Part shown: one piece after another, positions 1 through 64,000 of the stretch
Position numbering within the stretch: the first letter of the stretch is position 1
Layout of the letters: each line of letters starts with the position of its first letter
DNA from: a virus
Reading direction: 5' to 3' (one strand)
Length of the DNA: 64,000 bases
IMG/VR virus record: IMGVR_UViG_3300019776_000550
Span: 1-64,000 of that record
Notes under the pieces: model-generated
The model's input: the letters and a program-made list of their open reading frames with translations, nothing else
What the model was told of the DNA's origin: nothing
Database searches by the model: none
Program-made: the position numbers and the translations under genes

Positions 1-2223
1 AATAATCCTCCTAAAATAACTAAAAAAGCATTAGGTGGTTATTTACCCAAACATGGTTTAGGAGCAGGTACTATTTTAAATTTAATTTCAGGTGCATCTA
101 CTGCTACTGCTGGATTAGTAGATAGTTTTAATGACCCTGATAATCCTAAACAAGGTTTAAGTGCAATTAGTGGAGCATTGCAGGGTAATGCTGCAATTCC
201 TGGAGTAGGACTTATTCTTGGTGCAGTTAGTGGACTTAAAAATGCTCAAAAACAAAAAGAACTTCTTGAAAAGAAGGAGATGATGAAAAATAATCAAACT
301 ATGGATTATTTCAAAGTTCGTAGCAAAGGTATTTTAGAAGACTATAATACACAAGGAAATCAAGGTTCTTTTTATGCTAAAGGTGGTAAAATTGCAAATC
401 CTCAATATGAAGTAGAACATGGTGAAGTTGTTATGGGAGATGATGTTCAACTTACTGGAGGTCAAAAATTAGCTTCTAATTTACATAAGGTAGTTGGTAA
501 AACACATGAGCAATATAATCCTAATACAGTAAATGGTACAGGAGAAGATGGCAGCGGAGGTGAATTTATATTTTCAAACAGATTGAAATTAGGAAATAAA
601 ACATTTGCACAACATGCAGAAACAATAGCTAAACAAAAAGCTAAATCTGAAAAAGCATCTAATCATAATGATTATATATTTAAGAATACTGCAAATGCTA
701 ATATTGAACTTGCTGATTCTAAATTGCAACAATTAGCTCAAATACAAGAAGCTATGAAAAAGCAATATGGAGTAACTAAATTTGCTTATGGAGGTAGTAT
801 TCCTAAATTTGGAAAAGGAGGTTTATCTGATTTAATGAAACAAGATAATATAATTAGAAATAGATTAGCTGTTATTGAAAAGAATCTTAAAGGTACTTTT
901 ACAGATAAAAATATACCTGAAGCATTAAAACGAGAAGCTAGAAATTTAAAACTACAATTATCAAATATACAAAGAAGCGTAGCTAGCAGAAGTCAAAACA
1001 TAAATCCAGCAGCTATCAATAATAAAAGTTTGAGTTTAAGAGGTTTAAATTTAAGTAACGGATTAAAAACCGTTGGAAAAGTACTTGGGGCAGGAGCGGG
1101 AAGTTTTGGTAGAGTTTTAAACCATCCTCTTGCATGGTTAGCATTAGGATTAAGTGGTGATACATCACCTACTCAAAAGAAACCTAATGAAAAACCAATT
1201 TCTTCAAAAGTATTAGCTAATTTACAAGCACAAGGTTTTACACCTGATAAAGTAAATGTAAATTCTAAAGTTAATCCTAATGAATTAACAGTTGCTCAAC
1301 GAAGAGCTTTAAGAAATCAAAATCTAGCAGCTTCAACTAATTCTAATGCACCTGTTAGAAATAATACAACAAGACCTGTTGGCAATACCAATCAACAGAC
1401 ACCTCAAGCTACTGAACCTATTGTAGATAATCGCATTAATTATGAAGCAAAACCACTTGCTATTAAACAATTTGATAACACACCTAATAAATTACCTGAT
1501 GTTTCAAATAGAGTAGATGCAGAAGCAGCTGCAAAAGCATTGTCTACAAAACCAGGTGTTGGTGGAGGTGATAAATCAAAGTTAGATTGGACTACAGCAG
1601 CTAGTGGACTTATGTCAGGTCTTAATTACATGACTAACAACAACATGATTAATAATTATAAAACTAATGTTCCAGTAAGTCTTATGCAAAATCCTAATTA
1701 TCAGTATTTTGATAGAAGTGGATTAGCAAGACATAGTGTAAGAGGACTTACTAATTCAGTAATGAATAATCCATTTATAAACCAAGCTGGTAAACAAATG
1801 GCATTTGCAAATAGTTTAAAGGCAACTAATGAAATTGAACAACAAGAAGCTAATAGAAAAATGGATTATGATAGACAGTATAGAGCGCAACTGTTAGATA
1901 CTGAAAATCGCAATTCAATGATTCTTAATAGAGCTAGAGAACAACAACTTGCAAATGAAAATACTAAACTAGGATTAAGACAAGAAAATCTTAATAATAT
2001 GTTTACAAACATTAATACTGCATTATCTGAAAATGCTGCTATGAAGAGCAATGAAAGAGCAATGCAATATCTTGGTGCTGCATATATAAATAGATTAGGA
2101 ATTACACCCGAAGAATTTGCTAAAGACCCACTAGGAATATTAACTGGTAAAAAAGAAAATGTTGATAAACAAAAAATGGGTGGATTTATTAAACTAAAAG
2201 GTTATAAAAATGCTTCCAAATAA
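1..2223 (+). CDS. Virion cargo/ejection protein (5'-truncated; frame is open from base 1)
   Basis: Frame 1 is open upstream of the track start at 178. Repeated K-x-x-x-GG-like motifs and EVExGE / FIFSNRL motifs. Lies upstream of the virion RNAP as in crAss-like cargo blocks. Confidence 0.6.
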   Translation, partial: NNPPKITKKALGGYLPKHGLGAGTILNLISGASTATAGLVDSFNDPDNPKQGLSAISGALQGNAAIPGVGLILGAVSGLKNAQKQKELLEKKEMMKNNQTMDYFKVRSKGILEDYNTQGNQGSFYAKGGKIANPQYEVEHGEVVMGDDVQLTGGQKLASNLHKVVGKTHEQYNPNTVNGTGEDGSGGEFIFSNRLKLGNKTFAQHAETIAKQKAKSEKASNHNDYIFKNTANANIELADSKLQQLAQIQEAMKKQYGVTKFAYGGSIPKFGKGGLSDLMKQDNIIRNRLAVIEKNLKGTFTDKNIPEALKREARNLKLQLSNIQRSVASRSQNINPAAINNKSLSLRGLNLSNGLKTVGKVLGAGAGSFGRVLNHPLAWLALGLSGDTSPTQKKPNEKPISSKVLANLQAQGFTPDKVNVNSKVNPNELTVAQRRALRNQNLAASTNSNAPVRNNTTRPVGNTNQQTPQATEPIVDNRINYEAKPLAIKQFDNTPNKLPDVSNRVDAEAAAKALSTKPGVGGGDKSKLDWTTAASGLMSGLNYMTNNNMINNYKTNVPVSLMQNPNYQYFDRSGLARHSVRGLTNSVMNNPFINQAGKQMAFANSLKATNEIEQQEANRKMDYDRQYRAQLLDTENRNSMILNRAREQQLANENTKLGLRQENLNNMFTNINTALSENAAMKSNERAMQYLGAAYINRLGITPEEFAKDPLGILTGKKENVDKQKMGGFIKLKGYKNASK

Positions 2224-3799
2224 GATAAACTTTTTCAATTACAAACCTATATCAGCACCTGAAAATCTTGATGCTTATAAATCAGCTATTGATAACGCTG
2301 TTAGTCAATATGATAAGAATGTAGAAGCGGCAGGTGTATTAGAAATAGCATTAAGTAAAATTAAAGCTTTACCTTCTGATGTTGAATATGTTAATGCTGT
2401 AAAACAAAAACTTCAAGATTCATTTAGTAATTTAGCTACTACAGTTCAAGGTAACAAAAGATGGGACTTAGCTAATGATACTCTTAATGAAATGAAGCTA
2501 ACAATTCTTAAAGACCAAAATTTACAAGGTATTCAAGATAGTTATAAGGGTTATCAAGATGAATTAGACCTTGAGCAGAAGTTAATGGCATCGGGTAAAA
2601 CACCTGTTAATTTAAATATAGTTGATTGGAAGAATCATCGCACTATTTCTCCTAATGGGGAATTGAATATTTATCGTAGCAAAGTTCAACCTAAAGCAGA
2701 TTACAATGCTGAAATGTTTGAAATTGCTAAAGTTCTTCAACCCGAAGTTATTGATTCTGCATTACAAGCGAGTGGTACAGAAGGATTCTTAATGTCTGTT
2801 AAAAAAGAACAGTTAACAGATGAAATGATTAATAATAAAATGCCTGAAATGTTTAGAACTTATGTTAATACAGATAGTTATAAACAAGAAAAAGTTCTTA
2901 AATTAAAAGAGTTAAATCAAAGAGGAATTACAGGACAAGAAGCTGAAAAACAAGCTGATTTAGAAATAGCAACTAATTTAAAAACTGTTGCTAAACTTAG
3001 AATGGTTAGTAGAGAGGATAAACAGTTTGTTCAAGACCCTAATTATACAAGAGAACAAAACTTACAAAACGAAATTATCAAAATCAAAGCTAAAGAAGAA
3101 GCAAAAAGAAAAGGTAATTTAGCTTATGAAGATGGTGTATTTCAACGAGGTGAAGGTTTCTCATTAGATGGTACTAACATTGATAGAGTAGTAAATATAA
3201 ACAGCAAGAAAATAGTAGATGGTTTAGCTGGTACTAATCTTGTTCCTGATAAATCTGAAGTTAAATTGCTTGATGGAACCGATTTAGATGATTATGATAT
3301 TGTTAAATTTATACCTAAGGGTCTGGTAACATCTAATGTATCAGGAAATGAAGATTTTGTAGGAGCTTTTGTTGGTGATTTACAAGTTAAAGATAGTAAT
3401 GGTAAAATAAAAACAGTAAGAGCTTATTCTAAAAATAGAAATAAAGATATTAAAGCTAGCTTTAATACATTATCAGCAGTTCACAAAGCTAGTATAAACT
3501 TACCCGAAGGCAGAGGACGAGTAGTAGATGATAGTTCTGGAGTTTTAGGTTCTCCTATATTTAAGATTGAAGTTGTAGGTAGAAAGAATGGAACTTTTGT
3601 AATTAAACCTGTTATATTTAATCCTCAAACAAGAGAAACATACTTACCTTCTAAATCAGATTTAGAATCATTTGGATTAAAACCTCAAATGACTTTAGAA
3701 GAATTAGAAAATAGAAGTCTTAATAAACTTGAACCTTTTGTTGAACAACTAAGTAAAAGTAATAAAAATTTAGTAGACGAATCATGGGAAAGCAACTAA
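2210..3799 (+). CDS. Putative virion cargo/ejection protein
   Basis: 529-aa helical ORF overlapping both neighbours, directly before the RNAP gene. Confidence 0.5.
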   Translation: MLPNKINFFNYKPISAPENLDAYKSAIDNAVSQYDKNVEAAGVLEIALSKIKALPSDVEYVNAVKQKLQDSFSNLATTVQGNKRWDLANDTLNEMKLTILKDQNLQGIQDSYKGYQDELDLEQKLMASGKTPVNLNIVDWKNHRTISPNGELNIYRSKVQPKADYNAEMFEIAKVLQPEVIDSALQASGTEGFLMSVKKEQLTDEMINNKMPEMFRTYVNTDSYKQEKVLKLKELNQRGITGQEAEKQADLEIATNLKTVAKLRMVSREDKQFVQDPNYTREQNLQNEIIKIKAKEEAKRKGNLAYEDGVFQRGEGFSLDGTNIDRVVNINSKKIVDGLAGTNLVPDKSEVKLLDGTDLDDYDIVKFIPKGLVTSNVSGNEDFVGAFVGDLQVKDSNGKIKTVRAYSKNRNKDIKASFNTLSAVHKASINLPEGRGRVVDDSSGVLGSPIFKIEVVGRKNGTFVIKPVIFNPQTRETYLPSKSDLESFGLKPQMTLEELENRSLNKLEPFVEQLSKSNKNLVDESWESN

Positions 3800-6700
3800 G
3801 CAAAGCTGCGCAAGACGCATTATCATATTATCAAAATCAAGAAGTAATTAATGCACCTAATACAGAATTAGATGGTAGTAAATACTTAAAAGGATTTAGC
3901 GAAACTAATCTAAACAGCATTAATGATTACAAAGCTAATAAACAAATTTGGTACGAAGGGTTAACTAACTCACTTGTAAAAAATACAGCTAAGGCTGGTA
4001 TCAGATTTGTTGATGGTTTTGGTGGAGTAGCTACAGCTTTAACGGATATTGTTACTAATAATAGTTTGTCATCTGCTATAGAAGGCGAGGATATGGCAGC
4101 TAAAAGAGAAGGTGTTACAGGAGTTCTTGAAACAATTTATGATAATCCTTTTTCTAAAAATATAACAAGACCTTTAGAAGCTTGGTTAGATGAACAATTA
4201 CCAGTTTATCAAACAGAAGCTCAACAACAATCATATAATCCTCTTAATTTAGGATTTCTTGATAAAGCACTTGATGGAGTGGCTTATATAGCAGGTATGG
4301 CAGGAGGAGCTAAATTTGCTACATTAGGAGCTAAAGGTTTAGGAAAAGCAGCTAAGTTTATTTCTGCTGCTGCTAGAGAAGGCAAAGATTTAAATTATGT
4401 TAAAACTCTTTTTGGTGAAAGTACTTCTTTGCTAGATGATTTAGCAAAAAGTAAAAATTCACCTGTTAAAGAATTAGCTACAAACTTATGGGATGATATG
4501 TTTGGAGCTATGGTTGAATCAGGAGCAGAAGCGGCTGAAACTAAGAAAACTATATTTGAAAATCTTAAAAATAAAGCTTTAGCTGAAAACAAAGGACTTC
4601 CGTTAACAAAAGAACAAGAAGCTGAGTTGGAAAAACAAGCTTCTGTAGGAGGTGCTGCTAACTTTTTAGTTAATATGGTTACTACAGGGATGGCTAATAA
4701 TGTTGTATTTAAGCCATTACTTAAAACCAAATGGTTAGATGATGTAATAGGCAATACTGCTATAAAGAATGAAATGATTAATCCTAATTTCATTGGTAAA
4801 AAAGGTACTGACTACATATTAGATAAAACAGTTAAAAATCAAAAGTTATACGAAAGACTATTTAAAAGTGATGTAACTAAAAATATACTTACAGAAGGTA
4901 CACAAGAAGGTGTTCAGTTTGCAAGTAATGATTATTTTGTAAATCTTTTATCAGAACCTTCTAAAGAATCTGTAGATGAATTAGGAGATTTGTATGCTGC
5001 TGTTACTAGAGGTGGTTTAGAAACCTTTATGAAAACTGCTCAAAATATGGGAAGTGTTGATGCAGTTCACTCAATGCTTATAGGTAGTTTATTAGGAGGA
5101 GGTTCATCAGCTTTGCAAAATATAGCTAACAGAAAAGATATTGATGCTAATACACAAGCTGCAATTGATTATGCTAATAGAAATAGTCTGAACAACAAAG
5201 ATGTTACAGAAGGTATTAAATATTTTGCAAAATCAAAAGAATATGCACAAGTAGCTGACGCTGCTGTTAGAAATGGAGATAGACTTACTTATGAAACTGC
5301 TAAGTATTTAGGATTTGCTAATTATATCAATGCAAGAGTTTCTATGAATAAATTTGACGATGTGGTCAGTGAGCTTAATGAGCTTAAATCTGTCCCATTA
5401 GACAAATTTAAGGAACAATTTGATATGACTTATGAAAAAGGATTTGATGAAAAGAAAAGAAATGAAATGATTGATTATGCTCTTGCTGTAGCTAATCAAA
5501 TCAAAACTAGTCAAACTAAAATTATGTCTAACTTTGGACATAAAATTAATGCACTTGAAGCAAAAAATCCTGATAACAAAAAACTATTACCATTTCTTAC
5601 TTCATTAGATATACTTAGAGAAAACTACACAACTAGAGAAAATGAGCTTATTGATAAGTTTAAAGCTAATGGTGTAGATTATACAGCTTTCCAAAAGAAA
5701 GAAGCTAGTGATGAACAAATTGCAGCTAAACAAGGTAATCTAGCAGAATTACAAAAGCAGCTTACTGATATTCAAGGTAATAAAGATTTAGACCCTAAAG
5801 ATAAATTAGCACAAATTAATGAAATTTCTAATAAAATTGTAAAAGCATCTGATGATTTACAAAGAACTGTAACAGAAGGTACTTATAAAGAATTATTTAG
5901 AAAAGAACTTACTGATGAATATAAGCCACAAGTAGATGATAAAACTCAAAGTTTTATTTATGAAACATATTCAAAAGATTTAAATGATTTTGTTGCTATT
6001 CAAACAGCTAAAGAAAAACTTATTGATTTTTATAGCCGAATTACAAAAGATGAATCTTATGCTGAAAAGGTAGTTAAAAAATTAACAGCTAGAAAAAATG
6101 ATACTGAAATCGCTAAAATGTTTACTGTATCAGGTAACTTAGTTAACAAACCTAAAGTAACTAAGAAAACTAATGATGATGGAAAAGAAGAAGAAATATC
6201 AGAAGACAATTATGTTTTTGAAGAAGGTCAAGCACAAGGGGATTTAGGTAGAGAAGAATATATCAAAACAGGTGACGTTTATCAACTAAACAGAAGTATT
6301 TATGGCTATAACAAAGGTTATAGTCAGGCATCTAATAAAGCTGCTGCAAAAAATAAAGGTGAAACTTATGAAATGTTTGAAGTTGTTGATACTAAAACAA
6401 CAGTTTTACCTGACGGAAGTTTAAAAGGAGAAGTTCAGGTATCTAACAATAAAGGTTACAAAGAATGGATTGATGTAAGAGACTTTAAAAAGATAATCAA
6501 ACCAATGGGACAGTCAGCAACTGCTCCTATTAAAATGAATAATCGTAGTGAAGAGTACAAGTTTTATCAAGAATATAATGATAGAGCTGTAAGATTTACT
6601 AGAGATGGAGTAACTTACATTGGTAAAATTGCATTACCTAGAGTTAGAACTACAAAAGATGGTAAATTAGTTGTAAAAGCAGGTACTTATGATATAATTT

Positions 6701-9700
6701 ACTTGGATAAAGATGGTAAGCAAAAGACTATTCAAGGTATTAGCTTTAATAATAATCTTAATCGTAGGTTGAACATTAAATCTATTGAAATACTAAGTAA
6801 AAATCTTAGCAATCTAATAGATTTAAAATTAAATGCTGAATTTTATATAAGCAATCTTCTTAAAACAATTAAAACAAAAGAAGAAAAAATTAACAATTAT
6901 AAACAAAAACTTAAAGCTTTAAATGCAAACGATGGTTCTGTAAAAAATATTGCAGATGATATTAAACAACTTTTAGCAACATCTATAGCAAATGAAATAA
7001 ATACGAGAGAATCAGATGTAGAGGTTTTAAAAGATAGTATTAAAAATTTAAAATTATTTGCAGATAAAGATGAAGCTTTTGATTTAGATAATCCTTTACC
7101 AAAAGTAATTCAAGAAGCTCTTGATACAGTACAAGCTTATCGTGATTCTAATGCTCAATTAAAAGAATCAGATAAGCAAAAACTTCTAAAAGAAAAACTC
7201 AAGCTTATAAATGAAGAAAGAAAAATTATTGCAGAAAAATTAGGTGAAATAAGTGAAGCAATAAAAGCGTCTTTACCTAAAGATGAACTCACACAAAACA
7301 TTTTAGATAAAAATGATAATCTTACAGATGCTTTATTAGAAATTATTGATAGTCAAGCTGAATCACCAAGTAAAGATGCTACATTTGTTGATTTGTATAA
7401 ACAACTTTTAACTAAAGAGATTGAATTAGCTGAAATCAGAAAAGAATTAGAAGATGATTTATATGATAAGATAGCACAAGAAACAGGTATTCTAAGTCCT
7501 AAAGCTATTAAATTAGGAGAATTAGATGCTATGATTAGTTTTTGGAATTATACTACTAACAAAGGTTATCGTTATAGTTCAGGTTATCCTAAATGGTATT
7601 CGAAGAACTTCCACGATGATGCTGATTTTGATGTAAGTGTATCTGAATCAGACAATGCGGATGAAAGTATAATTAAAACAAAAGCTCCTTCTGACCCTTC
7701 TAAGATTTCAGGAAAGTACGCTGATGAAAAAAGAAACTTTTTTAAATATTTTTATAGTGTACCTGTTGATAATGTTAATCCTATTAACTTAGAAGTAGAG
7801 GTAGATGGTGATACTATCTATCTTAAATTTGAGCATAATAAAATTCCAATGGTTACTACTTTACAGAGTTCTGTAAAAGATGGTAGTCCATTAGCTAAAT
7901 TTAGAGAATCACTTAAAGAAGCTTATGCTAAGAATCAAGCTGATGGAAAGAAAACTTTTATTACTCCTAATGGGAAGTTTTCAGCTTTTCAAAAAGGAAG
8001 TGTAAACAAACCTATTCAAGAAGTATTTAAAGGTATTGATTTTGATATAGAAGTTGCTGAAGGAAAGATAGGTGAAGAAGATGTAATTATGGAAGTAAAT
8101 AAGGTATTTTATAATGTTAAAAACGGAAGACCTTATGTTATAAATCGTAAATTAGGCATATTACAACCTGTAATTGTAGGAACTTTAGCAGAAGCTAAAA
8201 TTAAAGATAAAAAAGGTAATGTATTTACTCTTGCTGATACTATTTTCAATTATATAACTTATATTAAGTTATCAAAAGATAAAGTATCTGATAATGACTA
8301 TCAAAACCGAATTAAAAGTTTTTATATGCATTTGAATAGCTTTGTATTTACAGCTAATTCTAATTCTATTGGAACACAAGCTGATATGGTAAAAGGAGCT
8401 ATTGATATTATAGAAGCTGGAGGTGAGTGGTCATTGGTTTATTTAGATGCTGATGGTAATAAACAAAAGATTGATATATTTGATGAAGATGGTGTAAGCA
8501 AATTAGCAAAGGAACAAATTGAAAGACGATTAGTAAACCCTAAATTAGAAACTGAAAACTTTAAATATGATAATAAATTTAGTCCATTTGTTACATTTAT
8601 AGTTAATGAAAATGGACTTCCATTGCCTGTTAAATTAGACAAAGATGATTCTTATACTTACGCAACATTTTTAAAAGAATCAGCAGGTTTAAAAAGTAAT
8701 TTAGAAGTTCAAGATATTACAACTAATCCTACTTATTTTAAAGGAGGTTATTTTACTTTTGATGTTGACAGTAAACCTGTTGTAAATATAAATAATTTTA
8801 GTCCTAGAAGAATCATCAAGAAAGAATCTGCTCAAGAATCAGCAGCTGAAATACCTCCTGTTGTAAACACAAAGGCTAGTAGAAGAATCATCAAGAAAAA
8901 AGATGTAACAGATACAACATCAAGTTTTGATTTTGGTGCAACATCTGCTCAAGAATCAGCAGCTGAAGAAGCTGATGAAACATCTTCTGCTGAAGTACCT
9001 CCTGTTGTAAACACAATGGCTAGTAGATTTTCAGTAACAAAAAATAGATTTCAAAAAGAAGCTGATGATAAATCTGATGATTCAGATAATTTTTTCAATA
9101 AACAATCTCTTGAAATAGCAGGTACAGCTAGACTTAGAGATATGACAACTTCTGAATTAGAAGCTGCTAGAGATAAGTTTGAAAATAAATATGGTGTTAA
9201 TTTTGAATTAGTAAATGGGTTAATCAATGGTAGAGCTTGGGGTATGGTTACAAAAGCTGGTGAGGTATTTATATCAGATACAGCCCCATTAGGAACAGAT
9301 TATCATGAAGAGTTTCACCTAGTTAGTCAGCATATGTTAACTAAATCTGAATTAAATGATTTATATGCAGAAGCAAGAAACAGATACGGAAATCTAAATG
9401 ATTATGAATTAGAAGAACTTCTTGCAGAAGGATTTAGAATGTATGCACTTGGTTATAATGGCTTTGTTGGTAAAATAGCTTATTACTTTAATAAACTAAT
9501 AAATGGTATTAAATTATTATTGGGTATTAAAGGTACACCAATTGAGCAATTATATTCTGATATTTTGTATGGTAAGTATTATGCAAAACCTGTTTATGAA
9601 GGTACAGTTAGAAACAGTCAGGTTTTAAGCTATGATGAAAAGCAAGAAATTTCAAGTCATATTACTAAATTTGTATTACATACGATTAAAACAGCCGGTT

Positions 9701-12700
9701 TAGATAACGATAAAAAGCGATTTATAGAGTTTATTAACGATAGTTATTATCGTGAAAAAATGATAAATGAAGTTCTTAATCCTGAAGATTTTAATGATGA
9801 CCCTGACCTTAAACAACTTATCATTGATAATAACAGTAACGCAGTCGCATCTTATTTTGCTGTAGCGGTTCATACTTACATGGAACATTTGGAAAAAACA
9901 AATCCTTTTTTAGCTACTAAAGCATATAACACGTTTAAATACAGTGAAATATTATCATTTGCAAAAGCTTATTTCAACAACGTTCTTAAAACAAATATTG
10001 AAGAAGAAATTGATGAAGAAGAAGCTTCAACTACAAATGATATTAGAAAAAAAGGAGATGCTGAAACTGACTTCTTTACAAGTAGCTTAACTAAACTTCG
10101 TTTGTTAATTGTAAATGAAAGTGACGGTACAGAGTTTGGACATTTAAATCCTGCTACTTTTATGAGCATGATTTATAATCATATCAGAGATGCTAATGAG
10201 GATATATCTGATTACAATAGTTTTAAAAATAACTTAATAAGTTTATTAAGTAATAAAAATTTAGCAGATAGATACGGTAAAGAATACACAAATGGTTTAA
10301 GAAACATAATTCGATTATTAGATATGGATAAACCATTATCTGATAAAACTGATAAACATACTGTTAATTTACAGAATTTATTATTTGAAGTATTTTCTAA
10401 AGTAGAAAATGAATTTCAAGTATTAAAAGCTATATCAAGTGATGAAATAAAAAATAAATATAATACAGAAAATATAAATGATTTAAAAAAGACAATCCAA
10501 TCATTAGATTCTGAATTACTTTCTAAAATAGAAAATGAATTTGGAGTATCAAAAGCTATATCAAATGACAAAGGTATAATAAGAGCTTTTGTTAATCAAA
10601 CAATTGAAAAACAACATGATGCTATTCAAAAAAGAGTTAGAGATTCTATTATAAAAGAATTAGTTAATGGAAATTTAACATTAGATTCAAAAAAGAGAAG
10701 TTCAGCAGAAATAGCTCGTGTAGCTAATCAATTATTTGGCACAAATATTTATACAGAAAGTATGTTTTCATCTGCTGATTATGCATCTTCTAAGTTAGCT
10801 AATAGCATGTATCATACTATTAATCACATTTTAGATGGTAGAACTAGCGATAAACCTACAGTAAAAGAACGTGAACAACAAAAAGCTGAAAGAGCTGATA
10901 ATATTGCTAAAATATTAGATTATAATAAATCATCTATTGACAGAGTTGTGGCAACAATAGCTACAAGTGAAGGTTTAGATAAAGTATTTAATATTCGTAA
11001 TGCAGAAGGTTCTCCTCAATATAGTTTATCAAATTATTCTAGCGCACATAAAAGACTTGAAGATTACAAGAAGAAAGAAAACCCTTTAAAATCTGATTTA
11101 GAATTTACTAAATTAGTTTTAATGAATGGAGTTCAAACTAAGGGTAATGAAACAGAAGGTATTACAGCTAATAAACTTAATCAGCTTGATATTTTACTTT
11201 ATTATATTGAATCAGTTTTGAAAAACAAAGTTCTACCTTATGCTTTTAGTGGTGATAAATCAACATTATTAGGTATTAAAGCAAAAGGTTATGTTTTTGA
11301 AGATGATTATGATTTTACAAGAGTTTATAGTAAAATTCTTGATAAAGAAATAGCTTTCTTGCAAGCATTTGAAGGTAAAGAAGTTTTTCAAAAGATGAAG
11401 TTAGAACTTCCTACATTTGAAATTTTAAAACTTTCAAATTCTAAATTATACACTCAATTACTTAATGCTGTTAATAATAATACTTTAACCGATAATTTAA
11501 GAGAAGAAGCTATTAAAGCTTTGATTAAACATAATGAAATAAAAGGATATGAGTTAGCTGCTTACATTAAAGATAAAACAGGAGTTGAGTATGCAGAATC
11601 ACAGCTAGTTAAATTTTATAATATTTATACAACATCAATTGCTGAACAAACTAATGAGCTTACAGGCTCTCTTAATTTTTATAGTGATTTTGCTAAACGT
11701 GCTTATGCTTTATCATCTACTAAGATTAATCTTAGATTAGATGAAGAGTTTGTAAATTGGTACAATTCAAAATATAGCAAAGGTTTATATAAAATAAATG
11801 CAAATGAATTAAAATCAGTTGTAATTAATGATGTTGAAAGAAAAGCATTTGCAGCTGAATTAGGTGACTTTGATAATGCAGCTGATGCACAAGGTTACAT
11901 GCACTATCATTCTGCTAGATTTATGCTTGTGTCTAGTGGTAGATGGAATGAAAAACTTGATATGATTTTCAAAGATTTAGATAGATTAGAAGCTAAAACT
12001 CTTTTAACTGAATCAGATATAAGTCAGCATAATGATTTAATTGAAAAACTTAATGAACAAGTTAGTGTATTAAAACCTCAACATTTTGGTTTTCAAAATT
12101 ACAATGGTGTTGACGTACCTACTTTTTATAAGTTATCAGTATTACCACTTTCTAAAGTTATTACAACAGGTAGTAATTTAGATGTTGTTAGACAACTTAT
12201 GTTAAAAAGTGGTGTTGATTTAGTAATGTTTGAATCAGCTAATAAAGTTGGTAGAAGAATAGATAATGGTACTATATCAATGTATGATAAAAATGGTAAT
12301 TTTAATTTAGGAAGAGTTGTTAAATTAAATGTTAATTCTTATGATGGTAATATAAAACCTGATGAAAATACAGTATTTGTATTTGGAGCAAATCCTGAAT
12401 TTAGACATGGAGGAGGAGCAGCTAAAGTAGCCGTTGATAAATTTGGTATTCAAAACAAAGAATCTAAATCAAATAACGCTTATGGTTTAATTACTAAAGA
12501 CTTGATGGGTTATGGTAACTTTGATGAAAGCATTCTTGAAGTATCGGCTTTTGGAGGAGTTTACTATGAATCAGAAGGAGCAACTTTTTGGCCTGATTCT
12601 GTTGATTATAAAGGAGTGCGGTATCAAAAATTAGATGATGGAACTACTACTGTAGGAAAATTAGTTGAAGGTAAATATAGAAAAGGCAGTCAATTTGAAA

Positions 12701-15645
12701 GACCTTCTTATGGCGGCAAATGGCTTCATAAATTACCAAAAGCTTTTATTGAAGTTAAAATTAGAGAATTTTATGAGGAAGCGGCTAATAATCCTGATAA
12801 ACAATATAAAATTGCATATAATGATGATGTTAATAAAGTATTGTTAAATGGTTATACAGGTATAGAAATGGCTGAAATGTTTAAAGCAGCAGGTGATATT
12901 CCTAATAACGTTTTGTTTAGTAAAAAATGGGTAGATGCTGATTTATTCAATAAAGTAGAAAAGCTCGATGAAAATAATATAGAAGATTTTTTACAATATT
13001 CTCATTGGAAGTACATGGGTATTCAAGTTGAAATGCCTTTAGCTCACGAAAAAGTTACTTTTGGTACGCAGTTTCGTAAACTTGTTACTGAAAGTATTCC
13101 TGACGGAATTACATTAAGAAATTATGATAGACCATTAAGTGGTGATGAACTTATTGCAATACATGAAAATCTTATTTTAGAAAAAATTAAAGCTGACACG
13201 GAGAAGTTCAAAGCTCGTTTTAAACTAAAAGATGATTTTACTTTTGGAGAAATTGTAGATAAGAAAGATAGAGAAGAGTTTAAAAAACAACTTATTCAAC
13301 AAGCTACTAGTAGAGAAGTTCCTGAAAGTTTTATTCAAGCTCTTAAAGATAATAACTCTTGGGATTATATTATGAATAAATCTACATTACAAAAAATTCT
13401 AAATGCTTCTATTCGCAATAACTTGATTTCACAAAAGATGACAGGTGATGCTAAAGCAATGGTAAGTAGTGTAGGTTTTGAAAGAGCTAATAAATCTATT
13501 GATTATAGTAACAGACTTCAATTTTATTCAGATACAAATGATGCAATTGAAGTGTTATTACCATATGAACATAGAAAAGCTTTTGTTAAATATACTGTAT
13601 TCAAAGATGGTTATTATCAACTTAGTCCTGATACACCTAGAGAATTAACTGATTTGATAGGGTATCGTATTCCAACACAAGGTCACGCTTCTATTGATAA
13701 ACTTAGAATAAAAGGATTTTTACCAGCAGATTATGGTAATGCAATTGTAGTACCTTTTGAACTTAGTAAAAAAGCAGGTAGTGACTTTGACATTGACAAG
13801 TTAAATATCTTTTTTCCTAAGTTAAAAAATAATGAATATGATACTGAATCTATTGAAAATAAGATTTTAGAATTTTATAATGATGTTCTTTCTTCACCTG
13901 AATATCGTAAATTATTGATGACTTCAATTGATAATAGTGAAATTAAAGATATTATTACAGGAGAAATTGAACCTGCACAAGGTAGTAAGAAGCTTAATGA
14001 TGGTTATTTAATGTTTGACCCATTAAAAGCTGTTGAAAGAAGATATAGCTTTATGAGTGCTAAATCAACATTAGGTAGTGTTGCTCTTCATGCTACTCAC
14101 CATGCTGAATCTCAAAAACATAAACTTGGTATTAGAGTTAGACACACTGTTAATAGTAGAGGAGGTGCTTTAATTACAAAAGTTGATGGTGTAAGTTTAA
14201 TAGATTTGCTTAACTTATTTGAAAGCGGTAGAAATATTAATAATACATATAAAGATTCAGATTTTATACCTCTTTATAATACAGATTCACCATTAGTAAG
14301 AAATGGTGAATTTGTTAAAATATCTGATATAATAGGTCAATTCATTAACGCAACTGTAGATGCTGCTAAAGATGATTATATTACATCTGCTAATATTGAT
14401 ATGAATACTATCAATACAGTTTTAATGTTAATTAGAATAGGAATGCATCCAAGAGAAGTATTAATGATGGTTAGTAATAATGCTGTTAAGCAATATGCAG
14501 AACTTAAAAGAGCTAGAACTGACTTAACTTACGACTCATCACTTATTGATATGAAATTAGAAGCGTTAATATCAAAAGCTAATAATGAAGCTTCTTTTAA
14601 AGGTTTGAATAATGAAACAGCATTAAACTCATTAAAAGAAACTGATTATGGTATTTTAAAAACTTATATGGCTTTAGAAAAATGGTCTGAAAAACTTTCT
14701 GATTTAATGAACATTAGTAACTTTGATACTAAAGGTACTGGTAAAAGCATTGAAGAAAATGAATATAGACAACGCAAGTTTGAACAAAGTAAATCTGATT
14801 TAAAAACTTATTTTCATAACTTTGATAATTCTATTAATCCTGAAAATAGTTTTCAATCAGCATTTAGAGAAATTGCATTTAAAGCTAATAATTTTACTGG
14901 ATTAGCATTTGGTTTAAATAAACTTTATTATTCTAAAACATCTGATGGTAAACCTCAATTTCCTGAATATTATGATGCACTTAATAAATATGCTTATGAT
15001 GAAAAGATTAATGTAGGTTCTACAGAATCAGGTTTTGATAAACTTAAAAGACTATCTGCTGATGAAAGAACTTATAGAGCTAATAGATTTAAACAAATGT
15101 TTTTAACAGCATTGTTACAATATAATATCATTGCTAAAAATAAGTTTGAACAGCCTGATTTAAAATCAATTTATGCAAACCTTAAAGCTAATTTACCTAC
15201 TGGATACTTTAGAAATAAATTATTATTCTTGGATAATGCAGAAGGAGTGTCTGGACAACAAGCAATTGTTTTAAATGAAGGTGCGTCTTTATCAGTAGAT
15301 GAGTCTAATAGAATATCATTTGCATTTGAAGAATTGTATAGAAATAAGCCTGAATTAGCAAAAGATTTGGTTATTTTTAGTATATTCCAATCGGGATTAA
15401 TGAACAGCCCTGTAACTCTTTATCATATTTTACCTGAACATATTATTAAAGAAATTTCAGCACCTGTTGGAAGTAACGATAATTTATTTGATGCATTGAT
15501 GCAAGCTGGTACTAAGTATAATAGCAAGCTTATAGGATATTTAGTATCAGATGTTGAAAATAAGTTAAAATCAAGTAGAAATAAGTATAATAATAAAGTA
15601 GCTGATATGGCTGTTAAAAAAGGTATAGAAATCTGTAATAAGTAA
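3784..15645 (+). CDS. Giant virion-encapsidated DNA-dependent RNA polymerase (crAss-type) with zincin protease domain
   Basis: GSDFDIDKL catalytic motif at ~13783, YRIPTQG at ~13663, DAQGY motif, zincin HEEFH...EELLAEGF at ~9304; 3953 aa. Confidence 0.9.
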   Translation: MGKQLSKAAQDALSYYQNQEVINAPNTELDGSKYLKGFSETNLNSINDYKANKQIWYEGLTNSLVKNTAKAGIRFVDGFGGVATALTDIVTNNSLSSAIEGEDMAAKREGVTGVLETIYDNPFSKNITRPLEAWLDEQLPVYQTEAQQQSYNPLNLGFLDKALDGVAYIAGMAGGAKFATLGAKGLGKAAKFISAAAREGKDLNYVKTLFGESTSLLDDLAKSKNSPVKELATNLWDDMFGAMVESGAEAAETKKTIFENLKNKALAENKGLPLTKEQEAELEKQASVGGAANFLVNMVTTGMANNVVFKPLLKTKWLDDVIGNTAIKNEMINPNFIGKKGTDYILDKTVKNQKLYERLFKSDVTKNILTEGTQEGVQFASNDYFVNLLSEPSKESVDELGDLYAAVTRGGLETFMKTAQNMGSVDAVHSMLIGSLLGGGSSALQNIANRKDIDANTQAAIDYANRNSLNNKDVTEGIKYFAKSKEYAQVADAAVRNGDRLTYETAKYLGFANYINARVSMNKFDDVVSELNELKSVPLDKFKEQFDMTYEKGFDEKKRNEMIDYALAVANQIKTSQTKIMSNFGHKINALEAKNPDNKKLLPFLTSLDILRENYTTRENELIDKFKANGVDYTAFQKKEASDEQIAAKQGNLAELQKQLTDIQGNKDLDPKDKLAQINEISNKIVKASDDLQRTVTEGTYKELFRKELTDEYKPQVDDKTQSFIYETYSKDLNDFVAIQTAKEKLIDFYSRITKDESYAEKVVKKLTARKNDTEIAKMFTVSGNLVNKPKVTKKTNDDGKEEEISEDNYVFEEGQAQGDLGREEYIKTGDVYQLNRSIYGYNKGYSQASNKAAAKNKGETYEMFEVVDTKTTVLPDGSLKGEVQVSNNKGYKEWIDVRDFKKIIKPMGQSATAPIKMNNRSEEYKFYQEYNDRAVRFTRDGVTYIGKIALPRVRTTKDGKLVVKAGTYDIIYLDKDGKQKTIQGISFNNNLNRRLNIKSIEILSKNLSNLIDLKLNAEFYISNLLKTIKTKEEKINNYKQKLKALNANDGSVKNIADDIKQLLATSIANEINTRESDVEVLKDSIKNLKLFADKDEAFDLDNPLPKVIQEALDTVQAYRDSNAQLKESDKQKLLKEKLKLINEERKIIAEKLGEISEAIKASLPKDELTQNILDKNDNLTDALLEIIDSQAESPSKDATFVDLYKQLLTKEIELAEIRKELEDDLYDKIAQETGILSPKAIKLGELDAMISFWNYTTNKGYRYSSGYPKWYSKNFHDDADFDVSVSESDNADESIIKTKAPSDPSKISGKYADEKRNFFKYFYSVPVDNVNPINLEVEVDGDTIYLKFEHNKIPMVTTLQSSVKDGSPLAKFRESLKEAYAKNQADGKKTFITPNGKFSAFQKGSVNKPIQEVFKGIDFDIEVAEGKIGEEDVIMEVNKVFYNVKNGRPYVINRKLGILQPVIVGTLAEAKIKDKKGNVFTLADTIFNYITYIKLSKDKVSDNDYQNRIKSFYMHLNSFVFTANSNSIGTQADMVKGAIDIIEAGGEWSLVYLDADGNKQKIDIFDEDGVSKLAKEQIERRLVNPKLETENFKYDNKFSPFVTFIVNENGLPLPVKLDKDDSYTYATFLKESAGLKSNLEVQDITTNPTYFKGGYFTFDVDSKPVVNINNFSPRRIIKKESAQESAAEIPPVVNTKASRRIIKKKDVTDTTSSFDFGATSAQESAAEEADETSSAEVPPVVNTMASRFSVTKNRFQKEADDKSDDSDNFFNKQSLEIAGTARLRDMTTSELEAARDKFENKYGVNFELVNGLINGRAWGMVTKAGEVFISDTAPLGTDYHEEFHLVSQHMLTKSELNDLYAEARNRYGNLNDYELEELLAEGFRMYALGYNGFVGKIAYYFNKLINGIKLLLGIKGTPIEQLYSDILYGKYYAKPVYEGTVRNSQVLSYDEKQEISSHITKFVLHTIKTAGLDNDKKRFIEFINDSYYREKMINEVLNPEDFNDDPDLKQLIIDNNSNAVASYFAVAVHTYMEHLEKTNPFLATKAYNTFKYSEILSFAKAYFNNVLKTNIEEEIDEEEASTTNDIRKKGDAETDFFTSSLTKLRLLIVNESDGTEFGHLNPATFMSMIYNHIRDANEDISDYNSFKNNLISLLSNKNLADRYGKEYTNGLRNIIRLLDMDKPLSDKTDKHTVNLQNLLFEVFSKVENEFQVLKAISSDEIKNKYNTENINDLKKTIQSLDSELLSKIENEFGVSKAISNDKGIIRAFVNQTIEKQHDAIQKRVRDSIIKELVNGNLTLDSKKRSSAEIARVANQLFGTNIYTESMFSSADYASSKLANSMYHTINHILDGRTSDKPTVKEREQQKAERADNIAKILDYNKSSIDRVVATIATSEGLDKVFNIRNAEGSPQYSLSNYSSAHKRLEDYKKKENPLKSDLEFTKLVLMNGVQTKGNETEGITANKLNQLDILLYYIESVLKNKVLPYAFSGDKSTLLGIKAKGYVFEDDYDFTRVYSKILDKEIAFLQAFEGKEVFQKMKLELPTFEILKLSNSKLYTQLLNAVNNNTLTDNLREEAIKALIKHNEIKGYELAAYIKDKTGVEYAESQLVKFYNIYTTSIAEQTNELTGSLNFYSDFAKRAYALSSTKINLRLDEEFVNWYNSKYSKGLYKINANELKSVVINDVERKAFAAELGDFDNAADAQGYMHYHSARFMLVSSGRWNEKLDMIFKDLDRLEAKTLLTESDISQHNDLIEKLNEQVSVLKPQHFGFQNYNGVDVPTFYKLSVLPLSKVITTGSNLDVVRQLMLKSGVDLVMFESANKVGRRIDNGTISMYDKNGNFNLGRVVKLNVNSYDGNIKPDENTVFVFGANPEFRHGGGAAKVAVDKFGIQNKESKSNNAYGLITKDLMGYGNFDESILEVSAFGGVYYESEGATFWPDSVDYKGVRYQKLDDGTTTVGKLVEGKYRKGSQFERPSYGGKWLHKLPKAFIEVKIREFYEEAANNPDKQYKIAYNDDVNKVLLNGYTGIEMAEMFKAAGDIPNNVLFSKKWVDADLFNKVEKLDENNIEDFLQYSHWKYMGIQVEMPLAHEKVTFGTQFRKLVTESIPDGITLRNYDRPLSGDELIAIHENLILEKIKADTEKFKARFKLKDDFTFGEIVDKKDREEFKKQLIQQATSREVPESFIQALKDNNSWDYIMNKSTLQKILNASIRNNLISQKMTGDAKAMVSSVGFERANKSIDYSNRLQFYSDTNDAIEVLLPYEHRKAFVKYTVFKDGYYQLSPDTPRELTDLIGYRIPTQGHASIDKLRIKGFLPADYGNAIVVPFELSKKAGSDFDIDKLNIFFPKLKNNEYDTESIENKILEFYNDVLSSPEYRKLLMTSIDNSEIKDIITGEIEPAQGSKKLNDGYLMFDPLKAVERRYSFMSAKSTLGSVALHATHHAESQKHKLGIRVRHTVNSRGGALITKVDGVSLIDLLNLFESGRNINNTYKDSDFIPLYNTDSPLVRNGEFVKISDIIGQFINATVDAAKDDYITSANIDMNTINTVLMLIRIGMHPREVLMMVSNNAVKQYAELKRARTDLTYDSSLIDMKLEALISKANNEASFKGLNNETALNSLKETDYGILKTYMALEKWSEKLSDLMNISNFDTKGTGKSIEENEYRQRKFEQSKSDLKTYFHNFDNSINPENSFQSAFREIAFKANNFTGLAFGLNKLYYSKTSDGKPQFPEYYDALNKYAYDEKINVGSTESGFDKLKRLSADERTYRANRFKQMFLTALLQYNIIAKNKFEQPDLKSIYANLKANLPTGYFRNKLLFLDNAEGVSGQQAIVLNEGASLSVDESNRISFAFEELYRNKPELAKDLVIFSIFQSGLMNSPVTLYHILPEHIIKEISAPVGSNDNLFDALMQAGTKYNSKLIGYLVSDVENKLKSSRNKYNNKVADMAVKKGIEICNK

Positions 15646-15661
15646 TAAAAATCTATCAAGC

Positions 15662-18600
15662 ATGAGTTGTCAAGTAACTATTGAGAATGGATTACCTTCT
15701 AAAGTACATTCTACTAATGGGCGAGAAAGTAATCTTTATAAGAATTTGTTAGATTATTATAAAGGAGATTCTGTTACAGCTTTTGAAAAGTGGGCTGATT
15801 TAAATTCTAATAAAGATTTATTAGGTTTAACAAACCTTGATTCAAACGGAGAACCTATTGTAAATAACAATTTATATCTTGATAATGATATAACAACTCT
15901 GCTAGATTTTTATGCAAATGAATCTAATAATAGATATGCAGATAGTAAAGTTGTACTTAATCGAGTATTAAAAAATCTTAAAGCTAAATATCCCAAGTTA
16001 GCTAATAATATATACCCTGTAAAAGTACCTACAGGAGGAGGTTATGCTTATAAATTTGATTTAAAAAGTGATAATGTTTATTATCAACTTGGTAATAGTC
16101 AAGTTAAACCTGGAGTAGAAGAGTTATTTGATTCTAATCCTGAGTTAGCTAATATAGGTACTGCTGAACAATACTCTCAATACTTAGATACCATATTTCC
16201 TGATAGTAAAGTAAAGGATATTGTTTATCATGGTACTAAATCAAATGAAGTAAGAACAATATTTGATAAAAATACAATACAAAAAACAGGAGTTGGTTTA
16301 GGAAAAGGATTCTTTTTTGCAGGAGATAAAAGTTATTCTCAAAGAGATGTATATAGCTACAAAACAATTGGCTCATATCTATTAAATTTAAAAAATCCTA
16401 TTTTTGGTTATCCTAATACTTTTATAGAAAAAAATAGAATTAACGATGTTCCTAAAGAATATCTTGAACAATATTCTGATGAAAAAGAATTAAAAAATTT
16501 AGATGCTTCTGAAAAAACAGAATTAATGCAAAAACTTGGATACGATGGTGTTGTTTATAAACAAGGAGAATACGCTAATGAAAATGTAGTATTTGAACCA
16601 GAACAAATCCACATACTAGGAAGTAAAAAAGATATAGAAGGATTTAAAAAGTTTGTTAATCAAAATCAATTTCAACAAAAACAATCTAATCAAAAGCAAC
16701 CTTCTGATAGTAAGCTCAATGCAAAAATTAAAACACTCTTGGAGGCTATTGGTGTAAGAGTTGATTATATTGAGAACAGTAGATTCAAAGATACAGGAGC
16801 TTTAGGTGTAGCAGATATGTTAGCTAAAGTAGCTTATGTATCTATGAACAAAAGTCGTATTGATACTCTTCCTGAAGAAGCAGCTCACTTTTTTGTTGAT
16901 TATATTGAACAAATTAAAGACCCTTTGTTTAATTCTATGATGTATGATATTGAAAAATATGATATATTTATGGAAACTTATCAACAATATAAAAATACTT
17001 ATACAAAAAGCGACGGAAGTCCTGATATGTATAAAATTAGAAAAGAAGCTATTGGTAAAATGATAGCTAAAATTATTGTTGATAGAAATAATGTAAATGA
17101 ATCACAAGGATTAATTGATAGATTTACAAGATGGCTTGATAAAGTTTTAGATAAATTTAAAACTCAATTAGCTAAAATAGGATTAATTAATGAAGCTGCT
17201 GTAGAAAATTATTTTGAATTAGCAGCTAGTAATATTCTTAAAGGTAAGTATCAAGGTGAATTTAATGCAAATAATAATTATTATAACCAACAACTATTGA
17301 CAGAGTCACAAAGAAAAAACATAGCTAACTTAAAGCAATCAGATAGCAGATGGAGTAAGTATAGTGACGAAGATATACAAAGATTTATTGATTCTGTATT
17401 TCCTAATAGCAAAGTAAAAGATATTGTTTATCATGGTACAAAAAATAAATTTGATAATTTTGATATTACCAAATATAGATTTGAAAAAGCTATTTTCTTT
17501 TTTAAAGATTATATAAATGCTTTAAAATGGGAAAGTAATTCATTTACTATAACAAAAAGAGATTTAAGTAATATATTTAAACTAAATGAAGAAATAAATC
17601 TTGATGATAATAGTATAGAAAATAATATTTTTCATGCTTTAGCAGGTGCTGACAATATAGAACAATTAAAAGAACTTCCTAATTACGAATTGTTAATAGA
17701 AGATTTTAATAAAATAGGAGGTGTTGATATTTATTTAAATAAAAATCTTAATGAAATCAGGTTAATTTTAAATAAATATATAAATAAAAACCAAAATAAT
17801 GTTATTTCTGCGATATTAAATTTAAAAAATCCCAAACAAGCTTCTAATTTAAATTATATTAAACAAAGTAAAGAAGGGGAAGAAATTAAAAAAATTTTTA
17901 ATGATGCTTCTAAAAATAATGATGGTGTTATATTAGAAAATATAACAGAATATACATCTTCTTTAAAAGATGCTGAAAAAAATTATAAAACTAAAACTGT
18001 TACTTTTAATGGAATTTTTGGAATACAAACTGATGATTTATATTCAGTAAATACTGATACTCAATATGCAGTATTTGAACCAAGTCAGATTTATATTCTA
18101 AATTCAGATAAAGCTATATCTGATATGGAAAGATTTGTTAATGAAAGTGCTTATTTTCAGCTTAGTAATGAACAAAAGAAATTAGATGCTATTATTACTA
18201 AAAGAAATGATGAAATACGAACAGTAGAAAAAGCAGATGGAAATGATATAAAAGAGATACTTAAAGATGGAGTTTGGCAATATATTAAACGAGTATCAGA
18301 AGTTGTTAAAGCTAAAGGTAAGTATTATAATAATACACAAGAACTGACAGATGTACAAAAGAAAGCCAATGATAATAAAGCTGCTTTTGGTACTAAAGTT
18401 CACAATGATATGATGATTTTAGTAAATAAAGCTTTAGGTAAAACTGACAATAGACCTTTAATGCTTAATTCAGCTTATCATGCAAAAATGAATCGTTTTA
18501 TAAAAGCTATTATTGAAGAATTTAATCCTGACACACATGAATATTATACAGAAGTAAACATTCACAATGGTAAACTTGCTGGTACAATTGATTTGATTAT

Positions 18601-21600
18601 AATAGATTCAGAAGGAAGAGCTAATATATTTGATTATAAAACATCAACTGGTATAATTGATAGACCTAATATTGCAAAATCTTATACTGACAAGTGGTAT
18701 GAGCAACTTATGCAATATAGAACTATATTAAAAGATTACGGAGTAACCAAGTTTGGTCAAACTCGTATGATACCTATTAACGTTAATTTTAGTGATAAAG
18801 TAACTGCAAAAGAAGGTACAGACTTAGTAACTGAATTTCAAATAGGTAATAACAAATACAACGACGAAGAAGGTTTTCAAAATCTTAATCCAGTACCTTC
18901 ACCAGATGAAAGAACTGGAATTACTAACATTGATAAAATGATTAGCAAAATTGAAGACAGGATTCGTCAATTAAGTGCTAAAAGTGATAGTGAAAGTAGA
19001 TATAAAGTTGATGAATTAAAACGTGATATTGCTAAATTACAAGTTAGTAAAAATCTTGACGTAATTAAAAACCAAGCAGAAATTGATTTAAATATTATTA
19101 AAGGTTTAATTAAGAAATCAGAAAGTGAAAGTTTAACAAGTGAAGAAATTTTTAACTTGTTACAACTTTATGATTATTATGAAGATAGACTTAAAGAGAA
19201 TTTAGTTTTTGATAAAGATAAAAAAGCTATACCTGAAATATTAGAAACTTCGGGTTATGTGCAAGAGCAAAAAGAAGTTATTGATAACATTTTAAAAGCT
19301 TATAATAATACATTTGAGGTAACAGATGAAATTATAAAACCTTCTAGTTGGTGGAATAGATTATATAAATTATCAGATTATGATATTCCTGCATTTCAAG
19401 GTTTGTACAAACTTTTTAATAGAATAGCTGCTCAAAAAGAAATAAAAGTTAGAAAACTTAAAGAAGAAGTTAAAGATATAATTGCTCAAATTAAAACTGA
19501 AACAGGTAAAAGCGGAGTCGATATGTTTTTACCAATTTTACAAAAGGATAAAAATGGTAAACCTAATGGTAAACTAATTGCTCAAAAGAAAGCTGAATGG
19601 TTTACTTTTGTTGACGATAATCAAAAAGGTTTGTATAAAAATCTTGATTCGTTTTCAATGAGTCATATTAAAAATACTCCATTAGGACAATATGTGAAGT
19701 TAGATGAACTCAATGAATACTTTAAAACTAAATTAACAGAAAAAGCAAAATCATTAGAATCATCTTCTGATACTTATAAAGCAGAAGCATTAAAAAGATA
19801 TAAAGCTTTTCTTATTAGTGTTACACTTGGTAAAGCTAATTCAAAGTTTTATGATACTGAAAATGCTAATTTTGATAAATTCTTAAATCCTGAGTATGTT
19901 ACATACATCAGAAGTAATCCTAATGGGGGATTAGCAAAGATTTATAAAAAAATAGTAGAACTTAATCAGTATGCTAATCAACATGCTGACGCTGATATAA
20001 GACATACTAACTTAATACCTTATGTTCGTAAAGGTACAGTTAGGAATTTTATAGATAGTGGATTTAATCTTAGAGCTTTAAGAGACAATGCACTTGATGA
20101 CCTTCGTACAGAAGAGTGGGAATCGTTTGAATTAGATTCACAAGGTAATAAAATATATAAAGTTCCACTTCAATATAATACAAGTGAAAGTAAAAGAGAT
20201 GTATCACAACAGTCATTTGATTTAGGTGAAGTTCTTGTTTTATGGGCTGATGCAGTTTATGGTAATGAACTTTTACAAAATCAACATGATACATCGTTGT
20301 TGTTTTTAGAAGGACTTAAAAGAAGCAAAGAATATGTAACTCAAAATGGTAAGTTAGTTACTAAAAATGGAGAATATGCAACTAAAAATACAGATTTTGA
20401 AACTATTCAACAATATATAGAATATCATAACAATTTCTTTTATGGTCAATCATCTAAAGATGAAGATAGTGAATTATTAGGAATGAGTAGAAGAAAAGCA
20501 GTTAAAGCTGTTAGTAAACATTTTTCAGCTACTCAATTAGCAATAAATTTATTTTCAGGATTATCTAACCTTACAGGAGGATTAGTAGGTGCTTATTCTT
20601 ATGCTGGAGATGAATTTAAAAAATCTGATTATACTAAAGCACAATATCAACTTACATTAAAGAGTATTTTTAACAAGGATTCTAAAGTTTATGCAGCAAT
20701 TAAAATGTTTGATGTAGATTCAAATGTTTATGATGCTAGTAATTTTAAAGATGTAAGTGTTGATAAAATTAATAAATTCTTTACTTGGGATAAACTTTAT
20801 ACTTTACAGAAAAAAGGAGACTGGTTGTTGCAAAATGCAACATTAGTAGCTATGTCACAGAATTATACCATTAAAGATAATAAAATAGTAAAAAAAACAG
20901 ACGGAGATAAAAACCTGTTAGAACTATTAGAAGTTAATGATAAAGGTCAGTATAGATTACCAATAGCTAATGAAGAGGAATTATTTAGATTTAGAGAAAA
21001 AGTAAGAGCTGTTAACTCTCAAATTATAGGTAATACAAGTGAATATGATATACAACTTGCTGGAAATACTCTTACTGGACAACTATCACTTCAATTTCGT
21101 AGATGGATGTTACCAATAGGAACAAGTAAATTTGGTTCTCTTAAATATAATGCAACTTTAGAAAAAATGACTTATGGTAAATACAGAAGTACTGGCAAGC
21201 TTGTGTGGGAAACCATGATAAAAGAAAAAACTCTTAAACCTATATTTGAGTTTATTAAGAATACTAAAAATGGTAAATTAGATTTATGGTTATTAGAAAA
21301 ATATAATGAAGACCTTAAAATTAACCCTAAACTAGGTAGCTTTGATGATTATAGAAATCTATATTTTAGAAATATGAAAGCTACTTTGATGGAAGCTACT
21401 ATTCTACTGGGTATTATAGGACTTAAAGCTGGTTTAAAAGGTGATGATGATGAAGAAAAAGAAGCTTGGCAAAAAGTATTAAATCGTATTTTAAGTAGAA
21501 CAGTTGCTGAAAACAGTTTTTGGTTTAATCCAAATAGCTTTTTTGAAATTGTACAATCACCTATTCCTATGATTAATTTTGCTAGAAATATTTATGATGT

Positions 21601-21745
21601 ATTTACAATACCAAAAGATGTTTATGAAGCATTTATTTTAGGAGAAGAAGATGTTTTTGATAATTATGATAAGTTTGGAAAATTAATAATAGGTTACAAC
21701 AGTTGGTTGTCTTTTATGAATGAAATAGAAAAAGATAATGAGTAA
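15662..21745 (+). CDS. Large polyvalent virion/ejection protein (two ART-like modules, degenerate zincin, PD-(D/E)xK nuclease)
   Basis: Two VYHGT...LNLKNP...DGV...VFEPxQI modules; PEEAAH; GTKVH...AGTIDLIIID...IFDYKT...QLMQY. Confidence 0.7.
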   Translation: MSCQVTIENGLPSKVHSTNGRESNLYKNLLDYYKGDSVTAFEKWADLNSNKDLLGLTNLDSNGEPIVNNNLYLDNDITTLLDFYANESNNRYADSKVVLNRVLKNLKAKYPKLANNIYPVKVPTGGGYAYKFDLKSDNVYYQLGNSQVKPGVEELFDSNPELANIGTAEQYSQYLDTIFPDSKVKDIVYHGTKSNEVRTIFDKNTIQKTGVGLGKGFFFAGDKSYSQRDVYSYKTIGSYLLNLKNPIFGYPNTFIEKNRINDVPKEYLEQYSDEKELKNLDASEKTELMQKLGYDGVVYKQGEYANENVVFEPEQIHILGSKKDIEGFKKFVNQNQFQQKQSNQKQPSDSKLNAKIKTLLEAIGVRVDYIENSRFKDTGALGVADMLAKVAYVSMNKSRIDTLPEEAAHFFVDYIEQIKDPLFNSMMYDIEKYDIFMETYQQYKNTYTKSDGSPDMYKIRKEAIGKMIAKIIVDRNNVNESQGLIDRFTRWLDKVLDKFKTQLAKIGLINEAAVENYFELAASNILKGKYQGEFNANNNYYNQQLLTESQRKNIANLKQSDSRWSKYSDEDIQRFIDSVFPNSKVKDIVYHGTKNKFDNFDITKYRFEKAIFFFKDYINALKWESNSFTITKRDLSNIFKLNEEINLDDNSIENNIFHALAGADNIEQLKELPNYELLIEDFNKIGGVDIYLNKNLNEIRLILNKYINKNQNNVISAILNLKNPKQASNLNYIKQSKEGEEIKKIFNDASKNNDGVILENITEYTSSLKDAEKNYKTKTVTFNGIFGIQTDDLYSVNTDTQYAVFEPSQIYILNSDKAISDMERFVNESAYFQLSNEQKKLDAIITKRNDEIRTVEKADGNDIKEILKDGVWQYIKRVSEVVKAKGKYYNNTQELTDVQKKANDNKAAFGTKVHNDMMILVNKALGKTDNRPLMLNSAYHAKMNRFIKAIIEEFNPDTHEYYTEVNIHNGKLAGTIDLIIIDSEGRANIFDYKTSTGIIDRPNIAKSYTDKWYEQLMQYRTILKDYGVTKFGQTRMIPINVNFSDKVTAKEGTDLVTEFQIGNNKYNDEEGFQNLNPVPSPDERTGITNIDKMISKIEDRIRQLSAKSDSESRYKVDELKRDIAKLQVSKNLDVIKNQAEIDLNIIKGLIKKSESESLTSEEIFNLLQLYDYYEDRLKENLVFDKDKKAIPEILETSGYVQEQKEVIDNILKAYNNTFEVTDEIIKPSSWWNRLYKLSDYDIPAFQGLYKLFNRIAAQKEIKVRKLKEEVKDIIAQIKTETGKSGVDMFLPILQKDKNGKPNGKLIAQKKAEWFTFVDDNQKGLYKNLDSFSMSHIKNTPLGQYVKLDELNEYFKTKLTEKAKSLESSSDTYKAEALKRYKAFLISVTLGKANSKFYDTENANFDKFLNPEYVTYIRSNPNGGLAKIYKKIVELNQYANQHADADIRHTNLIPYVRKGTVRNFIDSGFNLRALRDNALDDLRTEEWESFELDSQGNKIYKVPLQYNTSESKRDVSQQSFDLGEVLVLWADAVYGNELLQNQHDTSLLFLEGLKRSKEYVTQNGKLVTKNGEYATKNTDFETIQQYIEYHNNFFYGQSSKDEDSELLGMSRRKAVKAVSKHFSATQLAINLFSGLSNLTGGLVGAYSYAGDEFKKSDYTKAQYQLTLKSIFNKDSKVYAAIKMFDVDSNVYDASNFKDVSVDKINKFFTWDKLYTLQKKGDWLLQNATLVAMSQNYTIKDNKIVKKTDGDKNLLELLEVNDKGQYRLPIANEEELFRFREKVRAVNSQIIGNTSEYDIQLAGNTLTGQLSLQFRRWMLPIGTSKFGSLKYNATLEKMTYGKYRSTGKLVWETMIKEKTLKPIFEFIKNTKNGKLDLWLLEKYNEDLKINPKLGSFDDYRNLYFRNMKATLMEATILLGIIGLKAGLKGDDDEEKEAWQKVLNRILSRTVAENSFWFNPNSFFEIVQSPIPMINFARNIYDVFTIPKDVYEAFILGEEDVFDNYDKFGKLIIGYNSWLSFMNEIEKDNE

Positions 21746-22298
21746 ATTTATAACAAATTCACAATTACAAAATTTAGCTAAAGAATATGACATTGAATTA
21801 GCTGCTATCAAAGCCGTCTTAGAAGTAGAATCATCAGGTGACGGCTTTGATAACAGCGGTTATCCTTCTGTTCTTTATGAAGGTCATATTTTTCATAGAT
21901 TAACAAAAGGCAAATTTAGTAAAACACATCCACACTTATCTTATCCTAAATGGGTTAAGACTTATTATAATCAAAATCAAATAGAAAGAATTAATGAAGC
22001 TGGAGAATTAGATAATAAAGCAGCTTTAATGTCAGCTTCTTGGGGATGCATGCAAGTTATGGGATTTAATTATAAACTAGTTAATTATAATACAATTGAA
22101 GAGTTTGTAGTTGCTATGTTTGAATCTGAATATAAACAAATTAAAGCAGGTTTAGATTATATTAAAAATGCTGGTTTATTAGATGAACTTAAAACTAAAT
22201 CATGGAGAGCTTTTGCTAGAGGATATAACGGGCCTCAATATGCAGTTAATAATTATCATAATAAATTAAAAAACGCTTATATTAAACACTCAAAGTAA
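21738..22298 (+). CDS. Endolysin, N-acetylmuramidase (DUF3380-like)
   Basis: AVLEVES.G.GF, LYEGHIF, SASWGCMQVMGFN, FARGYNGPQY motifs. Confidence 0.9.
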   Translation: MSKFITNSQLQNLAKEYDIELAAIKAVLEVESSGDGFDNSGYPSVLYEGHIFHRLTKGKFSKTHPHLSYPKWVKTYYNQNQIERINEAGELDNKAALMSASWGCMQVMGFNYKLVNYNTIEEFVVAMFESEYKQIKAGLDYIKNAGLLDELKTKSWRAFARGYNGPQYAVNNYHNKLKNAYIKHSK

Positions 22299-22461
22299 TG
22301 GGAAAGCAAAACAAAGACCCTCGTAAAAATTATGTAAGTAGAATACAACTTCCTGAAACTAAAGTTGTTTCACCTACAGAAAATTTAAAAAAAGATTTAA
22401 GCATAATAAAAAATTGATTAAAGTGTAAATAATAAATACAATCAATAAACAAATAGTTTTC

Positions 22462-22959
22462 ATGGGATTATTAGATAAGTTATTTGGAACAACAGATGCT
22501 GTTAAAGATTTAATAGAAGCAGGTGCTAATACAGTAGATAGATTTGTTCTTACCAAACAAGAAAAGCTTGATTATGAAAAGTTAAAAAATGAGCAAGATT
22601 ATCGTTTGAAAACTTTTGAAGCTGAAAACTTTCAAAAAGAATTAGATAGACAGCTTGAATATTACAAAACAGATGCTGTTGATAGAGCTGATGCAAGAGA
22701 TTTGCAAGTTAAAGCTTTAAGTCAAGATGATTTGTTTTCAAAACGATTTATTTATTACTTTGCTATTTTTATAACTACTCTTCAAATGATTTATGCTTTT
22801 GGAGTTACCTTTTTTGAAGTACCTGAAAAGAATATTAGAAATGCAGATACTCTTTTAGGTATCATGGTAGGTAGTGGTTTAACTGCTATCATAACATTTT
22901 TCTATGGTAGCAGTCTTGGTTCTTCTATTAAAAACGAAACAATTAAAAAACTAAGTTAA
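22462..22959 (+). CDS. Putative holin-like membrane protein
   Basis: Two C-terminal hydrophobic segments, DRADAR and FFYGSSLGS motifs; adjacent to the endolysin. Confidence 0.6.
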   Translation: MGLLDKLFGTTDAVKDLIEAGANTVDRFVLTKQEKLDYEKLKNEQDYRLKTFEAENFQKELDRQLEYYKTDAVDRADARDLQVKALSQDDLFSKRFIYYFAIFITTLQMIYAFGVTFFEVPEKNIRNADTLLGIMVGSGLTAIITFFYGSSLGSSIKNETIKKLS

Positions 22960-22960
22960 T

Positions 22961-23296
22961 ATGAATCTTTGGACTAGATTATCTAATCTCAAATGGAAGG
23001 ATATTAATTTATCTGATGTAATTTTAGGTTGTAGTAATTACTACTTTGGTGATATTATCAATACATCTGAAAAACAAGATAAACTAAAAAAAGTAATTGC
23101 ATATAGACTTGCTATTTGCAATAGCTGTAAGTTAAATGTTGATAATAACGGAGTTTGTGATAACAGTGGAACTATATTAATTGAAAATGTAGATACAGGA
23201 CAATTAGTATCAGGTTGTGGATGCAGCCTTGGTTGTAAGTCTGCTCATCCTGATTATAATTGTCCTGCTGCTAAATGGAAAGCTGTTAAAATCTGA
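22961..23296 (+). CDS. Cys-rich putative metal-binding protein
   Basis: RLAICNSC...C...GCGC...CP..KW pattern. Confidence 0.55.
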   Translation: MNLWTRLSNLKWKDINLSDVILGCSNYYFGDIINTSEKQDKLKKVIAYRLAICNSCKLNVDNNGVCDNSGTILIENVDTGQLVSGCGCSLGCKSAHPDYNCPAAKWKAVKI

Positions 23297-23344
23297 TGAA
23301 AAATTGGTTTGTTTATTGATAGTTAGGATGGATTGAAAGCAAAT

Positions 23345-23369
23345 AAGCCCTTTTTCAAGGGCTTTTTTG
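23345..23369. terminator. Intrinsic terminator at the convergence of the + and - blocks
   Basis: AAGCCCTT-TTTC-AAGGGCTT followed by a T-run, with an A-rich 5' flank. Confidence 0.8.
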
Positions 23370-23477
23370 TTGCAATAACATCAAAAGTAAGCTTCTTATA
23401 GTGACTTAATCAGCTAAAATATTATTAAACTGACTTTACCCATTAGGATAATTAGGAAGTCTTACTAATCATATCCT

Positions 23478-23753
23478 TTAATCTTTAATAGATTTAAGTG
23501 CCTCAAGCAAACCTGCTTCTAGTGCATTTTCATAAGTATCACACTTATAAGCTCTTAACTGAGTAACTCCGTTAACTGAATAAGTGTAATAAGTAACACT
23601 AATGTCTCCCGTATATCTTACTCCGTAGGCATTAACTTCTAAGTTATGTTCTTCTCGCAGCCACTTTTGCAAAATTGATTGTGTTGGTAAAGGTTCAAAA
23701 CCTTTTTCTTTAGCTAATTTAGCTGTTTCAAATATAACTAATTCTTCTTTCAT
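23478..23753 (-). CDS. Conserved small phage protein
   Basis: FETAKLAKEKGF...PTQS.LQKWLRE...YE.ALEAGL pattern, recalled from Bacteroidota phage proteins. Confidence 0.55.
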   Translation of the reverse strand: MKEELVIFETAKLAKEKGFEPLPTQSILQKWLREEHNLEVNAYGVRYTGDISVTYYTYSVNGVTQLRAYKCDTYENALEAGLLEALKSIKD

Positions 23754-23761
23754 ATTAGGAT

Positions 23762-24832
23762 TTAGTTAGATTCAACAATATAACGATAAGAAACAAAACC
23801 TTTAAAATTATTACACCAACCAAACATTGATTTTGAATTATTTGCAGATAATCTGTATAATGAATATAAACCATAAGGTTCAGTAGATTTACCTTTTATA
23901 AATGAATAATATTCATCATTAGTCATAGTTCTAGCAACATGTTCAAAAGGACTCATGTGACCTGATTCTAAAAGTTTATCATATAATTTAATATCACTTT
24001 CATAATCAAACTCTTTATTTTCATCACCAACTGTAGTATAAGAAGTTCTTGCACATCTAGCTATTGATACTTTAATAATATCTTTTACAGTGTTTTCACC
24101 ATAAGTAGGTTCATTATGAGGTATTGCTAATTGTACTTTATCAATTGAATCAATAAAAGGAATATGCCATTCACCAGCTTTTAACTTTTTAGGAACTGTT
24201 TCATTTTGCATATTCCACATTTTTTCAGCTAAATTCATTATATGAATTTCAGATTGACCTTTGTTTTCTTTTAGTTTACCTACAATATCAAAACGTTTAA
24301 CATAATTTTCAGTTTGATAATCTTCAATATGTCCTACATAATCTTCCCAAGATTTGTAATATTCATAATCGTTATAAAGACTATCATAACGAGGACATCT
24401 TAAATCAAAGAAATTATCATATTCTGTAGCAGTTACTAACACTTGATAATACTGATATGGTTCAAGTATTCTATTTACAAGCTGTTTAGTAATACCAAAG
24501 TTACTCATTTTTTCAGCTTGTTGTAAAGCTAATTCAGCACTATCAATCCATAATTGTTTAGCTTGTTCCAACATATCTCCTGTAAAGTATTCTTCTCCTT
24601 GCATACCTTTATGTGACTTCTGTATAGCTAAAGGGATGAACATGTTATTTCTTACAGATTCAATCATTCTTTTAATTGGAACAGCTCTTGAACTAGATGC
24701 GTTTCTTGAGAACATACGATGAGTCATAAGTTCAGCATGAATGATTCTAGGATAAGTAAGTAAATAAGTAGTAATTCTATCACCGTGAATATTAATAGAA
24801 TCAGCAACAATTTTAGCATCAATTTGTGTCAT
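23762..24832 (-). CDS. thyX: Flavin-dependent thymidylate synthase
   Basis: ELMTHRMFSRNASSSRA, ARCARTSY, GHMSPFEH motifs. Confidence 0.88.
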   Translation of the reverse strand: MTQIDAKIVADSINIHGDRITTYLLTYPRIIHAELMTHRMFSRNASSSRAVPIKRMIESVRNNMFIPLAIQKSHKGMQGEEYFTGDMLEQAKQLWIDSAELALQQAEKMSNFGITKQLVNRILEPYQYYQVLVTATEYDNFFDLRCPRYDSLYNDYEYYKSWEDYVGHIEDYQTENYVKRFDIVGKLKENKGQSEIHIMNLAEKMWNMQNETVPKKLKAGEWHIPFIDSIDKVQLAIPHNEPTYGENTVKDIIKVSIARCARTSYTTVGDENKEFDYESDIKLYDKLLESGHMSPFEHVARTMTNDEYYSFIKGKSTEPYGLYSLYRLSANNSKSMFGWCNNFKGFVSYRYIVESN

Positions 24833-24847
24833 ATTTGTTTATTTTTA

Positions 24848-25621
24848 TTATATTTCCAAAAAGTTTTTAATCCATTCAAAACTTTTAATCAATTCAGGAT
24901 TAGGACATCCTACATTTCCTATTCCATCATATAACACTGTTGAGCTAAGATAAATAGGTTTATTATCAACTGAATATTTGGCATCTAAATAATTATAGCA
25001 AACTAGTCCTTTTATAAATCTTATACCAAACCATACTTTATCATCTTTATCGTAAAAAGAAGATATTATTTCTTTGGGTATATCTTTTTTTATGAGGTTA
25101 TTTCTATCCCATTTATTCAAATTAAGAGATTCAATAATCGATTTCCCATGTTGTTCAAATTGTTCAGGTGTTAATTTTGAAACCCCAGTCTCTTCAATAA
25201 CTACATGACATCCTCTATTATTATCTGAATGTACAGAAGCTATTAATAATAAGTTTTCTTCTGTATAACAATAATTATAATCTTTCCAAGCATCCAGTTG
25301 TTCTTGAGTGTACTCTTCTAAAGTATAAAATGGCTTACCCGCCTTAGGATGTTTGAATATTTCCAATACTTCCCATTTATAATTTTTATAAATAGGAATT
25401 TTTTCTACCAACTTTCTAGGCTCTCTTTTATTTACAGTGCCTTTTAAAGTTAGGTTTGGTTCGTATTTACATTCCCAATGTAAGTCTGTTCCAGAATAAT
25501 CTGGTATTTCTGTTTTAATTGGAAATACCTTTTCTCTTTCTCGAGTTTCATTATTCCATTTAGTAAGAGTAGTATATTGTTTACCCCAATCTACTACAAA
25601 TACATAATCTCCAATATTCAT
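24848..25621 (-). CDS. Hypothetical protein
   Basis: 257-aa ORF co-oriented with the operon. Confidence 0.6.
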   Translation of the reverse strand: MNIGDYVFVVDWGKQYTTLTKWNNETREREKVFPIKTEIPDYSGTDLHWECKYEPNLTLKGTVNKREPRKLVEKIPIYKNYKWEVLEIFKHPKAGKPFYTLEEYTQEQLDAWKDYNYCYTEENLLLIASVHSDNNRGCHVVIEETGVSKLTPEQFEQHGKSIIESLNLNKWDRNNLIKKDIPKEIISSFYDKDDKVWFGIRFIKGLVCYNYLDAKYSVDNKPIYLSSTVLYDGIGNVGCPNPELIKSFEWIKNFLEI

Positions 25622-25728
25622 TTTTTTATCTTTTTAATTGTTATGTTAATTTATTATTACGGTTGCTGTCCTATTTATCACTTGAGCTGTGACACTACTC
25701 TCATCAAATGTACACACTACGTTTTATA

Positions 25729-27028
25729 CTAAAAGACTCGTTGAAGTCGTTCAATAACTTTATTATAGCCGTATTTATTTACAGCATTGTCAATTATCTC
25801 ATTTATTAAATCTTTTTGAAAAGAAAAGGATTCATTATCATAGTTTTTAGACAAATACATTCCATAATCTGACAAATATTCAAGAATTTTGGGGATATCA
25901 TCGCGACCTTCTACTACAACGAAGTAGCCCATATCTTCCAAGTATTCTTTTATATCGTCCGTGTCAAAATCTTCAAGTCCAATTTCAATTACAGCTCTCA
26001 TCTTATTAAAGTTTTAGGTTTGTTGGTAGAATTAAATTTTTGCCGTACTTCTTTATCGTACCGTTGTTGGTCTAGTCGTACAGGTACGGTCATGTTAGCT
26101 CGATTTTTTAGGCTCATGTTTACTTTCAATAAAATCTCTTATCTTAGTCAAAGTCTCAATAAATGAGCTTATTCTAAAATATGCCTCATCAAAATCATAA
26201 CTACTATCCAGTAGCCTTTCAGTAAATTGTTCTAGTTGCTCATCAGTATAATTACGGAGAGTTCGTAGGCCGCTAAATGCAGCCCACGGAGAGTTATCTA
26301 GGTTATTCATTGGTCGTTAGTTTTTTAAGGCAAAATTCTAAGCAAAGTTTCTTCATCTTATCTCTTGCAGTGCTTATGTATAGAGCATCTACATCATACA
26401 ATCCTGAAAACTCAAAGTCATCAACAGAATTGTATTTCTCACTTCCACGAACAACTCCATCTGGAAAAAACCGTAGCATACCCTCAAAGTCGTTATTTAT
26501 TACATATTCCAGTAATTCAATTACATCATTCATTCTTTTATAAAGTTATTGTTTTAATACCATCTTTTTCTTCAATACTTTTAATTGAACTCAGTCTAAT
26601 TATTACAACTGGATTACGTGTAGGAGTATATTTATGCCATAATTCTAGGAAACCATCATAAGGAGTTTCAGTTTTAATATAGAAAAACTCACCTGCTTCT
26701 AAATCATTGTAGACTTTATCTTTTGTAACAACAATAATATCATCGTCTATAGATATGCCTTTACGATATTCATTAGGTGTAACTTCGTACAAATGTAAGT
26801 TGTATCTAGGCATTATTGTGATTTTTTAATATTAATAAGTCGAACTCCATTATATCCTGATAATAAATCATCAACAGTAACTCCTTTATGAGATAAAACT
26901 TCTTTGATTAAAGATAAATAAGAATAATCAATATTCTTGTTTTCTTCTAATATTGCATGTTTATCATCTTGTGTAAGAGCCTCATAAAGAGGCTTCTTAC
27001 GTTGAATCATACATTCTATTGTTCCCAT
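25729..27028 (-). CDS. Cluster of small hypothetical ORFs (25729-26001, 25998-26093, 26095-26310, 26303-26533, 26538-26813, 26813-27028)
   Basis: Tightly packed or overlapping small ORFs; the 31-aa 25998-26093 ORF was read by hand. Confidence 0.55.
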
Positions 27029-27032
27029 AATT

Positions 27033-27842
27033 TCATATTATAAGTTCAGCTTTTAAAATTTCTCTTACTGGTTCAATTAAATCATCAATAGTTTTATTAT
27101 TATTAATCACATAATCAAATTCAGCGTCATCAAGAGCTGTTTCTGAAATGTGAGAATAATCATCTGATTCTTTCTGTAAGTCTCTGTTAACTCTAATGGT
27201 AATACCTTTTTTTTCTTTGACAGCCTTTAATTCATTAGGAAATCTTAAATCTGTAATAATCCAATTTGGATATTTTGCGTTTTTTTCAAAATATGGAATA
27301 GGGTCTTCAAAAGGATTTAATTCTTTTATTGATTTATAATAGTCATTAAATAAAGCATTAATCCAAATATTAGGATGAATAGCATCACGCATAACTTCTG
27401 TTCCTATTTGTTGAAGAAGTTGTCTTATTGTAATAGAACGTTTACCAGCTTGATAACAAGTATAATCTGTATGTTTTGTTGTATTAATATAATCTTGCAT
27501 ACTTTTTTCAGTTGCAAAATAAACATACTTTTCATCTACAACGTGGTTATCATTTACCCAATATTCTTTTAATAAATATCTATCCCATTCACTACTTAAT
27601 ACTTTATTTTTAATTTCTTCCTTTTCCAACTCTTCAATTGGAATATTAGTAAGAATAGATATAATTTGTTTAAGTTTAGTTCCAAACTGTTTTATTGTCC
27701 AATCACTTGAATAATCAGAGGTGTAATGCCAATGTGGAACATTACTGTTTGAAATCTTTTTCTTATTTATAATAAGACTTTGAATTATTTCACCAACAGT
27801 ATCTTTACCTGATTGTTTTTTACCACTTATTGCAATTATCAT
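27033..27842 (-). CDS. Deoxynucleoside monophosphate kinase
   Basis: ISGKKQSGKDT P-loop, RQLLQQIGTEVMR, ITDLRFPNE, HISETALD. Confidence 0.88.
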   Translation of the reverse strand: MIIAISGKKQSGKDTVGEIIQSLIINKKKISNSNVPHWHYTSDYSSDWTIKQFGTKLKQIISILTNIPIEELEKEEIKNKVLSSEWDRYLLKEYWVNDNHVVDEKYVYFATEKSMQDYINTTKHTDYTCYQAGKRSITIRQLLQQIGTEVMRDAIHPNIWINALFNDYYKSIKELNPFEDPIPYFEKNAKYPNWIITDLRFPNELKAVKEKKGITIRVNRDLQKESDDYSHISETALDDAEFDYVINNNKTIDDLIEPVREILKAELII

Positions 27843-28641
27843 AGTTTTATTTTGTTTAACATTTCTTTAAATGCTTTGAAAGCTTCTTCTTTTGTTTCAT
27901 AAACATCAGTAAAATCATTCCATTCACATTCATCTTCGTTATTAGGGTAATAATCCTTTACTAAATATAAAGTTTTGCCTTTGCTAATTACAATTTCAAC
28001 AATAGAAACCCTGTTTATAGAAACAGGGTAACTATTATGTTTGTTAATTGCATAGACTACATCACCAATAAGACCTTTTACATTAATTGTTTTCATAAAT
28101 TTGATTAGTCCAAATGCATTCTTGAAATTCATTACCTTCGTAAACTTCAACTGTAGGTTGATTGTTGTTTTCATTAGGATATAAATACTCATCAGCCTCT
28201 GATAAGTATTCTAATTCTTCAAATTCTGATTCATAACATAAATCAAAAGGAAATGTATTTTCTTTTAACTTTTGTATTAAATCTTGCATGTTGGCATCAT
28301 CATTAAAATGCAGTCTTTGCCAAGTTGTTATTTTAACATCTATATACTTATTCATAACCTTTTACATATTGTTTTAAAAATTCATGTACTTCTTCAACTG
28401 TATAATAAGAAGGTGTCCAACTATGTTTATGATAATCATCATAAACAAAGTCTTCTATATATACACTAAATTTTGTTGTTGTAAGTGATTCAATTTCATT
28501 TTCATCAAGTGTTTCATTATAAAAATGTCCACTGTATCCAATTTGTTTTTCAGCAACAATATGTTTATCAGGAAATAAAAGTCTTAATTTATTTACAATT
28601 GATGACATACTTAAAATCGATGATATACTTGCTTGTTCCAT
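27839..28641 (-). CDS. Three small hypothetical ORFs (27839-~28096, 28083-28355, 28348-28641)
   Basis: Coupled small ORFs; the first probably starts at MKTINV rather than at the track start. Confidence 0.5.
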
Positions 28642-28736
28642 TTTGATAGTTGTTTTAAAGTTTATAATATGAAATAAAAAATACCTATAAACTAAAAGTA
28701 AATAGGTATTTAATCAATAAAGTGACTTAATAAATT

Positions 28737-29291
28737 TTATTTTTCAAGTTCTCTTCTTTCAGAATCTAAATCTCTATTAAGAGCTGCTTTTTCTGTAAAT
28801 TTATCAGGGTATCTAACTCTTAATTTGTCAATGTTATTCTGTAGAGCCTTATCAGTGTTAATTTCAAGCACATTTTCACCAATATAAACCCAATGATTAA
28901 AAAGTGCATTTAGATTATTAGAAGTAATGGTTTTGTTATAATTAGTTTTTATTCTAATTTGTTGCATTTGTTTAAATGAAATTACAACATCCATCAAAAT
29001 CTCTTCTATTGGGCAATTAACATAATGTTCTGCTAAATGATAATCTTCAAAGTTTAACAATACACCTGTTCTACAAGCTTCATTAGCTAAATACCAAGCT
29101 ACATCAGCCCATTCTTCTGAAAGATTTACTTTATCAATTGGTTTATCATAAGCTAAATTCTTTTTATAAATGTCAATAATTTCACCTATTTCAGTAATAA
29201 CACCCATCATCATGTGACGAGCATTACTATTTTCTTCATAAAGACTTTTAAAAGTCCTATTAGCTAAGTTTTGATATTCGATGTAATTCAT
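28737..29291 (-). CDS. MazG-like nucleotide pyrophosphohydrolase
   Basis: GVITEIGEIIDIYKK...EEWADVAWY and NIDKLRVRYP motifs. Confidence 0.85.
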   Translation of the reverse strand: MNYIEYQNLANRTFKSLYEENSNARHMMMGVITEIGEIIDIYKKNLAYDKPIDKVNLSEEWADVAWYLANEACRTGVLLNFEDYHLAEHYVNCPIEEILMDVVISFKQMQQIRIKTNYNKTITSNNLNALFNHWVYIGENVLEINTDKALQNNIDKLRVRYPDKFTEKAALNRDLDSERRELEK

Positions 29292-29677
29292 ATTAACTTT
29301 AGTTTGTTTTTCATTATATATTCAAAAATAGCAGGTTCTCTTTTGATTAATTGAACTTGCAAATAACTTTCTAAATAATCAGTAAGAAAAAGAACTTTAT
29401 CTTCTTCATCATGATTCTTTAGAAAATCAATAATGTCAACATCAATATCATATACTGGTTCTAATTCTTCAATTATACAGTTTGTTATTAATAAATCCAT
29501 TATCTCGTTGTAATACTTTTCAGTAGTACTATGTTCATTTGTATAAACATTTTTAGCTAATTGACCAATGTTAACAGTAATCTTAACATGAATTTTTTTC
29601 TTCTTGTTGTGAAACTGTTTTTCTGACAACTCTTTGAATGATGATTTAAGATTTTTGTATCTTTCTTCTATATTCAT
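29288..29677 (-). CDS. Hypothetical protein
   Basis: 129-aa ORF coupled to the MazG-like gene. Confidence 0.5.
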   Translation of the reverse strand: MNIEERYKNLKSSFKELSEKQFHNKKKKIHVKITVNIGQLAKNVYTNEHSTTEKYYNEIMDLLITNCIIEELEPVYDIDVDIIDFLKNHDEEDKVLFLTDYLESYLQVQLIKREPAIFEYIMKNKLKLI

Positions 29678-29681
29678 TATG

Positions 29682-30449
29682 TTATTCTTTTAACAAGTCA
29701 AAGTTAATTTCATTTAGCACTTCTTCTTCTGACCAAATTTTCACAACATTATCTTTTGCAATGTTGTTGTTATTTAATCTATGATTTTTAAATGCTGTAT
29801 CATGGTTTGAATAACCTCCTGACATATGATGAACTCCATTATTCCATTCATATATATAAGTAGCAGGTAGTTCTTTATCTACAATAATACCAGTAGAGCT
29901 TAAGCTTTTAATTAATCCTTCTTCGGGATATTGACTAGGTTCTTCAAATCCATTTAATAATAAAAACTTACTATCAATAAACCAACTACCTTCAAAAGTG
30001 TTAGATTCTAAAGTAGTTTTTTTACTTACACCATCACGATATATGGATTGAAAAGGTTTATATATCTCACCTCTAAAAGAATTACATGCGTTTAGATGAT
30101 TGTGCAAATACATATCATCATCTTGCCATAAACTTACTACATCTGATTGTTTTATATAATTTTGAAAATAATACAAACCATCATTATATATTTCTCCTAG
30201 ATTATCATAATGATTTTCTGTATAAAGTGATATATGATTATTCCATAAAATAATATTATCTTCATACATAATTGAATCACCATCATTACGAATCTTTTTT
30301 AGCTCTAATTCAATATAATTAGGGCTGTTATTATATATACAAAGAGTTTTGTTAAGATAGTCTTGCATTAACCAACATCTAATACTTCTACCAAGAAGAT
30401 GAGGTCTATTATAAGTGTATAATAAAGCTACATGTTTACGATTCTCCAT
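29682..30449 (-). CDS. GT-A fold (family 2-like) glycosyltransferase
   Basis: TYNRPHLL...Q.Y N-terminus and LWQDDDMY DxD-type motif. Confidence 0.75.
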   Translation of the reverse strand: MENRKHVALLYTYNRPHLLGRSIRCWLMQDYLNKTLCIYNNSPNYIELELKKIRNDGDSIMYEDNIILWNNHISLYTENHYDNLGEIYNDGLYYFQNYIKQSDVVSLWQDDDMYLHNHLNACNSFRGEIYKPFQSIYRDGVSKKTTLESNTFEGSWFIDSKFLLLNGFEEPSQYPEEGLIKSLSSTGIIVDKELPATYIYEWNNGVHHMSGGYSNHDTAFKNHRLNNNNIAKDNVVKIWSEEEVLNEINFDLLKE

Positions 30450-30479
30450 ATTTCCTAACGGGTTGTAGTAAGTTGTAAA

Positions 30480-30632
30480 TTATTCATTAGTTACAATAGT
30501 TATTAAATGCTTTTTATCACCTTCAATTCTATCAAGAGTTGATTTAAGAATTTTTAATTGTTTAAAACCTTTACCTTTTAAAGGTATTTTACAATTAACA
30601 TGAGTTCCTGTAACTTTGATGTACTTATTCAT
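30480..30632 (-). CDS. Small basic hypothetical protein (50 aa, not in ORF track)
   Basis: MNKYIKVTGTHVNCKIPLKG...TNE*; its start overlaps the upstream stop codon. Confidence 0.5.
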   Translation of the reverse strand: MNKYIKVTGTHVNCKIPLKGKGFKQLKILKSTLDRIEGDKKHLITIVTNE

Positions 30633-31456
30633 TAGTTTAATAATGAAATATCTTTAACAAACACTTTTTGAAGAAGCATTACTTTAGTACTTTCAGTAAG
30701 AATGTTACTCTTTTTAATAGATTCAGTAACGCTGTTATACATATTCCAAACAGTTGTTTCATCATTTACAATACTATAACGTGATGAAGAATCCATTAAA
30801 GAACTAATAGCATCAGAAACTGGATTAATACCAAGTTCTTTATTCTTTTTAGCAAAGAACAAAAGTTCACCAGCAAGTTCATAAATTTGATTTTTATTAA
30901 GTTTCTGTTCATACATGTATTCAGCTACACGCTTATACTTTTGAACATCACCTAATGAATTATCAATATATCTTACTGTATCATCATAAACTCTATGATA
31001 ATTACCTGTAATTGATAATGAAGTAATATTATCAGCTCCAAAAATACATCCGTTGCTACAGTATGTAATTCGTTTACCTTTGTAAAGACGCATTTCAGGT
31101 TTTAATGAATTGAGATTATAAACTAATCCAATTTCACCTGTCATATCACGAAACAAAGAATCAATATCAGGAACTACACTAAAAGATTCAGGAAGTTTAG
31201 CTTTAGCAAGTATTGTACCATAGGCTACATTTTGAATACCTTCTGCATCTACATTAAGTTCTCCTGTTGACAATGTTTTTTCAGCATTAATAACTTTATC
31301 ATCTGCTTGAAAAGTCCATTCAACTGGAATATCTTGGAATTTATTAAGAAACGGTTCTAAATAATCCATAGGATGTTTAAAACGCAAGGTTTCTGATTTA
31401 GGGTGTACAAAGATTTTAGATTCCTCTAATTGCGAAAGTGTTAGTAAGTCTGCCAT
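30632..31456 (-). CDS. DUF932-like protein
   Basis: YCSNGCIF motif and C-terminal TVWNMYNSVTE. Confidence 0.65.
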   Translation of the reverse strand: MADLLTLSQLEESKIFVHPKSETLRFKHPMDYLEPFLNKFQDIPVEWTFQADDKVINAEKTLSTGELNVDAEGIQNVAYGTILAKAKLPESFSVVPDIDSLFRDMTGEIGLVYNLNSLKPEMRLYKGKRITYCSNGCIFGADNITSLSITGNYHRVYDDTVRYIDNSLGDVQKYKRVAEYMYEQKLNKNQIYELAGELLFFAKKNKELGINPVSDAISSLMDSSSRYSIVNDETTVWNMYNSVTESIKKSNILTESTKVMLLQKVFVKDISLLN

Positions 31457-31547
31457 TTTTTATTGATATTTAAGATTTGAAAAAAAAATAGAGTGCCTTT
31501 TAAAGACACTCTAAATTATAAATAAAAAATTTAATTTGCAAGTAAAA

Positions 31548-31829
31548 TTATTTAATTCTTTTGATTACAAGTTGTCTCTTTGTGGTATCAACTTCCTTGT
31601 ATATAATCGTACTTACTTTAAAATCAGAAGTAAGTTTAGATTGAACATATAATTTTGACCTCATGTGATTAGTAGGATTTTTAACTAATATCTTTTGACC
31701 TACATTAAGTTTTTCAGATGCTTTGATTGCTAAATCAAGTCTACTTGTGTCAAAAGATACAAAGTCACCTACAAAAATTCCTTGTTCAGCTAGTTCAGCT
31801 AATTCTTCTTGTGTTAATTGATTATCCAT
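31548..31829 (-). CDS. Hypothetical protein
   Basis: 93-aa ORF overlapping the ung 3' end. Confidence 0.5.
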   Translation of the reverse strand: MDNQLTQEELAELAEQGIFVGDFVSFDTSRLDLAIKASEKLNVGQKILVKNPTNHMRSKLYVQSKLTSDFKVSTIIYKEVDTTKRQLVIKRIK

Positions 31830-32794
31830 TTGATTGGTTGATTAAAAATATTTAAGATTTCATTTGTTTTTCTAAATACTCCTTCATGTTCCCAAGCACG
31901 TTGTTCATAATTAGCTCTTGCAGGATGTTCGCAAGAAAGCGTAAAATGAAAAGTACTAATATACTTTTTAAAATATTGCGCTTTTGCCCCCATTAGGATA
32001 AATACAACAGGTTGGGTTTGTCCATTTATAACCTCTATCACCTTTTGAATAAAAGGTTTCCATAATTCAGCATGTGAATTAGGTTCTCCTTTTCTAACAG
32101 TCAAAGCAGAATTAAGAAGTAAAACACCTTGATTTGTTAAATGTGACAAAGAATTATCAAGATTAGCTGTTTCATCATAATCAAAATCAGCTTTTATTGC
32201 TTTTTCAATTAGTTGCAAAGAAACTGGTTTTTGTGATTTATGTGTAGCAAATGCAATACCTGTAGCATTATCATTGGGATAAGGGTCTTGAGCTAATATA
32301 ACTGCTTTTATTTTAGTAATATCTAACTCAAAAGATTTAAATACATTTTCTCTTGCAGGATGTACAGTATATGCATTTCTTTCAAGATTATTACATTTGT
32401 AATTAAGTTCTTTGAACCATTCTGTATTCAAAACTTCTCTCAATTCATTAAACCAAGACCAATGAAAACGTTTTAAAATTGCAGTTTCCCAAGTATTAAC
32501 ATCTGGATTTGAGTTAATATTACTGTTATCAGGTTTAAAGATTAATCGATGATTTGAATAAACACCTTCTTGGTAATTAAATTTAGTATAAGGTACAACC
32601 TCACTATCTAATTGTAAATCAAGAAATGTTTTTCTCATATTCAATCCTGTATTAGGATTATGAATAATAATATCTTTATCTTCTTTTTTTAATCTACCAA
32701 CAACAGTACTTTTAATATAAAACTCACCTTTTTCAGAAATGTAATCAGGAACAAAAACACAATTATCAGACATCTTTAGTTTTAACTGTATCAT
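31814..32794 (-). CDS. ung: Uracil-DNA glycosylase with N-terminal extension
   Basis: AVILAQDPYP, GIAF, QGVLLLNSALTV, HAELW, EHPA motifs of family-1 UDG. Confidence 0.92.
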   Translation of the reverse strand: MIQLKLKMSDNCVFVPDYISEKGEFYIKSTVVGRLKKEDKDIIIHNPNTGLNMRKTFLDLQLDSEVVPYTKFNYQEGVYSNHRLIFKPDNSNINSNPDVNTWETAILKRFHWSWFNELREVLNTEWFKELNYKCNNLERNAYTVHPARENVFKSFELDITKIKAVILAQDPYPNDNATGIAFATHKSQKPVSLQLIEKAIKADFDYDETANLDNSLSHLTNQGVLLLNSALTVRKGEPNSHAELWKPFIQKVIEVINGQTQPVVFILMGAKAQYFKKYISTFHFTLSCEHPARANYEQRAWEHEGVFRKTNEILNIFNQPIKWIIN

Positions 32795-33287
32795 TTAGCT
32801 TGTTTGTTTCAAAAAAGTTAAAAAGATTTTCACTTTGTGATTTAGTAAGAGTTCCTGAATTGCAAAGGTTAAAAGCATTTGTTAAAATACTTTTATATTT
32901 AGACAAAGCTTGTTTAGATGGTTGGTCAGCAAAACTTTTACCTTCTGCAAATTCTTCAAATTTCATTCTAGTCTTAGCAATATCAGTTAATTCTTCTTTT
33001 ACTTCACCAAAAAAGTCTGTTACAGTGTCAACTTGCTTCCCAAGAGAATCAAGTTTTTGTGATAAAATGAAGTTATTTTTATCAGATTCAGCTAATTTAA
33101 GATTTAATTCAGCTTTAACAGCATCAGCTAATGATAATTCATTAGTTAAATACTCAACATCCCTTGCTAGATTTTCAACATCATTAGATTTTATTTTTGT
33201 TAATATAAACATTAGTATTAACAATATAGTGTAAGCTATAATAATAATCAATATGGTATGTGGTTGAATAACTGCTAAATTTAACAT
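32766..33287 (-). CDS. Membrane-anchored coiled-coil protein
   Basis: N-terminal hydrophobic helix followed by a heptad-rich region. Confidence 0.5.
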   Translation of the reverse strand: MLNLAVIQPHTILIIIIAYTILLILMFILTKIKSNDVENLARDVEYLTNELSLADAVKAELNLKLAESDKNNFILSQKLDSLGKQVDTVTDFFGEVKEELTDIAKTRMKFEEFAEGKSFADQPSKQALSKYKSILTNAFNLCNSGTLTKSQSENLFNFFETNKLNDTVKTKDV

Positions 33288-33380
33288 TTGTTTATTTGTT
33301 TTAATTGTTTAAAAGATAAATTAACAAAATAGCAACTCAACAAAGTCAAGTTGCTATCTGACAATTGAACTCTCTGAAAC

Positions 33381-33935
33381 CTACCTAATAGTAAGATGTT
33401 GACTTTCAACAAGTTCAGCACCTACTATATCAACTCCCTGTTGAATTTCTTTCTTAATTTCAGTTTTGTTTACTTCTTTTTTGAAAGCTGTAGCATCAAT
33501 ATTAAGTAATGAAGAAACAGCATTTGCATCATTTAAATCAAGTTTTGTAGATAATGTAAATCTACAAAATTTCGGATTAATCAAAGCTTCATCAACTTTA
33601 ACACTTACAGACTTACCAATAGATAAACTAAAATCATCTACTTTAGCTTTACCTCCTCTTAATTGTAAGGAGTGCATTAAATAAGTTTTCAATCTACTAA
33701 TTGTATTATCAGTAGCTTGATTCTTTTGTTTAAGTCTGTCAATTTCTGATTTACGAAGTTCAATAACTTGTTCTAAATTCTTAATAACCCATACATAATC
33801 ATTTGCTTTATCATTAAACTCGGATTGATTAATAGTAAGAATTTCATCAAGTTCGTCTGTTAACTCACCTTCATTTTCAATTAATTGTTGAAATGCAGTT
33901 TGTAAGTCTTTGTCAATCTCCCAAAGTGTCTTCAT
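33381..33935 (-). CDS. Siphovirus Gp157-like protein
   Basis: MKTLWEI...EIDRL...SVKVDE...KTEIKK...GAELVE pattern. Confidence 0.8.
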   Translation of the reverse strand: MKTLWEIDKDLQTAFQQLIENEGELTDELDEILTINQSEFNDKANDYVWVIKNLEQVIELRKSEIDRLKQKNQATDNTISRLKTYLMHSLQLRGGKAKVDDFSLSIGKSVSVKVDEALINPKFCRFTLSTKLDLNDANAVSSLLNIDATAFKKEVNKTEIKKEIQQGVDIVGAELVESQHLTIR

Positions 33936-34590
33936 AAGATTTGTATTTATAAATGTTAATAATAAGTTTTCGGTAATTTGAAACTGAATTTGGGTTGTTA
34001 GAAATTACAATTTCATGTTCAATTCTTTTAATGCAATGAACATTATCATTGAGTATAAATCCAACAGGATTTTTTTCTACTACCCCACGTTCAGTAAATT
34101 CATGTTCTTGTATTACATCTAAAAATGTTTTTTCGTAATACTGTTTGTAATTATCTAAATCATCAATATTAGATTTTGTAGGAGCTACATCATCTAAAGT
34201 TGTGAAATAAATAAATTCTATTCTAATAGGTTCATTTATAATAGCAGAAGGTTTAAGACTTTTCTTAAAATAATCTTTAAGGTATCTTTTGATTGCTATA
34301 TAATTACCTAAATCCATTTGACTTTTTTTACTATTACCTTTAGTATGAAGCCCTTGTCCTGCAATTTTTAAAAAGCGTTGTGTACCAGCTTCTTTTGCAT
34401 TGCTTAAAATAGGTTCATAAGTAGACAAATCTACTAAAACACCTTTTTTATTAAAATCACAAGTATAACCAATTTCATTAGTTAACTTCTTAGGTATTTT
34501 TTTAGAAGATTTAGTGTAATACTTTGCTCTTATTATTCCTTTAGGAACATATCTTGGATAATCATGAAATACAAATTGTCGTAGTAGCAT
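33913..34590 (-). CDS. RusA-like Holliday junction resolvase
   Basis: DDLDN...K.FLD.I...NDNV motif spacing. Confidence 0.6.
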   Translation of the reverse strand: MLLRQFVFHDYPRYVPKGIIRAKYYTKSSKKIPKKLTNEIGYTCDFNKKGVLVDLSTYEPILSNAKEAGTQRFLKIAGQGLHTKGNSKKSQMDLGNYIAIKRYLKDYFKKSLKPSAIINEPIRIEFIYFTTLDDVAPTKSNIDDLDNYKQYYEKTFLDVIQEHEFTERGVVEKNPVGFILNDNVHCIKRIEHEIVISNNPNSVSNYRKLIINIYKYKSYEDTLGD

Positions 34591-34591
34591 A

Positions 34592-34977
34592 TTAATCTAA
34601 ATAAATTTCTTTAACATCTCCATTGTAAACAATTGATGTAACAGTTCCAAAAATATCAATTGAATCTTTAGATTCAAACCAGTAAGACACATTAAGTTCT
34701 TCGCCTACTCTTATAAGTTTAAGAATATCATAAAACTTAGTTGTGTGAGTGCGATACTCTTTATAAATTAGTTCAAATTTCATAATCTTGTTATAAAATA
34801 TCGCATTACGGTATGCAATTTACCTTTTTTAGTATCAATATCATAATTAGTTTCTTTGCCATGATAAGTATTAATAGTTCTTTTACCAACTATAACACCT
34901 TCAACAGATTCAAGTTGACCTTTGTTTCCTTCAAAAACAGCGTCAACCATAACTTTTTGTCCTAGTTGTAGTTCCAT
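34592..34977 (-). CDS. Two small hypothetical ORFs (34592-34783, 34780-34977)
   Basis: Coupled small ORFs. Confidence 0.5.
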
Positions 34978-34979
34978 TC

Positions 34980-35429
34980 TTAAATTGAGTTTTTAGTTAA
35001 AAAATCTATTACAAAATTTCGTTGATTATCAGGAAATGCATTATGTTTTTCATAATACAAAGACTGTCCAACAATGTCAGCATAAAGCAATAACTTTTCA
35101 AAATAATAATTATGATGTAATTGTGATTGCATTATATTATATACTTCTAATTCACCTTTTAATGTAAATGGTAAATCATGTTGTATATGAATAGCATCAT
35201 GCCAAGCTCTAAAAGCCAAGTTTGTATCTTTATTTCCAAAGATTGTATTTTCACAATTCAAATCAGTTATTCCATAAACACCATTAGTTTTATAAAATAA
35301 CTTAATATCATCAAATGTTAATAAATCATTGTTTATAACATAAGGATATTTATATTTATTATCACTAATAAATTGATTTAATTTTTGTGAAAAAGACCAA
35401 TCTGATTTATACTTTTTAAACTCTATCAT
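34980..35429 (-). CDS. Conserved phage protein with FRAWHDxxH motif
   Basis: NLAFRAWHDAIH...FTLKGE, a possible metal-binding motif. Confidence 0.55.
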   Translation of the reverse strand: MIEFKKYKSDWSFSQKLNQFISDNKYKYPYVINNDLLTFDDIKLFYKTNGVYGITDLNCENTIFGNKDTNLAFRAWHDAIHIQHDLPFTLKGELEVYNIMQSQLHHNYYFEKLLLYADIVGQSLYYEKHNAFPDNQRNFVIDFLTKNSI

Positions 35430-36439
35430 AATAAGTGATGTTTATAATATTCAATTAAATCAGTAGTAGCATCTTTACCAAATTTACTTAAAAATTCAGT
35501 AAAATCTTTGCTTTCATCTTCGTTAAAGAGTAACGGAATTGTATTAAATTCTTGTTTATATTTAATTGATTGTCGTTTACCAGTCCAATCATTATCAAAA
35601 AGTGTAAATATCTGAACATCACCCATTAGCAACAATAAGGGAGGTATAACATCAGATGCTCTAATCTTTTCATTAATAATAAAACAAGAATTAATACCAA
35701 ATAACCTTAAATAAAAGGCATCTTTTTTACTCTTTGTAATAACAACATACTCAAATTCAGTATTTAAAAATTCAAAATCACCATATTTAATACCAGTAGG
35801 ATTAATAAACCTTCTTTGATGTTTGTCTTTCAAAGGTGAATAAATTTGATATTTAAAAAGGTCACTTTCATCAGGAAAATAATAAGCAAATGTACATTTA
35901 AGATTATCATAAAATCTTTGTTCATTGTTAACATACTCCCAATAACATTCAATACTAAAAATACTATTGTCTTGAAGTACTTTATACGAAACATCTAATC
36001 CTCCAATATTCCAAAAATCTAAATCTCGTTTAGAAAAATGTTTTCTTTTAATTCTTAAACCATATTTAGCTTTTACAGAAAGTAATTCTTTTCTAGCTTC
36101 AACAACTTTAGTATTTTTAATTAAACCAAAATCATTAGCTATAATCTCAAGAGCTTTGATAAAAGAAACTCCATATTTTTGTTTGACAACATCAAAACAG
36201 TCAAATTGTCGCCAAGCAAAATCATTGAATATCAATCTGTTATCTGTATCTCTGACATAAAAAGAACATTTAGGAAAACTATCTTCTCTAAGTATGTTTG
36301 TATAAAACTTATTGAGAGATACACTAGATATTTCAAGATACCTTTCAAAAATATCAATTTCAGATACTTTAGAAAGTATATACTCTTTAGTGATTTCAAA
36401 TTGAATTAATTTCATTTTGATACATAATCTAAATACCAC
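35426..36439 (-). CDS. DNA primase (crAss-type DnaG/Toprim)
   Basis: LRED..P.C.F, VVITKSKKD, LFDNDWTG, KDFTE Toprim-like motifs. Confidence 0.85.
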   Translation of the reverse strand: MVFRLCIKMKLIQFEITKEYILSKVSEIDIFERYLEISSVSLNKFYTNILREDSFPKCSFYVRDTDNRLIFNDFAWRQFDCFDVVKQKYGVSFIKALEIIANDFGLIKNTKVVEARKELLSVKAKYGLRIKRKHFSKRDLDFWNIGGLDVSYKVLQDNSIFSIECYWEYVNNEQRFYDNLKCTFAYYFPDESDLFKYQIYSPLKDKHQRRFINPTGIKYGDFEFLNTEFEYVVITKSKKDAFYLRLFGINSCFIINEKIRASDVIPPLLLLMGDVQIFTLFDNDWTGKRQSIKYKQEFNTIPLLFNEDESKDFTEFLSKFGKDATTDLIEYYKHHLL

Positions 36440-36693
36440 ACATTACCTATAATCTCTAATTTATATTTACCTTCTATCACATTACATGTTGTAGGTATCC
36501 TATAATTATATCTATTAGGTTCTGTTGGATAATTTATAAAATACTTACCTTTATCATTAACAGTTAAATACAACTGTTTTTCATTAACTATGTAATAAAC
36601 AAAGGGTAAATCAGGATTAAAAGATGCGTATAATCTGTAAACATGACCTCCACCATCTTTAATTATTCTTAGAAAAACTTCATTATCTTCCAT
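36412..36693 (-). CDS. Hypothetical protein
   Basis: 93-aa ORF. Confidence 0.45.
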   Translation of the reverse strand: MEDNEVFLRIIKDGGGHVYRLYASFNPDLPFVYYIVNEKQLYLTVNDKGKYFINYPTEPNRYNYRIPTTCNVIEGKYKLEIIGNVWYLDYVSK

Positions 36694-36745
36694 AGTAATA
36701 AAAAAAAAGGTGTAGAATTAACTACACCTTTTTGGAGTAAGTAAA

Positions 36746-37372
36746 TTAAATTAAATTGGTATTTGTTCTAGCAGCAGGTCTTTCACCATCAGGACTTTTG
36801 TCAGGACGTGTAAGTCTATTATAAGAAGGGTCAAGAGGAGAAAGTTCTCTTGTTTTATATTTGCTGCTAATTACATTTCCATAAGCTGGAAAATCAATAT
36901 ATCCTGTTTTAACAGAATAACCAATCATAATTTGAAATTCCATTTCTAGCAAATCAGATGCATAAAGTTGTTCACAAACTTCAAGAAAATCTTTAGCTCC
37001 ATTAACATCAATATCATCTAACTTCTTATAGTTAGCATCTGTCATAAAACAACCAAAAATATGCTTTAGACGACTAAAGTTACCATTAATCATGTTAGCA
37101 TATTTTGCATCTTCACTTCTATCCTTGCGATTAGCTTGAAGAAGTTTAGCTCCCTTTTCATATCGACTCATGTCAAATTTAAAAGGGTCTAACATACCCG
37201 TATTAAACTCATTGCCATCAGCATCTCTAAATGAAAAATTAATTTTAGCATATGCGTTACCATTACTACTTACAGCTTCTGTATATTCAGGTAGTCCTGC
37301 TAGAAATACTGTAACACCTTTTTCATTTGGTTGAATAAGACCACCTTGACCTTGAATATCTCCTAATTTCAT
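36746..37372 (-). CDS. Putative ssDNA-binding protein
   Basis: Position between primase and the AAA/DnaB genes; SSNGN.Y..I.F pattern. Weak call. Confidence 0.35.
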   Translation of the reverse strand: MKLGDIQGQGGLIQPNEKGVTVFLAGLPEYTEAVSSNGNAYAKINFSFRDADGNEFNTGMLDPFKFDMSRYEKGAKLLQANRKDRSEDAKYANMINGNFSRLKHIFGCFMTDANYKKLDDIDVNGAKDFLEVCEQLYASDLLEMEFQIMIGYSVKTGYIDFPAYGNVISSKYKTRELSPLDPSYNRLTRPDKSPDGERPAARTNTNLI

Positions 37373-37529
37373 TTTTTTTGTTTGTTTATTTTTATTGAAA
37401 ATTTAAAAAAATCGGACTAAAAGATAATAAAAAAGCCCTAAATATTGCTATGAAGGGCTTTCTTTATTTTAAGAAATGATTGTAGAGCCTACCTACTTTT
37501 GCGAGGCATTAAAATACTTTTACAAAAGA

Positions 37530-38054
37530 TTATGATTCCCAACTGTCTTCATCATCTTCTTCTGACTCATCATCAAAATCTTCTGCAACTTGAGCTTCTA
37601 CAGTAGTAGATTTTTCAGGTTTACGAATTAGTTCAGCAGGAGTAACTTCCCACACACTAATAACACCATCTACTTCTTCATCTGTATTACGAGTAAGGTT
37701 AAAACCATGCTTATCATCTTGGATGTTCAACAAAGACTCAAGTTCTTTGTAAACAAACTCTTGTGATTTCTTAGCACCTTTTTTACCCTTCATAATTGCA
37801 CCATCTGTATCAGAAGGTACAACAATAAGAAATACGTTACCCGATTCATTCACACCTGCTGTAAGAGCATAATTATTCAAACCCATATCAGAAAACTTCT
37901 GATTTGAAACTTTAAAAACAATTTTGCTATTACCCTTCTCATCAACACGCTTACTTGCAGTAAGGTCATTAGTACGAATAAGGTTCTTCATTGCAGCTTT
38001 ACCAGCTTCTGTGAAAGTTCTTTCAATTTTCCGAGTTACGATTGTAATACCCAT
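37530..38054 (-). CDS. Hypothetical protein with acidic C-terminal tail
   Basis: Ends EDFDDESEEDDEDSWES; possibly nucleic-acid binding. Confidence 0.45.
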   Translation of the reverse strand: MGITIVTRKIERTFTEAGKAAMKNLIRTNDLTASKRVDEKGNSKIVFKVSNQKFSDMGLNNYALTAGVNESGNVFLIVVPSDTDGAIMKGKKGAKKSQEFVYKELESLLNIQDDKHGFNLTRNTDEEVDGVISVWEVTPAELIRKPEKSTTVEAQVAEDFDDESEEDDEDSWES

Positions 38055-38130
38055 TGTTTTAATTGTTTAATTGGTTTGTAATTGATTATAATGTAAAGGT
38101 ACTCTATTTTTGGATATTCTCCAAATGTTT

Positions 38131-38850
38131 TTAAGATTTCTTGTAATAATTTTTAATGGTTTCAATAACTAAACCCATATCATTGGGTATTTCATAATCT
38201 GCAAAGCAACCTAAAGGACTTTTTGCAGTATTGTAACCATCATTTTGTGTATCAAACCAGTAATTTACTTTCTTTGCTACTTTATCTAATCTACTATTAG
38301 AGTAAAGTACAAATGTAAACATACCTTCTATATTAAGATACTGGTCTGTTAACTTTCCCGCAGTTTTTACACGCTTAAATCCGTCATTATCTTTGTCAAA
38401 GTGATACATAAAGATAATGTTTAAGTCTTCACGTTTGCAACCTTGTGCAGCTCTAATAGGCAGATAAGCAGCTTGTCCAATTTCACTAAACTTATCGTAA
38501 CCTTTTTCGAGTATTTTATCCATAAACATCAGCAACTGAATATAAACAGCATCATCAACTACAATGTTTTTGATACCTTTAAATTTATCATCATTATCAA
38601 TAGCTTCGATAAGTGATTTAATTGCAAATGGGTCATGTGTTTTAAAATGTCTTCCTCCCTGACTTAGTAATTTACCTAATGGGTAAGAAGCTTCTGCATT
38701 AGGAGTAGGTAATGGTTTTCCACTAACATTGATAAGAACTGTTTCATTTGGATTTAGTCCTTTAATTTCAATGTTTTTGTCTTTGTAGGGAAATATAGAT
38801 GTACTTTTACCAGTACCAGTATTTCCTACTACCGCAATAAGAGTTGCCAT
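38131..38850 (-). CDS. AAA-family (Sak4/AAA_24-like) ATPase
   Basis: GNTGTGKST Walker A, IVVDD Walker B, KTAGKL, AKSPLG. Confidence 0.82.
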   Translation of the reverse strand: MATLIAVVGNTGTGKSTSIFPYKDKNIEIKGLNPNETVLINVSGKPLPTPNAEASYPLGKLLSQGGRHFKTHDPFAIKSLIEAIDNDDKFKGIKNIVVDDAVYIQLLMFMDKILEKGYDKFSEIGQAAYLPIRAAQGCKREDLNIIFMYHFDKDNDGFKRVKTAGKLTDQYLNIEGMFTFVLYSNSRLDKVAKKVNYWFDTQNDGYNTAKSPLGCFADYEIPNDMGLVIETIKNYYKKS

Positions 38851-38852
38851 AA

Positions 38853-40034
38853 TTAATCTTTAAAAGTTCCAAGTTTTATTCTGTTAACAACTTCAACAGG
38901 TTTTTCATCTTTGATAATACCTTTTTTAGTAAGGTATTTAACGTAATCTCTGTCAGTCTTAAATTCTTCAACTTTAGGTAATTCTTCAAATGTACCTGTA
39001 GCTCCATTAAATAACATACCAATTCTAAGATTAGGTGCTGAATATCTACTTTTAAGAAGCTTTACACTTCTATAAGTATCTTTTAAGATTTCAATATTGT
39101 AACCTCCTTTTGGATGTTCTTTAATTTCATATCTATCAGGTGCAAATATACCAATTACTTCTGTTGCATCCCTTGCTGTAAGTTTATTGTCACCAAGACC
39201 ATCTAAAGAAGGTTCTAGCTTGGCTTCAATACTCTTACCGCTAAAATCATGTTCAACTCTTTCTTTATCAGCTGCTTGTTGTTGTACAACAATAAGATGA
39301 GCTTGATAATAATTTTTAAGAGTTAAACCATAGTCAGATGAAAACTTAGACATAGCTTGATGAAGTGTCATAGTTTGATTAGTAGACTTATTAGTTTCAG
39401 GTTGAGTTAAACTAATATGGTCAACTATAACTTCTATAAAAACATTATCATCATCGTATCTCCAGTACTTCATTTCAGTACCTTCTTCATCTAATTTAAC
39501 ATCTTCACGCCCTTTTACAGTGTTAATAATAACATCTCTACATTTTTTATACATACCATAAGGATTTTTGATATTAGTATAAATCCTAACATGTTTATTG
39601 AAGAAATCTACATAATCTTGATAAGATTTAAGATATTCAATAATCTTAGAATTTACTTTAACATCTTCACCTTCTCCGTGAATAGAGAGCAACTCTCTAT
39701 AAGATATATCAATGTTATAATCACGTTTAAGAAATGCACATAGAATATCAGCTAAATATTCTTCTGCTGATAATTCTAATGAAAATATGATTATAACAAC
39801 ATTTATATCAGGATTATTTTTTACAAAATCTAATACATTAGAAACATAAAAAAATCTTGTAAACTTACTTTTACCTACACCACTAGATGCCGTAACAATA
39901 GTATAACTACTTTTAACAACTCCAGGAACATATTTGCTGAATCGTTTAAATCCAACAGGTATAAAGTTAAATCCTCCATCTAAATGTCTTTGATAATTAT
40001 TTTCAATATTATTAATGAGTCTCTCAAATATCAT
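38853..40034 (-). CDS. DnaB-like replicative helicase
   Basis: ASSGVGKS, FSLELS, IVDHISL, VVQQQ, LKSRY motifs. Confidence 0.85.
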   Translation of the reverse strand: MIFERLINNIENNYQRHLDGGFNFIPVGFKRFSKYVPGVVKSSYTIVTASSGVGKSKFTRFFYVSNVLDFVKNNPDINVVIIIFSLELSAEEYLADILCAFLKRDYNIDISYRELLSIHGEGEDVKVNSKIIEYLKSYQDYVDFFNKHVRIYTNIKNPYGMYKKCRDVIINTVKGREDVKLDEEGTEMKYWRYDDDNVFIEVIVDHISLTQPETNKSTNQTMTLHQAMSKFSSDYGLTLKNYYQAHLIVVQQQAADKERVEHDFSGKSIEAKLEPSLDGLGDNKLTARDATEVIGIFAPDRYEIKEHPKGGYNIEILKDTYRSVKLLKSRYSAPNLRIGMLFNGATGTFEELPKVEEFKTDRDYVKYLTKKGIIKDEKPVEVVNRIKLGTFKD

Positions 40035-41072
40035 CGTTAAATATTTTTAACTCTGTTTTATGTTGGTCTTCATACATAGCAGCTATACCATCAAAAGCTT
40101 TAAAATAACCTTCAATGTTATAAGGTGCTGAATTTGAATTACAATCATCTAAATAAAGTTTTGTTATTTCCATGAATCTTGTAAAAAGAATATTATTATT
40201 ACCCTTTAGGATATTAACTCTAAACATCTCTACAAGTTCATCTTTACTGTGTTTACCCCAAACAGAATATTTCTTGGGTTTAGTAAGACCATTAATATCT
40301 TTAATATGTACTTGTTTAGGATAAATAGCAATAAACTGTTCAAAAGCATCTTCAACATCTGTGATGTAAAAATATTGAAGAAATTTATCTGTTACTTTTA
40401 AGTTAGTCAGTTTAATGTTTTCATCATTTCCCCATATTTCAAGATATTCCTTTTGTTCAAGATTTTTACATATTTGAATCCAGTTTATATCATGTCTGTC
40501 TTGATATTTTTGAGACAATTGACCAAATTCAATTATGTTTATGTCTCGTGGTACTTTAAATAAATTATCGTCGTAATTATTTTGATTAATCATTACACGA
40601 TAAAGTAACCAGTATTCTTCTGCTGTAATACAAAGTTCATCTAAGAACTTTGCTAGTTTGAAAGGTTCTACCATTTAAGCATTTTTAAAAGTTTCATTTC
40701 TTCTTTATGAACATCAATAGCATCTGTAATTGTATAATTCTTTAAAGGATGTGTGCAACAAAATGTATAAGTTGTAGATTCAAGTTTATACTGAAATTTA
40801 ATCAACCAGTTATCTACTCTTAATGCTGATAAATCCTTAATTAGTTTAACTCTTCTTTTCTTGCTAAGTCTGATTCTAGTATAAAGTCTTTTAAAACTAT
40901 CAGGTGACATAGCAATAGTTATATTTTTACAATTACAATCATTTACTAACCATATCATGTTGCCAATCTCAACGTTCTTTTTTATAAACTGAATAGCAAC
41001 TGTATATCGGTTTCTGTCTTCTATAAACTGTTCAAAATCTGTCTTGTTATTTAACTCGTTTACATCATTCAT
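40024..41072 (-). CDS. Two hypothetical replication-module proteins (40024-40674, 40668-41072)
   Basis: Coupled ORFs between the two helicases. Confidence 0.5.
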
Positions 41073-42355
41073 ATCAGTTCTTTTAGTTCTTCTAAAGTGA
41101 TTGTTTTAGTAAACTGTCCTTTTAAACTTGAAGCTAACCAAACCTTTTCTTGACTTAGTATGGTATCTGCACCAAGTTTAAAATCATCAATGAAGAAATT
41201 AATCATAATAGGTGCTTTATCAGGATTGTCTTCATCAAATCTGATAATTCTACCTAATTGCTGAACAGCATCTAAATCATTAGATGTATAAGAAACTCTT
41301 AATCCAATTCTACAAGATTTAATATCAAAACCTTCTTTGAGAGAATCAATAGAAATTAAATGAGGTTTTTGATTAGAATAGAATTGATTTAGTACTTCTT
41401 CTTTACTCTTCTTTTTAAGTTTAGAATGATAAGAAATACTATTAGGGTTAGCATCTTCAAGCTGTTTAGCAAAATCGATAGTGCTACAAAATATAAGAGC
41501 TTTTTCTTTTACAACTGAAAGTAAATCAAGTGTAGCTAAATATTTAGATTGTGTATTTTGTAAAATCTGTTTTCTAACAGAAATAGCTTTTTGCCATTTC
41601 ATAAGCATACCAAATACAGCACCTTCTTTTTGATTAAGCTGATTAGCAATACGTTCTCTTTCTTTTTTTGCATTAGGTGCAATTAAATTATAAGGAGAGT
41701 AATGTCCTACACCTGCAAAATAAGCACTATACTTTTTGTGTTCATTATGAGCATGAAGATAATCAGATTTTTCTCTAAGAGTTAGTTCAAGTGGCACATT
41801 ATAAATTTGTGTTGCTGGAACTAATCCTTTTTTAAATCCCCAATACAAACTAATTTGATATTTTTCAACTGATTTACCTTTTTTAACCATTTCTTGTCTA
41901 AGAAATGATTCATATTCAGGTTTCAAAGTAGCTGTAAGAAATAATGATTTTTTAAATACAGCATTTTGAATAGCTGTACTAAAATATTCACTACTTTTGT
42001 TCAATGCTCTATGTACTTCATCAATAATAAGTAAATCACATTGATTATTCTTATTATTCATCGTGTAAGAGTTTATTATAAAGATTTCTATTCTTACTAA
42101 TGGGTAATCTTTATATAAATTCTTAGTAGCTTCTGTCCAAGATTCTTTTAGATGTTCTTTAGGTACAATAATATGTACATTAAGATAAGGATTGGCAGCA
42201 GCTTCTTTTGCTATCTTTTTTGTACCAATGTAAGTTTTTCCAAAACCTGTATATGCTTCACAAAGAAGATTATCAGATTCATTGTTAACAATATCATCTT
42301 GTACAAAATTCTTTAAATGGATTCCTTCAAGAGTTGATTCAGGAGGTCTAATCAT
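41069..42355 (-). CDS. Superfamily 2 DEAD/DEAH helicase
   Basis: TGFGKT, IIDEVH, LTAT, EGFDI, QQLGRIIR. Confidence 0.9.
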   Translation of the reverse strand: MIRPPESTLEGIHLKNFVQDDIVNNESDNLLCEAYTGFGKTYIGTKKIAKEAAANPYLNVHIIVPKEHLKESWTEATKNLYKDYPLVRIEIFIINSYTMNNKNNQCDLLIIDEVHRALNKSSEYFSTAIQNAVFKKSLFLTATLKPEYESFLRQEMVKKGKSVEKYQISLYWGFKKGLVPATQIYNVPLELTLREKSDYLHAHNEHKKYSAYFAGVGHYSPYNLIAPNAKKERERIANQLNQKEGAVFGMLMKWQKAISVRKQILQNTQSKYLATLDLLSVVKEKALIFCSTIDFAKQLEDANPNSISYHSKLKKKSKEEVLNQFYSNQKPHLISIDSLKEGFDIKSCRIGLRVSYTSNDLDAVQQLGRIIRFDEDNPDKAPIMINFFIDDFKLGADTILSQEKVWLASSLKGQFTKTITLEELKELI

Positions 42356-42563
42356 AAATTATATCATCAGTTATAATACGTTTCTTATGCTTACTTACAA
42401 CTTTTAATACAAGATAATCATGTGAATTATCTCTTGTAAATTCCTTTGCTTTTTCAGTAGCAATATTTCTATCAGTAGTTACTGTTTCTGAAATCAGTTG
42501 AGCAACTCCTTCTTTTTCTTTTGCTACATAATAAATTGATTTTTCAGGTTCGTTATTTGACAT
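42348..42563 (-). CDS. Hypothetical protein
   Basis: 71-aa ORF. Confidence 0.5.
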   Translation of the reverse strand: MSNNEPEKSIYYVAKEKEGVAQLISETVTTDRNIATEKAKEFTRDNSHDYLVLKVVSKHKKRIITDDIIYD

Positions 42564-42568
42564 ACATG

Positions 42569-44500
42569 TTAAAATAGTTTTAATTGATTTTTGTTAACTT
42601 TTTTATTCTTACTTTTATAATCTTGTTCAATATCATCAATAAGCTTTTGAGCTTCTTGAATATAATATCTAAAATCTATATCAGTAGGAAAATCATCAGG
42701 TAATCTGTTAATTAATTCTACATTAAATCCTGAAACTATTTGAGATATTCTACCATCTTCAAATACTTTTTTAAGTTTCTTATAAGATTTAGCTACATAA
42801 AATCTAACAGTTCTTGATACTTCTTCTTCTTGAATAGAAACACCGTTATAAACTTGAATAACAAGTTTATCTTTTTTGTTACAACGTTCTTTTAAACAAA
42901 ACTTTTTAATATCATAACAAGTTGTTATAGTTTCTCTAATAGAAATATTGTTTACAAAATAGTTAATAGCTGCAATTACACTAATTTGATTGCTATAATC
43001 TTTATGATAAGGGTCAGGTACTGAATCTGATTTTAAATCAGGTACATAAGCTCCTTTGTACTTATATTTATTTTCTTTAGTTATAGCAAAATAATTATTT
43101 ACATCTCTAATAAACATGGCTTTATAAAAAACTTCTTCTAATTCCATGTTAAAAAAAGATTCCCATTGATTACATATCTTTCTAAAATTGTCAATTTGAT
43201 TATTATTAACATAAACGGTAATACCATCTGTATTAGCTTGTATAATTTGACAATCTTCTATTTCTGATATATCTTCTAATAACTTTAATAATCTAAGTTG
43301 ACCATTAATAGTTACTTTAAATGTACACGCAATATCATACAAAAAACTATACTTATCCTTAAATTTGCCATAAACACTATTAAGTGCTTTTTTATAAGTA
43401 TCAGATTGAATTTTAGCATTTTTATCACTTTTAATAAGTGATTTATTTTGCTTTCTCCAAGTAACTTGTGATTTAGCAACTTTAAGAAAAGATTCTTTAT
43501 TAAGATGTTCAGGCACTGCTTCTAAATCTATATAAAGTGAAGGATATAGTGATGCTACATCTACATCAATTATACTATGAGTAGAAGACTCTTTGAAAAC
43601 ACCTTTTAAAGAACCATGAATACCACCTTTTTTAACATCTAATTTAAGTTCTTTAATATATACATCAAATGCAACTTTATTTTCAATGCTATCTTTATTA
43701 TCATTGCTATTATAAATAACAACTTTTTTAAGTTCGTGTTGAAGTTCTTTTAAATGATTTTGTTTAAAGTTGATATGTTGTATTATATCTTTTAAATTAA
43801 CAAAATCTCTATTAGTTCTTCTTTGTAGAACTTCTTGTGGGTTCTCATTTGTTTCTTTACAATAATAATATAAAAAAAGATGTTCTCCTAACTTAGAATC
43901 TGACCAATTAATACAATCTAAATTTGTATTTTGTTTGATATTTTGTCTAAGTCTTATGTTATCAACCATTTTTAAGAAAAACTGATAAGTAGCTTGAACA
44001 TCATTAAGATTGTATTCAAGTATTTTATTTTGTTCTTCTATCTTTGTAATTGTAGAAGTATAATGATAAGGCATATCTTCTACATTAGGCAATTCTAAAG
44101 CAACTTCTAATTGTTTTAAAGAAGTTCTTCTTGCTGGATTATCAAAATGAGCTATACTAAATACATCAATCTGACTAAATATAGGATTTCTAATCCTATT
44201 GAATTTAGGAGTTTCGGTATTTACAAGTCTTTGACTTTCTTTATATAACAAATCATTCATTTCTTCTAATGGGAGATTACCAACTATATTGAAAAGATAA
44301 TCTAAAAGTGGATAATCATAGTTTAAGTTATTAAAACCTATACCTATTATACCACTATTTACAAAATCTTTATATTCTTGATAATCATTATTAAATATAG
44401 ATAAGGTGAAGCTTTTAACTTCACCTGTATCTATATCTAACCACGTTGAACAATGAAAATTTTTAAATTGCTCAATATCATATACCCAAATATTTCTCAT
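42569..44500 (-). CDS. Family B DNA polymerase with 3'-5' exonuclease domain
   Basis: VYDIE, GFNNLNYD, YNLNDV exonuclease motifs; DVASLYPS, KKALNSVYGK, NTDGI polymerase motifs. Confidence 0.92.
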   Translation of the reverse strand: MRNIWVYDIEQFKNFHCSTWLDIDTGEVKSFTLSIFNNDYQEYKDFVNSGIIGIGFNNLNYDYPLLDYLFNIVGNLPLEEMNDLLYKESQRLVNTETPKFNRIRNPIFSQIDVFSIAHFDNPARRTSLKQLEVALELPNVEDMPYHYTSTITKIEEQNKILEYNLNDVQATYQFFLKMVDNIRLRQNIKQNTNLDCINWSDSKLGEHLFLYYYCKETNENPQEVLQRRTNRDFVNLKDIIQHINFKQNHLKELQHELKKVVIYNSNDNKDSIENKVAFDVYIKELKLDVKKGGIHGSLKGVFKESSTHSIIDVDVASLYPSLYIDLEAVPEHLNKESFLKVAKSQVTWRKQNKSLIKSDKNAKIQSDTYKKALNSVYGKFKDKYSFLYDIACTFKVTINGQLRLLKLLEDISEIEDCQIIQANTDGITVYVNNNQIDNFRKICNQWESFFNMELEEVFYKAMFIRDVNNYFAITKENKYKYKGAYVPDLKSDSVPDPYHKDYSNQISVIAAINYFVNNISIRETITTCYDIKKFCLKERCNKKDKLVIQVYNGVSIQEEEVSRTVRFYVAKSYKKLKKVFEDGRISQIVSGFNVELINRLPDDFPTDIDFRYYIQEAQKLIDDIEQDYKSKNKKVNKNQLKLF

Positions 44501-44502
44501 AA

Positions 44503-44968
44503 TTACTGATTTAGTGATTGATAAACTTCAAACACTCCAAGTTTTTCTAATAAAACTCGTAAAGGTTCTCCACCAAAAGAAAATCGTGTATGATTCCATG
44601 ATATTTCTAATGATTCATGTTCGTCGAGATGTACAACAAAATAATTAGATTTATTAAGAATTATACTATTTACAGTATATTCTTTATTTTCTATTATAGG
44701 TAATTCTCCTGATGCTATAATCATAGAAATTATATCATCAGGAATACCTTTATCATTTGTACAAACTACTTTTAATTCACTACTAGGCTTAATTATCATC
44801 TAAATCCTTTTTGACACCTATGATAATTAAAACTAATACTGTTCCATAGATTAAACCATGTATTACAGCTAATGTTGGATTATGCTGAATAGCATAAATT
44901 GTATCTGTAATCCATAAAAACAGCACTAGTGTTAATGCTGCCAAGAATAAGCTCATAATAGTTTTCAT
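44503..44968 (-). CDS. Hypothetical ORF (44503-44799) and a 59-aa two-TM membrane protein (44789-44968, not in track)
   Basis: MKTIMSLFLAALTLVLFLW...VLIIIGVKKDLDDN* read by hand. Confidence 0.5.
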
Positions 44969-45052
44969 TATTAAAATTATTATTGGTTACTGATTAATTA
45001 ACTGCTGTAATTTAACAATAAAAAGGGAGTTTTTCAACTCCCTTTGATTTAA

Positions 45053-45886
45053 TTATGCGTTGATTTCTGTTAACATACCAAGATTACGAACTGCATATTG
45101 GTTTTGTAACCACTCTTGAAATTCAGCATTAAACAATGCACCTTGTTTTACTGCAACAGGAACACTATCAGCAGGGATAACATCATCATGCTTAAATTCA
45201 GCATTATTTTTCAATTCATTTGCTCTAAAACCTGCTAAAGACGCTTGTATGTCAGTAGTAGGTCTTACTACTAATGTAGTAAATTGAAAAATGAGTTTAT
45301 TATTTAATAACAAAACATCACCTCCTTTACCACTACGCTTGGGTTCAAGTGTAATCAAACCTGTTGTGGTAAGCTGTGGCATTTGAAGAGTTGTTGTGTT
45401 ATTACGAACAATATACGTAACAAAATTCTTCTTTACTAAACTTTCACTAAAGTTAAATCCATCTTTAATACCATTAGCTTCACAAAAAGCCAATGTTGTA
45501 GTTTGCCAAAAATACTTTTGGCGACTTGAATTTGACACTCTACCCATTAGGAAATAACCTAACAGACTAGAACTGTCTTCAATTTCATCACTTGATTCAA
45601 CATTTTGAGTAAACTCAAGTTGAAACGTAAGTGCATTAATACATGTAATACGTTTTTCTTCTTTTGAAGAATTTACAAATGCAGCATTAGGTTCTGCATT
45701 AAATATTTGTTTATATACAAAACCAAGTTCTTCATGGCTTTTATCAATAAACAAAGCATTTTTACTGGCTTTGATTTCTTCATAAGAAGTCATTCCAGTA
45801 GCTGCAATAGTAGGTTTTGTTATTTTAACTTTGTTAACAATAACTGGATTTGTGATTTCGAACGGATTTGAAATTTCAGTTGACAT
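45053..45886 (-). CDS. Hypothetical early protein
   Basis: 277-aa ORF followed by a terminator hairpin at ~45020-45046. Confidence 0.6.
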   Translation of the reverse strand: MSTEISNPFEITNPVIVNKVKITKPTIAATGMTSYEEIKASKNALFIDKSHEELGFVYKQIFNAEPNAAFVNSSKEEKRITCINALTFQLEFTQNVESSDEIEDSSSLLGYFLMGRVSNSSRQKYFWQTTTLAFCEANGIKDGFNFSESLVKKNFVTYIVRNNTTTLQMPQLTTTGLITLEPKRSGKGGDVLLLNNKLIFQFTTLVVRPTTDIQASLAGFRANELKNNAEFKHDDVIPADSVPVAVKQGALFNAEFQEWLQNQYAVRNLGMLTEINA

Positions 45887-45939
45887 AGTTTGATTTATTT
45901 AAGTTGGTTTGAAAAAAAAAAAAAAAAAAATATAAGATG

Positions 45940-47266
45940 TTAATATACTACATTGTTCAATCTCAATGATTTAAGATTTTGTTTCTTAATCCATTGTGAA
46001 TTATTGAGAACAGATAAAATCTGTTTACGTGCGTCATAATATGACTTAGCATGTACAGATATGACAAATTCATATCTAGTATTTCCAAACTGTTTATCTT
46101 TACTTTCTGTTTCTCTACCTGTATAACTACAAGTATTTACTTTAGAAATTGAAATTTGTTTACCAAATAAATCTACAATACCCGTGTATATCATAATTTA
46201 AAATAATTGTTTTCAATTTCTTTTTCATATTCAACATGTTCAATAGCTTGTTCTATGTTATGAGGACATGTACTTTGTACTCTTTGATTGTTTCTCACAA
46301 TCATTTTAAGAGTATTACGTAGATGATTGATGTCCATAGCATCAATATCTACATATTTTCCATCTTTAGTTCTCCAATATACTTTTTCCATTGTCATAAA
46401 TTTTTTAAAAAGGAAGTGATTTTTCACTTCCTTTTGTTTGATTTACATCAACCACTTATTTGCATTTTGTTGATGGTATTCAACCATCAAGTTAGCTTTT
46501 TGTGGATTCAAATAAATCCACATTTGCTTCGCCGTTTTGTACTCATCGTACACTTTCTTTGCATTTATGCAAGTAAATTCGTACATGTCAATAACATGTA
46601 CAACTTGCTCTACGTTTTCTCCTCCTGCTGCTTTAGGAAGAGTGAAGTAGAATACCATTTCTCCTATACAAGCGGCAATTTGAAAATTGCCCTTGCAGAA
46701 AATCTTTCCTGTTGGAAATACAGCGGTGAAATTTAATTCACCATTTCCAAACGTCTTTGTGATTTTAATTCCGTTAATGTTATTCATGTTCTTCTATGTT
46801 TAGTGATGTTAAAAATGAAACCATACCCACGATACATAAGTTGTATGTGGCAAAAAATAATTTAACATAAGAGACATGAATGTCTATTACATTAAAAAAT
46901 AAATATTCTGCTAATATCAATAACACATATATAAAAAGTGTCATTAATATTATAAAAATTAATCTTGTTATTTTCATTTTTTTTTTGTGATTAAAATAAA
47001 ATATTCCTATTCAGTAAAACTAAATAGGAATATAATCATTTGTCCATCATTTATCTGAAATATACGAAAATGTCGTCGTATATTTCAGATACAACCACTA
47101 CTGCTCCAATAAGAGCAAACATTAGACCGCCACCTATTAAATAGGCGACTGACATTATTACTTCATGGTAATTAATGTCAAATATAAGACTGATAAAGGC
47201 TGCAGGAATTACGAATAGAATAGACCATACAGCTACAAATCCAATAAGACAAATTAATGCTTTCAT
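45940..47266 (-). CDS. Cluster of small early ORFs (45940-46194, 46191-46427, 46443-46787, 46780-46977, 47051-47266)
   Basis: Small co-oriented ORFs; the last two are hydrophobic two-TM proteins. Confidence 0.55.
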
Positions 47267-47298
47267 TTTATTTTTTTTTTTTTTAAGGTTTATGTTCT

Positions 47299-47369
47299 TT
47301 TTTCTTCACTCTGCTTTTTACAAGGACTTGTGACCTTCTATATTAAATATAGGTAGCATTAAAGAAAAA
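47299..47369 (-). ncRNA. Twister ribozyme (type P1, with P3)
   Basis: Minus strand: UUUUUCUU UAA UGCU AC CUAUA-UUUAA-UAUAG AAGG UCACAAGU CCUU GUAAAA AGCA GAGUG AAGAAAAA. P1, P2, P3 and P4 pair; both pseudoknots (CAC/GUG and AC/GU) pair. Confidence 0.9.
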
Positions 47370-47406
47370 GCATCTATTCTCCCAACAGATGCTTTGAATA
47401 GTTGTG

Positions 47407-47547
47407 CTACACTTTTACACAACTAAGAATCAAGGAACTTTCATCCTTAATAATAGAAATAGCTTCCATAACAGAAGAAGCTTCAATTTCCATATTAAGA
47501 ACAATAATTCCTGTTCTCAGACGGTAACTTACTAAATACTTGTTCAT
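47407..47547 (-). CDS. Small early ORF (46 aa, not in track)
   Basis: MNKYLVSYRLRTG...LSCVKV*. Confidence 0.55.
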   Translation of the reverse strand: MNKYLVSYRLRTGIIVLNMEIEASSVMEAISIIKDESSLILSCVKV

Positions 47548-47580
47548 AGTATTAGGTTTAAATGTAAGAAAATAGAATTA

Positions 47581-47751
47581 CTATTGAATTTTAATAATTC
47601 CGTCATAATCTACGGAATATATCAAAAATCTTTTATCTCTTATCTCTCTCCAGATAGAAGCATTTTTCAGAGTTTTTAATCTTTCTAACGCATCTTCTAA
47701 TGATTCAAACCATATATATTCATAGTCTGAATTAAATATAAAGTATTCCAT
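47581..47751 (-). CDS. Small early ORF (56 aa, not in track)
   Basis: MEYFIFNSDYEYIWFESLEDALERL...IIKIQ*. Confidence 0.55.
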   Translation of the reverse strand: MEYFIFNSDYEYIWFESLEDALERLKTLKNASIWREIRDKRFLIYSVDYDGIIKIQ

Positions 47752-47824
47752 AATAAACAATTAAAAATGAATAAAACAGAATTGTGACAGTTTCTAAGAT
47801 AACTGACAAAACTTATTGTTTGCA

Positions 47825-48240
47825 TTACAATATTGTAACACCTGTTAAAACTCTTGAAGTTGTATTATTTACAACTTCATAAAATTCCCAAACCATGTCT
47901 CCATTGTTATAATTAAACATAGAGACATAAATAGAATTAGAATCATAACATTCTAATTCTATAAATTCTTTCCATGCTTTTTCCAAACCATTTTCATGGT
48001 TTGTATGAGTTGGGAAAAATTCAATAAATTTCAATTCTTTCAACATAAATCTTCTATTTTTAAATCTAAAACTGGAAGTTCTTTTACTATTTTGTAATAA
48101 TAACTTTCTGAGTCATCAGTAGGTTGATTATTAACAAAATTCTGAACTTTTTCTAAGTCTTTTTCTTGTATCTTACCTAGTAAGATATTTTCATCACAGT
48201 GTCCTTTACCGTGATAATAATATTTGAATAAATACATCAT
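47825..48240 (-). CDS. Two small early ORFs (47825-48046, 48040-48240)
   Basis: ORF track; poly-A run immediately before the 48240 start. Confidence 0.55.
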
Positions 48241-48544
48241 TTTTTTTTTTTTGATTTAATTACACAGCTTAAAATAAAATAATTACAATTGTATGATTTA
48301 ATGCAAGTAGTTTGATTAACTTCTCGGAACTAACTTTCATAAGAATTTCTTCTTATAACCAGTACATCCTTTGCACATACAATTGTAATTAATTGTTTTT
48401 AAATGTTCGGTTGTGTCTGTTTTGTATATCACAACTTTATCTTACACATCTATTGAGAAACCTCCAATGTCTCAAATGTTTTTCAATGTGTAAACCAGAT
48501 GCTTTACTTCAAACATTTCAAAGCTTCAATGGAGTTTGTAAGCT

Positions 48545-48670
48545 TTGAATAACAATGACCTTTTAACTTACATGATTTTCTCATGTAAAACTTTTATAAA
48601 AGTAGTTTCAAGATTTATTTAGACACGTTTATCTCATCATCAGATTGTTTTCGTGTATATTTTAATTCAA
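48545..48670 (-). ncRNA. Hammerhead ribozyme, type I
   Basis: Minus strand: AACAAU CUGAUGA U GAGAU-loop-AUCUU GAAA C...GUC AUUGUU. Stem I AACAAU/AUUGUU extends via UUGAAU/AUUCAA. Stem-I bulge ACACG is complementary to loop-II CGUGU. Confidence 0.85.
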
Positions 48671-49030
48671 AACTTAATAATAAAACAACAACTCTAGGTG
48701 TACATATCATAGGTAGTGAGCCTATGTACATATTTTTCACAGTTGAGCGTTGTTGCTTTATTATCTACTTCTAATAACATCAGTTGTCTTTTGTTATTAG
48801 ATTCACCTTCTGTTCACTCTAAGCAAGTACGTGTTATTGTATTAACACAATGCGATATGAGCATAAACAGTTTTCATCTCCTTATTTAAGGGAAACTAGG
48901 TTAGTCAAAAAAAAAAGAAGTAGTTTATTCTTTCAGATGTCTTTTAAAAAGACGGAAAGATGGACACAGCTGACATTGTAAGCAGTCCTACTTCTTTTAC
49001 GTAATCCTACCATCATGTCACTAGGTAGGT

Positions 49031-49095
49031 TTCCCACTCAACCTTCTATCATTATGATAGCTAACCCTTGTGAAGTTAGAATGAGGTTTTAAGAA
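49031..49095 (-). ncRNA. Putative variant twister ribozyme (type P1, with P5)
   Basis: Minus strand: UUCU UAA AACC UC AUU CUAAC UUCACAAGG GUUAG CUAUCA-UAA-UGAUAG AA GGUU GAGUG GGAA. L4 has one extra U and P1 is short. Confidence 0.6.
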
Positions 49096-49149
49096 TCGTT
49101 AGTTTTATTCTGTTGCCAAGAAAAACTAACAAAAAACTCCGAATCTTAT

Positions 49150-49500
49150 TCAGTCGCAGAGTTCAGACCTAACACAACCTGAATGTGCAAATGGAAATCC
49201 ATCATACATTCCACCTCCGCAATGACTACAAGTAGTCTCTGCAAAAGTGTCATGGATTTTTTCCATTGCTTCATTGGTTGCTGGTTCAGACATCAACTCT
49301 AGCAATACTTTCCTTAAATCATAAGGATTATGGACTTTGTAAGTATTATGCTCACAATCCATAGCGTATGCAGAGTCAATATTCTCATGCGTTATGTTTA
49401 TACACTTATTATTGTAATAAGCTGATAAGCAATAAACATGAGGTAGTCTGTGACCATTAAAGTCTAAACCAAACTGCTCTACAAGGACTAATTCTGTCAT
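49150..49500 (-). CDS. Small early protein with C-terminal CxxC
   Basis: Likely start MTELVL at 49500; CSHC...H..C motif. Confidence 0.5.
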   Translation of the reverse strand: MTELVLVEQFGLDFNGHRLPHVYCLSAYYNNKCINITHENIDSAYAMDCEHNTYKVHNPYDLRKVLLELMSEPATNEAMEKIHDTFAETTCSHCGGGMYDGFPFAHSGCVRSELCD

Positions 49501-49642
49501 TGTTTTACAATTTAATTTAAAAAGTTTTTCTACTAACATAACTTCTAGTAGATAAAGTGATACTAATTACCTGTTGATTCTCAAGATGTATCAAGTCTTG
49601 ATTCCTTATACTCAGTTAGCAGGTTCTGAGTTTAGGATTGAG

Positions 49643-50008
49643 TTACAGAGTAACCACTTTCTCTCTCAAATTACGAGAGACATGGTTTCTCAATGTCTGC
49701 AAATCTGCCTGTTCTTTACAGACAAACTCTCCATTTGCTTCTCTAACAAGAGTAGCAATAATAGGAAAGTTCCCTGTAAGTCCATGCAGTGCTACTAATA
49801 CCATAGTAGCTAATGCAGACATTCCTGGAACTGCTACCGTAACAACAGTATTACTTTCAACCCCTAAAGATTGAAGATACTTTGTTACAGCTTCCAAATT
49901 TTCCCCAAATGGTTTTTCAGGGTTAATTTGAACAGTTCCATGAAACTCAAATCCTAATTCATCAAGACTCTTGTTAAAGTGTCCTGACAAGTTAAGTTTC
50001 TTGTTCAT
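49643..50008 (-). CDS. Csx15-like (type III CRISPR accessory, CARF-related) protein
   Basis: LNLSGH...PGMSALATMVLVALHGLTGNFPII...F...DLQTLR...R resembles my recollection of the Csx15 consensus (NFSH..PGL..A..LAELHGR.G.FP...NLQ..R). Likely ATG at 50008. Confidence 0.65.
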   Translation of the reverse strand: MNKKLNLSGHFNKSLDELGFEFHGTVQINPEKPFGENLEAVTKYLQSLGVESNTVVTVAVPGMSALATMVLVALHGLTGNFPIIATLVREANGEFVCKEQADLQTLRNHVSRNLREKVVTL

Positions 50009-50196
50009 TTTTAAGGAACGTAGGAAACTAATGTGTTCTATTCTAAGTAAGAACACTTAACTTGCAACCACTAAAGTAGGTTACTTTCACTTTGTAGCAT
50101 ATTTAAAAATCTGGAGGTAATGCTACTTAACCTCACTGTTAGCTTTTTATATAAAAAAGCTAAAAAAACAAAAACAAAAAGAAAAAAAAGCTAGGA

Positions 50197-50427
50197 TTAA
50201 CCTAGCTTGAATTTCTGGATGATAGCGTCTAACACGCTATCAGCAACACCGTAACCATTTGCGTATTCAATAACACTGACTTCTGCATCAGTGAATTTCT
50301 CCGCGATACATATTAACGTTTGCGAAGCTTTTGACAGCTTCTCGTAAATTTCGTCGGTGACTTCCACACCTTTTCTGCCCGATACCTTTCTATCGGTATC
50401 TTTAACATCTAACTTTATCTGAGCCAT
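50197..50427 (-). CDS. First gene of the leftward (early) unit, hypothetical
   Basis: 76-aa ORF with an overlapping terminator-like hairpin at its 3' end. Confidence 0.6.
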   Translation of the reverse strand: MAQIKLDVKDTDRKVSGRKGVEVTDEIYEKLSKASQTLICIAEKFTDAEVSVIEYANGYGVADSVLDAIIQKFKLG

Positions 50428-50439
50428 TTTCTTTTTTGT

Positions 50440-50880
50440 TTAAAGTTTATTGGGGGTACAACCCCTCGCAATTTCAGTAGGGGGTGGCTAAGGTAAGTAG
50501 TTCCTCAATCAGCAAATTTCCACAACTTCTATTAAAATTATGATGTCTTCATTCAGCAAATCTTTTTGTAGCACTATAATCAGCTAGGGGGGTCTTTTAG
50601 TATATTAATCCAAAGTACCTTCTTTTGTAGTAGGGATATTAGGTATATCATGTTCAGCAAGTGTATTTTTAATGTCAATTCTATTGTTCTAATGGGGGTT
50701 ATTCAGTAGGTTTTTGCTGTTTTTGGCTGTTTTCATTTTAAAATAGTTTTTTTAAGTATATGGAAAACGGTCATTTTAAGCTACTTTTAGAGTTAACTGC
50801 CTGATTATCAATCAGTTTACTATGTCAAAATTATAATTTTACTATGTCAATATTTTGACAGTTTTTTCGCTATATTTGTA
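50440..50880. promoter_or_regulatory. Divergence region: candidate origin/promoter zone
   Basis: Non-coding between divergent blocks. Six WTCAGYW repeats, G-runs, TTTACTATGTCAA direct repeat, Bacteroidota-type -7 box TATATTTG at 50871. Confidence 0.55.
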
Positions 50881-50888
50881 CAAATCAT

Positions 50889-51431
50889 TTGATAAAAATG
50901 AAGATAAAAGAAGTAATAAAAATCAATAAAGTAGCTGTAAAAGTAAGAGATGTAGATATAGGTGTTAATCCTTTCATGAAAGATGTAAATATTAAAGTAT
51001 CTGTAGTAAATTTAGAAGGTGATTATGTTAAAGAGGATGATTTATACTTACCAAATAACACTTATATTGAATCAGAACCTTATACAAAGATTTTTATAAA
51101 TGCTGAAAACAGAAAAATTGTTAATAAATTAACACAACGAGGTAAAGATTTGCTATTATGGTTGCTTTATGAGATGGAAGCTGGTCAAGATTTTATTAAA
51201 ATTAATAAAGTTAGATATATGAAAGAATTAAGTATCAAATCTGTTAATACTTATAAAACAGCTTTATCAGAATTAATAAGATATGGTATGTTAAAGGAGT
51301 CAAAAGCAAAAGATATATACTGGATTAATTCACAATTCTTTTTTAATGGTAATAGAATCAAGAAATATAAAAAACAACTGATAAATAAAGATGGCAATAG
51401 AATTAATAATAAAGAGAAAGGCGTTTCCTGA
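50889..51431 (+). CDS. RepL-like replication/regulatory protein (winged-helix)
   Basis: S.NT...ALSELI..G......YWIN..FFFNGNRI motif. Confidence 0.72.
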   Translation: MIKMKIKEVIKINKVAVKVRDVDIGVNPFMKDVNIKVSVVNLEGDYVKEDDLYLPNNTYIESEPYTKIFINAENRKIVNKLTQRGKDLLLWLLYEMEAGQDFIKINKVRYMKELSIKSVNTYKTALSELIRYGMLKESKAKDIYWINSQFFFNGNRIKKYKKQLINKDGNRINNKEKGVS

Positions 51432-51875
51432 AAGAGAAAAACTAGAGTTAAGGTTAAAAGAAATGGGATTTAAGAATAAAATTGATTCTAAACCTTATAC
51501 TGCTTGGAAAATATGGAATAGTTTTTTGGTTATTCGTACTTACGGTAACTATTATACAGTACATACTAACGGAGATATAGACCATTATGAAGTTAAAAAA
51601 TGTGCTTATCAAGGTATTAGTTACGAAATGAACAATTTTGATTTTTTAGGTCAACTTTTAACAAAAAAAGATATAGAACAATGAACTTAGAAGAAGTAAC
51701 AAAGATAAGAGTAAGAATCAAAGCTCTTCAATTGCAAGTTGATACTGCCAATAGTATCATAGAAAAAGCTGAACTAATGGATGAAATTGAAGATTTAAAA
51801 ATTCAAGTTGGTGATTTTGAAAGAAAAGTAAGAGATATTAGTGATGATTTAGATTGTGAAAACTGTAGCGGATAA
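51391..51875 (+). CDS. Two hypothetical ORFs (51391-51684, 51681-51875)
   Basis: The second ends in DCENCSG. Confidence 0.5.
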
Positions 51876-51876
51876 T

Positions 51877-52644
51877 ATGAAATACTTTATAGACACTGAA
51901 TTTCTTGAAGGAACGCAAGATAAAACTATATTTGGAATTAAATATGGTAAAACGAAGCCTACAATTGATTTAATATCAATAGGTATAGTAGCAGAAGATG
52001 GTAGAGAATATTATGCTATTAGCAAAGATTTTAATTTAAAAGAAGCTTGGAATAGGTATGATTTAAAAATCAATAAACATTTTCCACAAGGTTCTGAATA
52101 TAATAAAGAATATTGGATTAGAGACAATGTGTTATTTTCAATTTGGAAAGAACTTGTAGCTAAAGATGTACAATGGTACAAAGATATGTGGAGAAAAGTT
52201 CCAACTTATACAAATGCTTATAATCCTAAAGACCATTACTTTAATTACAGTAACCTTAAAAGACTTATTAATGATTACGGCAAAACAAATAAACAAATAG
52301 CAGAAGAAGTTAAAGAATTTGTTTATAAAAATAATAAACCTGAGTTTTATGGTTATTATTCAGATTATGATTGGGTAGCTTTTTGCTGGTTATTTGGGAA
52401 AATGATAGATTTACCTAAAGAGTTTCCTCAATATTGTATTGATTTAAAACAAGAATTAGATAATAAAGTTAAAACTTATTTTGCACAAAGAGATGATGAT
52501 TATATATTAAATGTTTATGGTTATGAAGGCGTATTAAATAAAGTTAAACAGTTGCCTGATTACCCAAAGCAAATTAATGAACATCATGCTTTAGCGGATG
52601 CTAAATGGAATAAAGAGTTATATGATTTTTTTGACTTTTATTGA
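51877..52644 (+). CDS. DEDDh 3'-5' exonuclease (DUF5051/Rv2179c-like)
   Basis: MKYFIDTEF, LISIGIV, YDWV, HHALADAKW. Confidence 0.85.
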   Translation: MKYFIDTEFLEGTQDKTIFGIKYGKTKPTIDLISIGIVAEDGREYYAISKDFNLKEAWNRYDLKINKHFPQGSEYNKEYWIRDNVLFSIWKELVAKDVQWYKDMWRKVPTYTNAYNPKDHYFNYSNLKRLINDYGKTNKQIAEEVKEFVYKNNKPEFYGYYSDYDWVAFCWLFGKMIDLPKEFPQYCIDLKQELDNKVKTYFAQRDDDYILNVYGYEGVLNKVKQLPDYPKQINEHHALADAKWNKELYDFFDFY

Positions 52645-52670
52645 ATAATTAAAACTTAACTTATAATATT

Positions 52671-52865
52671 ATGTGGCAAACATGTCCTATATGTAAAGGG
52701 ATTGGTAAAGTCAATCATTCTTATATAAATAATTCAAATACTTCTCTTTGTGAAACTTGTGATGGCAAAGGGATAATTAGTGAATTAACTGGATTATCAC
52801 CTGTTAAAGCCAATAATCAAAATATTAAATATAAAAACTTAAAACAATTTACAAGATGGAAATAA
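52671..52865 (+). CDS. Small zinc-finger protein (DnaJ-type CxxCxGxG repeats)
   Basis: CPICKGIG and CETCDGKG. Confidence 0.65.
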   Translation: MWQTCPICKGIGKVNHSYINNSNTSLCETCDGKGIISELTGLSPVKANNQNIKYKNLKQFTRWK

Positions 52866-53128
52866 AGCAAACTTTTGGGCAAAAAGCAGTAGGTTTAACT
52901 TTTAATCCTAGTGACAACGATAAAGTAGGTAAAGCTAAACAACTAGCTGCTGACTTAATTGATTTAGTAGAGTTAGATTATTATGAAAAAACTACTCTTC
53001 CAACAGATGAAAAAATTAATCAACTTGGCAAATCAAGTTGGTTAACTAATGTTTTTCGTACAGCAGCGTTTAATACAATTATAGCTGCACAAATGGCAGT
53101 AGTTAAATTTTTAACTTGGAAAGATTAA
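52856..53128 (+). CDS. Small helical-hairpin protein, possibly Acb2/Tad1-like
   Basis: GLTFNPS...K...A.LID...AQMAVVK.LTW pattern. Confidence 0.4.
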   Translation: MEIKQTFGQKAVGLTFNPSDNDKVGKAKQLAADLIDLVELDYYEKTTLPTDEKINQLGKSSWLTNVFRTAAFNTIIAAQMAVVKFLTWKD

Positions 53129-53150
53129 TTAGGGTTTGAAAAATAAAACT

Positions 53151-53185
53151 GATAGGTTATGATATTTTATTATAACCTATTTTTT
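53151..53185 (+). terminator. Intrinsic terminator
   Basis: ATAGGTTAT...ATAACCTAT followed by a T-run. Confidence 0.65.
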
Positions 53186-53199
53186 ATATTTACAATATT

Positions 53200-54147
53200 A
53201 TGAGATTAGGAAACATAGGAAATACAAGTTCTGCAACTGATGTTTTTGTAAAAACTGTAGTTGATAGAAATAATTTGCATATTGAAAAAGCAAAAGAAAG
53301 TTCTAATGGTCAAATATCATTTAGAGATGATATACATGAATATAGAAGTGTACATTCAAAAAATGTATATACTTCTGTAACTACTTTTATTGGACAGTTT
53401 CAGAAACCTTTTAAGGCTGAATACTGGAGTTATTATAAAGCTTTAGAAAGTGTTGTAATTGCAACTTATGGTCAACAAACATGGTATGCTATTAAAAGAA
53501 AGTTAAAAGAATTTAGAGCTTTAGATAGAGAAGATGATGGTGTAGTTTACATGAAAGATGTAATTAAACAATTTAACATACCACAAGTTCATACTAAAGT
53601 TGAACATCTTAGACAACAATGGGATAAAAAGAGAGATGATGCTTGTGCTAAAGGAACTGCGTTTCATAACAAAAAAGAAGAAGAATCTTATTCTAATGGG
53701 TATGATTCGATTAATAATATGATAGTTCCTACATCATTGAAATACTCTTTTGACTTATCTAAATTAGAAGATGGATTTCATGCTGAATTACTTGTTTATA
53801 ATGATTACTTTCAGATAGCTGGCAAGATTGATAAATGTATCATTAAAACAGAAGGTAATAAGAGATATGTTTATATTGATGATTATAAGACTAATGAAAA
53901 GATAACTAAGAGAAATGAATTTCAAAGTCTTAAACCTCCTATAAGTCACTTGGATGATTGTAAATGGAATATTTATAGATTGCAGCTATCAATGTATGGA
54001 GTTTTGTTAGAATTAGCAGGATATGAAGTTAAACATTTACAACTTACTCATTGTACTGACTTTGGTGAATTTCCTGAACCATTCACTATTTTAAGAGATG
54101 AAATACATACTATTTTAGAATATAGAGCAAGTCAATTATACAATTAA
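53200..54147 (+). CDS. PD-(D/E)xK exonuclease
   Basis: SVTT, GTAFH, AGKIDK, IDDYKT, QLSMY. Confidence 0.85.
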   Translation: MRLGNIGNTSSATDVFVKTVVDRNNLHIEKAKESSNGQISFRDDIHEYRSVHSKNVYTSVTTFIGQFQKPFKAEYWSYYKALESVVIATYGQQTWYAIKRKLKEFRALDREDDGVVYMKDVIKQFNIPQVHTKVEHLRQQWDKKRDDACAKGTAFHNKKEEESYSNGYDSINNMIVPTSLKYSFDLSKLEDGFHAELLVYNDYFQIAGKIDKCIIKTEGNKRYVYIDDYKTNEKITKRNEFQSLKPPISHLDDCKWNIYRLQLSMYGVLLELAGYEVKHLQLTHCTDFGEFPEPFTILRDEIHTILEYRASQLYN

Positions 54148-54162
54148 ATTAAGCATTCAATT

Positions 54163-54429
54163 ATGTTAAAAGATTATATTGTATCAGCAAATTCTGCTAA
54201 TGTTACAGTAACTAACACTTGTTATACAACTAAATTAGAAACAACAAAACCTGATTTTTATGAATACTGGTGGTTAAACTTAACTGATAACAATGAAGTT
54301 GTAGTAACTCATTCAGGTAAAGCTTATGGTTTTAAAGATGATTTAGAAAAACAATTACTTATTGAATTTGCAAGAAAATTTCCTGATGTAGAAGTATCAG
54401 ATTATATTTTTAAAATGAGAATGTTATGA
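54163..54429 (+). CDS. Hypothetical protein
   Basis: 88-aa ORF. Confidence 0.45.
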   Translation: MLKDYIVSANSANVTVTNTCYTTKLETTKPDFYEYWWLNLTDNNEVVVTHSGKAYGFKDDLEKQLLIEFARKFPDVEVSDYIFKMRML

Positions 54430-54827
54430 TAAATGTAAAAGATTTAAAGAAAGGTGTTTCAATCGAAGATGTTTGTAATACACTTTTAGAAGCAAGAGTT
54501 CAAATACAACTCTATCATTGGGCTGCAAAACCTGCTATTAACTTTGCATTACATGAAGCCTTAGGAGCTTTGTATAATGATATTGATGGTAAACTAGATG
54601 GCTTTGTGGAAACCTCACAAGGAACTTATGGCAAAGTGTTTATGTTAAAAACAAAACCATTAGCAACAAGTAATGGAGTAGTTGCAACTCAAGCATTGTC
54701 TTATGTAAAAGGTTTAAATGAGTTTCTTATATCTGCCAGAAGTAGCATTACACATAGTCATCTACAAAACGAGATAGATGATTTTATTAATATTGTAAAT
54801 TTAGCATTGTATAAGCTTACACCTTAG
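54426..54827 (+). CDS. Ferritin/Dps-like protein (DUF5856-like)
   Basis: YHW...HEALGALY...D.FVE..QG.YG...LQNEIDD...LYKL. Confidence 0.75.
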   Translation: MINVKDLKKGVSIEDVCNTLLEARVQIQLYHWAAKPAINFALHEALGALYNDIDGKLDGFVETSQGTYGKVFMLKTKPLATSNGVVATQALSYVKGLNEFLISARSSITHSHLQNEIDDFINIVNLALYKLTP

Positions 54828-54952
54828 TTTATAAAGGTGTAGTTGATTTATTTACTTATTTTTGGGTTAATTTCAGTTGATTATTTGAAAGCTAGATTAA
54901 CCTAATTCCATTCTATTATCCTAATGGGCATACCAATTTAACACTTATAAAA

Positions 54953-55288
54953 ATGGCATCTTTAACATTAACAGAAGTAGCAATTGAATCATTAATTCCT
55001 AACCCCAATCAGCTTGTTCTTGAATTACCAAAGGATTATGATAAGGGAAAGTTTAACATTCAACGTCAAGATAAACATTTAAGAACTGACCTATTATATA
55101 AAGTAGAAAAAATAGGTCAAAATGCAAAAGACTTTCTTGGTATTGATAAAAATTATTTCATACTTTTACAACCTAACCTTACTGTAATAACAATTTTGAT
55201 AGAAGGGCTTACTTATATCTTAATTGACATGACAGATGTGTTAGTAGCATTTAAAGAAAAAAAGCAATTAGTACATGTTGAACAATAA
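54953..55288 (+). CDS. GroES-like co-chaperonin
   Basis: LIPNPNQLVL...VEKIG...IEGLTYILIDMTDVL matches the GroES topology. Confidence 0.55.
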   Translation: MASLTLTEVAIESLIPNPNQLVLELPKDYDKGKFNIQRQDKHLRTDLLYKVEKIGQNAKDFLGIDKNYFILLQPNLTVITILIEGLTYILIDMTDVLVAFKEKKQLVHVEQ

Positions 55289-55493
55289 TGCAGTTACAGC
55301 TAGATTTATTAAAGAGATAAGTGAAGAACTTAATATTGATGAAGCTAAAGTTGCTGAAATATTAAATAATTTCTTTGATACTATTATTAACTTTGCAAGC
55401 CAAAAGAAAGCTATTTTCTTTTGGCTTACTGGTTTTGGTAAGATTTATTATAGAAAATATAAAAAACCTGATGTAAGGAGGAAATCAAAATGA
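55275..55493 (+). CDS. HU/IHF-like DNA-binding protein
   Basis: IKEISEELNI...FFDTI...LTGFGKI. Confidence 0.7.
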   Translation: MLNNNAVTARFIKEISEELNIDEAKVAEILNNFFDTIINFASQKKAIFFWLTGFGKIYYRKYKKPDVRRKSK

Positions 55494-55632
55494 GATATTT
55501 AATACCATTTTATTTTTTATATGAATTTATAAAAAATGATTTTGAACTACCTGTTTATACTAATGTCAATATTATATATACAACTATTATGTTATTATAT
55601 ATAATAGCGGTTTTACTATTAAATTGTAAATT

Positions 55633-56286
55633 ATGCTAGACGAATGGTTTGAATTAAAATACGATTTACCTGTTCTTAAAACAGAATGTAGAAATGTTGA
55701 ATATCTTAAAAAGATATACACACGAGATAATGGTGATGTAACTAGTGAACCAGGTGGTAAAAGTGTTAGAGTAAAAAAGACAGCAGCTAAAGAAATAGCT
55801 TATATTTACTTTACTTTAAGCACTAATCATTTTCAAGGATATAAAGGTAAACAACGAGATTCAATAATTAAAGAACGTGTAGGACTACCTTTAAACTGGA
55901 CACCTGATGAAGAAATTAAAAATGCAATTAGATTCTTAAAAGAAGATACTACTATTATTGAAGAAAAATTACTTAATACAATTGAAAGTAATTTACAAAC
56001 TAATAGAGAGTTGTTTGAAGAAGTTGAAACTAATAACAAAAAAGTATTAGAATTTCTTCAAAAAGAAGTAAATGAATTAACAACAGAACAGCTTAGTGAA
56101 AGAAAGATTTTAATTGATAATCTTAAAAATGATTTTAGAATCATGTTAGGTTTTATCAATGATTTAGGTAGTGCTTTTGAAAAAGTTAAAAAGCTTAGAA
56201 TTGACTTAAATCAAGCTAAGCGAAAGCAAGGTAAAGAATTAAGTACTATAGAAACTGACAGAAGTTTTTATCAAAGAAATAGATAA
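55633..56286 (+). CDS. Conserved protein upstream of terminase (possible small subunit)
   Basis: Position; KEIAYIYF and GLP.NW.PD motifs. Confidence 0.5.
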   Translation: MLDEWFELKYDLPVLKTECRNVEYLKKIYTRDNGDVTSEPGGKSVRVKKTAAKEIAYIYFTLSTNHFQGYKGKQRDSIIKERVGLPLNWTPDEEIKNAIRFLKEDTTIIEEKLLNTIESNLQTNRELFEEVETNNKKVLEFLQKEVNELTTEQLSERKILIDNLKNDFRIMLGFINDLGSAFEKVKKLRIDLNQAKRKQGKELSTIETDRSFYQRNR

Positions 56287-58452
56287 ATGTTTACAGGAAT
56301 TAATTATTTTAGAGAACTTGCTTTATATTATGATAAGCATGGATATTACCCTTATGCAAATGAATATCAAGAAATTTATAATGAATTAAACCCTGCCAAT
56401 AGCAAATTAAAAGTACCTGTTCCCTTTGATGCTTTACCTTATTACATGCAAGATTTTGCAAAGGAAACTATTACAAAATTTGTAAATGGAGATAGTCATG
56501 GTGATACTATTATTACAGGAGAACATTTCTTTTATCTCAATGCTGTTAATATTGAAAGAACTGTAGTTAATCAACCTGGAATACATAAGAATAACACAAC
56601 TAATGCTAGAAAAGTAGGTAGTAGAAAATTTGCATTTCCTGATTTTTGGGATGAAGATTGGAGATACTTTTGGGCTTGTGATATAGCAAGACACGGATTA
56701 AAAGAAGGATATGAATTAGAAGAATATAATAGAATATGCAAACCATGTAGTTTACAACTCATTACAACTCCTGAAAACTTTAGTGGAGGATTAGATATTT
56801 TTTATCTTAAACCTAGAGGTGTAGGAGCAAGTTGGAAAGGTGGCTCTTATGCTAATTATAATCAATTTTTAATTCCTGACAGTAATACTTTTATTATGGC
56901 TGAAACTCAAGAATACCTTTTGAAAGATGGTATTTTTGATAAGTTTAATAAGATAAGAAGTTTTATTCAAAGTAAATGTTGGTGGTTAAGCAAACATTTT
57001 TATAAAGAAAGTTTAAGTAACTTTGAATATAGCACAGGATTAAAACAAATCATTAATGGAGCAAATGTAACACAAGGCTTTAACACTACCGTTGCAGGTG
57101 TTACAATAGATGGTAGTGCAGACAAAGCTCGTGGTAAAAGAGGTAATATTATATTTGAAGAAGCAGGTTCATTTCCTTCATTAGCAAGAGTATGGGAAGT
57201 AAGTGAAGCTTCTGTAAATGAATATGGTGTTATATATGGACAAAGAAGAGCTTTTGGTACAGGAGGTGATGAAGGAGGTCATTTTGCTTTTATGGAAGAA
57301 GTTACTAATAATCCACAAGATTATAGAGTAATTCAATGTGAAAATATATATGATGAATTTCAAAAACCTATTACATTCTTTACTCCTTGTTATACTAACA
57401 TTACAGATAAAGATGAAAATGGAAATAGTGACAAGGAGTTAGCTAAAAAGAAATTTGACAAAATAGAAGAAGAGTTAAATAAAAGTGATAATATTACAAG
57501 GTTAGACCAGCATAAAGCTGAATTTCCTAGAAAACCATCAGATGCTTTTAGAACATTAGCTGATAATTTATTACCATCAGCTAAGGCTAAACAAAGGTTG
57601 GAATATCTTGAAAAAACAAATATAGATAGAGCAGTTTGTACTTATGGTACTTTAGAAACTAATACAAAAGAAATTATATTTCTACCTGACAATGTTTTAC
57701 CTTTTGAGCAATATCCTGTAAAATCTGATGGTAAGAGTAAAAAAGGTTGTATTGCTATATTTCAACAACCTTTTAAAGTTCGCAATACAGTACCTGACGA
57801 TTTGTATATTCTTTATGTAGATGCTTATACGCAAGATGAATCTCAATCAGGTTCAGTAGGAGCTGCTTATGTATATGAACAACCTAATAGATATACTAGA
57901 TTTAAAGGAGGTATAAGTCCTGCTTGGTATGTAAGTAGACCTGAGGGATTTAATGGTTCTACAGAATTTGCTAAAAATGTATTTTTACTTGCTGAATTTT
58001 ACAATGCTAAGATTAGTTTAGAAAATGACCAAGTAGGAGATTTAGTAAGTTATGCAAAAAAGAATAGAGATACTAAAGGTAGAAAGCTTACTTTGTATTT
58101 AAGTGAACAGTTTGATTTAGGTTTTGATGAAAAATTAGCTACTAAAGCATCTATGAAAAGAAGTTTTGGTATGCACATGACAGAACCTAGAAAACGACAA
58201 GGTTTGAAGTATTTAGATGAATGGTTAACTACTCCAAGAGGTATAAATGAAGATGGTCAGATTATTTATAATATCGATATGATTTATGATAGAGGACTAC
58301 TTAAAGAAATTAAATATTATAAGTATGGAGTAAACGCTGATAGAATTTCTAGTTGGTTAATTGGTATGTATCATATCAAAGAAGAAGAATATCAAGAAAC
58401 TAAAAGAAGAAGACGAGAACACAATAGTTTAGAAAACCTAAGATTATACTAA
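56287..58452 (+). CDS. Terminase large subunit
   Basis: ITGEHFFYLN, KPRGVGASW, FEEAG, FGTGG, VDAY, NADRISS. Confidence 0.88.
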   Translation: MFTGINYFRELALYYDKHGYYPYANEYQEIYNELNPANSKLKVPVPFDALPYYMQDFAKETITKFVNGDSHGDTIITGEHFFYLNAVNIERTVVNQPGIHKNNTTNARKVGSRKFAFPDFWDEDWRYFWACDIARHGLKEGYELEEYNRICKPCSLQLITTPENFSGGLDIFYLKPRGVGASWKGGSYANYNQFLIPDSNTFIMAETQEYLLKDGIFDKFNKIRSFIQSKCWWLSKHFYKESLSNFEYSTGLKQIINGANVTQGFNTTVAGVTIDGSADKARGKRGNIIFEEAGSFPSLARVWEVSEASVNEYGVIYGQRRAFGTGGDEGGHFAFMEEVTNNPQDYRVIQCENIYDEFQKPITFFTPCYTNITDKDENGNSDKELAKKKFDKIEEELNKSDNITRLDQHKAEFPRKPSDAFRTLADNLLPSAKAKQRLEYLEKTNIDRAVCTYGTLETNTKEIIFLPDNVLPFEQYPVKSDGKSKKGCIAIFQQPFKVRNTVPDDLYILYVDAYTQDESQSGSVGAAYVYEQPNRYTRFKGGISPAWYVSRPEGFNGSTEFAKNVFLLAEFYNAKISLENDQVGDLVSYAKKNRDTKGRKLTLYLSEQFDLGFDEKLATKASMKRSFGMHMTEPRKRQGLKYLDEWLTTPRGINEDGQIIYNIDMIYDRGLLKEIKYYKYGVNADRISSWLIGMYHIKEEEYQETKRRRREHNSLENLRLY

Positions 58453-60872
58453 TGAACGGCACATTACCTTTACAGAAAATACCTAAGAATAAAAAGGATA
58501 GAGAGTGGAAAGTTAATAACTTAAAATATTACAATACATTTGCGTATAGTAATAATTCACTTTCTTACAACAAAGCTATTGAAAGATTATTTAAAATAGC
58601 TGCTGGTATTATGGATGTAACTGATTATAGTCACATTCAAAATCCTTATCATTTAATAGGTGAACAGTATAAAAAGTACCCTGAAAAACTTCGTAGATAT
58701 GATATTGTAAGTCCTTTGTTTTTAAGAGCATTAAGAGAATTTAAGAAAAGACCATTTGAACCTGTTGTTTATACTCAAAATAGTAATTTTGATAGTATGA
58801 AACAACAAGCTGAAAAAGCATTAATAGAAGAAAGTTTACAAAGGAAGTTTGTTAATATGTTAATTCAAACAGGTCAGCTACAAGAACAAGAACCTGTTGA
58901 AGAAATTAGTCCTGATGTTATTAAGCAAAAAGTCAGTACTTTAAAAGATATTGAAACTATATCTGGACAAAAAGTATTAGATTATATACTATCAAAAGAA
59001 GATATTTACTCTCAATATGTGAGAGAATTTTATCATTTTATATGCAGTAACAGATGTAGTAGTTATGCAGATGTAAGGTATGATAATATCATAAGATATT
59101 CAGTACATCCTATGATTATTGATTCATATGGCAGTAAAAATAATAGGTTGTTAGAAGATGCTAACGTAGTTAGAGCTAGATATAATTTTACTTACGAAGA
59201 AGTTATTGATATATTTCAAGGAGAAGATTTGAGTGAATATCCTGATTTCTTTGAATATCTTGAAAGATATAATACTAATAGAACTACAAGTAATTCTGAT
59301 TTTTATGATGATAGAGTTACTAATTATCTATCGCAGTATATGTATAACAGGTATGGAATTACAAGAAATGATACTGCTATTAGTAATACAAAGTATATAA
59401 ATGTAAATCATATTCAATGGACTAGTTTTAGACTTGTACACTTTATTCCTAATGGGGATTCTTTTATTGAAGTAGATGAAGATTATCAAGGTAATGATAT
59501 TATATACAGTGAGTGGAAAGAAGAAGTTAGAGAAGGTTATGTAGTAGCTAACAAGTATTTTATTGGAGGTGATTGTTTAGAATTTCCTCGATATGATTTT
59601 AATAATCCATTTAAAGCAAAAAACAGTTATTGTGGAATTACTTTTATGGATGATTTAGTTCAACAAATTAGTATTCCTGAAAAAATAGTACAGTATCAAG
59701 AAGCTTATGATGTTGTTAAATTTAAAATTCAATATACAATAAATAAAAACAAAGATAAAATAGCCACAATACCTTTAAGTTTGATTAGAGGTTCTATGCC
59801 TATTGATTCTTCTAAAGATAAATTTGAACATACATTTGGTGAAGATGAAGATAAAGACTTGCAGTTTTTACAAAAAGAAATGGAGAGAGGTAGGAATCAT
59901 CCATTGGCAGAAGCTATGTATTTTGCTGATACTACTCAAATGCTTTTTGTAGATGATACTAGTGAAACTGCTGCTACTGCTGTACAAATGTTAAAACAAA
60001 TAGATTTAAGCTTAGGTAATTATATTGGGTTTTTAATGGATTACGCTCGTAGCATTAAAGCAGAAGCAGAAGACTTATTTGGATTTAATAGATTTGTTAA
60101 TGGTGATATAGGTCAAAGAGATTCTGTTAGAAATGTTCAACAGGGTTTAGAACAATCTACAGCTATTATTGATTTATATTATGATGAATTTGAAAGGTAT
60201 CAAGCTTGTGATTTGCAGAGATTATTAGATTTAAGTAGATATGCTTTTAGAACAGGTAAGAATCTTACTTATGTGAGAGATAATACTGACATTGAAAGAC
60301 TACAGATTCCTGATAATTATCAACACTTGTCTTATGGTATATTTGTTCGCAATAGTGCTAAGACAAAAGAAGTATTAGATAGACTTAAAAATCTTGCAAA
60401 TGAGTTTATTCAAAATGGAATGAAACCTTCTGTTTATGGAAAATTAATTTCACAATCTTCTAATTATGCTAGTATTATAAAAGAGATTGAAGACAAAGAA
60501 ATTGAAATGCAAAAGCAACAAGAAATGCAAGCTCAAGCTGATAGAGATAATCAAATTAAGCTTCAAGAAATGCAAATGCAAGATAAACAAGCTGATAGAG
60601 ATATTGAAAAATATAAAATAGATACAAATGCAGAAGTTGCGATTAATAAAACAATTGCTACTTTGCAATCTATGAGTATTGGCAATGATGATGATAATGC
60701 TGTTTTAGAGTTAGAAAAGATAAGAATGGCTCAAATAACAGAACTTCAAAATAACATGATTAAGAAAGAAGATATTAAGACTAAAAAAGAAATAGCAAAA
60801 GCTAATAATGATACTAAAAGATTTGTAGCTGAACAATCATTAAAAGTAGCTAAAGAAAATAAAGGTAAGTAA
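58452..60872 (+). CDS. Portal protein
   Basis: 806 aa directly after the terminase; LPLQK...K..EW N-terminus and coiled-coil C-terminus. Confidence 0.82.
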   Translation: MNGTLPLQKIPKNKKDREWKVNNLKYYNTFAYSNNSLSYNKAIERLFKIAAGIMDVTDYSHIQNPYHLIGEQYKKYPEKLRRYDIVSPLFLRALREFKKRPFEPVVYTQNSNFDSMKQQAEKALIEESLQRKFVNMLIQTGQLQEQEPVEEISPDVIKQKVSTLKDIETISGQKVLDYILSKEDIYSQYVREFYHFICSNRCSSYADVRYDNIIRYSVHPMIIDSYGSKNNRLLEDANVVRARYNFTYEEVIDIFQGEDLSEYPDFFEYLERYNTNRTTSNSDFYDDRVTNYLSQYMYNRYGITRNDTAISNTKYINVNHIQWTSFRLVHFIPNGDSFIEVDEDYQGNDIIYSEWKEEVREGYVVANKYFIGGDCLEFPRYDFNNPFKAKNSYCGITFMDDLVQQISIPEKIVQYQEAYDVVKFKIQYTINKNKDKIATIPLSLIRGSMPIDSSKDKFEHTFGEDEDKDLQFLQKEMERGRNHPLAEAMYFADTTQMLFVDDTSETAATAVQMLKQIDLSLGNYIGFLMDYARSIKAEAEDLFGFNRFVNGDIGQRDSVRNVQQGLEQSTAIIDLYYDEFERYQACDLQRLLDLSRYAFRTGKNLTYVRDNTDIERLQIPDNYQHLSYGIFVRNSAKTKEVLDRLKNLANEFIQNGMKPSVYGKLISQSSNYASIIKEIEDKEIEMQKQQEMQAQADRDNQIKLQEMQMQDKQADRDIEKYKIDTNAEVAINKTIATLQSMSIGNDDDNAVLELEKIRMAQITELQNNMIKKEDIKTKKEIAKANNDTKRFVAEQSLKVAKENKGK

Positions 60873-60952
60873 ATAAAATTAGCTTAAAAAATAATTTTAA
60901 TTTATTGTTGTATAAATTTGGAAATGTAGTTACAAACTTAAATATTTGAAAT

Positions 60953-61933
60953 ATGAATGAGTTACTAGAAGGATTAGAAAAAATCACAAAAGTAGAACCA
61001 CTGTTAACATCAGTTAATGCAGAAACAAATGATAATGCTGCTTCTTTTGAAAATAATCAAATAGCAGAACCTCAACCTACAGCAACAGAAACTTCTGTTG
61101 GAGATAACGGTTTTGAATCAGAAGAAGACCTTATTAATTATGTAGCTGCTAATTTAGAAATAGACGATTTTAAACCTAGCAAATCAGGTATTGATGCTAT
61201 AGTTGAATTAGCTCAATATAAGCTTAACAGTATTCAAGAACAATACAGGTCTTTTGAAAATCAAGAATTACTTGAATACAAAGAACATCTTGAAAACGGA
61301 GGTAATTACGAAACATTTAAACAAATTCAAAGTCTTGACAATGAATATGCTAAAATTGTAGTAATGGAAGATGATATTGAAGGACAAGAAGCTTTGGCAA
61401 AACATATTTACGATTTACAAGGTTTAGATGAAGTTGATATTGAATCATTGATTGAAAAAAGAAAAGATAATGGTACTCTTTTTGATTTTGCATATCAAGG
61501 TTTAAATAGATTAGCTGAAATTAGAGAAGCTGAAGTACAAGAAGCTAGAAATCGTATTTCTGCTGAAATAGAAGCTAACAATAGAGCTGCTATGCAATTT
61601 CAGCAAGAAATTGAAAATGCTTTAAAAACAAACAATTTTAATGGAGTTCGTTTAGATAATAATGTGTTGAGAGAAGTTGAAAAGCAACTCACGATTGATG
61701 CTAATGGGCAAATACCTTTGCAAGAAACTGTAAATAATTTTAACGGAACTCAACATACTTTAATGAATTACTTTGCTTATTGTTTAGCAAATAATCTACC
61801 AATTGAATATAAACCTGTTAATGCAAGACCTGTAGGTAATAACAAACCTATACACTCTATTTTAAATAAACAATCATCTATTCAAGAAAAACAAGGTAAA
61901 TTAGAAGATTTATTGCCACTTATAAAACCATAA
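60953..61933 (+). CDS. Putative scaffold-like protein
   Basis: Acidic helical protein between the portal and capsid genes. Confidence 0.55.
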   Translation: MNELLEGLEKITKVEPLLTSVNAETNDNAASFENNQIAEPQPTATETSVGDNGFESEEDLINYVAANLEIDDFKPSKSGIDAIVELAQYKLNSIQEQYRSFENQELLEYKEHLENGGNYETFKQIQSLDNEYAKIVVMEDDIEGQEALAKHIYDLQGLDEVDIESLIEKRKDNGTLFDFAYQGLNRLAEIREAEVQEARNRISAEIEANNRAAMQFQQEIENALKTNNFNGVRLDNNVLREVEKQLTIDANGQIPLQETVNNFNGTQHTLMNYFAYCLANNLPIEYKPVNARPVGNNKPIHSILNKQSSIQEKQGKLEDLLPLIKP

Positions 61934-61942
61934 TATAATAAC

Positions 61943-63463
61943 ATGTATCCTTTTAAATCCGACATAGTTCTAGGTGAAGGAATCTACAACGATAATGAAT
62001 ATGCAGGTATTCAAAGACTTGATGCTATTCGTCAATCTAGTGGTATTGACCCTGCCATTAAAGAACTTTTAAACAGTCAAGCAGTTTATGCTTTTGGTAA
62101 TGATGCTCAATTTGGTAGCAAAAACTTTCCTATTCTTATGCAAACGCAAGGTATGGGAAGAAAACGTGCTGTAACATCTTATGATGGGCAAGTTTATAAT
62201 ATGATTTTTGGTAAACCAAAGAAAGTATCTGTAATTGCTCGTACTATTCAATATGGTACTGATACAGTAGGTTTAAATTACAATCCTTTTTATATTATTT
62301 TTAAAGACCGTCATTTCATGAAAAATCAAATTATCATGGCTGGTGGTATTATGGGTAATGTTCAAGTACAACTCAAAGATGGTGGAGTTAAAGAAGGTGC
62401 TGGTTGGAAATACCAATGTGTTGTTTTTGGTAAAGTAACTGATTTTGTTCGTTCAAGTTATCTTCGTGCTAATCAAGTATGGGCAGAAGGAGTTGTTAAA
62501 GTTTCTCAAGAACACTCACGAGGAACTGAACATCGTAGTTATGGCCCTTCACGTGTACAAAATCAACTATCTTTGATTCGTCAATCTATTAAAGTAGCTG
62601 GTAACATTGCTAACAAAGTACTTAACTTTACTATCAATGTTGATGGTAAGTCTATTAAGAGTTTTGTTGAGTGGGAAAAGTATTTGACAGAACTTGCGTT
62701 TAACGAAAAGAAAGAAACTGATATTCTACTTTCTAAATCAAATCGTGGAGAAGATGGTTTTGTACAAAACTTTGATGCTGACAGTAACAAACCTGTAGTT
62801 TCAGGTCACGGTATTATCAATCAAATTCCTGATACACACGTTCTTTCATATACACGTATGACAGAAAAGAAACTTGATACTTTCCTTACAGATACACTTG
62901 ATATTAGTATGAATCTTGATACAGATTTGACTAAGACTAAGGTTGTTGATATTATGGGAGGTTATGGTTTGTTCCAAGAATTTGATTATGCTATGAAGCG
63001 TAATATGAATACTCTTGTACCAATGCTTAATTCTGATTTGTTTATTCAAAAGAATGGAGAAGGTGGTCTTACTTATGGTGGTTACTTTACTCAATACAAA
63101 CACCGTTCAGGAGCTGTTTATCGCTTTACACATCACCCATTCTTTGAAAATAGTGCTGTAGCTCAATCTGCTCCTCGTCACCCTGTTACAAATCGTCCTA
63201 TTACTTCTTACGAAGGTATTATTTTGAACTTTGCTGAAATTTCAATGGGTGAAGGTAAAACAGCACCAAATATTGAGTTTCTTTATGAAGAAGGTCGTGA
63301 ATACATTGAAGGTACTGTAAGAGGTATGGCTAAGATTGAAGGTCGTCAAGGTGGTGATATTAGCACTGATATTGATGCTTCATCATTGGAGATGATGTGT
63401 TCACAAGGAGTACACGTAAACCAACCACTAGGTCTTGGTTATGTTAGATGTAAACTATCTTAA
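61943..63463 (+). CDS. Major capsid protein
   Basis: 506 aa; crAss-like gene order; G.G...QI, GGYF..Y, HP.T..P..SY motifs. Confidence 0.82.
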   Translation: MYPFKSDIVLGEGIYNDNEYAGIQRLDAIRQSSGIDPAIKELLNSQAVYAFGNDAQFGSKNFPILMQTQGMGRKRAVTSYDGQVYNMIFGKPKKVSVIARTIQYGTDTVGLNYNPFYIIFKDRHFMKNQIIMAGGIMGNVQVQLKDGGVKEGAGWKYQCVVFGKVTDFVRSSYLRANQVWAEGVVKVSQEHSRGTEHRSYGPSRVQNQLSLIRQSIKVAGNIANKVLNFTINVDGKSIKSFVEWEKYLTELAFNEKKETDILLSKSNRGEDGFVQNFDADSNKPVVSGHGIINQIPDTHVLSYTRMTEKKLDTFLTDTLDISMNLDTDLTKTKVVDIMGGYGLFQEFDYAMKRNMNTLVPMLNSDLFIQKNGEGGLTYGGYFTQYKHRSGAVYRFTHHPFFENSAVAQSAPRHPVTNRPITSYEGIILNFAEISMGEGKTAPNIEFLYEEGREYIEGTVRGMAKIEGRQGGDISTDIDASSLEMMCSQGVHVNQPLGLGYVRCKLS

Positions 63464-63472
63464 TTAAATTAT

Positions 63473-64000
63473 ATGACTGCACAAACCGTAGAAAGAAAAG
63501 CTATTGCATTCGCTTGTTTTAACAATGCTTATTTACCAAAAAAGTTTGTTGAAGAGTTTGACAATAAGCAAGTACCCTATACTATAGGATACGGAGAATT
63601 TGGAATTAACAGACCTATACCTCTTGAAACAGAAACTAAAGTTCCTGCGTTTGCTAAATTAGTAGGAGTAGACTTTAACAATCCTAATTGGACAGAGCGA
63701 GTTGAAGACTTTTTAGCTGAATGGGAAATTAAAATCCCATTAGGAGAAATGAAAGGTTCTAAAGTAGATGGAGGAATGATTTTAGATGGTGGATATAGAC
63801 AAGATGAAAATGGTATTATTCATCCAAACGACATCAATGCTTATATTGCACTTAATCTTATGAGTCAGGATGGTGAAGTTGGTAAAGATGTTGATAGTTA
63901 CAAATACAAATCTCAATACAAGTTTTTCTGTTTAGATGTTACAAAACAAAAAGCAGAAGAAATTGCATCTATTGAGAATGAGAAAAAGAATTATCAACGT
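63473..64000 (+). CDS. Conserved protein downstream of MCP (3'-truncated)
   Basis: ATG at 63473 (MTAQTVERK...), open to the window end. Confidence 0.6.
   Translation, partial: MTAQTVERKAIAFACFNNAYLPKKFVEEFDNKQVPYTIGYGEFGINRPIPLETETKVPAFAKLVGVDFNNPNWTERVEDFLAEWEIKIPLGEMKGSKVDGGMILDGGYRQDENGIIHPNDINAYIALNLMSQDGEVGKDVDSYKYKSQYKFFCLDVTKQKAEEIASIENEKKNYQR

Follow-up and report, generated by a model that had tools for sequence, protein, structure and literature searches.

Two twister folds and a hammerhead-type fold on one strand of a freshwater crAss-like phage, and a possible relation of the latter to RAGATH-34

Clusters of self-cleaving ribozymes around small phage genes have already been published, as has the proposal of a part for them in processing polycistronic RNA (PMC3088659, PMC6765202). 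Prophage genes with several hammerheads on their flanks are described by Perreault et al. 2011 (PMC3088659), and ribozymes have been reported near one another and near phage genes, for which the processing of polycistronic RNAs was proposed; what self-cleaving ribozymes do for bacteria and phages has yet to be established (PMC6765202). A sequence-only reading of the DNA analysed here had suggested that protein-independent cleavage of this kind sets the stability or stoichiometry of phage products, which is a standing published hypothesis (PMC6765202) and not a new idea.

The window (the whole analysed stretch of 64,000 nucleotides) belongs to the 91.5-kb genome of an uncultured freshwater crAss-like (Crassvirales) phage. 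Two twister folds, referred to as T-a and T-c, and one hammerhead-type fold lie within 1.8 kb of it, all on the minus strand (Table 1), and all three are kept in related phages. As in the published phage and prophage clusters, several same-strand candidate ribozymes stand between small genes of unknown function, with the structurally unrelated twister and hammerhead in equivalent positions. The locus differs from those clusters in belonging to a crAss-like freshwater phage, in containing two forms missed by the Rfam models, and in that one inter-ribozyme interval is a 534-nt non-coding RNA instead of a gene. No paper on ribozymes in crAss-like phages was found in the literature search.

Layout and annotation of the locus

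The three co-oriented folds from two classes are present where the sequence-only reading had placed them on the minus strand, T-c being matched by RF03160, T-a supported by related copies and the hammerhead-type fold matched by a hammerhead descriptor, and the cuts predicted there (49091/49090, 48557/48556 and 47361/47360) fit the three folds. Searched across the whole genome, RF03160 and model R1 (both at E<=1) together with the hammerhead descriptor returned no other twister- or hammerhead-type site; the three share one strand and are clustered in 2% of the genome. This is also the strand of all flanking genes: minus-strand genes run throughout from 50427 down to 23762, and a divergent gene pair is situated near 50.4-50.9 kb. 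The label "early", earlier attached to the transcript, has gene orientation as its only basis.

Table 1. Positions of the folds, their parts and the neighbouring modules in the window
Feature	Positions	Strand	Basis
Csx15-like ORF, 137 aa, upstream	49643-50056	-	ORF list, PDB match
ORF, 129 aa, upstream	49150-49539	-	ORF list
T-a, candidate twister variant, type P1, P5 present, no P3	49029..49097	-	six related copies
T-a P1	49097-49092 / 49034-49029	-	
T-a P2	49088-49085 / 49043-49040	-	
T-a P4, loop UUCACAAGG	49079-49075 / 49065-49061	-	
T-a P5	49060-49046	-	
T-a GAGUG	49039-49035	-	
Structured non-coding module between T-a and hammerhead-type element	48668..49032	-	fold energy z = -5.4 vs shuffles
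Candidate type I hammerhead-type ribozyme, minimal RAGATH-34-related family member	48551..48656	-	descriptor hit and family alignment
5' tail ACACG pairing with loop II CGUGU	48656-48652 / 48627-48623	-	
Hammerhead stem I	48649-48644 / 48556-48551	-	
Hammerhead CUGAUGA	48643-48637	-	
Hammerhead extra U	48636	-	
Hammerhead stem II	48635-48631 / 48614-48610	-	
Hammerhead GAAA	48609-48606	-	
Hammerhead branched stem III	48605-48559	-	
Hammerhead predicted cut	after C48557 (H17)	-	
121-nt structured element, 16-bp closing stem, separate module inside the 1196-nt piece	48273..48393	-	fold z = -5.3
Four small ORFs (66, 73, 59, 46 aa), A-rich leader before each	47407..48240	-	ORF list
Terminator-like hairpin, 12-bp stem	47367..47395	-	terminator scan
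T-c, candidate twister, type P1 with P3	47303..47365	-	RF03160 full-length match

A scan of the whole window against Rfam at gathering thresholds gave no match. When stretches of 3.5 kb, of 681 nt and of 131 nt were scanned with all 4227 models at E<=10, one twister match appeared and otherwise noise, such as snoRNA, miRNA, CrcZ and ssnA matches and a weak plus-strand RAGATH-27 match of 17.9 bits against a cut-off of 76.1. The check by Rfam proposed with the sequence-only reading thus yielded a hit for T-c, which matches twister-P1 at E 5.7e-12 (below the gathering score), and left T-a and the hammerhead-type element unreported. Two of the candidate ribozymes here thus escape standard annotation by covariance models, and counts of phage ribozymes are therefore probably too low. 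No match to positions 46800-50300 was obtained by blastn against 50,697 GenBank phage records.

Two twister folds

Type P1 twisters consist of helices P1, P2 and P4, have their U-A scissile step within a UAA loop and carry an AAG in L4 (structures 4OJI and 4RGE; PMC6154101); two pseudoknots join L4 with L1 (T1) and with L2 (T2) (PMC6154101). Both T-c and T-a share with this type (RF03160) the P1-P2-P4 arrangement, the U-A site in the UAA loop and the L4 AAG; T1 and T2 are present in T-c and putative in T-a.

T-c appears from its sequence to be a near-canonical P1 twister. Its RF03160 alignment covers positions 1-68 of 68 with 58.9 bits and displays helices P1 (UCUU/AAGA), P2 (UGCU/AGCA) and P4 (AAG/CUU), the L4 GUCACAAGUC with its AAG, and the UAA loop with the scissile step U-1/A+1 at 47361/47360. 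T-c differs from the consensus in both pseudoknots, where CCC/GGG is replaced by CAC/GUG in T1 and GC/GC by AC/GU in T2; each of these departures is compensated on the opposite strand, so that both pseudoknots are kept. The score lies below the RF03160 gathering score of 67.2 because the shortfall sits in these paired changes, which the covariance model cannot credit. A homologue in phage L002 retains the core unchanged with different P1 and P3 stems. On the 3' side T-c is followed by a run of 13 A and then by the start of a 71-aa membrane-type ORF (47266).

T-a, with its scissile step U-1/A+1 at U49091/A49090, departs further from type P1 in carrying P5 instead of P3, a 9-nt L4, a putative T2 of UC/GG, which would be a weak pairing, and AA alone between P5 and the P2 3' strand in place of the usual UAAA junction. 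Optional P5 stems are documented and occur in about 1% of twisters (PMC6154101). No Rfam twister-clan model matched T-a at E<=10 in the 3.5-kb and 681-nt scans, and RF03160 at E<=10, run per genome, found none of the copies in four relatives. The alignment is composed of five IMG/VR copies and a diverged sixth copy in phage G003, which was retrieved with model R1 at 52.7 bits. Across these six copies 97% of the cells are paired, compared with 29-49% when the partner strand is slid, and compensatory changes occur in 14 of 23 pairs (P1 5/6, P2 1/4, P4 4/5, P5 2/3, T1 2/3), a value equalled in 0 of 500 shuffles. T1 would be formed by CAC in the loop and GUG; it becomes CCA/UGG in the diverged copy only, with two of the three pairs changing jointly, so its covariation stems from one informative sequence among six. 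This support is independent of the search, since T1 had been left out of model R1. The sole change in T2 is one U.G to C-G. A relaxed pattern in which the T1 triplets were freed retrieved, beyond the same five loci, chance matches alone.

The hammerhead-type element and RAGATH-34

The closest described relatives of the third fold are type I hammerheads with a pseudoknot between stem I and loop II (PMC3088659), with which it has in common the full 11-nt core, the A15.1-U16.1 pair, a GUC site, an open stem I and a Watson-Crick pseudoknot joining stems I and II; pseudoknots between these two stems are common in every hammerhead type (PMC3088659). The core C3-U4-G5-A6-N7-G8-A9, G12-A13-A14 and A15.1-U16.1 are all present in the window around a three-helix junction. 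Over the 91.5-kb genome the descriptor matches exactly once, placing H17 at 48557, compared with 0.17 sites per shuffled genome. Three features set the element apart from known type I hammerheads: a G.U pair, invariant in the family, at 10.1/11.1 where G-C is usual; a branched stem III domain of 45 nt, inside which a hairpin with the loop GAGAAAAUC is conserved; and, in its relatives, 2-96 nt at A9/10.1.

The family comprises 31 IMG/VR loci. Among its 23 distinct members having the 3' end, the core is invariant (CUGAUGA, once CUGAGGA; GAAA), as are the A15.1-U16.1 and C15.2-G16.2 pairs, while H17 is C in 18 and U in five members and never G, and N7 is U or G. The one deviation from the core lies between A9 and 10.1, where an additional U or a longer insert with U as its last nucleotide is found. 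In an alignment of 14 relatives 94% of the cells are paired, compared with 28-39% when slid, and compensatory changes are found in 17 of 28 pairs, including stem I (5/6), stem II (2/5), stem III (2/4) and the pseudoknot of tail and loop II (3/5); no shuffle of 500 matched this. Stem I occurs in four to five distinct complementary sequences and the pseudoknot in three. An alternative reading of the core, with the UGA adjoining stem II as U7-G8-A9, was rejected: it puts two unpaired U before G12 and leaves unexplained the GA conserved in CUGAGGA when N7 changes. The 16-mer AACAATCTGATGATGA proved not useful alone, matching at least 119 IMG/VR stretches, most of them apparently unrelated and partly coding.

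That all three resemblances arose by chance in AT-rich non-coding DNA is hardly credible. Loose descriptors do match shuffled genomes, the hammerhead descriptor at the rate given above and a loose twister descriptor at about 16 hits each, for which reason the latter was not used as evidence; against this stand the covariance-model E-value of T-c and the maintenance of T-a and the hammerhead-type element in other phages with compensatory changes that no shuffle reached for either.

A different view, regarded as unlikely, is that the twisters alone cut, and that the hammerhead-like RNA and the RAGATH-34 family to which it is related are structured RNAs in which a hammerhead-like junction is retained but serves another job such as protein binding, stability or termination. 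No Rfam hammerhead model (RF00163, RF00008, RF02276, RF03152 and others) reported 48551-48656 at E<=10 in the 3.5-kb, 681-nt or 131-nt scans, nor did the per-genome hammerhead searches, and the invariant G.U pair and the insertions of up to 96 nt after A9 in relatives point in the same direction. A member of the family in phage G001 lacks the GUH site and the stem I 3' end; having lost its cleavage-site end, it indicates that some members are probably dead. Set against this, the nucleotides that define the core are all invariant while the flanking helices all covary, G does not occur at H17, and the variation at N7 stays within the hammerhead rule. One additional U at A9/10.1 is compatible with fast cleavage: according to PMC3705267, a natural viroid hammerhead tolerates one more nucleotide between A9 and G10.1, and cleavage became 3-4 fold faster when this nucleotide was a U (citing De la Pena and Flores 2001). 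One extra nucleotide at this position is what the window element has in common with the CChMVd(+) hammerhead (PMC3705267).

The relation to RAGATH-34 bears on both views. RAGATH-34 is an orphan motif that came to light in the neighbourhood of genes known to accompany twister and hammerhead ribozymes, and this mode of discovery argues for a cutting RNA; Rfam lists it as an sRNA without an assigned function and shows CUGAUGA as the loop of a hairpin, which favors the non-cutting view. Two large relatives of the window element, L140 and L154, match the RAGATH-34 model RF03103 with 76.7 and 77.9 bits (threshold 60.7), other short forms score 22-26 bits, and the window copy was not reported by it at this site at E<=10. 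The window element is tied to RAGATH-34 by a common 32-nt block and a common structure; its large relatives share with that motif both UGACUU-AAAC-(pseudoknot)-UAUAAAUAA-AAGUUGAAAC and the pairing of the 5' tail, whereas the window copy is without the 5' hairpin and the insert hairpin. The RF03103 model covers only the 5' part of the element and ends about 10 nt past GAAAC, which is why it contains no stem III, GUH site or stem I 3' strand.

A serious, if tentative, possibility is that RAGATH-34 represents the 5' portion of a type I hammerhead in an expanded form that tolerates a hairpin of up to 96 nt between A9 and stem II, that the window harbours its minimal 106-nt form, and that this form acts with the upstream twister to excise a 534-nt RNA with a protective folded ribozyme at each end. 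The cleavage site and the stem I 3' strand would then lie 45-181 nt past the end of RF03103. The name RAGATH-34 had no mention in the literature searched. If the hammerhead reading of this motif is true, an orphan RNA family gains a function and the hammerhead core accepts large insertions at A9/10.1; the link is the most useful by-product of the analysis.

Modules, transcript pieces and mosaic relatives

The geometry is compatible with a transcript cut into the four pieces described in the sequence-only reading, and the ORF list bears out the sizes and contents it gave to the two inner ones: 534 nt without a minus-strand ORF of 60 aa or more, and 1196 nt with four tiny ORFs. The protein of the 137-aa ORF matches PDB 9tet_A, "CRISPR-associated Csx15", at E 2e-5, and neither Pfam nor PHROGs gave a match for the 137-aa and 129-aa proteins or the small ORFs. 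The structured non-coding module downstream of T-a is made of a hairpin and two long stems, each followed by a U-run; the stems are terminator-like and end near 48905 and 48680. It is the sole interval covered by contigs of a relative about 92-95% identical, from two RNA-library runs of one study; such contigs are no proof of transcription, they hold small shares of the window, so that uncovered intervals are uninformative, and RNA ends, back-splice junctions, strand and level are not readable from them.

The folds are present, conserved, covarying and clustered, and from the conserved cores and the covariation we infer self-cleavage at all three sites, which would in turn affect RNA stability. 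The reading that is considered probable is a minus-strand operon in which three successive self-cleaving ribozymes split the transcript into four pieces. Briefly, T-a as a P5-type twister, the hammerhead-type element as a type I hammerhead that has a tail-loop-II pseudoknot and, after A9, an additional U, and T-c as a near-canonical P1 twister would each fold during RNA synthesis and cut themselves by internal transesterification. The first piece would carry the Csx15-like and 129-aa genes, the second would be the 534-nt non-coding RNA, the third the 1196-nt RNA with the 121-nt structured element and the four small ORFs, and the fourth the downstream mRNA, beginning with the T-c body followed by an A-rich leader. 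Because the cut lies close to the 5' end of the ribozyme in a twister but close to its 3' end in a type I hammerhead, the second piece would possess a folded ribozyme body at both ends. The 3' end of the third would fall just past a strong hairpin. The likely effect would be to uncouple the fates of neighbouring modules through defined, structured, nuclease-resistant ends. With three candidate ribozymes of two classes, a non-coding RNA, four tiny genes and hairpins before two of the cuts, the locus is a compact and complete test case.

Terminator-like hairpins stand immediately 5' of two of the three ribozymes, and efficient termination at them would mean that little transcript reaches the ribozymes. 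The U-tail of the hairpin before T-c runs into P1 of T-c; the upstream RNA would accordingly end 6 nt past the 12-bp stem. Terminator-like stems also tell against the suggestion, made with the sequence-only reading, that doubly cut pieces could be circularised by an RtcB-type ligase, since the two of the 534-nt piece would usually stop transcripts before the hammerhead. The analysis added nothing in favour of it, and a search of the phage genome gave no gene for RtcB or an Rnl-type RNA ligase. Joining of the 534-nt or 1196-nt pieces into circular phage RNAs by a host RtcB is accordingly judged very improbable, even with RtcB found in a Bacteroides control genome and with 5'-OH and 2',3'-cyclic phosphate ends, left by both classes, that suit this enzyme (PMC8782182).

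Synteny in relatives, another check proposed earlier, was borne out in one respect, in that phage G001 has its own same-strand array within 4.5 kb, in which T-a is accompanied by a second twister bearing P3 as well as P5, by a RAGATH-34-like RNA and by a site resembling a type III hammerhead; in G003 a 1.7-kb block is bracketed by two T-a copies. The gene order around T-a differs from that of the window: here T-a follows the 129-aa gene, in G001 it directly precedes the Csx15-like gene, and in G003 it apparently does so too, as read from the common downstream flank alone. These differing neighbours speak for exchangeable cassettes instead of a programme of the phage, in which view each mobile small module brings or abuts an insulating ribozyme and the array is a by-product of mosaic assembly. 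Such an origin is thought somewhat unlikely as a full account; it is compatible with the operon cut at three sites, cleavage still being the mechanism, and no mobility gene, end repeats or target-site rule was identified for the modules. In its favour, the 121-nt element is 99% identical to L002 6024-6144 amid otherwise unrelated flanks, with a tRNA gene after it there, and in one relative's DNA contig 48393 adjoins 48676, the 282-nt hammerhead module hence being absent there, while other joints in contigs of relatives remove single small ORFs; joints in metagenome contigs may also stem from other organisms. The stem-II-side inserts of the hammerhead relatives, bounded by a UGACU repeat, fit the cassettes as well. 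In a contig of run X18 the 121-nt element is joined directly to 47846, and a 75%-identical DNA counterpart of the 59-aa ORF stands at L002 4201-4372, directly upstream of the T-a copy of that phage.

Twister folds in the cluster

A scan of the window at the Rfam gathering threshold returned no match. Of the three self-cleaving ribozymes placed here by the sequence-only reading, T-c, a twister, was recovered in an E-value scan by a full-length match to twister-P1 (58.9 bits, E 5.7e-12, under that model's cut-off of 67.2 bits), while the twister variant T-a and the hammerhead had no model match. The T-c alignment contains every helix as well as the conserved UAA, AAG, and UAAA elements, and places the predicted scissile step at U47361/A47360, the site already proposed. 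The four positions that differ from the consensus form two compensating pairs: in T1, the L4/L1 pseudoknot, CCC in L4 and the GGG it pairs with become CAC and GUG, and in T2, the L4/L2 pseudoknot, GC/GC becomes AC/GU. The score falls short because the model counts these compensated changes as four mismatches. A 12-bp terminator-like hairpin (47395-47367) adjoins T-c, the 5′ strand of the ribozyme's P1 being the hairpin's U-tail.

T-a was reported by no Rfam model in scans of the window region and of relatives. Laid out by eye, it comprises P1 (UUCU/GGAA), U^AA, P2 (AACC/GGUU), a P4 hairpin with the loop UUCACAAGG, and a second hairpin occupying the place of the optional P5, followed by AA, the P2 3′ strand, GAGUG, and the P1 3′ strand. 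Four further copies came from pattern scans of IMG/VR, with no additional ones under a relaxed pattern; across the five, 96.5% of cells are paired and both sides have changed in 10 pairs. A covariance model (R1), built from P1, P2, P4, and P5 alone with the pseudoknots left out, retrieved a sixth, diverged copy in another phage, G003 (52.7 bits). There the L4 triplet has changed from CAC to CCA and its 3′ strand from GUG to UGG with T1 still paired, one P2 pair has gone from C-G to U-A, and T2 from U.G to C-G. Compensatory pairs number 14 of 23 over the six sequences, a count reached by no shuffle. Because the pseudoknots lay outside the search model, T1 and T2 pairing in this diverged copy is independent support, from one sequence, for the predicted twister fold.

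The failure of the Rfam models on T-a is explained by the make-up of known twisters, about 1% of which carry P5 and 78% P3 (PMC6154101). Within T-a's phage group P5 seems to be common, since a twister in phage G001 (L002 7805-7891 (+), 40.3 bits against twister-P1) has a P3 stem together with a P5-like hairpin, GCUAA-UAU-UUAGC, before its AAA junction. A weak R1 match (19.5 bits; G005:C1:127713-127778 (-), equal to L206 1501-1566) was also seen in a RAGATH-34-bearing phage; it has the loop UUCACAA and a 3′ GAGUGGG but lacks a clear P2, and may represent another diverged twister-like element.

Predicted ribozymes and RNA elements of the window and of related phages
Feature	Position	Strand	Basis or description
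T-c twister	47303-47365	-	Full-length twister-P1 match
T-a twister variant	49029-49097	-	Layout by eye; covariation in six copies
Hammerhead-type fold	48551-48656	-	Core read from sequence; descriptor; family comparison
Structured module	48668-49032	-	365 nt; two long terminator-like stems, each followed by a U-run
121-nt RNA-like element	48273-48393	-	In piece (iii); closed by 16-bp stem; z -5.3
Type III hammerhead-like site	L002 8848-8915	+	Found by descriptor
Hammerhead/RAGATH-34 family copy	L002 8507-8790 (= L003, L139)	+	5′ core and inner hairpin kept
Two T-a-type twisters, G003	5058-5124 (L207:1501-1567); 3268-3335 (L202:1501-1568)	one strand	
RAGATH-34-type elements	L140:6141-6387; L154:4467-4714; about 20 more IMG/VR loci (L141-L167)	- (L140); + (L154)	~230-300 nt each

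The hammerhead-type fold and RAGATH-34

No Rfam hammerhead model matches the fold lying between the twisters, down to a 131-nt scan. Its 5′ part comprises stem I AACAAU, CUGAUGA, and one extra U; stem II (GAGAU/AUCUU) and GAAA follow, and the 3′ part consists of C15.2, a branched stem III of 45 nt, G16.2, U16.1, C17, and the stem I 3′ strand AUUGUU. In a natural viroid hammerhead, one additional nucleotide follows A9, ahead of G10.1, and a U there raised the rate 3-4 fold (PMC3705267). In the descriptor scan this is the genome's sole hammerhead-type site, versus 0.17 per shuffled genome, which is weak taken alone; the decisive evidence for the proposed fold is comparison across its family.

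A search of IMG/VR with 32 nt of stem II and GAAAC as the pattern returned 31 loci. In 23 of the 26 distinct family sequences (the window's copy counted), a downstream G-U-H is followed by a sequence complementary to the bases 5′ of CUGANGA. The core is invariant, H17 being C in 18 and U in 5, and N7 being U, or once G. Stem I varies as AACAAU/AUUGUU, ACUGAC/GUCAGU, UUGAC/GUCAA, AACCU/AGGUU, and AUGGU/ACCAU, and the pairing between 5′ tail and loop II as ACACG/CGUGU, AGUGG/CCACU, and ACUGG/CCAGU; stem I-stem II pseudoknots are common across all hammerhead types (PMC3088659). An alignment of 14 sequences has 94.4% of cells paired, against 28-39% in slid controls, and compensatory changes in 17 of 28 pairs, reached by no shuffle. 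Since the 3′ ends of family members were picked by pairing with stem I, the compensatory count of that stem is in part a product of the selection, which does not affect the other helices or the constant position beside the conserved motif. We rate the hammerhead-type fold as real, and its predicted self-cleavage activity as likely.

Two large family members, L140 and L154, match the orphan Rfam family RAGATH-34 (RF03103), with scores of 76.7 and 77.9 bits. Short forms reach 22-26 bits, and no match to the window's hammerhead appeared at its site at E<=10. RF03103 takes in the pairing of the 5′ tail, shows CUGAaGA as a hairpin loop, and runs on through an inserted hairpin and the stem II block as far as GAAACC, where it ends; stem III, the GUH site, and the stem I 3′ strand lie beyond, 45-181 nt further. 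Across the family, 1 to 96 nt are inserted between A9 and stem II, the last base always being U. Judged by sequence, the RAGATH-34 matches cover no more than the 5′ portion of a longer putative element. Its 3′ end, a G-U-H and then a stretch complementary to the bases preceding CUGAUGA, points to a junction of hammerhead type that carries an inserted hairpin after A9. Among the papers searched, none names RAGATH-34. Large RAGATH-34-bearing phages (149-187 kb) encode tmRNA (73-81 bits; L140 7615-8152 (-), L166 242-800 (+), L167 2544-3138 (+)), and long tRNA arrays lie near the element in L140 and L154.

Genome setting and predicted processing

The parent record, of which the window is the first 64 kb, is complete, with 91,498 bp and direct terminal repeats (IMG/VR virus record). 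Its major capsid protein gives a match to the Crassvirus capsid family PF23898 (E 6e-51), which indicates a crAss-like phage. DNA runs with window sequence belong to several studies of freshwater, aquatic, and drinking-water metagenomes. Every ORF of at least 100 aa within 23762-50056 is on the minus strand, with 50889 as the start of the first plus-strand gene, so the ribozyme cluster sits close to where a long minus-strand block begins. A runs (at least 13) lie immediately 5′ of start codons at 48241-48257 and 47267-47290 (-), and no Shine-Dalgarno motif was seen at the start codons behind them. A-rich leaders are a trait of Bacteroidota-type translation starts, which these runs fit.

Twister and hammerhead cleavage is an internal transesterification that leaves 2′,3′-cyclic phosphate and 5′-OH ends, an established mechanism (PMC8782182). 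From the geometry, the downstream pieces would retain the twister bodies and the upstream piece that of the hammerhead, so that piece (ii), the 534 nt between the first two predicted cuts, would have its two ends capped by folded ribozymes. Piece (iii), the next 1196 nt, would end 6 nt past a strong hairpin, and piece (iv), the downstream mRNA, would start with a twister and then an A-rich leader. This predicted geometry fits the published proposal that such ribozymes give unequal stabilities to parts of a polycistronic RNA (PMC6765202). Scans and covariation bear out the earlier observation of three folds, and its interpretation holds in part. Circularisation by an RtcB-type ligase finds no support, the phage having no RtcB or Rnl ligase gene. 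The clusters of PMC3088659, with ribozymes around small phage genes, show the same kind of arrangement, and the present one belongs to this known kind; it differs in being from a freshwater crAss-like phage and in having two ribozyme forms missed by standard models.

Modules and arrays in related phages

As previously claimed, piece (ii) (49090-48557) has no minus-strand ORF of at least 60 aa in the ORF list; its central 365 nt fold with a z of -5.4 versus shuffles. This stretch is covered by RNA-library contigs (two runs, one study) from a relative ~92-95% identical, which is not proof of transcription. The cover is exactly the interval between T-a and the hammerhead, with unlike sequence at both ends and flanks different from those of the window phage, which shows it to be a separate conserved module. 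It is the only ribozyme-free non-coding module of the window in metatranscriptome contigs (two runs), the only other cover being a 34-base piece at the A-run (47268-47301). Piece (iii) holds four small ORFs, each behind an A-rich leader. Its 121-nt element matches no Rfam family and is 99% identical in G001 (L002 6024-6144), with unrelated flanks and a tRNA gene after it. Contigs of DNA run X5 join across 48394-48675 (the 282-nt hammerhead module), 48048-48246, and 47035-47265, indicating relatives without the hammerhead module or without single small ORFs. By these comparisons, the cluster region is a mosaic of exchangeable modules, varying by whole modules.

In G001, T-a lies immediately 5′ of the Csx15-like gene. 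The same-strand array of this phage, within 4.5 kb, also includes a twister and a RAGATH-34-like RNA, together with a type III hammerhead-like site. The last, unreported by any Rfam model, reads UUUCUGUC^, a stem I hairpin, CUGAUGA plus U (an extra U after A9, as in the window's hammerhead), stem II GCUU/AAGC, and GAAAC-AGAAA. The RAGATH-34-like RNA, which is the family copy in L002, lacks the UUAAAAGGUC-AUUGUU end, so its cleavage site has probably been lost. The two T-a-type twisters of G003 stand 1.8 kb apart around three genes (two forward ORFs, one reverse). The G001 and G003 clusters indicate that arrays recur, and the positions of the predicted ribozymes relative to genes vary among related phages and are not fixed.

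Follow-up and report, generated by a model that had tools for sequence, protein, structure and literature searches.

Genomic context of the locus

The window, the whole stretch of 64,000 nucleotides analyzed here, derives from a complete IMG/VR virus record of 91,498 bp with terminal repeats. The terminase, portal, and major head protein of this virus match PHROGs, and the terminase shares approximately 30% identity with terminases of Flavobacterium phage FpV4, Cellulophaga phages, and Bacteroides crAss-like phages. Judged from its sequence, the virus is an uncultured, distant crAss-like phage of freshwater, and its host probably belongs to the Bacteroidota. DNA of this phage was seen again in freshwater and other aquatic metagenomes from 11 studies, and a megablast search of GenBank phages with 6 kb of the window gave no match. 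In the structural arm (plus strand), two giant open reading frames (ORFs) at 3784-15645 (3953 aa) and 15662-21745 (2027 aa, with no PHROG match) may encode large virion proteins or the RNA polymerase of crAss-like phages.

The ribozyme locus lies on the replication-side (minus) strand, in a 140-nt spacer flanked by two small genes (Table 1). It is surrounded by small minus-strand ORFs, with the DNA polymerase downstream of them. The 71-aa protein encoded behind the ribozyme has five homologues of 79 to 99% identity that differ by conservative changes, which marks the ORF as a real gene. The protein matched no Pfam or PHROG family and nothing in viral_contigs, and an alignment of its homologues found no match in the JGI metagenome contigs; the same contigs held no exact match to a 37-nt half of the ribozyme. 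Another ORF on the minus strand, at 49643-50056, had been proposed to be Csx15-like; neither PHROGs nor Pfam (E values up to 0.01) yielded a match to it. The ATG of the 71-aa ORF (47266) is located 32 nt past the end of the ribozyme, in agreement with the distance of about 30 nt given in the original prediction. The leader in between is A-rich and has no Shine-Dalgarno sequence, as expected for a Bacteroidota host.

Table 1. Features of the ribozyme locus, in the direction of transcription (window coordinates)
Feature	Position	Strand	Sequence and pairing	Basis or remark
Upstream ORF, 46 aa	47407..47547	-		Stop 12 nt before P0
P0/L0 stem-loop	47367..47395	-	12 bp, AAAGCAUCUGUU / AAUAGAUGCUUU, loop GGGAG	Terminator scan and folds
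P1, 5' strand	47362..47369	-	UUUUUCUU; pairs with 47299..47306, 8 bp (U47369-U47362 with A47299-A47306)	
UAA	47359..47361	-		Predicted cut U47361/A47360; Rfam alignment
General acid; conserved A2	A47360; A47359	-		Residue roles per PMC11662667
P2, 5' strand	47355..47358	-	UGCU	Rfam alignment
L2 dinucleotide, 5' half of T2	47353..47354	-	AC	Consensus GC
P3 hairpin	47338..47352	-	CUAUA-UUUAA-UAUAG; C47352-A47348 with U47342-G47338, loop UUUAA	
P4 and L4	47322..47337	-	AAGG/CCUU; A47337-G47334 with C47325-U47322	
Loop L4	47326..47333	-	UCACAAGU	T1 half C47332 A47331 C47330; T2 half G47327 U47326
P2, 3' strand	47312..47315	-	AGCA	Rfam alignment
GAGUG	47307..47311	-	GAGUG	G47311 general base; G47309 U47308 G47307 form the T1 half
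P1, 3' strand	47299..47306	-	AAGAAAAA	Continues into A-rich leader
Downstream ORF, 71 aa	47051..47266	-		Two predicted transmembrane helices
Terminator-like hairpin closing the 71-aa gene unit	47001..47033	-		Terminator scan

Terminator-like hairpins are strongly enriched in this region, with 15 found in a terminator scan of the 7 kb at 44500-51500 versus 1.6 expected. Those at 50208-50188, 47395-47367, 47033-47001, and 45045-45022 directly follow small minus-strand ORFs, and after each of them an A-rich leader and an ATG occur within about 25 to 35 nt. Matches to the sigma-70 promoter are at chance level (41 versus 39.6). With only 23 to 32 nt from a hairpin or the ribozyme to the next ATG, there is no room for separate promoters, so the downstream genes would need read-through transcription.

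Architecture of the twister ribozyme

By its sequence, the element at 47299-47369 on the minus strand is a complete type P1 twister ribozyme. The Rfam twister-P1 model (RF03160), a search with which had been suggested as a check, aligned from end to end (1-68/68) with 58.9 bits and zero nonstandard pairs flagged. The E value is 4.4e-13 over 271 nt and 1e-10 over the whole 64-kb window, well outside what chance would give, and twister-P1 is the sole credible Rfam match in the window. All twister elements named in the original prediction are present on this strand, and the Rfam alignment supports, at the level of sequence, the cut and the catalytic G that it had assigned. Folding by minimum free energy (MFE) alone recovered P1, P2, P3, and P4 (z of -2.6).

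The score falls under the gathering score of the Rfam model, which is 67.2, and a scan at default gathering scores is silent; the match appears with E-value thresholds only. The gathering score is a database threshold rather than a property of the RNA, and the score of the window copy is low in part because covariance models give no credit for pseudoknot covariation. Describing the ribozyme as canonical is correct for its architecture but too strong where databases are concerned, given this position under the gathering score. A covariance model built from 34 pattern-matched phage twisters (model R1; see below), with the window copy in its seed, gives this copy 69.2 bits.

The positions needed for catalysis are intact. 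In twisters, the A that follows the cut serves as general acid and the G that begins the 3' strand of L1 as general base (McKinley et al. 2024, PMC11662667). This conserved G is present here (G47311, followed by A47310), as are the invariant closing pair of P4 (G47334-C47325) and the conserved L4 nucleotides U47333, A47329, and A47328. The minus strand reads GUAAAA between the P4 region and P2'.

Twisters are held together by two pseudoknots. In T1, L4 forms three Watson-Crick pairs with the 3' strand of L1, and T2, named PK1 by McKinley et al., joins the L2 "GC" to two bulged nucleotides of L4 by two pairs (PMC5408937). In the window copy, T1 is formed by C47332-G47307, A47331-U47308, and C47330-G47309 and T2 by A47354-U47326 and C47353-G47327, all of them Watson-Crick pairs. 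The four departures from the Rfam consensus thus amount to two compensated pairs (T2 AC/GU and T1 CAC/GUG). The first had been recognized in the original prediction as changed and compensated, which holds; the second, a middle T1 pair that changed from C-G to A47331-U47308, had been overlooked. Pseudoknots of twisters tolerate Watson-Crick or wobble changes, and the descriptor of McKinley et al. accepts "NC" at L2 (PMC11662667). The twister of the window is probably active as a self-cleaving ribozyme.

A pseudoknot version common among phages

Viral contigs were searched with the pattern GGTCACAAGTCC-N6-20-GAGTG, in which the L2 side of T2 was left free, and more than 106 loci matched, a number that is a lower bound. 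An initial regex descriptor recognized 42 of 109 pattern matches, and the covariance model shows that nearly all of them are twisters. Model R1 called 104 twisters in the first 100 matched loci, including copies that the pattern had not selected. The version with CAC/GUG and AC/GU is common among predicted phage twisters; the viral contigs that contain it number at least 100. The window copy is, as far as its sequence tells, an ordinary member of this phage-typical version. The AC/GU change that had drawn attention to the locus is therefore real but not a special feature of the window copy, since it defines a common phage version, and this copy by itself adds little.

The pairing scheme is well supported across 87 distinct copies. 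Paired cells make up 93.9% of the total, versus 72% for shuffled alignments and 24 to 44% with slid partners; the covariation score is 0.54 versus 0.15 for shuffled copies, 15 of the 19 pairs change on both sides, and covariation extends to all four pairs of P2. At T2, 74 copies have A-U, 7 have G-C, and 3 have G-U, and the L2 and L4 dinucleotides change together, with AC facing GU in 72 copies, GC facing GC in 7, and GC facing GU in 3 (Fisher p of 3e-8). At the middle pair of T1, 85 relatives have A-U and 1 has G-C, a count to be read knowing that the pattern fixed this pair in most rows; one copy carries T1 as CGC/GCG.

When 14 other phage twisters from five loci were scored with the Rfam model, all 14 fell below the gathering score, at 33.7 to 64.4 bits. 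The gathering score misses the common phage version entirely, which leaves twisters under-annotated in the genomes of phages.

The P0 hairpin and the spacing of phage twisters

The 12-bp P0 hairpin directly upstream of P1 was absent from the original prediction. It is followed by UUCUUU and scores as an intrinsic terminator in the terminator scan. The last three U of the P0 element (47369-47367) are also the outer end of P1, the U tract being the 5' strand of that helix. P0 is an optional stem found in about 10% of twisters and lowers cleavage in vitro; in the CHiTA assay, P0-bearing twisters gave 0.40, or 0.67 when P3 was also present, versus 0.85 (PMC11662667).

In the phage set, the 50 nt ending in P1 contain a strong hairpin at 72% of the twisters, versus 21% at random sites. 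In 51% of cases (16% in the null) the stop of an ORF is 40 nt or less upstream, and in 40% (14% in the null) the start of an ORF is equally close downstream, with a median of 40 nt to the upstream stop and of about 104 nt to the next start. The two strands of P1 differ strongly in composition; across the 87 phage twisters of alignment A2, the 5' strand has 1.5 purines per 5 positions and the 3' strand 3.8 per 5. Shine-Dalgarno-like 4-mers are found within the P1 3' strand or immediately behind it at 58% of the twisters versus 24%. This pattern points to P1 often masking the ribosome-binding site of the next gene before cleavage. The biological role of bacterial and phage twisters is still open (PMC6765202), and the family values for P0 frequency, position after a stop codon, and purine-rich P1 3' strand are testable predictions for it.

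Relatives and co-occurring strains

The more abundant strain in run X5 is represented by a contig that spans 47298-47469. Relative to the window, it has 1 substitution in the 67 nt of 47329-47395 versus 11 in the 43 nt of 47396-47438 (p of 1e-4), and the latter segment also contains 3 indels. The lone substitution, at 47378, keeps the P0 pairing as G-U. In the 46-aa ORF of this relative, four of the six changes within 47407-47419 are silent, including that of the stop codon from TAG to TAA. A window-like contig from the same run (depth of 96) stops at 47327, and contigs of the abundant strain (depth of 361 to 461) branch exactly at 47298, a single nucleotide outside P1. One of the X5 contigs rejoins the window only at the terminator hairpin (46994-47034), indicating that a different insert replaces the 71-aa gene and its leader (47034-47298). 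Cassette swapping at twister edges was also considered as a family-wide process and was set aside, as 112 locus pairs gave no general signal of it.

Among relatives found through the DNA polymerase, one with 37% identity has no twister in its 76%-complete record, and one with 64% identity has none on an 8-kb fragment that stops short of the twister region. These relatives argue that the twister is inessential to this phage lineage. Near the ribozyme, RNA libraries X19 and X20 matched the poly-A/T tract at 47266-47303 only, which is of low complexity and uninformative on expression or transcript ends.

Other ribozyme-like elements in the window

A divergent twister-like element is situated at 49030-49096 on the minus strand, with a predicted cut at 49091/49090. 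It consists of P1 UUCU/GGAA, U/AA, P2 AACC/GGUU, L4 UUCACAAGG, a P5 hairpin, and GAGUG. Model R1 gives it 22.7 bits (E of 1.9e-6 in 900 nt, with filters off), and no Rfam match was obtained at E values up to 10. A metatranscriptome contig (X20) matches 49029-49095 and has unlike flanks. A hammerhead had been proposed at 48545-48670 (minus strand), where the core motifs CUGAUGA, GAAA, and GUC occur. At E values up to 10 this segment, too, matched nothing in Rfam. Its MFE fold does not improve on those of shuffled sequences (z of -0.76) and is not a three-way hammerhead.

Proposed role of the twister

The locus belongs to a complete phage genome and shows a tidy order of gene, P0/terminator, twister, leader, membrane-protein gene, and terminator. 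With good confidence, the element can be read as a genuine, probably active P1 twister with P0 and P3 stems, which most likely would cut a polycistronic read-through transcript. The ribozyme would fold on the read-through RNA and cleave between U47361 and A47360. The upstream product would end in the P0 hairpin followed by a U-rich tail of 9 nt that carries a 2',3'-cyclic phosphate, approximately the same end as that left by termination at P0, and this hairpin end should withstand 3' exonucleases. The downstream product would begin with a 5'-OH and carry the compact ribozyme core, the freed A-rich leader, and then the membrane-protein gene. The cut would in this way uncouple the stability and translation of adjacent cistrons without a host nuclease. 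The roles proposed for the two products draw on what is generally known of RNA decay in bacteria. Several points speak against this explanation: efficient termination at P0 would leave little RNA containing the ribozyme, P0-bearing twisters cleave less in CHiTA and P0 and P1 here have three U in common, the score is under the Rfam cutoff, and the two relatives found through the DNA polymerase have no twister in the sequence available.

According to the original prediction, the ribozyme would define the 5' end of the downstream mRNA. This is half the picture, since a terminator-like hairpin adjoins P1 and the spacing within the family is tighter upstream; the same two observations make 3' end formation of the upstream RNA at least as likely a purpose. 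That the ribozyme mainly makes the 5' end of the 71-aa mRNA, switching on or stabilizing the message while P1 holds the leader until the cut, is a possible though somewhat doubtful reading. The short distance from the end of the ribozyme to the ATG favors it, as do the excess of nearby ORF starts across the family, the purine-rich P1 3' strand, and the Shine-Dalgarno-like 4-mers. The leader at this locus, however, has no such motif, and only 8 of its about 45 nucleotides are in P1; the co-occurring strain keeps the ribozyme and P0 and swaps the downstream sequence, and family spacing is tighter to the upstream stop than to the downstream start. This reading and the cleavage of a read-through transcript are mutually compatible.

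The swapped sequence raises another alternative, in which the ribozyme and P0 mark a module boundary for the exchange of gene cassettes and are present as much through recombination as for RNA processing. The X5 contigs, which branch at 47298 and rejoin at 46994-47034, and the distant relatives without a twister are consistent with it. On the other hand, the branching was seen in one sample whose inserted sequence is unread, and contig breaks also come from assembly. Of the 112 locus pairs whose twisters share at least 90% identity, 102 keep at least 80% identity downstream and at least 60% upstream, and the downstream flank is lost in only 6. This alternative appears unlikely. Less probable still is that the element survives as an inactive relic or serves as a structural RNA only, with a hairpin that is a plain terminator and a fold that no longer cleaves. 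The score under the gathering cutoff, the reduced cleavage of P0-bearing twisters in vitro, and the single clear copy in the genome would fit a relic. Against it, the conserved and catalytic positions are undamaged, all four departures from the consensus are compensated pairwise, the sequence is kept in a relative whose flank diverged by about 25%, and 94% of natural twisters cleaved when tested in vitro (PMC11662667).

Beyond the cleavage of a read-through transcript at this locus, it is conceivable, as a tentative proposal with the odds against it, that the P0 hairpin and the twister of phages form one unit, serving as a self-contained transcript insulator and as a portable joint at which strains swap small early genes. 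The hairpin would act as a leaky terminator and would cap and protect the 3' end of the upstream RNA. The ribozyme would trim each read-through RNA to that same end and release the next cistron, whose ribosome-binding region, or the purine-rich P1 3' strand, would be masked until the cut. Such a unit, if true, would explain in general terms the clustering of twisters near the genes of phages.

Comparison with known systems

The window copy shares with the Rfam twister family RF03160 (Roth et al. 2014, reviewed in PMC5408937; tested en masse in PMC11662667) the order of P1, UAA, P2, L2, P3, P4/L4, P2', GAGNG, and P1'. Both have the catalytic A and G and a double pseudoknot, with P0 and P3 as optional stems. 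It differs in having AC for GC at L2, UCACAAGU for UCCCAAGC at L4, and GAGUG for GAGGG in the 3' strand of L1. It is also very A+U rich, with 32% G+C, and scores 58.9 bits against the gathering score of 67.2.

Self-cleaving ribozymes that share one orientation and lie between small phage genes, as in the window, are also present in two other viral records. Locus L030 (IMGVR_UViG_3300029389_000052) contains six co-oriented twisters and a Pistol ribozyme within about 6 kb, and locus L029 (IMGVR_UViG_3300045988_048686) contains three twisters and RAGATH-28. The Pistol ribozyme, at 62.6 bits, is above its own gathering score, and all twisters of both loci are under theirs. The window differs from these loci in that it contains a single clear twister, accompanied 1.7 kb upstream by the divergent twister-like element, and lacks a pistol.

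The cultured Clostridium phage c-st (AP008983 / NC_007581, locus L070) has a twister of this pseudoknot version as well, with GGUCACAAGUCC ... GAGUG and an AC junction; in its GenBank record, the twister site (about 43.3-43.4 kb) carries no annotated feature. The c-st twister (AP008983 43385-43426) scores 55.6 bits with model R1. Its P3 is longer than that of the window copy, and the host phylum and the phage type are different; the two ribozymes are 86% identical over 42 nt.

What the first reader, a model, noticed from the sequence alone, without database searches (positions are those of the whole stretch)
48545..48670. Type I hammerhead with an extra core U and a Watson-Crick loop-bulge pseudoknot
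The core CUGAUGA (48643-48637), GAAA (48609-48606) and GUC (48559-48557) is intact. One extra U sits between A9 and stem II, a variant type known from some satellite RNAs. Stem III is long (CUUUUA/UAAAAG plus UUACAUGA/UCAUGUAA). The stem-I bulge ACACG (48656-48652) pairs with loop-II CGUGU (48627-48623), the sort of tertiary contact used by fast natural hammerheads. The 3' AUUCAA can alternatively enter the neighbouring hairpin (48506-48549), which could act as a switch.
Basis: partly seen in the sequence, partly recalled or inferred. Interest (0 to 1): 0.8.

Follow-up and report, generated by a model that had tools for sequence, protein, structure and literature searches.

The report
Variant hammerhead ribozyme family in phages
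The flagged 130 bases belong to a conserved family of hammerhead-type self-cutting RNAs that sit between genes of uncultured water phages. The standard RNA catalogue misses this family because it always carries an extra base or a whole extra hairpin inside the catalytic core; cutting itself has not been tested.

Summary

**What is there.** On the minus strand, 48668-48539 carries a complete hammerhead core: CUGAUGA, GAA, an A15.1:U16.1 pair and C17. It lies in sense orientation in a 910-nt non-coding gap of the early/replication operon of a 91.5-kb phage.

**Rfam.** No hammerhead match at E<=10, in the window or in the relatives.

**Relatives.** Pattern scans that did not require the core found about 17 distinct relatives in viral and metagenome contigs. 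All have the same core.

**Covariation.** A 17-sequence alignment supports stems I, II and III and the 5-bp pseudoknot, which switches from ACACG/CGUGU to AGUGG/CCACU. Cells paired: 93.8%, against 30-41% when the partners are slid. Pairs changed on both sides: 15, against 3-5.

**Family hallmarks.**
- An insertion after A9 in all 17: a single U or G, UU, or a hairpin domain of about 20-110 nt.
- An invariant G10.1·U11.1 wobble.
- A branched stem III.

The proposed CUUUUA/UAAAAG helix is not supported. The outer stem I and hairpin "switch" is specific to this window.

**Context.** A twister ribozyme (58.9 bits, E 5.5e-12) lies 1.2 kb downstream on the same strand.

**Verdict.** New variant of a known kind. 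Cleavage is untested.

The parts
48665..48676 (-). Outer stem I, 5' strand (UAAGUUUUGAAU). Specific to this window and a few relatives.
   Evidence: 12-bp duplex with 48550-48539, -11.4 kcal/mol, z -4.2. Not conserved across the family (mean z -0.39). A similar AAGUUUU/AAAACUU helix occurs only in L003 and L016.
48652..48656 (-). Pseudoknot 5' element ACACG, in the 5' tail or bulge of stem I
   Evidence: pairs with 48627-48623. Three of the five pairs change on both sides in relatives (AGUGG/CCACU in L016 and L019, and read off the sequence in L002).
48644..48649 (-). Stem I, 5' strand AACAAU
   Evidence: helix 2: pairs with 48556-48551. Compensatory changes occur in L035 (A:U to G:C) and L033 (A:U to U:A), and a C:G to U:G change in L020.
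48637..48643 (-). Hammerhead core C3-U4-G5-A6-U7-G8-A9
   Evidence: invariant in all relatives found with a 3' pattern that did not include it. The one exception is U7 to C in L020, at the single core position that the hammerhead consensus leaves free.
48636..48636 (-). Extra U between A9 and G10.1, the family's insertion site
   Evidence: all 17 aligned members have an insertion here. It is a single U or G, UU, or U(U)G plus a hairpin domain of about 20-110 nt (L004, L016, L021, L026, L031-L033, L035, L037, also L039).
48610..48635 (-). Stem II (GAGAU/AUCUU) with the 16-nt loop II, which contains CGUGU (48627-48623)
   Evidence: helix 3: G:C changes to C:G and A:U to U:A between the window/L023 form and the GACUU/AAGUU form. 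The closing G10.1·U11.1 wobble is present in 17 of 17.
48606..48609 (-). G12-A13-A14 and A15.1
   Evidence: GAAAC is invariant in all members.
48591..48602 (-). Hairpin IIIa (CUUU-UAUA-AAAG), the minimal form of a variable branch of stem III
   Evidence: helix 5: relatives have CUUGUA...UACAAG enclosing 10-250 nt. Strain SNPs 48598 and 48596 fall in its loop. The MFE fold predicts the same hairpin.
48568..48588 (-). Hairpin IIIb (UUACAUGA-GAAAA-UCAUGUAA), the conserved branch of stem III
   Evidence: helix 6: 4 of 8 pairs change on both sides, 97.8% of cells are paired, and the loop is conserved.
48557..48560 (-). 3' strand of the stem III base (G16.3 G16.2 U16.1) and C17. The predicted cut is between C48557 and A48556.
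   Evidence: helix 4: A15.1:U16.1 and C:G are invariant. 48604:48560 is U·G here and C:G in all relatives and in the strain variants. Position 17 is C or U in the family.
48551..48556 (-). Stem I, 3' strand AUUGUU, which becomes the 5' end of the 3' cleavage product
   Evidence: helix 2.
48519..48550 (-). Outer stem I 3' strand (48550-48539), which overlaps the 5' arm of a downstream hairpin CAAAGCUU...AAGCUUUG (48547-48519)
   Evidence: The two pairings are mutually exclusive, as read from the sequence. There is no comparative support.
47303..47365 (-). Context: a twister-P1 ribozyme on the same strand, 1.2 kb downstream
   Evidence: RF03160, 58.9 bits, E 5.5e-12. This is below the gathering score of 67.2.

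Best explanation
This is a type I hammerhead self-cleaving ribozyme of a phage-specific subfamily that Rfam does not capture. It is transcribed as part of the minus-strand early/replication operon.

Proposed order of folding (inferred):
1. The 5' element ACACG pairs with CGUGU in loop II as soon as stem II is made, which sets stems I and II side by side.
2. Stem III then forms. It has a short base, a variable hairpin IIIa and a conserved hairpin IIIb.
3. The 3' strand AUUGUU closes stem I and completes the core.

The 2'-OH of C48557 then attacks its 3' phosphate. The upstream RNA ends in a 2',3'-cyclic phosphate and carries the ribozyme. The downstream RNA starts with a 5'-OH at A48556.

The effect is to cut the polycistronic phage transcript at a gene boundary. 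Together with the twister at 47365-47303 it would release an RNA of about 1.2 kb that holds a 120-nt structured block and four small ORFs.

Shown here: the motifs, the family, and covariation of all helices and of the pseudoknot. Inferred: catalysis, the order of folding, and the consequence for mRNA fate.
For: - The core motifs are at the stated coordinates.
- It is the only descriptor hit in the genome and is rare in Markov genomes.
- A scan with a 3' pattern lacking the core returned 15 further full-length relatives (window excluded). Every one has CUGAUGA (CUGACGA once), GAAAC and GGU(C/U)|AUUG. The chance hits of the pattern (L022, L034, L038) have none of these.
- Covariation: 93.8% of cells are paired, against 30-41% with slid partners. 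Fifteen pairs change on both sides, against 3-5. None of 500 shuffles reaches these values.
- The pseudoknot switches from ACACG/CGUGU to AGUGG/CCACU.
- Variation in the junction falls only where the hammerhead consensus allows it: N7, H17 and the bulge site.
- An extra nucleotide at exactly this place is known in the active CChMVd(+) hammerhead, where U raised the trans-cleavage rate 3-4 fold (PMC3705267, summarising De la Pena and Flores 2001).
- Pseudoknots between stems I and II are needed for fast cleavage and occur in about 40% of hammerheads, and hammerheads flank genes in phage operons (PMC3088659).
- Same-strand twisters lie near this copy and near the copy in L002.
- In the strain of run X13, 48246-48859 differs at 5 of 614 positions, while the flanking ORFs differ at 7-9%. 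The three SNPs inside the ribozyme fit the family model.
- It sits between same-strand ORFs. In six or seven loci a start codon lies 18-32 nt after the cut.
Against: - No Rfam hammerhead model matches at E<=10, in the window or in five relatives.
- The pair next to the core is G·U rather than the near-universal G10.1-C11.1, and the insertion sits at the A9/G10.1 metal site (PMC7151607). Either could slow or abolish catalysis.
- Stem II has one G-C pair, and stem I is six pairs, five of them A-U.
- The hammerhead fold scores -17 to -18 kcal/mol against an MFE of -26.5 kcal/mol without the pseudoknot term. The fold z-score is only -0.76.
- The family is closely related overall, so invariance of the core is weaker evidence than it looks.
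- Some copies look decayed: L020 has a broken stem II and L002 lacks the 3' end.
- There is no RNA-end data. The one RNA contig covers 49032-48668 only.
Confidence: 0.75

Rival explanations
1. A conserved folded RNA that descends from or mimics a hammerhead but no longer cuts, or cuts only very slowly. It would serve instead as a structural or protein-binding element, for example an mRNA stabiliser, a processing signal for a host RNase, or a binding site on the conserved IIIb hairpin.
For: - The G10.1·U11.1 wobble and the insertion after A9 are fixed in 17 of 17 members and lie at the catalytic metal site (PMC7151607).
- Large domains are tolerated inside the core junction.
- Rfam models fail.
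- Non-core parts are as conserved as the core: the loop II segment UAAAUAA, the IIIb loop and the UAAAA junction.
Against: - All eleven core positions are kept exactly, with variation only at N7 and H17.
- A pseudoknot that aligns stems I and II is what a working hammerhead needs (PMC3088659).
- An extra U at this site is compatible with activity in CChMVd.
- Proven ribozyme classes lie nearby (twister).
Confidence: 0.17
2. A conserved DNA-level module, such as a small mobile insertion or a recombination cassette. Its spread among phages would explain the conservation, and the RNA fold would be incidental.
For: - Homology breaks sharply at the element's edges: L024 against L029 upstream of ACACG, and the X13 contig that shares only 48606-48656.
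- Flanking genes are unrelated between loci.
- The relative L001/L002 lacks the element at this place and has a truncated copy elsewhere.
Against: Compensatory changes in six helices, including a pseudoknot, show selection on RNA pairing. The element always lies in sense orientation between same-strand ORFs. Mobility and ribozyme function are not mutually exclusive.
Confidence: 0.05
3. A chance hammerhead look-alike in AT-rich non-coding DNA.
For: - GC content is 25-28%.
- The fold z-score is -0.76.
- There is no Rfam match.
- The scan covers very many windows, so a 2% per-genome chance rate would give many false sites.
Against: About 17 homologues have an intact core and covarying helices. 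The family model R1 scores this site at 125 bits.
Confidence: 0.02

Closest known systems
Type I hammerhead ribozymes with a stem I / loop II tertiary contact (Rfam RF00163 Hammerhead_1; Schistosoma structure 2GOZ as cited in PMC3088659)
   Same: - Stem I is open, and stems II and III are closed.
- The core is CUGANGA / GAA / A15.1:U16.1 / H17.
- An element in stem I, 5-6 bp from the core, contacts loop II.
   Different: - The contact is a 5-bp Watson-Crick pseudoknot.
- There is an obligatory insertion after A9.
- The 10.1-11.1 pair is G·U instead of G-C.
- Stem III is a three-way junction of 50-300 nt.
- It scores below E=10 with RF00163.
CChMVd (+) hammerhead with an extra residue between A9 and G10.1 (De la Pena and Flores 2001, as summarised in PMC3705267)
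   Same: One extra nucleotide at exactly the same core position. In that ribozyme a U there was the best variant, with a 3-4 fold faster trans-cleavage rate.
   Different: - That ribozyme is a viroid type III hammerhead whose natural extra base is A.
- It has no hairpin-sized insertions.
- I did not check its 10.1-11.1 pair. The source calls G10.1 only 'quasi-conserved'.
Hammerheads (mostly type II) with pseudoknots that flank genes in prophage and phage operons (Perreault et al. 2011, PMC3088659), and the bacterial ribozyme clusters reviewed in PMC6765202
   Same: - Intergenic and in sense orientation.
- Flanking genes are unrelated from one copy to the next.
- Other self-cleaving ribozymes (twister) lie nearby.
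- A Watson-Crick pseudoknot links stems I and II.
   Different: - The topology is type I.
- There is a core insertion and a G·U closing pair.
- Stem III is branched.
- The published core insertions are at A6a and U13a, and the published 10.1-11.1 deviation is U-U.

Membership tests
Hammerhead ribozyme (class) | 5' core strand C3-U4-G5-A6-N7-G8-A9 | tested here: met
   CUGAUGA at 48643-48637. It is invariant in the family except N7 in L020.
Hammerhead ribozyme (class) | G12-A13-A14 between stems II and III | tested here: met
   GAA at 48609-48607. It is invariant in 17 of 17 members.
Hammerhead ribozyme (class) | A15.1:U16.1 pair followed by H17 (not G) at the cut site | tested here: met
   A48606:U48558 and C48557. 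The pair is A:U in 17 of 17. Position 17 is C or U. Most scans fixed it as Y; the one scan that left it free added a single new member, also with C.
Hammerhead ribozyme (class) | Three helices around the core, supported by covariation | tested here: met
   Pairs changed on both sides: stem I 3, stem II 2, stem III branches 3 and 4. The stem III base varies on one side only.
Hammerhead ribozyme (class) | Stem II starts directly after A9 with G10.1-C11.1 | tested here: not met
   One extra U lies at 48636 and the pair is G48635·U48610. Both deviations are fixed in all 17 members.
Hammerhead ribozyme (class) | [quoted passage not shown] | tested here: met
   A 5-bp pseudoknot, 48656-48652 with 48627-48623. 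Three pairs covary.
Hammerhead ribozyme (class) | Site-specific self-cleavage that leaves a 2',3'-cyclic phosphate and a 5'-OH | not testable with these tools
   Only contigs were available for the RNA runs, so there is no information on RNA ends.
Rfam RF00163 Hammerhead_1 (and the other Rfam hammerhead models) | Covariance-model score at or above the gathering score (34 bits for RF00163) | tested here: not met
   No hammerhead match at E<=10 in 601 nt, in 3.4 kb or in the whole genome. None at E<=0.1 in five relatives' loci.
Ribozyme-punctuated phage operon (Perreault 2011 type arrangement) | Sense-strand intergenic position, with further self-cleaving ribozymes nearby | tested here: met
   All ORFs from 23762 to 50056 are on the minus strand. 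Twister-P1 lies at 47303-47365 (-), 58.9 bits, E 5.5e-12, below the gathering score. L002 has a twister 630 nt upstream of its copy.

The most novel reading that the evidence does not exclude
The family may be a new architectural form of the hammerhead. In this form the junction strand between A9 and G10.1, at the catalytic metal site, is an expansion site that can hold a whole extra helix, which makes the core a four-way junction. The invariant G10.1·U11.1 wobble and the conserved IIIb hairpin would then be adaptations to that layout. Such a ribozyme could have a changed metal-ion preference. Alternatively, its cleavage could be controlled by whatever binds the inserted domain or IIIb, making it a natural allosteric hammerhead that times the processing of phage early mRNA.
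Probability: 0.2. Interest if true: 0.75.

Novelty: new variant of a known kind. Interest (0 to 1): 0.58.

Why it matters
- **Hidden ribozymes.** Hammerheads are the best-studied small ribozymes, yet this family escapes the standard models completely. Ribozyme-punctuated phage operons may therefore be commoner than catalogues suggest.
- **A natural experiment on the core.** The family varies the part of the core thought to hold the catalytic metal. It carries an insertion of 1 to about 110 nt between A9 and G10.1, and a fixed G·U in place of G-C.
- **Open questions it makes testable.** If the family is active, it defines how much this site can be expanded, gives new scaffolds for engineered or allosteric hammerheads, and adds a case for asking why phages cut their early transcripts.
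- **A usable search tool.** The covariance model built here (R1) could be used to annotate the family in viral metagenomes.

Tried and rejected
**Rfam**
- Searches at the gathering score and at E<=10 gave no hammerhead match.
- The overlapping weak hits (RAGATH-27, snoU83D) are noise.

**Sequence collections**
- GenBank phages hold neither the surrounding 3 kb nor the family: blastn found nothing.
- The scan of bacterial genomes gave one chance hit, L038, which has no R1 match.
- The exact 22-mer from the window is absent from IMG/VR.
- Of the 18 hits to the 18-mer, 12 were chance matches inside coding regions.
- L022 and L034 are chance hits to the 3' pattern.

**Ideas tested and dropped**
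- That the element processes a neighbouring tRNA, as theta or HDV-like ribozymes do. No tRNA adjoins any copy.
- That the outer stem I is a family feature.
- That there are further copies in the window or in the loci. R1 finds one per locus.

**Sequencing runs**
- Only contigs were available. The one RNA contig (run X15) is a relative's sequence, covers 49032-48668 and stops about 7 nt further on, short of the ribozyme core. It says nothing on cleavage.

**Other**
- The nearest relative (L001) is unalignable across the ribozyme region. I first read this as evidence against function, until a truncated copy turned up 2.5 kb away in the same contig.

Full report
**Setting**

The window is the first 64 kb of a 91.5-kb virus record with direct terminal repeats. 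GC content is 25-34%. It encodes a large terminase, a portal, a major head protein, a DNA polymerase and helicases, plus ORFs of 3953 and 2027 aa. I read it as a tailed phage; its crAss-like layout is my inference. Sequencing runs that hold it come from freshwater, aquatic and drinking-water metagenomes.

All ORFs between 23762 and 50056 lie on the minus strand. The finding lies on that strand, in a 910-nt gap without ORFs between the genes at 49539-49150 and 48240-48040.

**Observation**

My own descriptor required:
- CUGANGA, then 0-1 inserted base;
- a stem II of at least 4 bp directly before GAAA;
- a stem III closed by A:U, then H;
- a stem I of at least 5 bp.

It finds only this site in the genome. 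Of 300 first-order Markov genomes, 2% gave any hit and none gave one with stems as good. The descriptor was written after seeing the site. With about 250,000 windows scanned, a 2% rate would still give many false sites, so this alone decides nothing.

Rfam is negative. There is nothing at the gathering score in 64 kb. There is no hammerhead at E<=10 in 601 nt, in 3.4 kb or in the whole genome. The region's fold energy is unremarkable (z -0.76).

**Relatives**

The nearest phage, L001/L002, shares 88% amino-acid identity in the upstream ORF but is unalignable across the candidate.

Laying contigs of other samples on the window gave two leads:
- In the strain of run X13, 48246-48859 differs at only 5 of 614 positions. 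The flanking ORFs differ at 19 of 276 and 26 of 274 positions.
- A 301-nt contig from a different context shares only 48606-48656. That stretch runs exactly from ACACG to the last A of GAAA.

I then ran pattern scans:
- A pattern demanding ACACG, CUGAUGA, CGUGU and GAAA at the window's spacing found L003.
- The 18-mer around the core found L002 (identical to L015), L004, L016 and L019 among 12 chance coding hits.
- A pattern taken only from hairpin IIIb, the base of stem III and stem I's 3' strand contains no core nucleotide of the 5' half. It found 6 viral and 16 metagenome loci.

Every locus from the 3' pattern with enough upstream sequence has CUGAUGA (CUGACGA in L020) and GAAAC in place. 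The two exceptions are obvious chance hits, L022 and L034. A last scan that left position 17 and stem I free added L039, with C at position 17.

No copy occurs in GenBank phages. None was found in one genome per prokaryote species: the single pattern hit there is not matched by the family model.

**Structure**

I aligned 17 distinct members (A2) and counted a structure consisting of stem I, stem II, the pseudoknot, the base of stem III and hairpins IIIa and IIIb.

| Measure | Structure as given | Partners slid 1-3 columns |
|---|---|---|
| Cells paired | 93.8% | 30-41% |
| Pairs changed on both sides | 15 | 3-5 |
| Covariation score | 0.240 | 0.012-0.048 |

None of 500 shuffles reaches the observed values.

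Details by helix:
- **Stem II.** GAGAU/AUCUU in the window and L023, and GACUU/AAGUU elsewhere. That is two compensatory pairs.
- **Pseudoknot.** ACACG/CGUGU in most members and AGUGG/CCACU in L016 and L019 (also in L002). That is three compensatory pairs, possibly from a single event.
- **Stem I.** Changes occur in L035, L033 and L020.
- **IIIb.** Four pairs covary.
- **Junction.** Variation is confined to N7, to H17 (C or U) and to the site after A9.

A covariance model built from A2 (R1) scores the window's copy at 125 bits. It finds one copy per locus and no second copy in the window.

**Corrected anatomy**

Read 5' to 3' on the minus strand:
1. ACACG (48656-48652)
2. AAA linker
3. Stem I 5' strand (48649-48644)
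4. CUGAUGA (48643-48637)
5. Bulged U (48636)
6. Stem II with its 16-nt loop (48635-48610)
7. GAA and A15.1 (48609-48606)
8. Base of stem III: A:U, C:G, U·G
9. Hairpin IIIa (48602-48591)
10. Hairpin IIIb (48588-48568)
11. UAAAA
12. GGU-C17 (48560-48557)
13. Cut site
14. AUUGUU (48556-48551)

In relatives that 5' segment closes a local hairpin of 10-250 nt.

The three strain SNPs inside the element fit this model:
- 48604 U>C turns the U·G pair into the C:G pair seen in all relatives.
- 48598 and 48596 change the IIIa loop from UAUA to CACA.

The outer stem I (48676-48665 with 48550-48539, 12 bp) is real in this window. Its 3' strand overlaps a downstream hairpin (48547-48519). Flank pairing is not a family feature (mean z -0.39).

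**Family peculiarities**
- All 17 aligned members have something between A9 and G10.1: a single U or G, UU, or U(U)G plus a hairpin domain of about 20-110 nt. In several members the domain is closed by ACUAUUAAU/AUUAAUAGU; in L031 and L033 it has unrelated sequence.
- The pair next to the core is G·U in 17 of 17.

These two features, together with the long branched stem III, are probably why the 45-position Rfam model fails. That is my inference.

**Is it likely to cut?**

For:
- The junction is the exact hammerhead junction.
- The pseudoknot is the kind shown to be needed for fast cleavage (PMC3088659).
- In the CChMVd(+) hammerhead an extra residue at this very position is tolerated, and a U there speeds trans-cleavage 3-4 fold (PMC3705267).
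- Deviations at 10.1-11.1 and core insertions occur in active natural hammerheads (PMC3088659).

Against:
- The changes sit at the A9/G10.1 metal site (PMC7151607).
- Stems I and II are weak.
- The nested hammerhead fold is 8-9 kcal/mol above the MFE before the pseudoknot is counted, which is worth about -4 kcal/mol.
- The family is young enough that conservation of the core is not by itself strong evidence.
- L020 (extra G, broken stem II) and L002 (3' end replaced) look like decayed copies.

**Function**

Copies lie between same-strand ORFs. The upstream ORF ends 13-81 nt before the element in eight loci. A start codon follows the cut by 18-32 nt in six or seven loci. The flanking proteins are mostly unrelated. 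No copy adjoins a tRNA.

In the window a twister-P1 match lies 1.2 kb downstream on the same strand (58.9 bits, E 5.5e-12, below the gathering score). L002 has a twister 630 nt upstream of its copy. This is the arrangement described for prophage hammerheads and for bacterial ribozyme clusters, with mRNA processing as the proposed role (PMC3088659; PMC6765202).

My reading is co-transcriptional cutting of the early polycistronic RNA. What follows for the stability or translation of the 5'-OH product is inference.

**Verdict**

The element is a member of the hammerhead class by core and fold. It fails the G10.1-C11.1 feature and the Rfam score.

I file it as a new variant of a known kind, with about 0.75 confidence that it self-cleaves. 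I found no description of this family in the papers I searched. I cannot exclude that single members are present in published alignments.

Earlier notes of this scan on the same genome pointed me to the twisters. Earlier reports on other genomes describe similar ribozyme-punctuated phage operons.

Noticed in passing
window 47303-47365 (-): Twister-P1 ribozyme match (RF03160, 58.9 bits, E 5.5e-12). It is below the gathering score of 67.2, so the default Rfam scan missed it. It lies about 35 nt upstream of the ORF 47266-47051.
   Followed up: partly
window 48273-48393 (-); L002 about 8410-8530: A 120-nt non-coding block is almost 100% identical (one difference) to the relative phage contig, while the sequence on both sides is unalignable. 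It folds into a long-stemmed branched structure (-33.1 kcal/mol, z -5.4). In the relative, a tRNA-Met follows about 50 nt downstream. It may be an uncatalogued RNA or regulatory element.
   Followed up: partly
window 48246-48859: In the strain of run X13 the whole non-coding tract differs at 5 of 614 positions, whereas the neighbouring ORFs differ at 7-9%. This points to strong constraint or to a recent exchange of the tract.
   Followed up: partly
window 48676-48765 (-): A very stable long hairpin (-29.7 kcal/mol, z -4.6) ends in a U-rich run directly upstream of the ribozyme. It could be a terminator-like or protective structure at the end of the upstream RNA.
   Followed up: partly
Position 49032 is a breakpoint where contigs of several strains and an RNA contig diverge or carry insertions, including about 1.1 kb extra in run X6.
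   Followed up: partly
L002 10901-11187 (+), identical to L015: The nearest relative phage has a copy of the ribozyme whose 3' end is replaced: the stem III base, the cut site and the stem I 3' strand are gone. The copy is therefore probably dead. It lies 2.5 kb downstream of the 120-nt block, and a twister-P1 match (40.3 bits) lies 630 nt upstream of it.
   Followed up: partly
L019, L026, L031: about 25 nt upstream of the ribozyme: Three members share a conserved upstream non-coding stretch (AAAUAGCAUAGGUAAU.CAAUG). This may be a further element of a subfamily.
   Followed up: no
L003 9200-9621 (+): An array of five tRNA genes (Asn, Ser, Leu, Gln, Tyr) in the phage contig that carries a family member. 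The array is not adjacent to the ribozyme.
   Followed up: no

Follow-up and report, generated by a model that had tools for sequence, protein, structure and literature searches.

A gene-free stretch between two divergent predicted ribozymes in a crAss-like phage, and its probable release as a non-coding RNA

What use does a phage make of 534 nt that lie between two predicted self-cleaving ribozyme cuts and hold no gene? The question is raised by positions 48557-49090 (minus strand) of a virus record that is complete at 91.5 kb and has direct terminal repeats; its first 64 kb are here called the window (G+C about 28%). The major capsid protein matches the Crassvirus capsid family PF23898 with an E value of 6e-51, and the source virus is an uncultured freshwater crAss-like phage (Crassvirales). 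Its genes point rightward up to 23.3 kb and leftward between 50.4 and 23.5 kb, and beyond 50.9 kb they point rightward once more. The locus is near the start of the leftward block, amid small ORFs without a family match, and the 534-nt stretch is housed in a 909-nt gap (48241-49149) between ORFs of 129 and 66 amino acids.

Multiple ribozymes are known to flank single genes in prophages, where they are proposed to cut long phage transcripts (Perreault et al. 2011, PMC3088659), and different ribozyme classes cluster near phage genes (Weinberg et al. 2019, PMC6765202). For most self-cleaving ribozymes of bacteria and phages, a biological role has yet to be settled (PMC6765202).

Ribozymes at both ends of the stretch

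Three co-oriented ribozymes lie on the minus strand within about 1.8 kb, among small ORFs of the same orientation. These and the parts of the locus that they delimit are as follows.

49098-49130, minus strand: hairpin GUUAGUUUU/AAAACUAAC with a conserved 15-nt loop, UCUUGGCAACAGAAU, read from the sequence
49095-49031, minus strand: twister 2, a variant type-P1 twister ribozyme with a predicted cut at U49091^A49090, from covariation in four copies
49030-48678, minus strand: central ORF-less module of about 350 nt (D1-D6), from its fold and its recurrence as a unit
48656-48551, minus strand: variant type I hammerhead ribozyme with a GUC^A cut after C48557, from a descriptor and family covariation
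47365-47303, minus strand: twister 1, a canonical twister-P1 with a cut at U47361^A47360, from Rfam RF03160
49090-48557, minus strand: predicted excised product of 534 nt with 5'-OH and 2',3'-cyclic phosphate ends, inferred from the two cleavage sites

The sequence-only reading had described the stretch as bracketed by ribozyme cuts. In silico this is borne out: both ribozymes covary in other phages, and the predicted cuts coincide with 49090 and 48557. Comparison of sequences thus shows the anatomy of the locus and the covariation of both ribozymes.

Twister 1 is the only one of the three that Rfam detects (RF03160, 58.9 bits, E 8e-12), and it does so under the gathering score of 67.2. It provides the next cut downstream, about 35 nt ahead of the gene for a 71-aa membrane protein. 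Scanned for the motif over its full 91.5 kb, the genome gave no twisters beyond these two.

Twister 2 gave no Rfam twister match with E up to 10, in searches with 5001, 681 and 76 nt. It is laid out as P1 (UUCU/GGAA), UAA, P2 (AACC/GGUU), P4 (CUAAC/GUUAG), P5 (CUAUCA/UGAUAG), AA, and a 3' internal loop GAGUG. Four copies were aligned, namely that of the window and further ones found by a pattern scan of IMG/VR (contigs L031, L034 and L035). In the alignment 96.9% of cells are paired and eight pairs, in P1, P4 and P5, change on both sides, a result reached by none of 500 shuffles and compared with 0-1 in slid controls. P4 exists as CUAAC/GUUAG, CUGCU/AGCAG and CUUAC/GUAAG, with three of its five pairs altered on both sides, and P1 is kept through a change from U-G to U-A and exchanges of C-G and U-A. 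The P4 loop, UUCACAAGG, is invariant across the four copies, as are UAA, P2, UCACAAG (a part of this loop) and GAGUG; UAA, UCACAAG and GAGUG are present in twister 1 as well. Two pseudoknots, UC:GG (T1) and CAC:GUG (T2), can pair in all four copies and never vary, and are compatible with the alignment rather than proven by it.

Twister 2 shares with the type-P1 twisters of RF03160 the order P1-UAA-P2-(T1)-P4 with a UCNCAAG loop-AA-P2'-GAGNG-P1', the possibility of two pseudoknots, and a predicted cut at a U-A step. It differs in that P2 is AACC/GGUU and not NGCN, T1 consists of U-G plus C-G, P3 is missing and a P5 is there instead, L4 is longer by one U, and the Rfam models give it no score. 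It looks like a real but divergent twister, for which self-cleavage is predicted, and its predicted cut defines the 5' coordinate of the stretch, 49090. Copies stand directly before protein genes in L004, L034 and L035, although in L004 the position is a different one, before a Csx15-like gene. In the window, a Csx15-like candidate anti-CRISPR gene is found about 0.55 kb upstream of the 534-nt stretch. A pistol ribozyme upstream of this gene was considered, and the architecture did not fit on comparison with PMC4604425.

The hairpin at 49098-49130 stops 2 nt before twister 2, and would form the 3'-terminal structure of the upstream cleavage product. L004 and L035 have this loop as well, behind the homologous gene, and their stems differ at three pairs by compensatory substitutions.

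The 3' bracket is the hammerhead. Its 5' part consists of a pseudoknot strand ACACG, stem I (AACAAU/AUUGUU) and the core CUGAUGA with one extra U; this is followed by a 5-bp stem II (GAGAU/AUCUU), which opens with a G-U pair and has a loop carrying CGUGU, and then by GAAA. Stem III branches at a three-way junction, one arm being variable (12-98 nt) and the other conserved (loop UGAGAAAAUC). The descriptor has a single match in the 64-kb window, at 48649-48551, where 0.38 matches are expected per shuffled window and 0.02 at the stem lengths of this hammerhead. A 17-nt scan of IMG/VR gave 38 loci, five of which share the whole architecture with the window (n = 6).

The six intact members of this family, from the window and IMG/VR phage contigs, contain 12 compensatory pairs. 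These were counted on motif-anchored segments, the full MAFFT alignment having misplaced the core of the insertion-free members. Three of the pairs are in the 5-bp pseudoknot between stem I and loop II, which is ACACG:CGUGU in four members and AGUGG:CCACU in two, with zero unpaired cells; two are in stem II, two at the base of stem III, and five in arm IIIb (register approximate). Stem I varies only at the outermost pair, where two members have A-A. CUGAUGA, GAAA and GUC/GUU are invariant or allowed in 6/6 (H17 being C or U), the extra U after A9 is found in all six, and in three a hairpin of 74-80 nt is inserted after the extra U-G. An extra residue after A9 is known from a few viroid hammerheads.

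Compared with the type I hammerheads described by Perreault et al. 2011 (PMC3088659), the family has the same CUGAUGA...GAAA...GUH core, the same open stem I, and the same covarying Watson-Crick pseudoknot between a 5' extension of stem I and loop II. It differs in the extra U after A9, the G-U as first pair of stem II, the three-way stem III, the 74-80-nt hairpin of some members, and the lack of an Rfam score: searches with 5001, 681 and 118 nt returned no hammerhead match with E up to 10. The hammerhead at 48656-48551 thus looks real but divergent, with predicted catalysis, and its predicted cut after C48557 sets the 3' coordinate of the stretch. In other phages it occurs in the order ORF-ribozyme-ORF, 13-80 nt after a stop codon in 3/5 cases and 24-360 nt before the next start. 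The copy in L004 has no matching 3' end and may be degenerate.

Fold and conservation of the central module

The helices listed by the sequence-only reading for the minus strand are all present, at their coordinates, in the minimum free energy (MFE) fold of 48557-49090. From the 5' end, the elements of the module are as follows.

49029-49006, minus strand: hairpin D1, CCUACC/GGUAGG (MFE fold)
48998-48913, minus strand: D2, a three-way junction closed by an 11-bp stem (48998-48988/48923-48913), with GGAC/GUCC and UCUUUC/GAAAGA arms (MFE fold)
to 48903, minus strand: run of ten U after the D2 stem (sequence)
48870-48810, minus strand: long hairpin D4 (MFE fold)
48800-48771, minus strand: hairpin D5, CUAAUAACA/UGUUAUUAG (MFE fold)
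48762-48679, minus strand: D6, a long stem (48762-48749/48692-48679) (MFE fold)

The D2 stem with its U run (48923-48903) could terminate transcription inside the 534 nt.

The absence of a long ORF is likewise confirmed. In the standard code, the minus-strand frames of 48241-49149 stay open for 49 codons at most, and no single stop-codon reassignment opens a frame across this gap. No remnant of a gene was recognised either: when 328 ORFs taken from eight related loci were compared by tblastn with 48241-49149 in search of a decayed gene, the only matches were to spurious frames over a 121-nt element and the hammerhead. An antisense regulator of the phage's own genes was also considered and rejected, the best complementarity to the 91.5-kb genome being 15-23 nt with E of at least 0.04, which is at chance level.

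The stretch folds better than its dinucleotide shuffles, so that the earlier reading withstands its own refutation test on folding energy (MFE -134.6 against -100.6 ± 5.4 kcal/mol, z -6.28, 0/100 as good). The central module has a z of -5.4. For the plus strand z is -4.3 to -5.3 (-5.3 for the 534 nt), and the fold has nine G-U pairs on the minus strand against four on the plus strand. However, two coding controls of equal length from the same early block have z of -8.4 and -5.7. In a 200-nt scan the window-wide mean z is -1.05 (sd 1.5), values over 45.0-50.4 kb are mostly -3 to -8, and those within 48557-49090 are -2.1 to -5.4. The folding of the 534 nt exceeds chance yet is non-specific, in that unusually strong structure is predicted throughout the early block. 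Because neighbouring coding RNA is predicted to fold as well or better, the shuffle test does not discriminate at this locus, and the large amount of paired sequence, which the sequence-only reading took as a mark of function, loses its value as such a mark.

More can be learned from where the module recurs. A search of public runs pointed to the module in X5-X17, X19 and X20, of which X19 and X20 are metatranscriptomes. Contigs of four public runs were compared over 46900-50500, parts of the stretch without cover in X18 and X19 being left out of account, and the central module was found, 92-96% identical, on contigs from three other public runs that include one metatranscriptome. In the latter (run X19), a 461-nt contig covers 48668-49032 only, with 16 mismatches and 12 gap positions; its 5' flank is dissimilar, and at the other end it stops 7 nt beyond 48668. 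Among the 30 nt visible immediately 5' of the core, this contig has AUGUAAAACUGU, which is identical to the 3' end of a hammerhead of the L067 type. This is only a hint that a ribozyme cut may precede the core there too, and the contig, though from an RNA library, could be derived from DNA. In X16, one 536-nt DNA contig runs across the core and the hammerhead, and other contigs have twister 2 alone, or the 5' part of the hammerhead alone, in foreign flanks. The three parts, twister 2, core and hammerhead, are thus shown by these sequences to be separable, each being found alone in foreign flanks, the hammerhead by its 5' part.

A 2.6-kb DNA contig of X5 is 96% identical to the window, and has an extra insert of about 1.09 kb between two 3' halves of twister 2. 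At least 17 of 468 positions differ from the window in the two adjacent ORFs (at least 3.6%), against at most 22 of 819 in the non-coding stretch. Of the latter, six differences, together with seven inserted bases, are in the hairpin apex at 48821-48852, and outside this apex the core diverges by at most 2%. The core appears, from this comparison of related phages, to be at least as well conserved as the adjacent genes. The indels in the non-coding stretch are not multiples of three, which excludes a reading frame there. In the hairpin, G48848-C48831 is replaced by U-A and G48846-C48833 by G-U, and because of the G-U these changes keep pairing only in minus-strand RNA. The predicted fold of the core is based on thermodynamics plus this one compensatory pair.

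Further relatives of the core are few. It is absent from L004 and from three other related phage records; BLAST against four related phage records found only pieces of the hammerhead. In L004, whose 129-aa gene is 88% identical, a 151-aa ORF occupies the slot after that gene. L004 is the closest sequenced relative and lacks the core, which is therefore dispensable for this phage lineage. The 534 nt have no match, near or distant, in the phage records of INPHARED, and no diverged homologues of the core were found there or by exact-pattern scans of IMG/VR, JGI metagenomes and GTDB genomes; the 24 matches in JGI metagenomes are all of only about 18-20 nt and due to chance. No Rfam family is matched by the 534 nt, either at the gathering threshold for the whole window or with E up to 10 for 5 kb and 681 nt. 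Searches with the flanking proteins led to few related loci: the 129-aa gene gave one IMG/VR contig and none in a metagenome scan with the protein alignment, and no relatives of the 66-aa gene were found. Five further homologues of the 129-aa protein exist.

A proposed linear non-coding RNA and its alternatives

The 534-nt stretch is probably released as a separate non-coding RNA. The explanation that we prefer, with a probability of roughly 45%, is that the RNA of the early block cuts itself and that the stretch is thereby set free as a linear, stand-alone non-coding RNA, which most likely acts by binding or titrating a factor of the host or the phage. The leftward early block would be transcribed as a long RNA and would cut itself at the three co-oriented ribozymes, between 49091 and 49090, 48557 and 48556, and 47361 and 47360. 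Four products are predicted: the mRNA of the 129-aa gene, with the conserved hairpin as its end; the 534-nt RNA, which would be the only one without a gene; a 1.2-kb mRNA with the 66- and 73-aa genes; and an mRNA that starts with the fold of twister 1. A type-P1 twister is expected to remain on the fragment 3' of its cut, and a type I hammerhead on the fragment 5' of its cut. With almost all of both ribozymes kept on the middle fragment, each end of the 534-nt RNA would carry a compact ribozyme fold, which should shield it from end-dependent RNases. The core of about 350 nt would then be a non-coding payload, in a cassette slot that elsewhere holds protein genes behind the same ribozymes, and the RNA would be made early in infection. 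The cleavage itself, the build-up of the RNA and any effect in trans are deduced rather than shown.

A functional non-coding RNA, such as a decoy, sponge or circular RNA, was what the sequence-only reading suggested. This is partly supported. The stretch is non-coding, it is placed between two credible cleavage sites, it contains a discrete and conserved module, and an RNA library has yielded a contig with this module. The ribozymes are solid, and the core as a functional RNA is plausible, if thinly supported. A more specific proposal would be that a stable RNA, capped by its ribozyme folds, acts in trans against its host, perhaps by decoying an RNA-binding defence or an RNase, and belongs to an uncatalogued class of non-coding RNAs with interchangeable ribozymes at the ends. 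We consider this a long shot, but if true it would give self-cleaving ribozymes a concrete biological job.

The circular form finds no support. RtcB does work on the kind of ends that ribozyme cleavage leaves, so that a host ligase of the RtcB type might join the 5'-OH to the 2',3'-cyclic phosphate and give an exonuclease-resistant circle, and RtcB is present in Bacteroides thetaiotaomicron, from the likely host phylum. Yet the sole contact between the ends is a 4-bp pairing, ACCU/AGGU, which competes with P2 of the twister; the two ends belong to unrelated ribozymes and not to the halves of one repeat unit; the phage encodes neither RtcB nor an Rnl2-type ligase; and the RNA-library contig, which is unpermuted, continues 5' into dissimilar sequence. 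In addition, a search for circular products from pairs of phage hammerheads by Perreault et al. 2011 (PMC3088659) was negative. Circularisation is accordingly regarded as highly improbable.

Three further explanations dispense with a stand-alone RNA. The core might act in cis, as a leader, attenuator or spacer: the D2 stem and the U run would terminate or pause transcription, the other hairpins would stabilise or insulate the messages, and the ribozymes would only trim the mRNAs of the 129-aa gene and of the 66- and 73-aa genes, the middle piece being a by-product that is degraded. Both ribozyme families are generally intercistronic in other phages, and there are terminator-like hairpins directly 5' of both twister cuts (47395-47367 and 49130-49098). 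The A-rich/U-rich 11-bp stem followed by ten U, at 48998-48903, predicts a species of about 185 nt, and the high predicted structure of the whole early block, genes included, suits this explanation equally. However, about 350 nt is long for a spacer, two ribozymes are redundant for mere trimming, and the core moves as its own unit with differing 5' neighbours and seems better conserved than the flanking ORFs. A role in cis is therefore unlikely, although it deserves to be taken seriously. The stretch might instead be a non-functional leftover of mosaic evolution, in which the shuffling of cassettes at ribozyme boundaries left a gene-free filler and the hairpins are general properties of the block. 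The slot is indeed variable, given the 151-aa ORF of L004, the insert of about 1.09 kb in X5, and a relative in X18 that is without the next two ORFs; the lack of distant homologues of the core and its locally unexceptional folding z-score also fit. This is difficult to reconcile with the lower divergence of the core outside the apex than of the ORFs on the same contig, with the presence of the core in at least three further studies including one RNA library, with a variable hairpin that keeps its pairing through compensatory changes, and with the absence of a remnant of any relative's gene, and we find it improbable.

Finally, positions 48557-49090 might hold a DNA-level element (an origin, operator or packaging signals) or encode a micro-protein. 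Two short frames could serve for the latter.

48780-48694, minus strand: candidate micro-ORF, 28-aa frame starting with ATG
49037-48933, minus strand: candidate micro-ORF, 34-aa frame starting with GTG

The start codons of both are buried in stems. A DNA element would be consistent with the good folding of the plus strand and with a minimum of the cumulative GC skew near 48-50 kb. Against this, the inverted repeats are long-range, with arms 30-85 nt apart, and contain G-U pairs that are mismatched on the plus strand, as is the variant pair at 48846/48833; and the skew minimum coincides with the switch of gene strand at 50.4-50.9 kb, which is the site of repeated motifs. Both possibilities are very unlikely.

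Relation to known systems

The closest parallels are the ribozyme-flanked units of phages (PMC3088659, PMC6765202). As there, co-oriented ribozymes are found within about 1.8 kb of an operon of small phage genes, twister and hammerhead are used interchangeably, and the role would be to cut the transcript into unit pieces. The difference is that the flanked block in PMC3088659 consists of one or more protein genes, while here it is gene-free; moreover the virus is crAss-like and both bracketing ribozymes are outside the Rfam models. A full-text search found no literature that ties crAss-like phages to self-cleaving ribozymes. The layout varies a theme known since 2011, that of phage transcripts punctuated by ribozymes, and what is new is the crAss-like host group, the two ribozyme variants missed by Rfam, and the flanked piece without a gene.

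Like GOLLD and ROOL, the 534-nt RNA is phage-borne, has no ORF, and is a multi-hairpin RNA of several hundred nucleotides. It differs from them in having no Rfam match with E up to 10, no adjoining tRNAs, and simple hairpins instead of an intricate conserved core, and its broad conservation and covariation are not demonstrated. Synthetic circular RNA designs flanked by twisters, and ribozyme insulators such as RiboJ, are likewise delimited by ribozymes and retain the ribozyme folds at their ends. In viroid-like and retrozyme circular RNAs (PMC5680766, PMC7761336), too, self-cleaving ribozymes delimit the RNA and leave 5'-OH and 2',3'-cyclic phosphate ends. In contrast to these, the 534-nt RNA is single-copy and DNA-encoded, has two unrelated ribozymes and no repeat unit, and shows neither a designed pairing of its ends nor evidence of ligation or replication.

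The locus indicates that crAss-like phages, a major uncultured group, carry ribozyme arrays. As two of the three ribozymes escape Rfam, current censuses probably undercount them. If the gene-free piece accumulates, ribozymes would also be makers of ends for phage non-coding RNA, beyond being separators of mRNAs. The hammerhead family, with its extra core U, three-way stem III and insertions of 74-98 nt, is in itself a natural data set on how much decoration of the core is tolerated.

Hairpins next to the twister cuts

Hairpins lie immediately ahead of both twister ribozymes of the crAss-like phage in the window, namely twister 2 (a variant type-P1 twister, 49095-49031) and twister 1 (a canonical twister-P1).

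Conserved-loop hairpin, loop UCUUGGNAACAGAAU: window 49098-49130; L004 5425-5458; L035 3760-3795 and 4235-4270
Terminator-like 12-bp hairpin: window 47367-47395, 1 nt upstream of twister 1 (47303-47365)

The conserved-loop hairpin is found 3' of small early genes in three phages, which are the window phage, its nearest sequenced relative L004 (IMGVR_UViG_3300016476_001273) and the IMG/VR phage contig L035. Its stems vary between copies by compensatory changes, the loop UCUUGGNAACAGAAU is conserved, and the hairpin may serve to stabilise 3' ends or to bind a protein. The hairpin before twister 1 parallels the one before twister 2, and this recurrence suggests a common design in which a 3' hairpin is followed by the cut and then by a ribozyme-capped 5' end.

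The Csx15-like gene is preceded by twister 2 in L004 and L035, and by another hairpin in the window phage.

Hairpin GAGGU/ACCUC, loop GUAGCAU: window 50094-50134, minus strand, at the position of twister 2 in L004 and L035

Its loop could pair with the complementary AUGCUAC located 20 nt downstream, which makes this a candidate pseudoknot. The hairpin has no match in Rfam, and a pistol ribozyme was rejected for this site, as the architecture does not match.

The 121-nt element and folding of the early block

121-nt element: window 48273-48393, minus strand; L004 6024-6144; shared by the two phages

This element is 99% identical between the window and L004, against just 83-93% for the flanking genes. 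A stem of about 16 bp, with the palindrome TACAATTGTA in each arm, closes the element, whose fold scores a z of about -4.7 to -5.8 (folding energy against dinucleotide shuffles). Possible readings are an RNA element and an operator pair. In L004 it lies 36 nt upstream of a tRNA with anticodon CAU, and in a contig from the public sequencing run X18 it abuts 47846 directly, two ORFs being skipped.

Almost the entire early leftward block (minus strand 45000-50400), coding sequence included, beats dinucleotide shuffles by a wide margin, with 200-nt z-scores of -3 to -8 against a mean of -1.05 over the whole window. The region of ORF129, the 129-aa gene upstream of twister 2, reaches -8.4. Such strong folding could be common to early transcripts of this kind, or could arise from sequence composition.

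Hammerhead relatives and the strand switch

The hammerhead copy in L004 (8500-8940) keeps the 5' two-thirds of the family with a large stem II insert, and lacks a 3' strand to match stem I. Another core (CUGAUGA-U-GCUU...AAGC-GAAAC) follows 350 nt downstream of the first, with neither stem III nor stem I complete. Both copies may be decayed or rearranged ribozymes. In some family members (loci L043, L067 and L072), a hairpin of 74-80 nt inserted straight after the extra core U-G is tolerated, as is a variable stem III arm of up to 98 nt. Together these are unusually heavy decoration for a hammerhead.

Divergent intergenic region at the strand switch: window 50428-50888, with repeated motifs

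In this region TTGACATAGTAAA occurs twice, with 27 nt between the two starts, and a TTGCTGA/CTACTGA motif occurs several times; these repeats are candidates for early promoters or for iterons.

Follow-up and report, generated by a model that had tools for sequence, protein, structure and literature searches.

A 76-nt intergenic segment of a phage genome (49557-49632, minus strand; hereafter the core) is a discrete, self-contained sequence module, invariant, portable, and present as a single copy. Its edges agree to within 1 nt with those of a predicted fold in which two hairpins are crossed by two helices between their loops and a 3' tail. We tentatively read it as a structured RNA module of an early phage transcript, a reading to which we would give somewhat less than an even chance. 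The window that we analyzed is a 64,000-nt stretch of an IMG/VR virus record of 91,498 bp (G000), which has 99-bp direct terminal repeats and a GC content of 28.7% and codes for a phage DNA polymerase, an RNase H, and an exonuclease. The stretch is present in sequencing runs from freshwater, river, and wastewater samples. A Shine-Dalgarno-like motif precedes 1 of the 68 G000 ORFs of at least 100 aa, and the leaders are A-rich and almost G-free. Leaders that are A-rich, G-poor, and devoid of Shine-Dalgarno sites are typical of Bacteroidota hosts; judged from this pattern and from the GC content, the phage probably infects a member of the Bacteroidota.

The core is placed in sense orientation between two co-oriented genes. 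Directly upstream lies a 121-aa gene (49643-50008, minus strand; stop codon 49645-49643) that matches the NCBIfam model CAS_Csx15 at 47.9 bits (cut-off 35), in agreement with a preliminary description of this region that had placed a Csx15-like gene directly 5' of the element. Its start was set by homologues, at the Met of MNKKLNLSGH, and three further viral contigs in IMG/VR encode relatives. A promoter-like site, TTGCAA-16-TAGAAT, is found just ahead of the gene at 50067-50040 (minus strand), and a strong terminator-like hairpin with a U-run (50188-50208, minus strand) closes the first leftward gene. Because the promoter-like site comes after this hairpin, the Csx15-like gene may have a promoter of its own.

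Downstream of the core is a 116-aa gene of unassigned family (49150-49500, minus strand), whose homologues (112-113 aa) begin at Met 49500. The encoded protein gave no Pfam, PHROG, or fold match. Its Cys/His-rich C-terminus carries an invariant motif, CSHCGGGMYDGFPF ... GCV.SELCD, which is probably metal-binding, and an AF2 model of moderate confidence (pLDDT 71) shows a four-stranded sheet and two helices. About 57 nt separate the core from AUG 49500, and the leader between them is rich in UUAAA; the segment directly ahead of the gene (49501-49528, minus strand) is A/U-rich, unpaired in folds, and a typical G-poor phage leader.

Only one other IMG/VR record contains the region, a 136-kb contig (G001). 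The two genomes are mosaic relatives that have in common a 944-nt block (50093-49150, 92.7% identity) and a few isolated blocks. Within the 944-nt block, none of the 76 positions of the core differs between them, nor does any of the 94 positions of 49642-49549, as compared with 64 of 801 sites (8%) in the flanking genes. Changes affected 29 of 448 sites of the Csx15-like gene (19 at third codon positions) and 35 of 353 sites of the downstream gene (20 at third codon positions), so that 39 of about 266 third positions (~15%) had changed. By our own arithmetic, 76 sites would all stay unchanged with a probability of about 2e-3 if they changed at the rate of all coding sites, and of about 6e-6 if they changed as fast as third positions. 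Constraint on the core is therefore stronger than on the neighboring proteins. Its GC content (35.5%) is also higher than that of the genome (28.7%).

The contexts in which the core occurs were examined by placing contigs of four public runs on the stretch. One contig of an RNA library (X17), 151 nt long, contains an exact match to 49557-49632 that is flanked on either side by unrelated sequence. In a DNA run (X12), one contig has a joint at 49558, where the core is connected to position 49251 within the downstream gene, and another (49199-49596) shows 22 differences, none of them above 49429. Two further X12 variants, of the 3' end of the Csx15-like gene, stop at 49602, one of them with 11 changed letters; if these are taken to be k = 31 unitigs, their last difference would lie at about 49633. 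RNA-library contigs from X15 and X17 cover the core, as contigs that carry no information on transcription, strand, or ends, and gaps in their cover are equally uninformative. Shares of words recovered from runs X12-X16 (0.64-0.91) would fit an intact core with changes only near the hairpin that follows it, if words are evenly spaced. All copies of the core that we found, in at least three contexts, are identical in stems, loops, and linkers and thus show no covariation.

The predicted fold begins with hairpin A (49610-49631, minus strand), a 6-bp stem ACUCAG/CUGAGU (49631-49626 / 49615-49610) with the 10-nt loop AACCUGCUAA, followed by hairpin B (49581-49601, minus strand), a 6-bp stem UCAAGA/UCUUGA (49601-49596 / 49586-49581) with the 9-nt loop CUUGAUACA. 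In helix 1, ACCUG within loop A (49620-49624, minus strand) is the exact complement of CAGGU in the tail (49569-49573, minus strand); in helix 2, UGAUAC within loop B (49588-49593, minus strand) is the exact complement of GUAUCA (49558-49563, minus strand), and the module ends 1 nt later. All 23 proposed pairs of the core are Watson-Crick by a script check, so they give no indication of strand, nor of RNA over DNA.

This fold had been put forward in the preliminary description, and the stem, loop-complement, and third-hairpin sequences that it listed all lie at its minus-strand coordinates, with pairs checked by script. Other details needed adjustment. The description treated ACCUG and UGAUAC as entire loops; their complementarity to the tail is exact, but they are parts of the longer loops given above. 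The UCCU/AGGA extension that it added to hairpin A is present, but it lies partly outside the conserved unit and is not kept in X17. A UCUACUA/UAGUAGA hairpin does follow, but as a separate repeated module and not as part of the same element. Its interpretation is partly supported. For the double pseudoknot there is independent support, in that the conserved unit begins and ends no more than 1 nt away from the outermost paired bases; the new ribozyme or nuclease-blocking element that it also suggested is a candidate function.

On the 5' side, a single nucleotide of the unit precedes stem A; on the 3' side, the unit stops 1 nt past GUAUCA, and the 24-nt tail beyond hairpin B moves together with the hairpins, as loop-tail pairing predicts. 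Because both edges agree with an independently defined fold and the tail travels with the hairpins, we regard this as the best support for the loop-tail model.

The plain nested minimum free energy (MFE) was unexceptional for a 146-nt segment (z = -0.5) and for the 76-nt core (z = -0.43). Hairpin A appeared in both MFE and centroid folds, whereas the nested MFE structure contained helix 2 and a CUUG/CAGG pairing in place of hairpin B, a competing alternative. We also used a home-made layered heuristic in which the sequence is folded, paired bases are masked, and the remainder is refolded, over three layers, so that crossing helices are permitted. This procedure returned exactly the four helices of the model, hairpin B included, at -16.2 kcal/mol, compared with -11.05 +/- 2.56 in dinucleotide shuffles (z = -2.0; 11 of 250 shuffles, or 4%, were as good). 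With the hairpins fixed, complements of both loops arose in 0.3% of trials when a 28-nt tail was shuffled (0.13% in the right order) and in 1.8% when an 81-nt tail was shuffled. Allowing for a post-hoc pick from 64 kb, the sequence evidence alone for the fold is suggestive.

Hairpin 3 (49529-49552, minus strand) is a repeated module distinct from the core. It consists of UCUACUA (49552-49546) and UAGUAGA (49535-49529), forming seven Watson-Crick pairs plus a G.U, with an AUG in its loop. It exists in three versions, one in the window and two in G001, the second G001 copy lying after the downstream gene. The versions differ in their stems (ACU/AGU, AUC/GAU, and AUU/AAU), with two pairs swapped on both sides, and all 24 pair cells are paired across versions; the conserved G.U can pair on the minus strand alone. 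The loop AUG (49539) is probably not a start codon: homologues that are more distant start at 49500, and what follows the second hairpin copy in G001 is a dead-end frame of 17 codons.

Several self-cleaving or structured elements lie in the vicinity of the core. The preliminary description placed the element beside known ribozymes, which is correct for at least one: a full-length twister-P1 ribozyme (Rfam RF03160, 58.9 bits, E = 3e-12) at 47303-47365, 2.2 kb downstream on the same (minus) strand. Standard annotation would miss it because its score is just below the gathering score of 67.2. G001 likewise has a twister-P1-like element near its Csx15-like gene and on the strand of that gene. In another related phage, G002, a type III hammerhead (L005 3860-3914, plus strand; RF00008, 44.6 bits, E = 7e-7) lies downstream of the Csx15-like gene, at a distance of about 1 kb and on the same strand.

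A further twister-like element, missed by Rfam, occupies 49031-49095 (minus strand) and has a counterpart in G001 (L007 6779-6844, plus strand) that is 82% identical. It sits just after the downstream gene in G000 and just upstream of the Csx15-like gene in G001. Its inner stem reads CUAAC/GUUAG in G000 and CUGCU/AGCAG in G001, and an extra hairpin also shows compensatory change; the invariance of the core stems contrasts with this behavior, which speaks against the structured-RNA reading of the core.

An intergenic block of 121 nt was also found nearby (48273-48393, minus strand). It is 99% identical to a block in G001 (L007 8422-8542), where it stands directly upstream of a tRNA gene (L007 8578-8651), and the flanks of the two copies are unlike. 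The block is closed by a 15-bp inverted repeat, AATTACAATTGTATG / CATACAATTGTAATT, and its center, GTTCCGAGAAGTTAATCA.ACTACTTGCATTAA, is present in G002 too (L005, about 2998-3032).

Searches for further copies of the core returned the known ones. A blastn search of GenBank phages gave no core match. In IMG/VR, a pattern built on the loops matched the G001 contig and, once by chance, the inside of a 1275-aa ORF; a pattern built on the stems found nothing beyond G001, and the 3' flank of the X17 contig had no match there. JGI metagenomes contained no copy detectable by 20-mers or by alignment of the downstream protein. A pattern spanning the core yielded 8 chance matches, devoid of other similarity, among the 185,579 species genomes of GTDB, and BLAST against 401 sampled Bacteroidota genomes gave short chance matches in unrelated coding frames. 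A covariance model (CM) built from two identical copies and run against five viral records recovered the known copies alone. A 17-nt exact match in G002, apparently inside a long open frame, was dismissed as chance. In relatives with Csx15-like genes that are 70% and 43% identical, the gene is followed by terminator-like hairpins and the core element is absent.

The core also did not fall into a described RNA family. Comparison of the window with Rfam 15 (4227 models) gave no match at gathering thresholds, consistent with the preliminary description, in which the fold was not recognized. At E <= 10 over 49300-49900 only chance-level matches appeared, the best of those overlapping the core being DUF3800-V, on the opposite strand, at 15.5 bits versus 37.4. 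No catalytic-core signature of known ribozyme classes was seen in the core, and none of the hammerhead, hatchet, twister-sister, pistol, or HDV-like models matched it.

Among known ribozymes, twister (clan CL00120) is similar to the core in its double-pseudoknot idea, size, and neighborhood, and an AAGG..CAAG..CUUG series gives it a superficial likeness to the P4/L4 part of the twister in this phage. However, the helix order of the core is different, and it is without the conserved L4 and GAG(U/G)G signatures. We rejected the core as a twister because it gave no RF03160, RF02684, or RF03154 match at E <= 10, though the real twister-P1 was recovered, and we rejected it as a twister relative because its alignment to four local twister-like elements scored about the same as shuffles (z from -0.98 to +0.5). 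Pistol ribozymes have a single pseudoknot, whose partner strand precedes the second hairpin. The core resembles pistol (RF02679) in that the loop of a 5' hairpin pairs with a downstream single strand, but both of its partners come after hairpin B, forming two crossing helices, and it has no CM match. HDV-like ribozymes, a class known in phages (PMC13635239), also fit two crossing helices into ~70-80 nt. Their strand order (P1-P2-P3-P1'-P4-P2') differs from that of the core (A5'-H1-A3'-B5'-H2-B3'-H1'-H2'), which again has no CM match.

RAGATH motifs are conserved structured RNAs located near twister and hammerhead ribozymes, and the approach that found them yielded pistol, hatchet, and twister-sister. 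Like them, the core is compact, conserved, and non-coding; it lies between short co-oriented genes in a phage region that also holds a twister-P1, a location of the RAGATH kind, and related phages hold twister and hammerhead ribozymes. The Rfam 15 models of RAGATH motifs, pistol, hatchet, and twister-sister did not match it, and with regard to covariation, by which RAGATH motifs are also judged, only identical core copies came to light, and IMG/VR, JGI metagenomes, GTDB, and GenBank phages added none that diverged. Bacterial self-cleaving ribozymes cluster, and this clustering has been used to discover new classes (PMC6765202). New small ribozyme and structured RNA classes have mostly been found as conserved elements adjoining known ribozymes, a search image that the core fits.

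Our preferred, if tentative, explanation is that the core is a self-contained structured RNA module with a double-pseudoknot fold that would act in RNA processing or stability. It would be part of an early polycistronic transcript, in the gap that separates the Csx15-like cistron from the one after it. Pairing of loop A with CAGGU and of loop B with GUAUCA would lock hairpins A and B into a compact knotted domain, and this domain may act in cis, marking for processing or stability a transcript that also bears self-cleaving ribozymes. With respect to its specific role, self-cleavage is our leading guess and the blocking or directing of a host RNase our second, although self-cleavage taken specifically is quite unlikely for this candidate. 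Equally unlikely is the proposal that the core might represent the first of a new small self-cleaving ribozyme class, or a new nuclease-stopping RNA knot, with a hairpin-hairpin-tail architecture and two crossing loop-tail helices, with which phages would cut or protect segments of the early anti-defense transcript, beside their twister and hammerhead ribozymes. Two features make the module worth attention in this respect: the edges of an invariant, portable unit independently mark out its predicted fold, and its position directly behind a phage Csx15-like gene means that it may help to express or protect an anti-signaling gene.

The strongest rival to the structured-RNA reading is a sequence-specific recognition or pairing element: a DNA operator read by a protein, an RNA site, a partner for pairing in trans, or a host-RNA decoy or mimic, such as an anti-defense RNA beside the Csx15-like anti-signaling gene. 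We judge this somewhat unlikely overall. That stems, loops, and linkers alike do not vary across three or more contexts fits it equally well, and a role of this kind would explain why the stems never vary. The all-Watson-Crick arms can also be described as DNA-type inverted repeats, 6-N10-6 and 6-N9-6, with a perfect palindrome, TCAAGACTTGA. In addition, phage-encoded RNA anti-CRISPRs (Racrs), which are solitary repeat units, offer a precedent (PMC10651486); like them, the core is a small non-coding phage element with strict sequence conservation, and it adjoins a candidate anti-defense gene. However, its loops of 9-10 nt are unlike those of typical CRISPR repeat hairpins, and no CRISPR-repeat-like internal repeat was seen in it. 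Neither the GTDB pattern search (185,579 species genomes) nor the 401 Bacteroidota genomes supplied a host counterpart, the core is single-copy, and the phage genome contains neither a second copy nor a complementary target. Promoter hexamers are likewise absent from the core. Lastly, recognition leaves the ordered complementarity of the tail to both loops unexplained.

An unlikely alternative is that the core comprises two ordinary mRNA hairpins, acting through RNase III or in stability, with a coincidental loop-tail match, and that it is conserved because an intergenic cassette was recently exchanged or spread by gene conversion. T4-type phages carry comparable promoter/stem-loop cassettes at module junctions. 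The genomes compared here are mosaic, G000 and G001 having only isolated blocks in common; another near-identical intergenic block stands in unlike flanks (48393-48273, 99%); and hairpin 3 is itself a repeated cassette. The nested fold is ordinary, and chance events at the 1-2% level are expected somewhere in 64 kb. Against this explanation, the core shows no change while the coding DNA on both sides of it, in the same exchanged block, differs at 8% of sites, so recency alone is insufficient. The 3' edge of the unit lies 24 nt past hairpin B, exactly where the second complement ends, and the core is single-copy, which repeated cassettes are not. Should the core turn out to be just a recognition site or a pair of plain hairpins, it would still stand as a clear example of an ultra-conserved cassette between genes of mosaic phages.

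Very improbable is a cis-regulatory leader of the 116-aa gene, either a riboswitch or an autogenous translational operator comparable to the phage T4 gene 32 pseudoknot operator, a folded domain upstream of a Shine-Dalgarno-less, A/U-rich landing pad: the ~57-nt spacing to AUG 49500 across an unstructured UUAAA-rich leader, the rarity of Shine-Dalgarno sites (1 of 68 ORFs), which would make leader structure matter, the presence of switch-type alternative pairings, and the joint travel of core, hairpin 3, and downstream gene in G001 are all in its favor, but the core is directly followed by unrelated sequence in X17 and joined to 49251 inside the gene in X12, and is therefore not tied to the leader or to the gene, no riboswitch family in Rfam matched, and family and fold searches with the 116-aa protein gave no functional clue.

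Other roles for the segment were considered and rejected. A tRNA, tmRNA, or attP site is contradicted by the lack of any tRNA or tmRNA in the window, of a host match in GTDB or the 401 Bacteroidota genomes, and, for attP, of any tyrosine or serine recombinase, integrase, or resolvase in the 91.5-kb genome. No sigma-70-type promoter hexamers were found in the core, and no Bacteroidota-type -7 motif was apparent by eye. Sequestration of a Shine-Dalgarno site by AAGGA was discounted because the phage does not use such sites. A small ORF starting from a UUG in the core continues differently in the window, G001, and X17, and the changes in hairpin 3 would be non-synonymous in it. As a signal for readthrough or frameshifting in the Csx15-like gene, the core was rejected because just 8 codons precede the next stop.

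Two observations concern the wider genome. About 900 nt of the early region (48241-49149, minus strand) are hairpin-rich and contain no minus-strand ORF of at least 60 aa. Outside the window, at G000 73886-76193, self-BLAST revealed three tandem-like copies of a 290-440-nt stretch that are ~73-75% identical.
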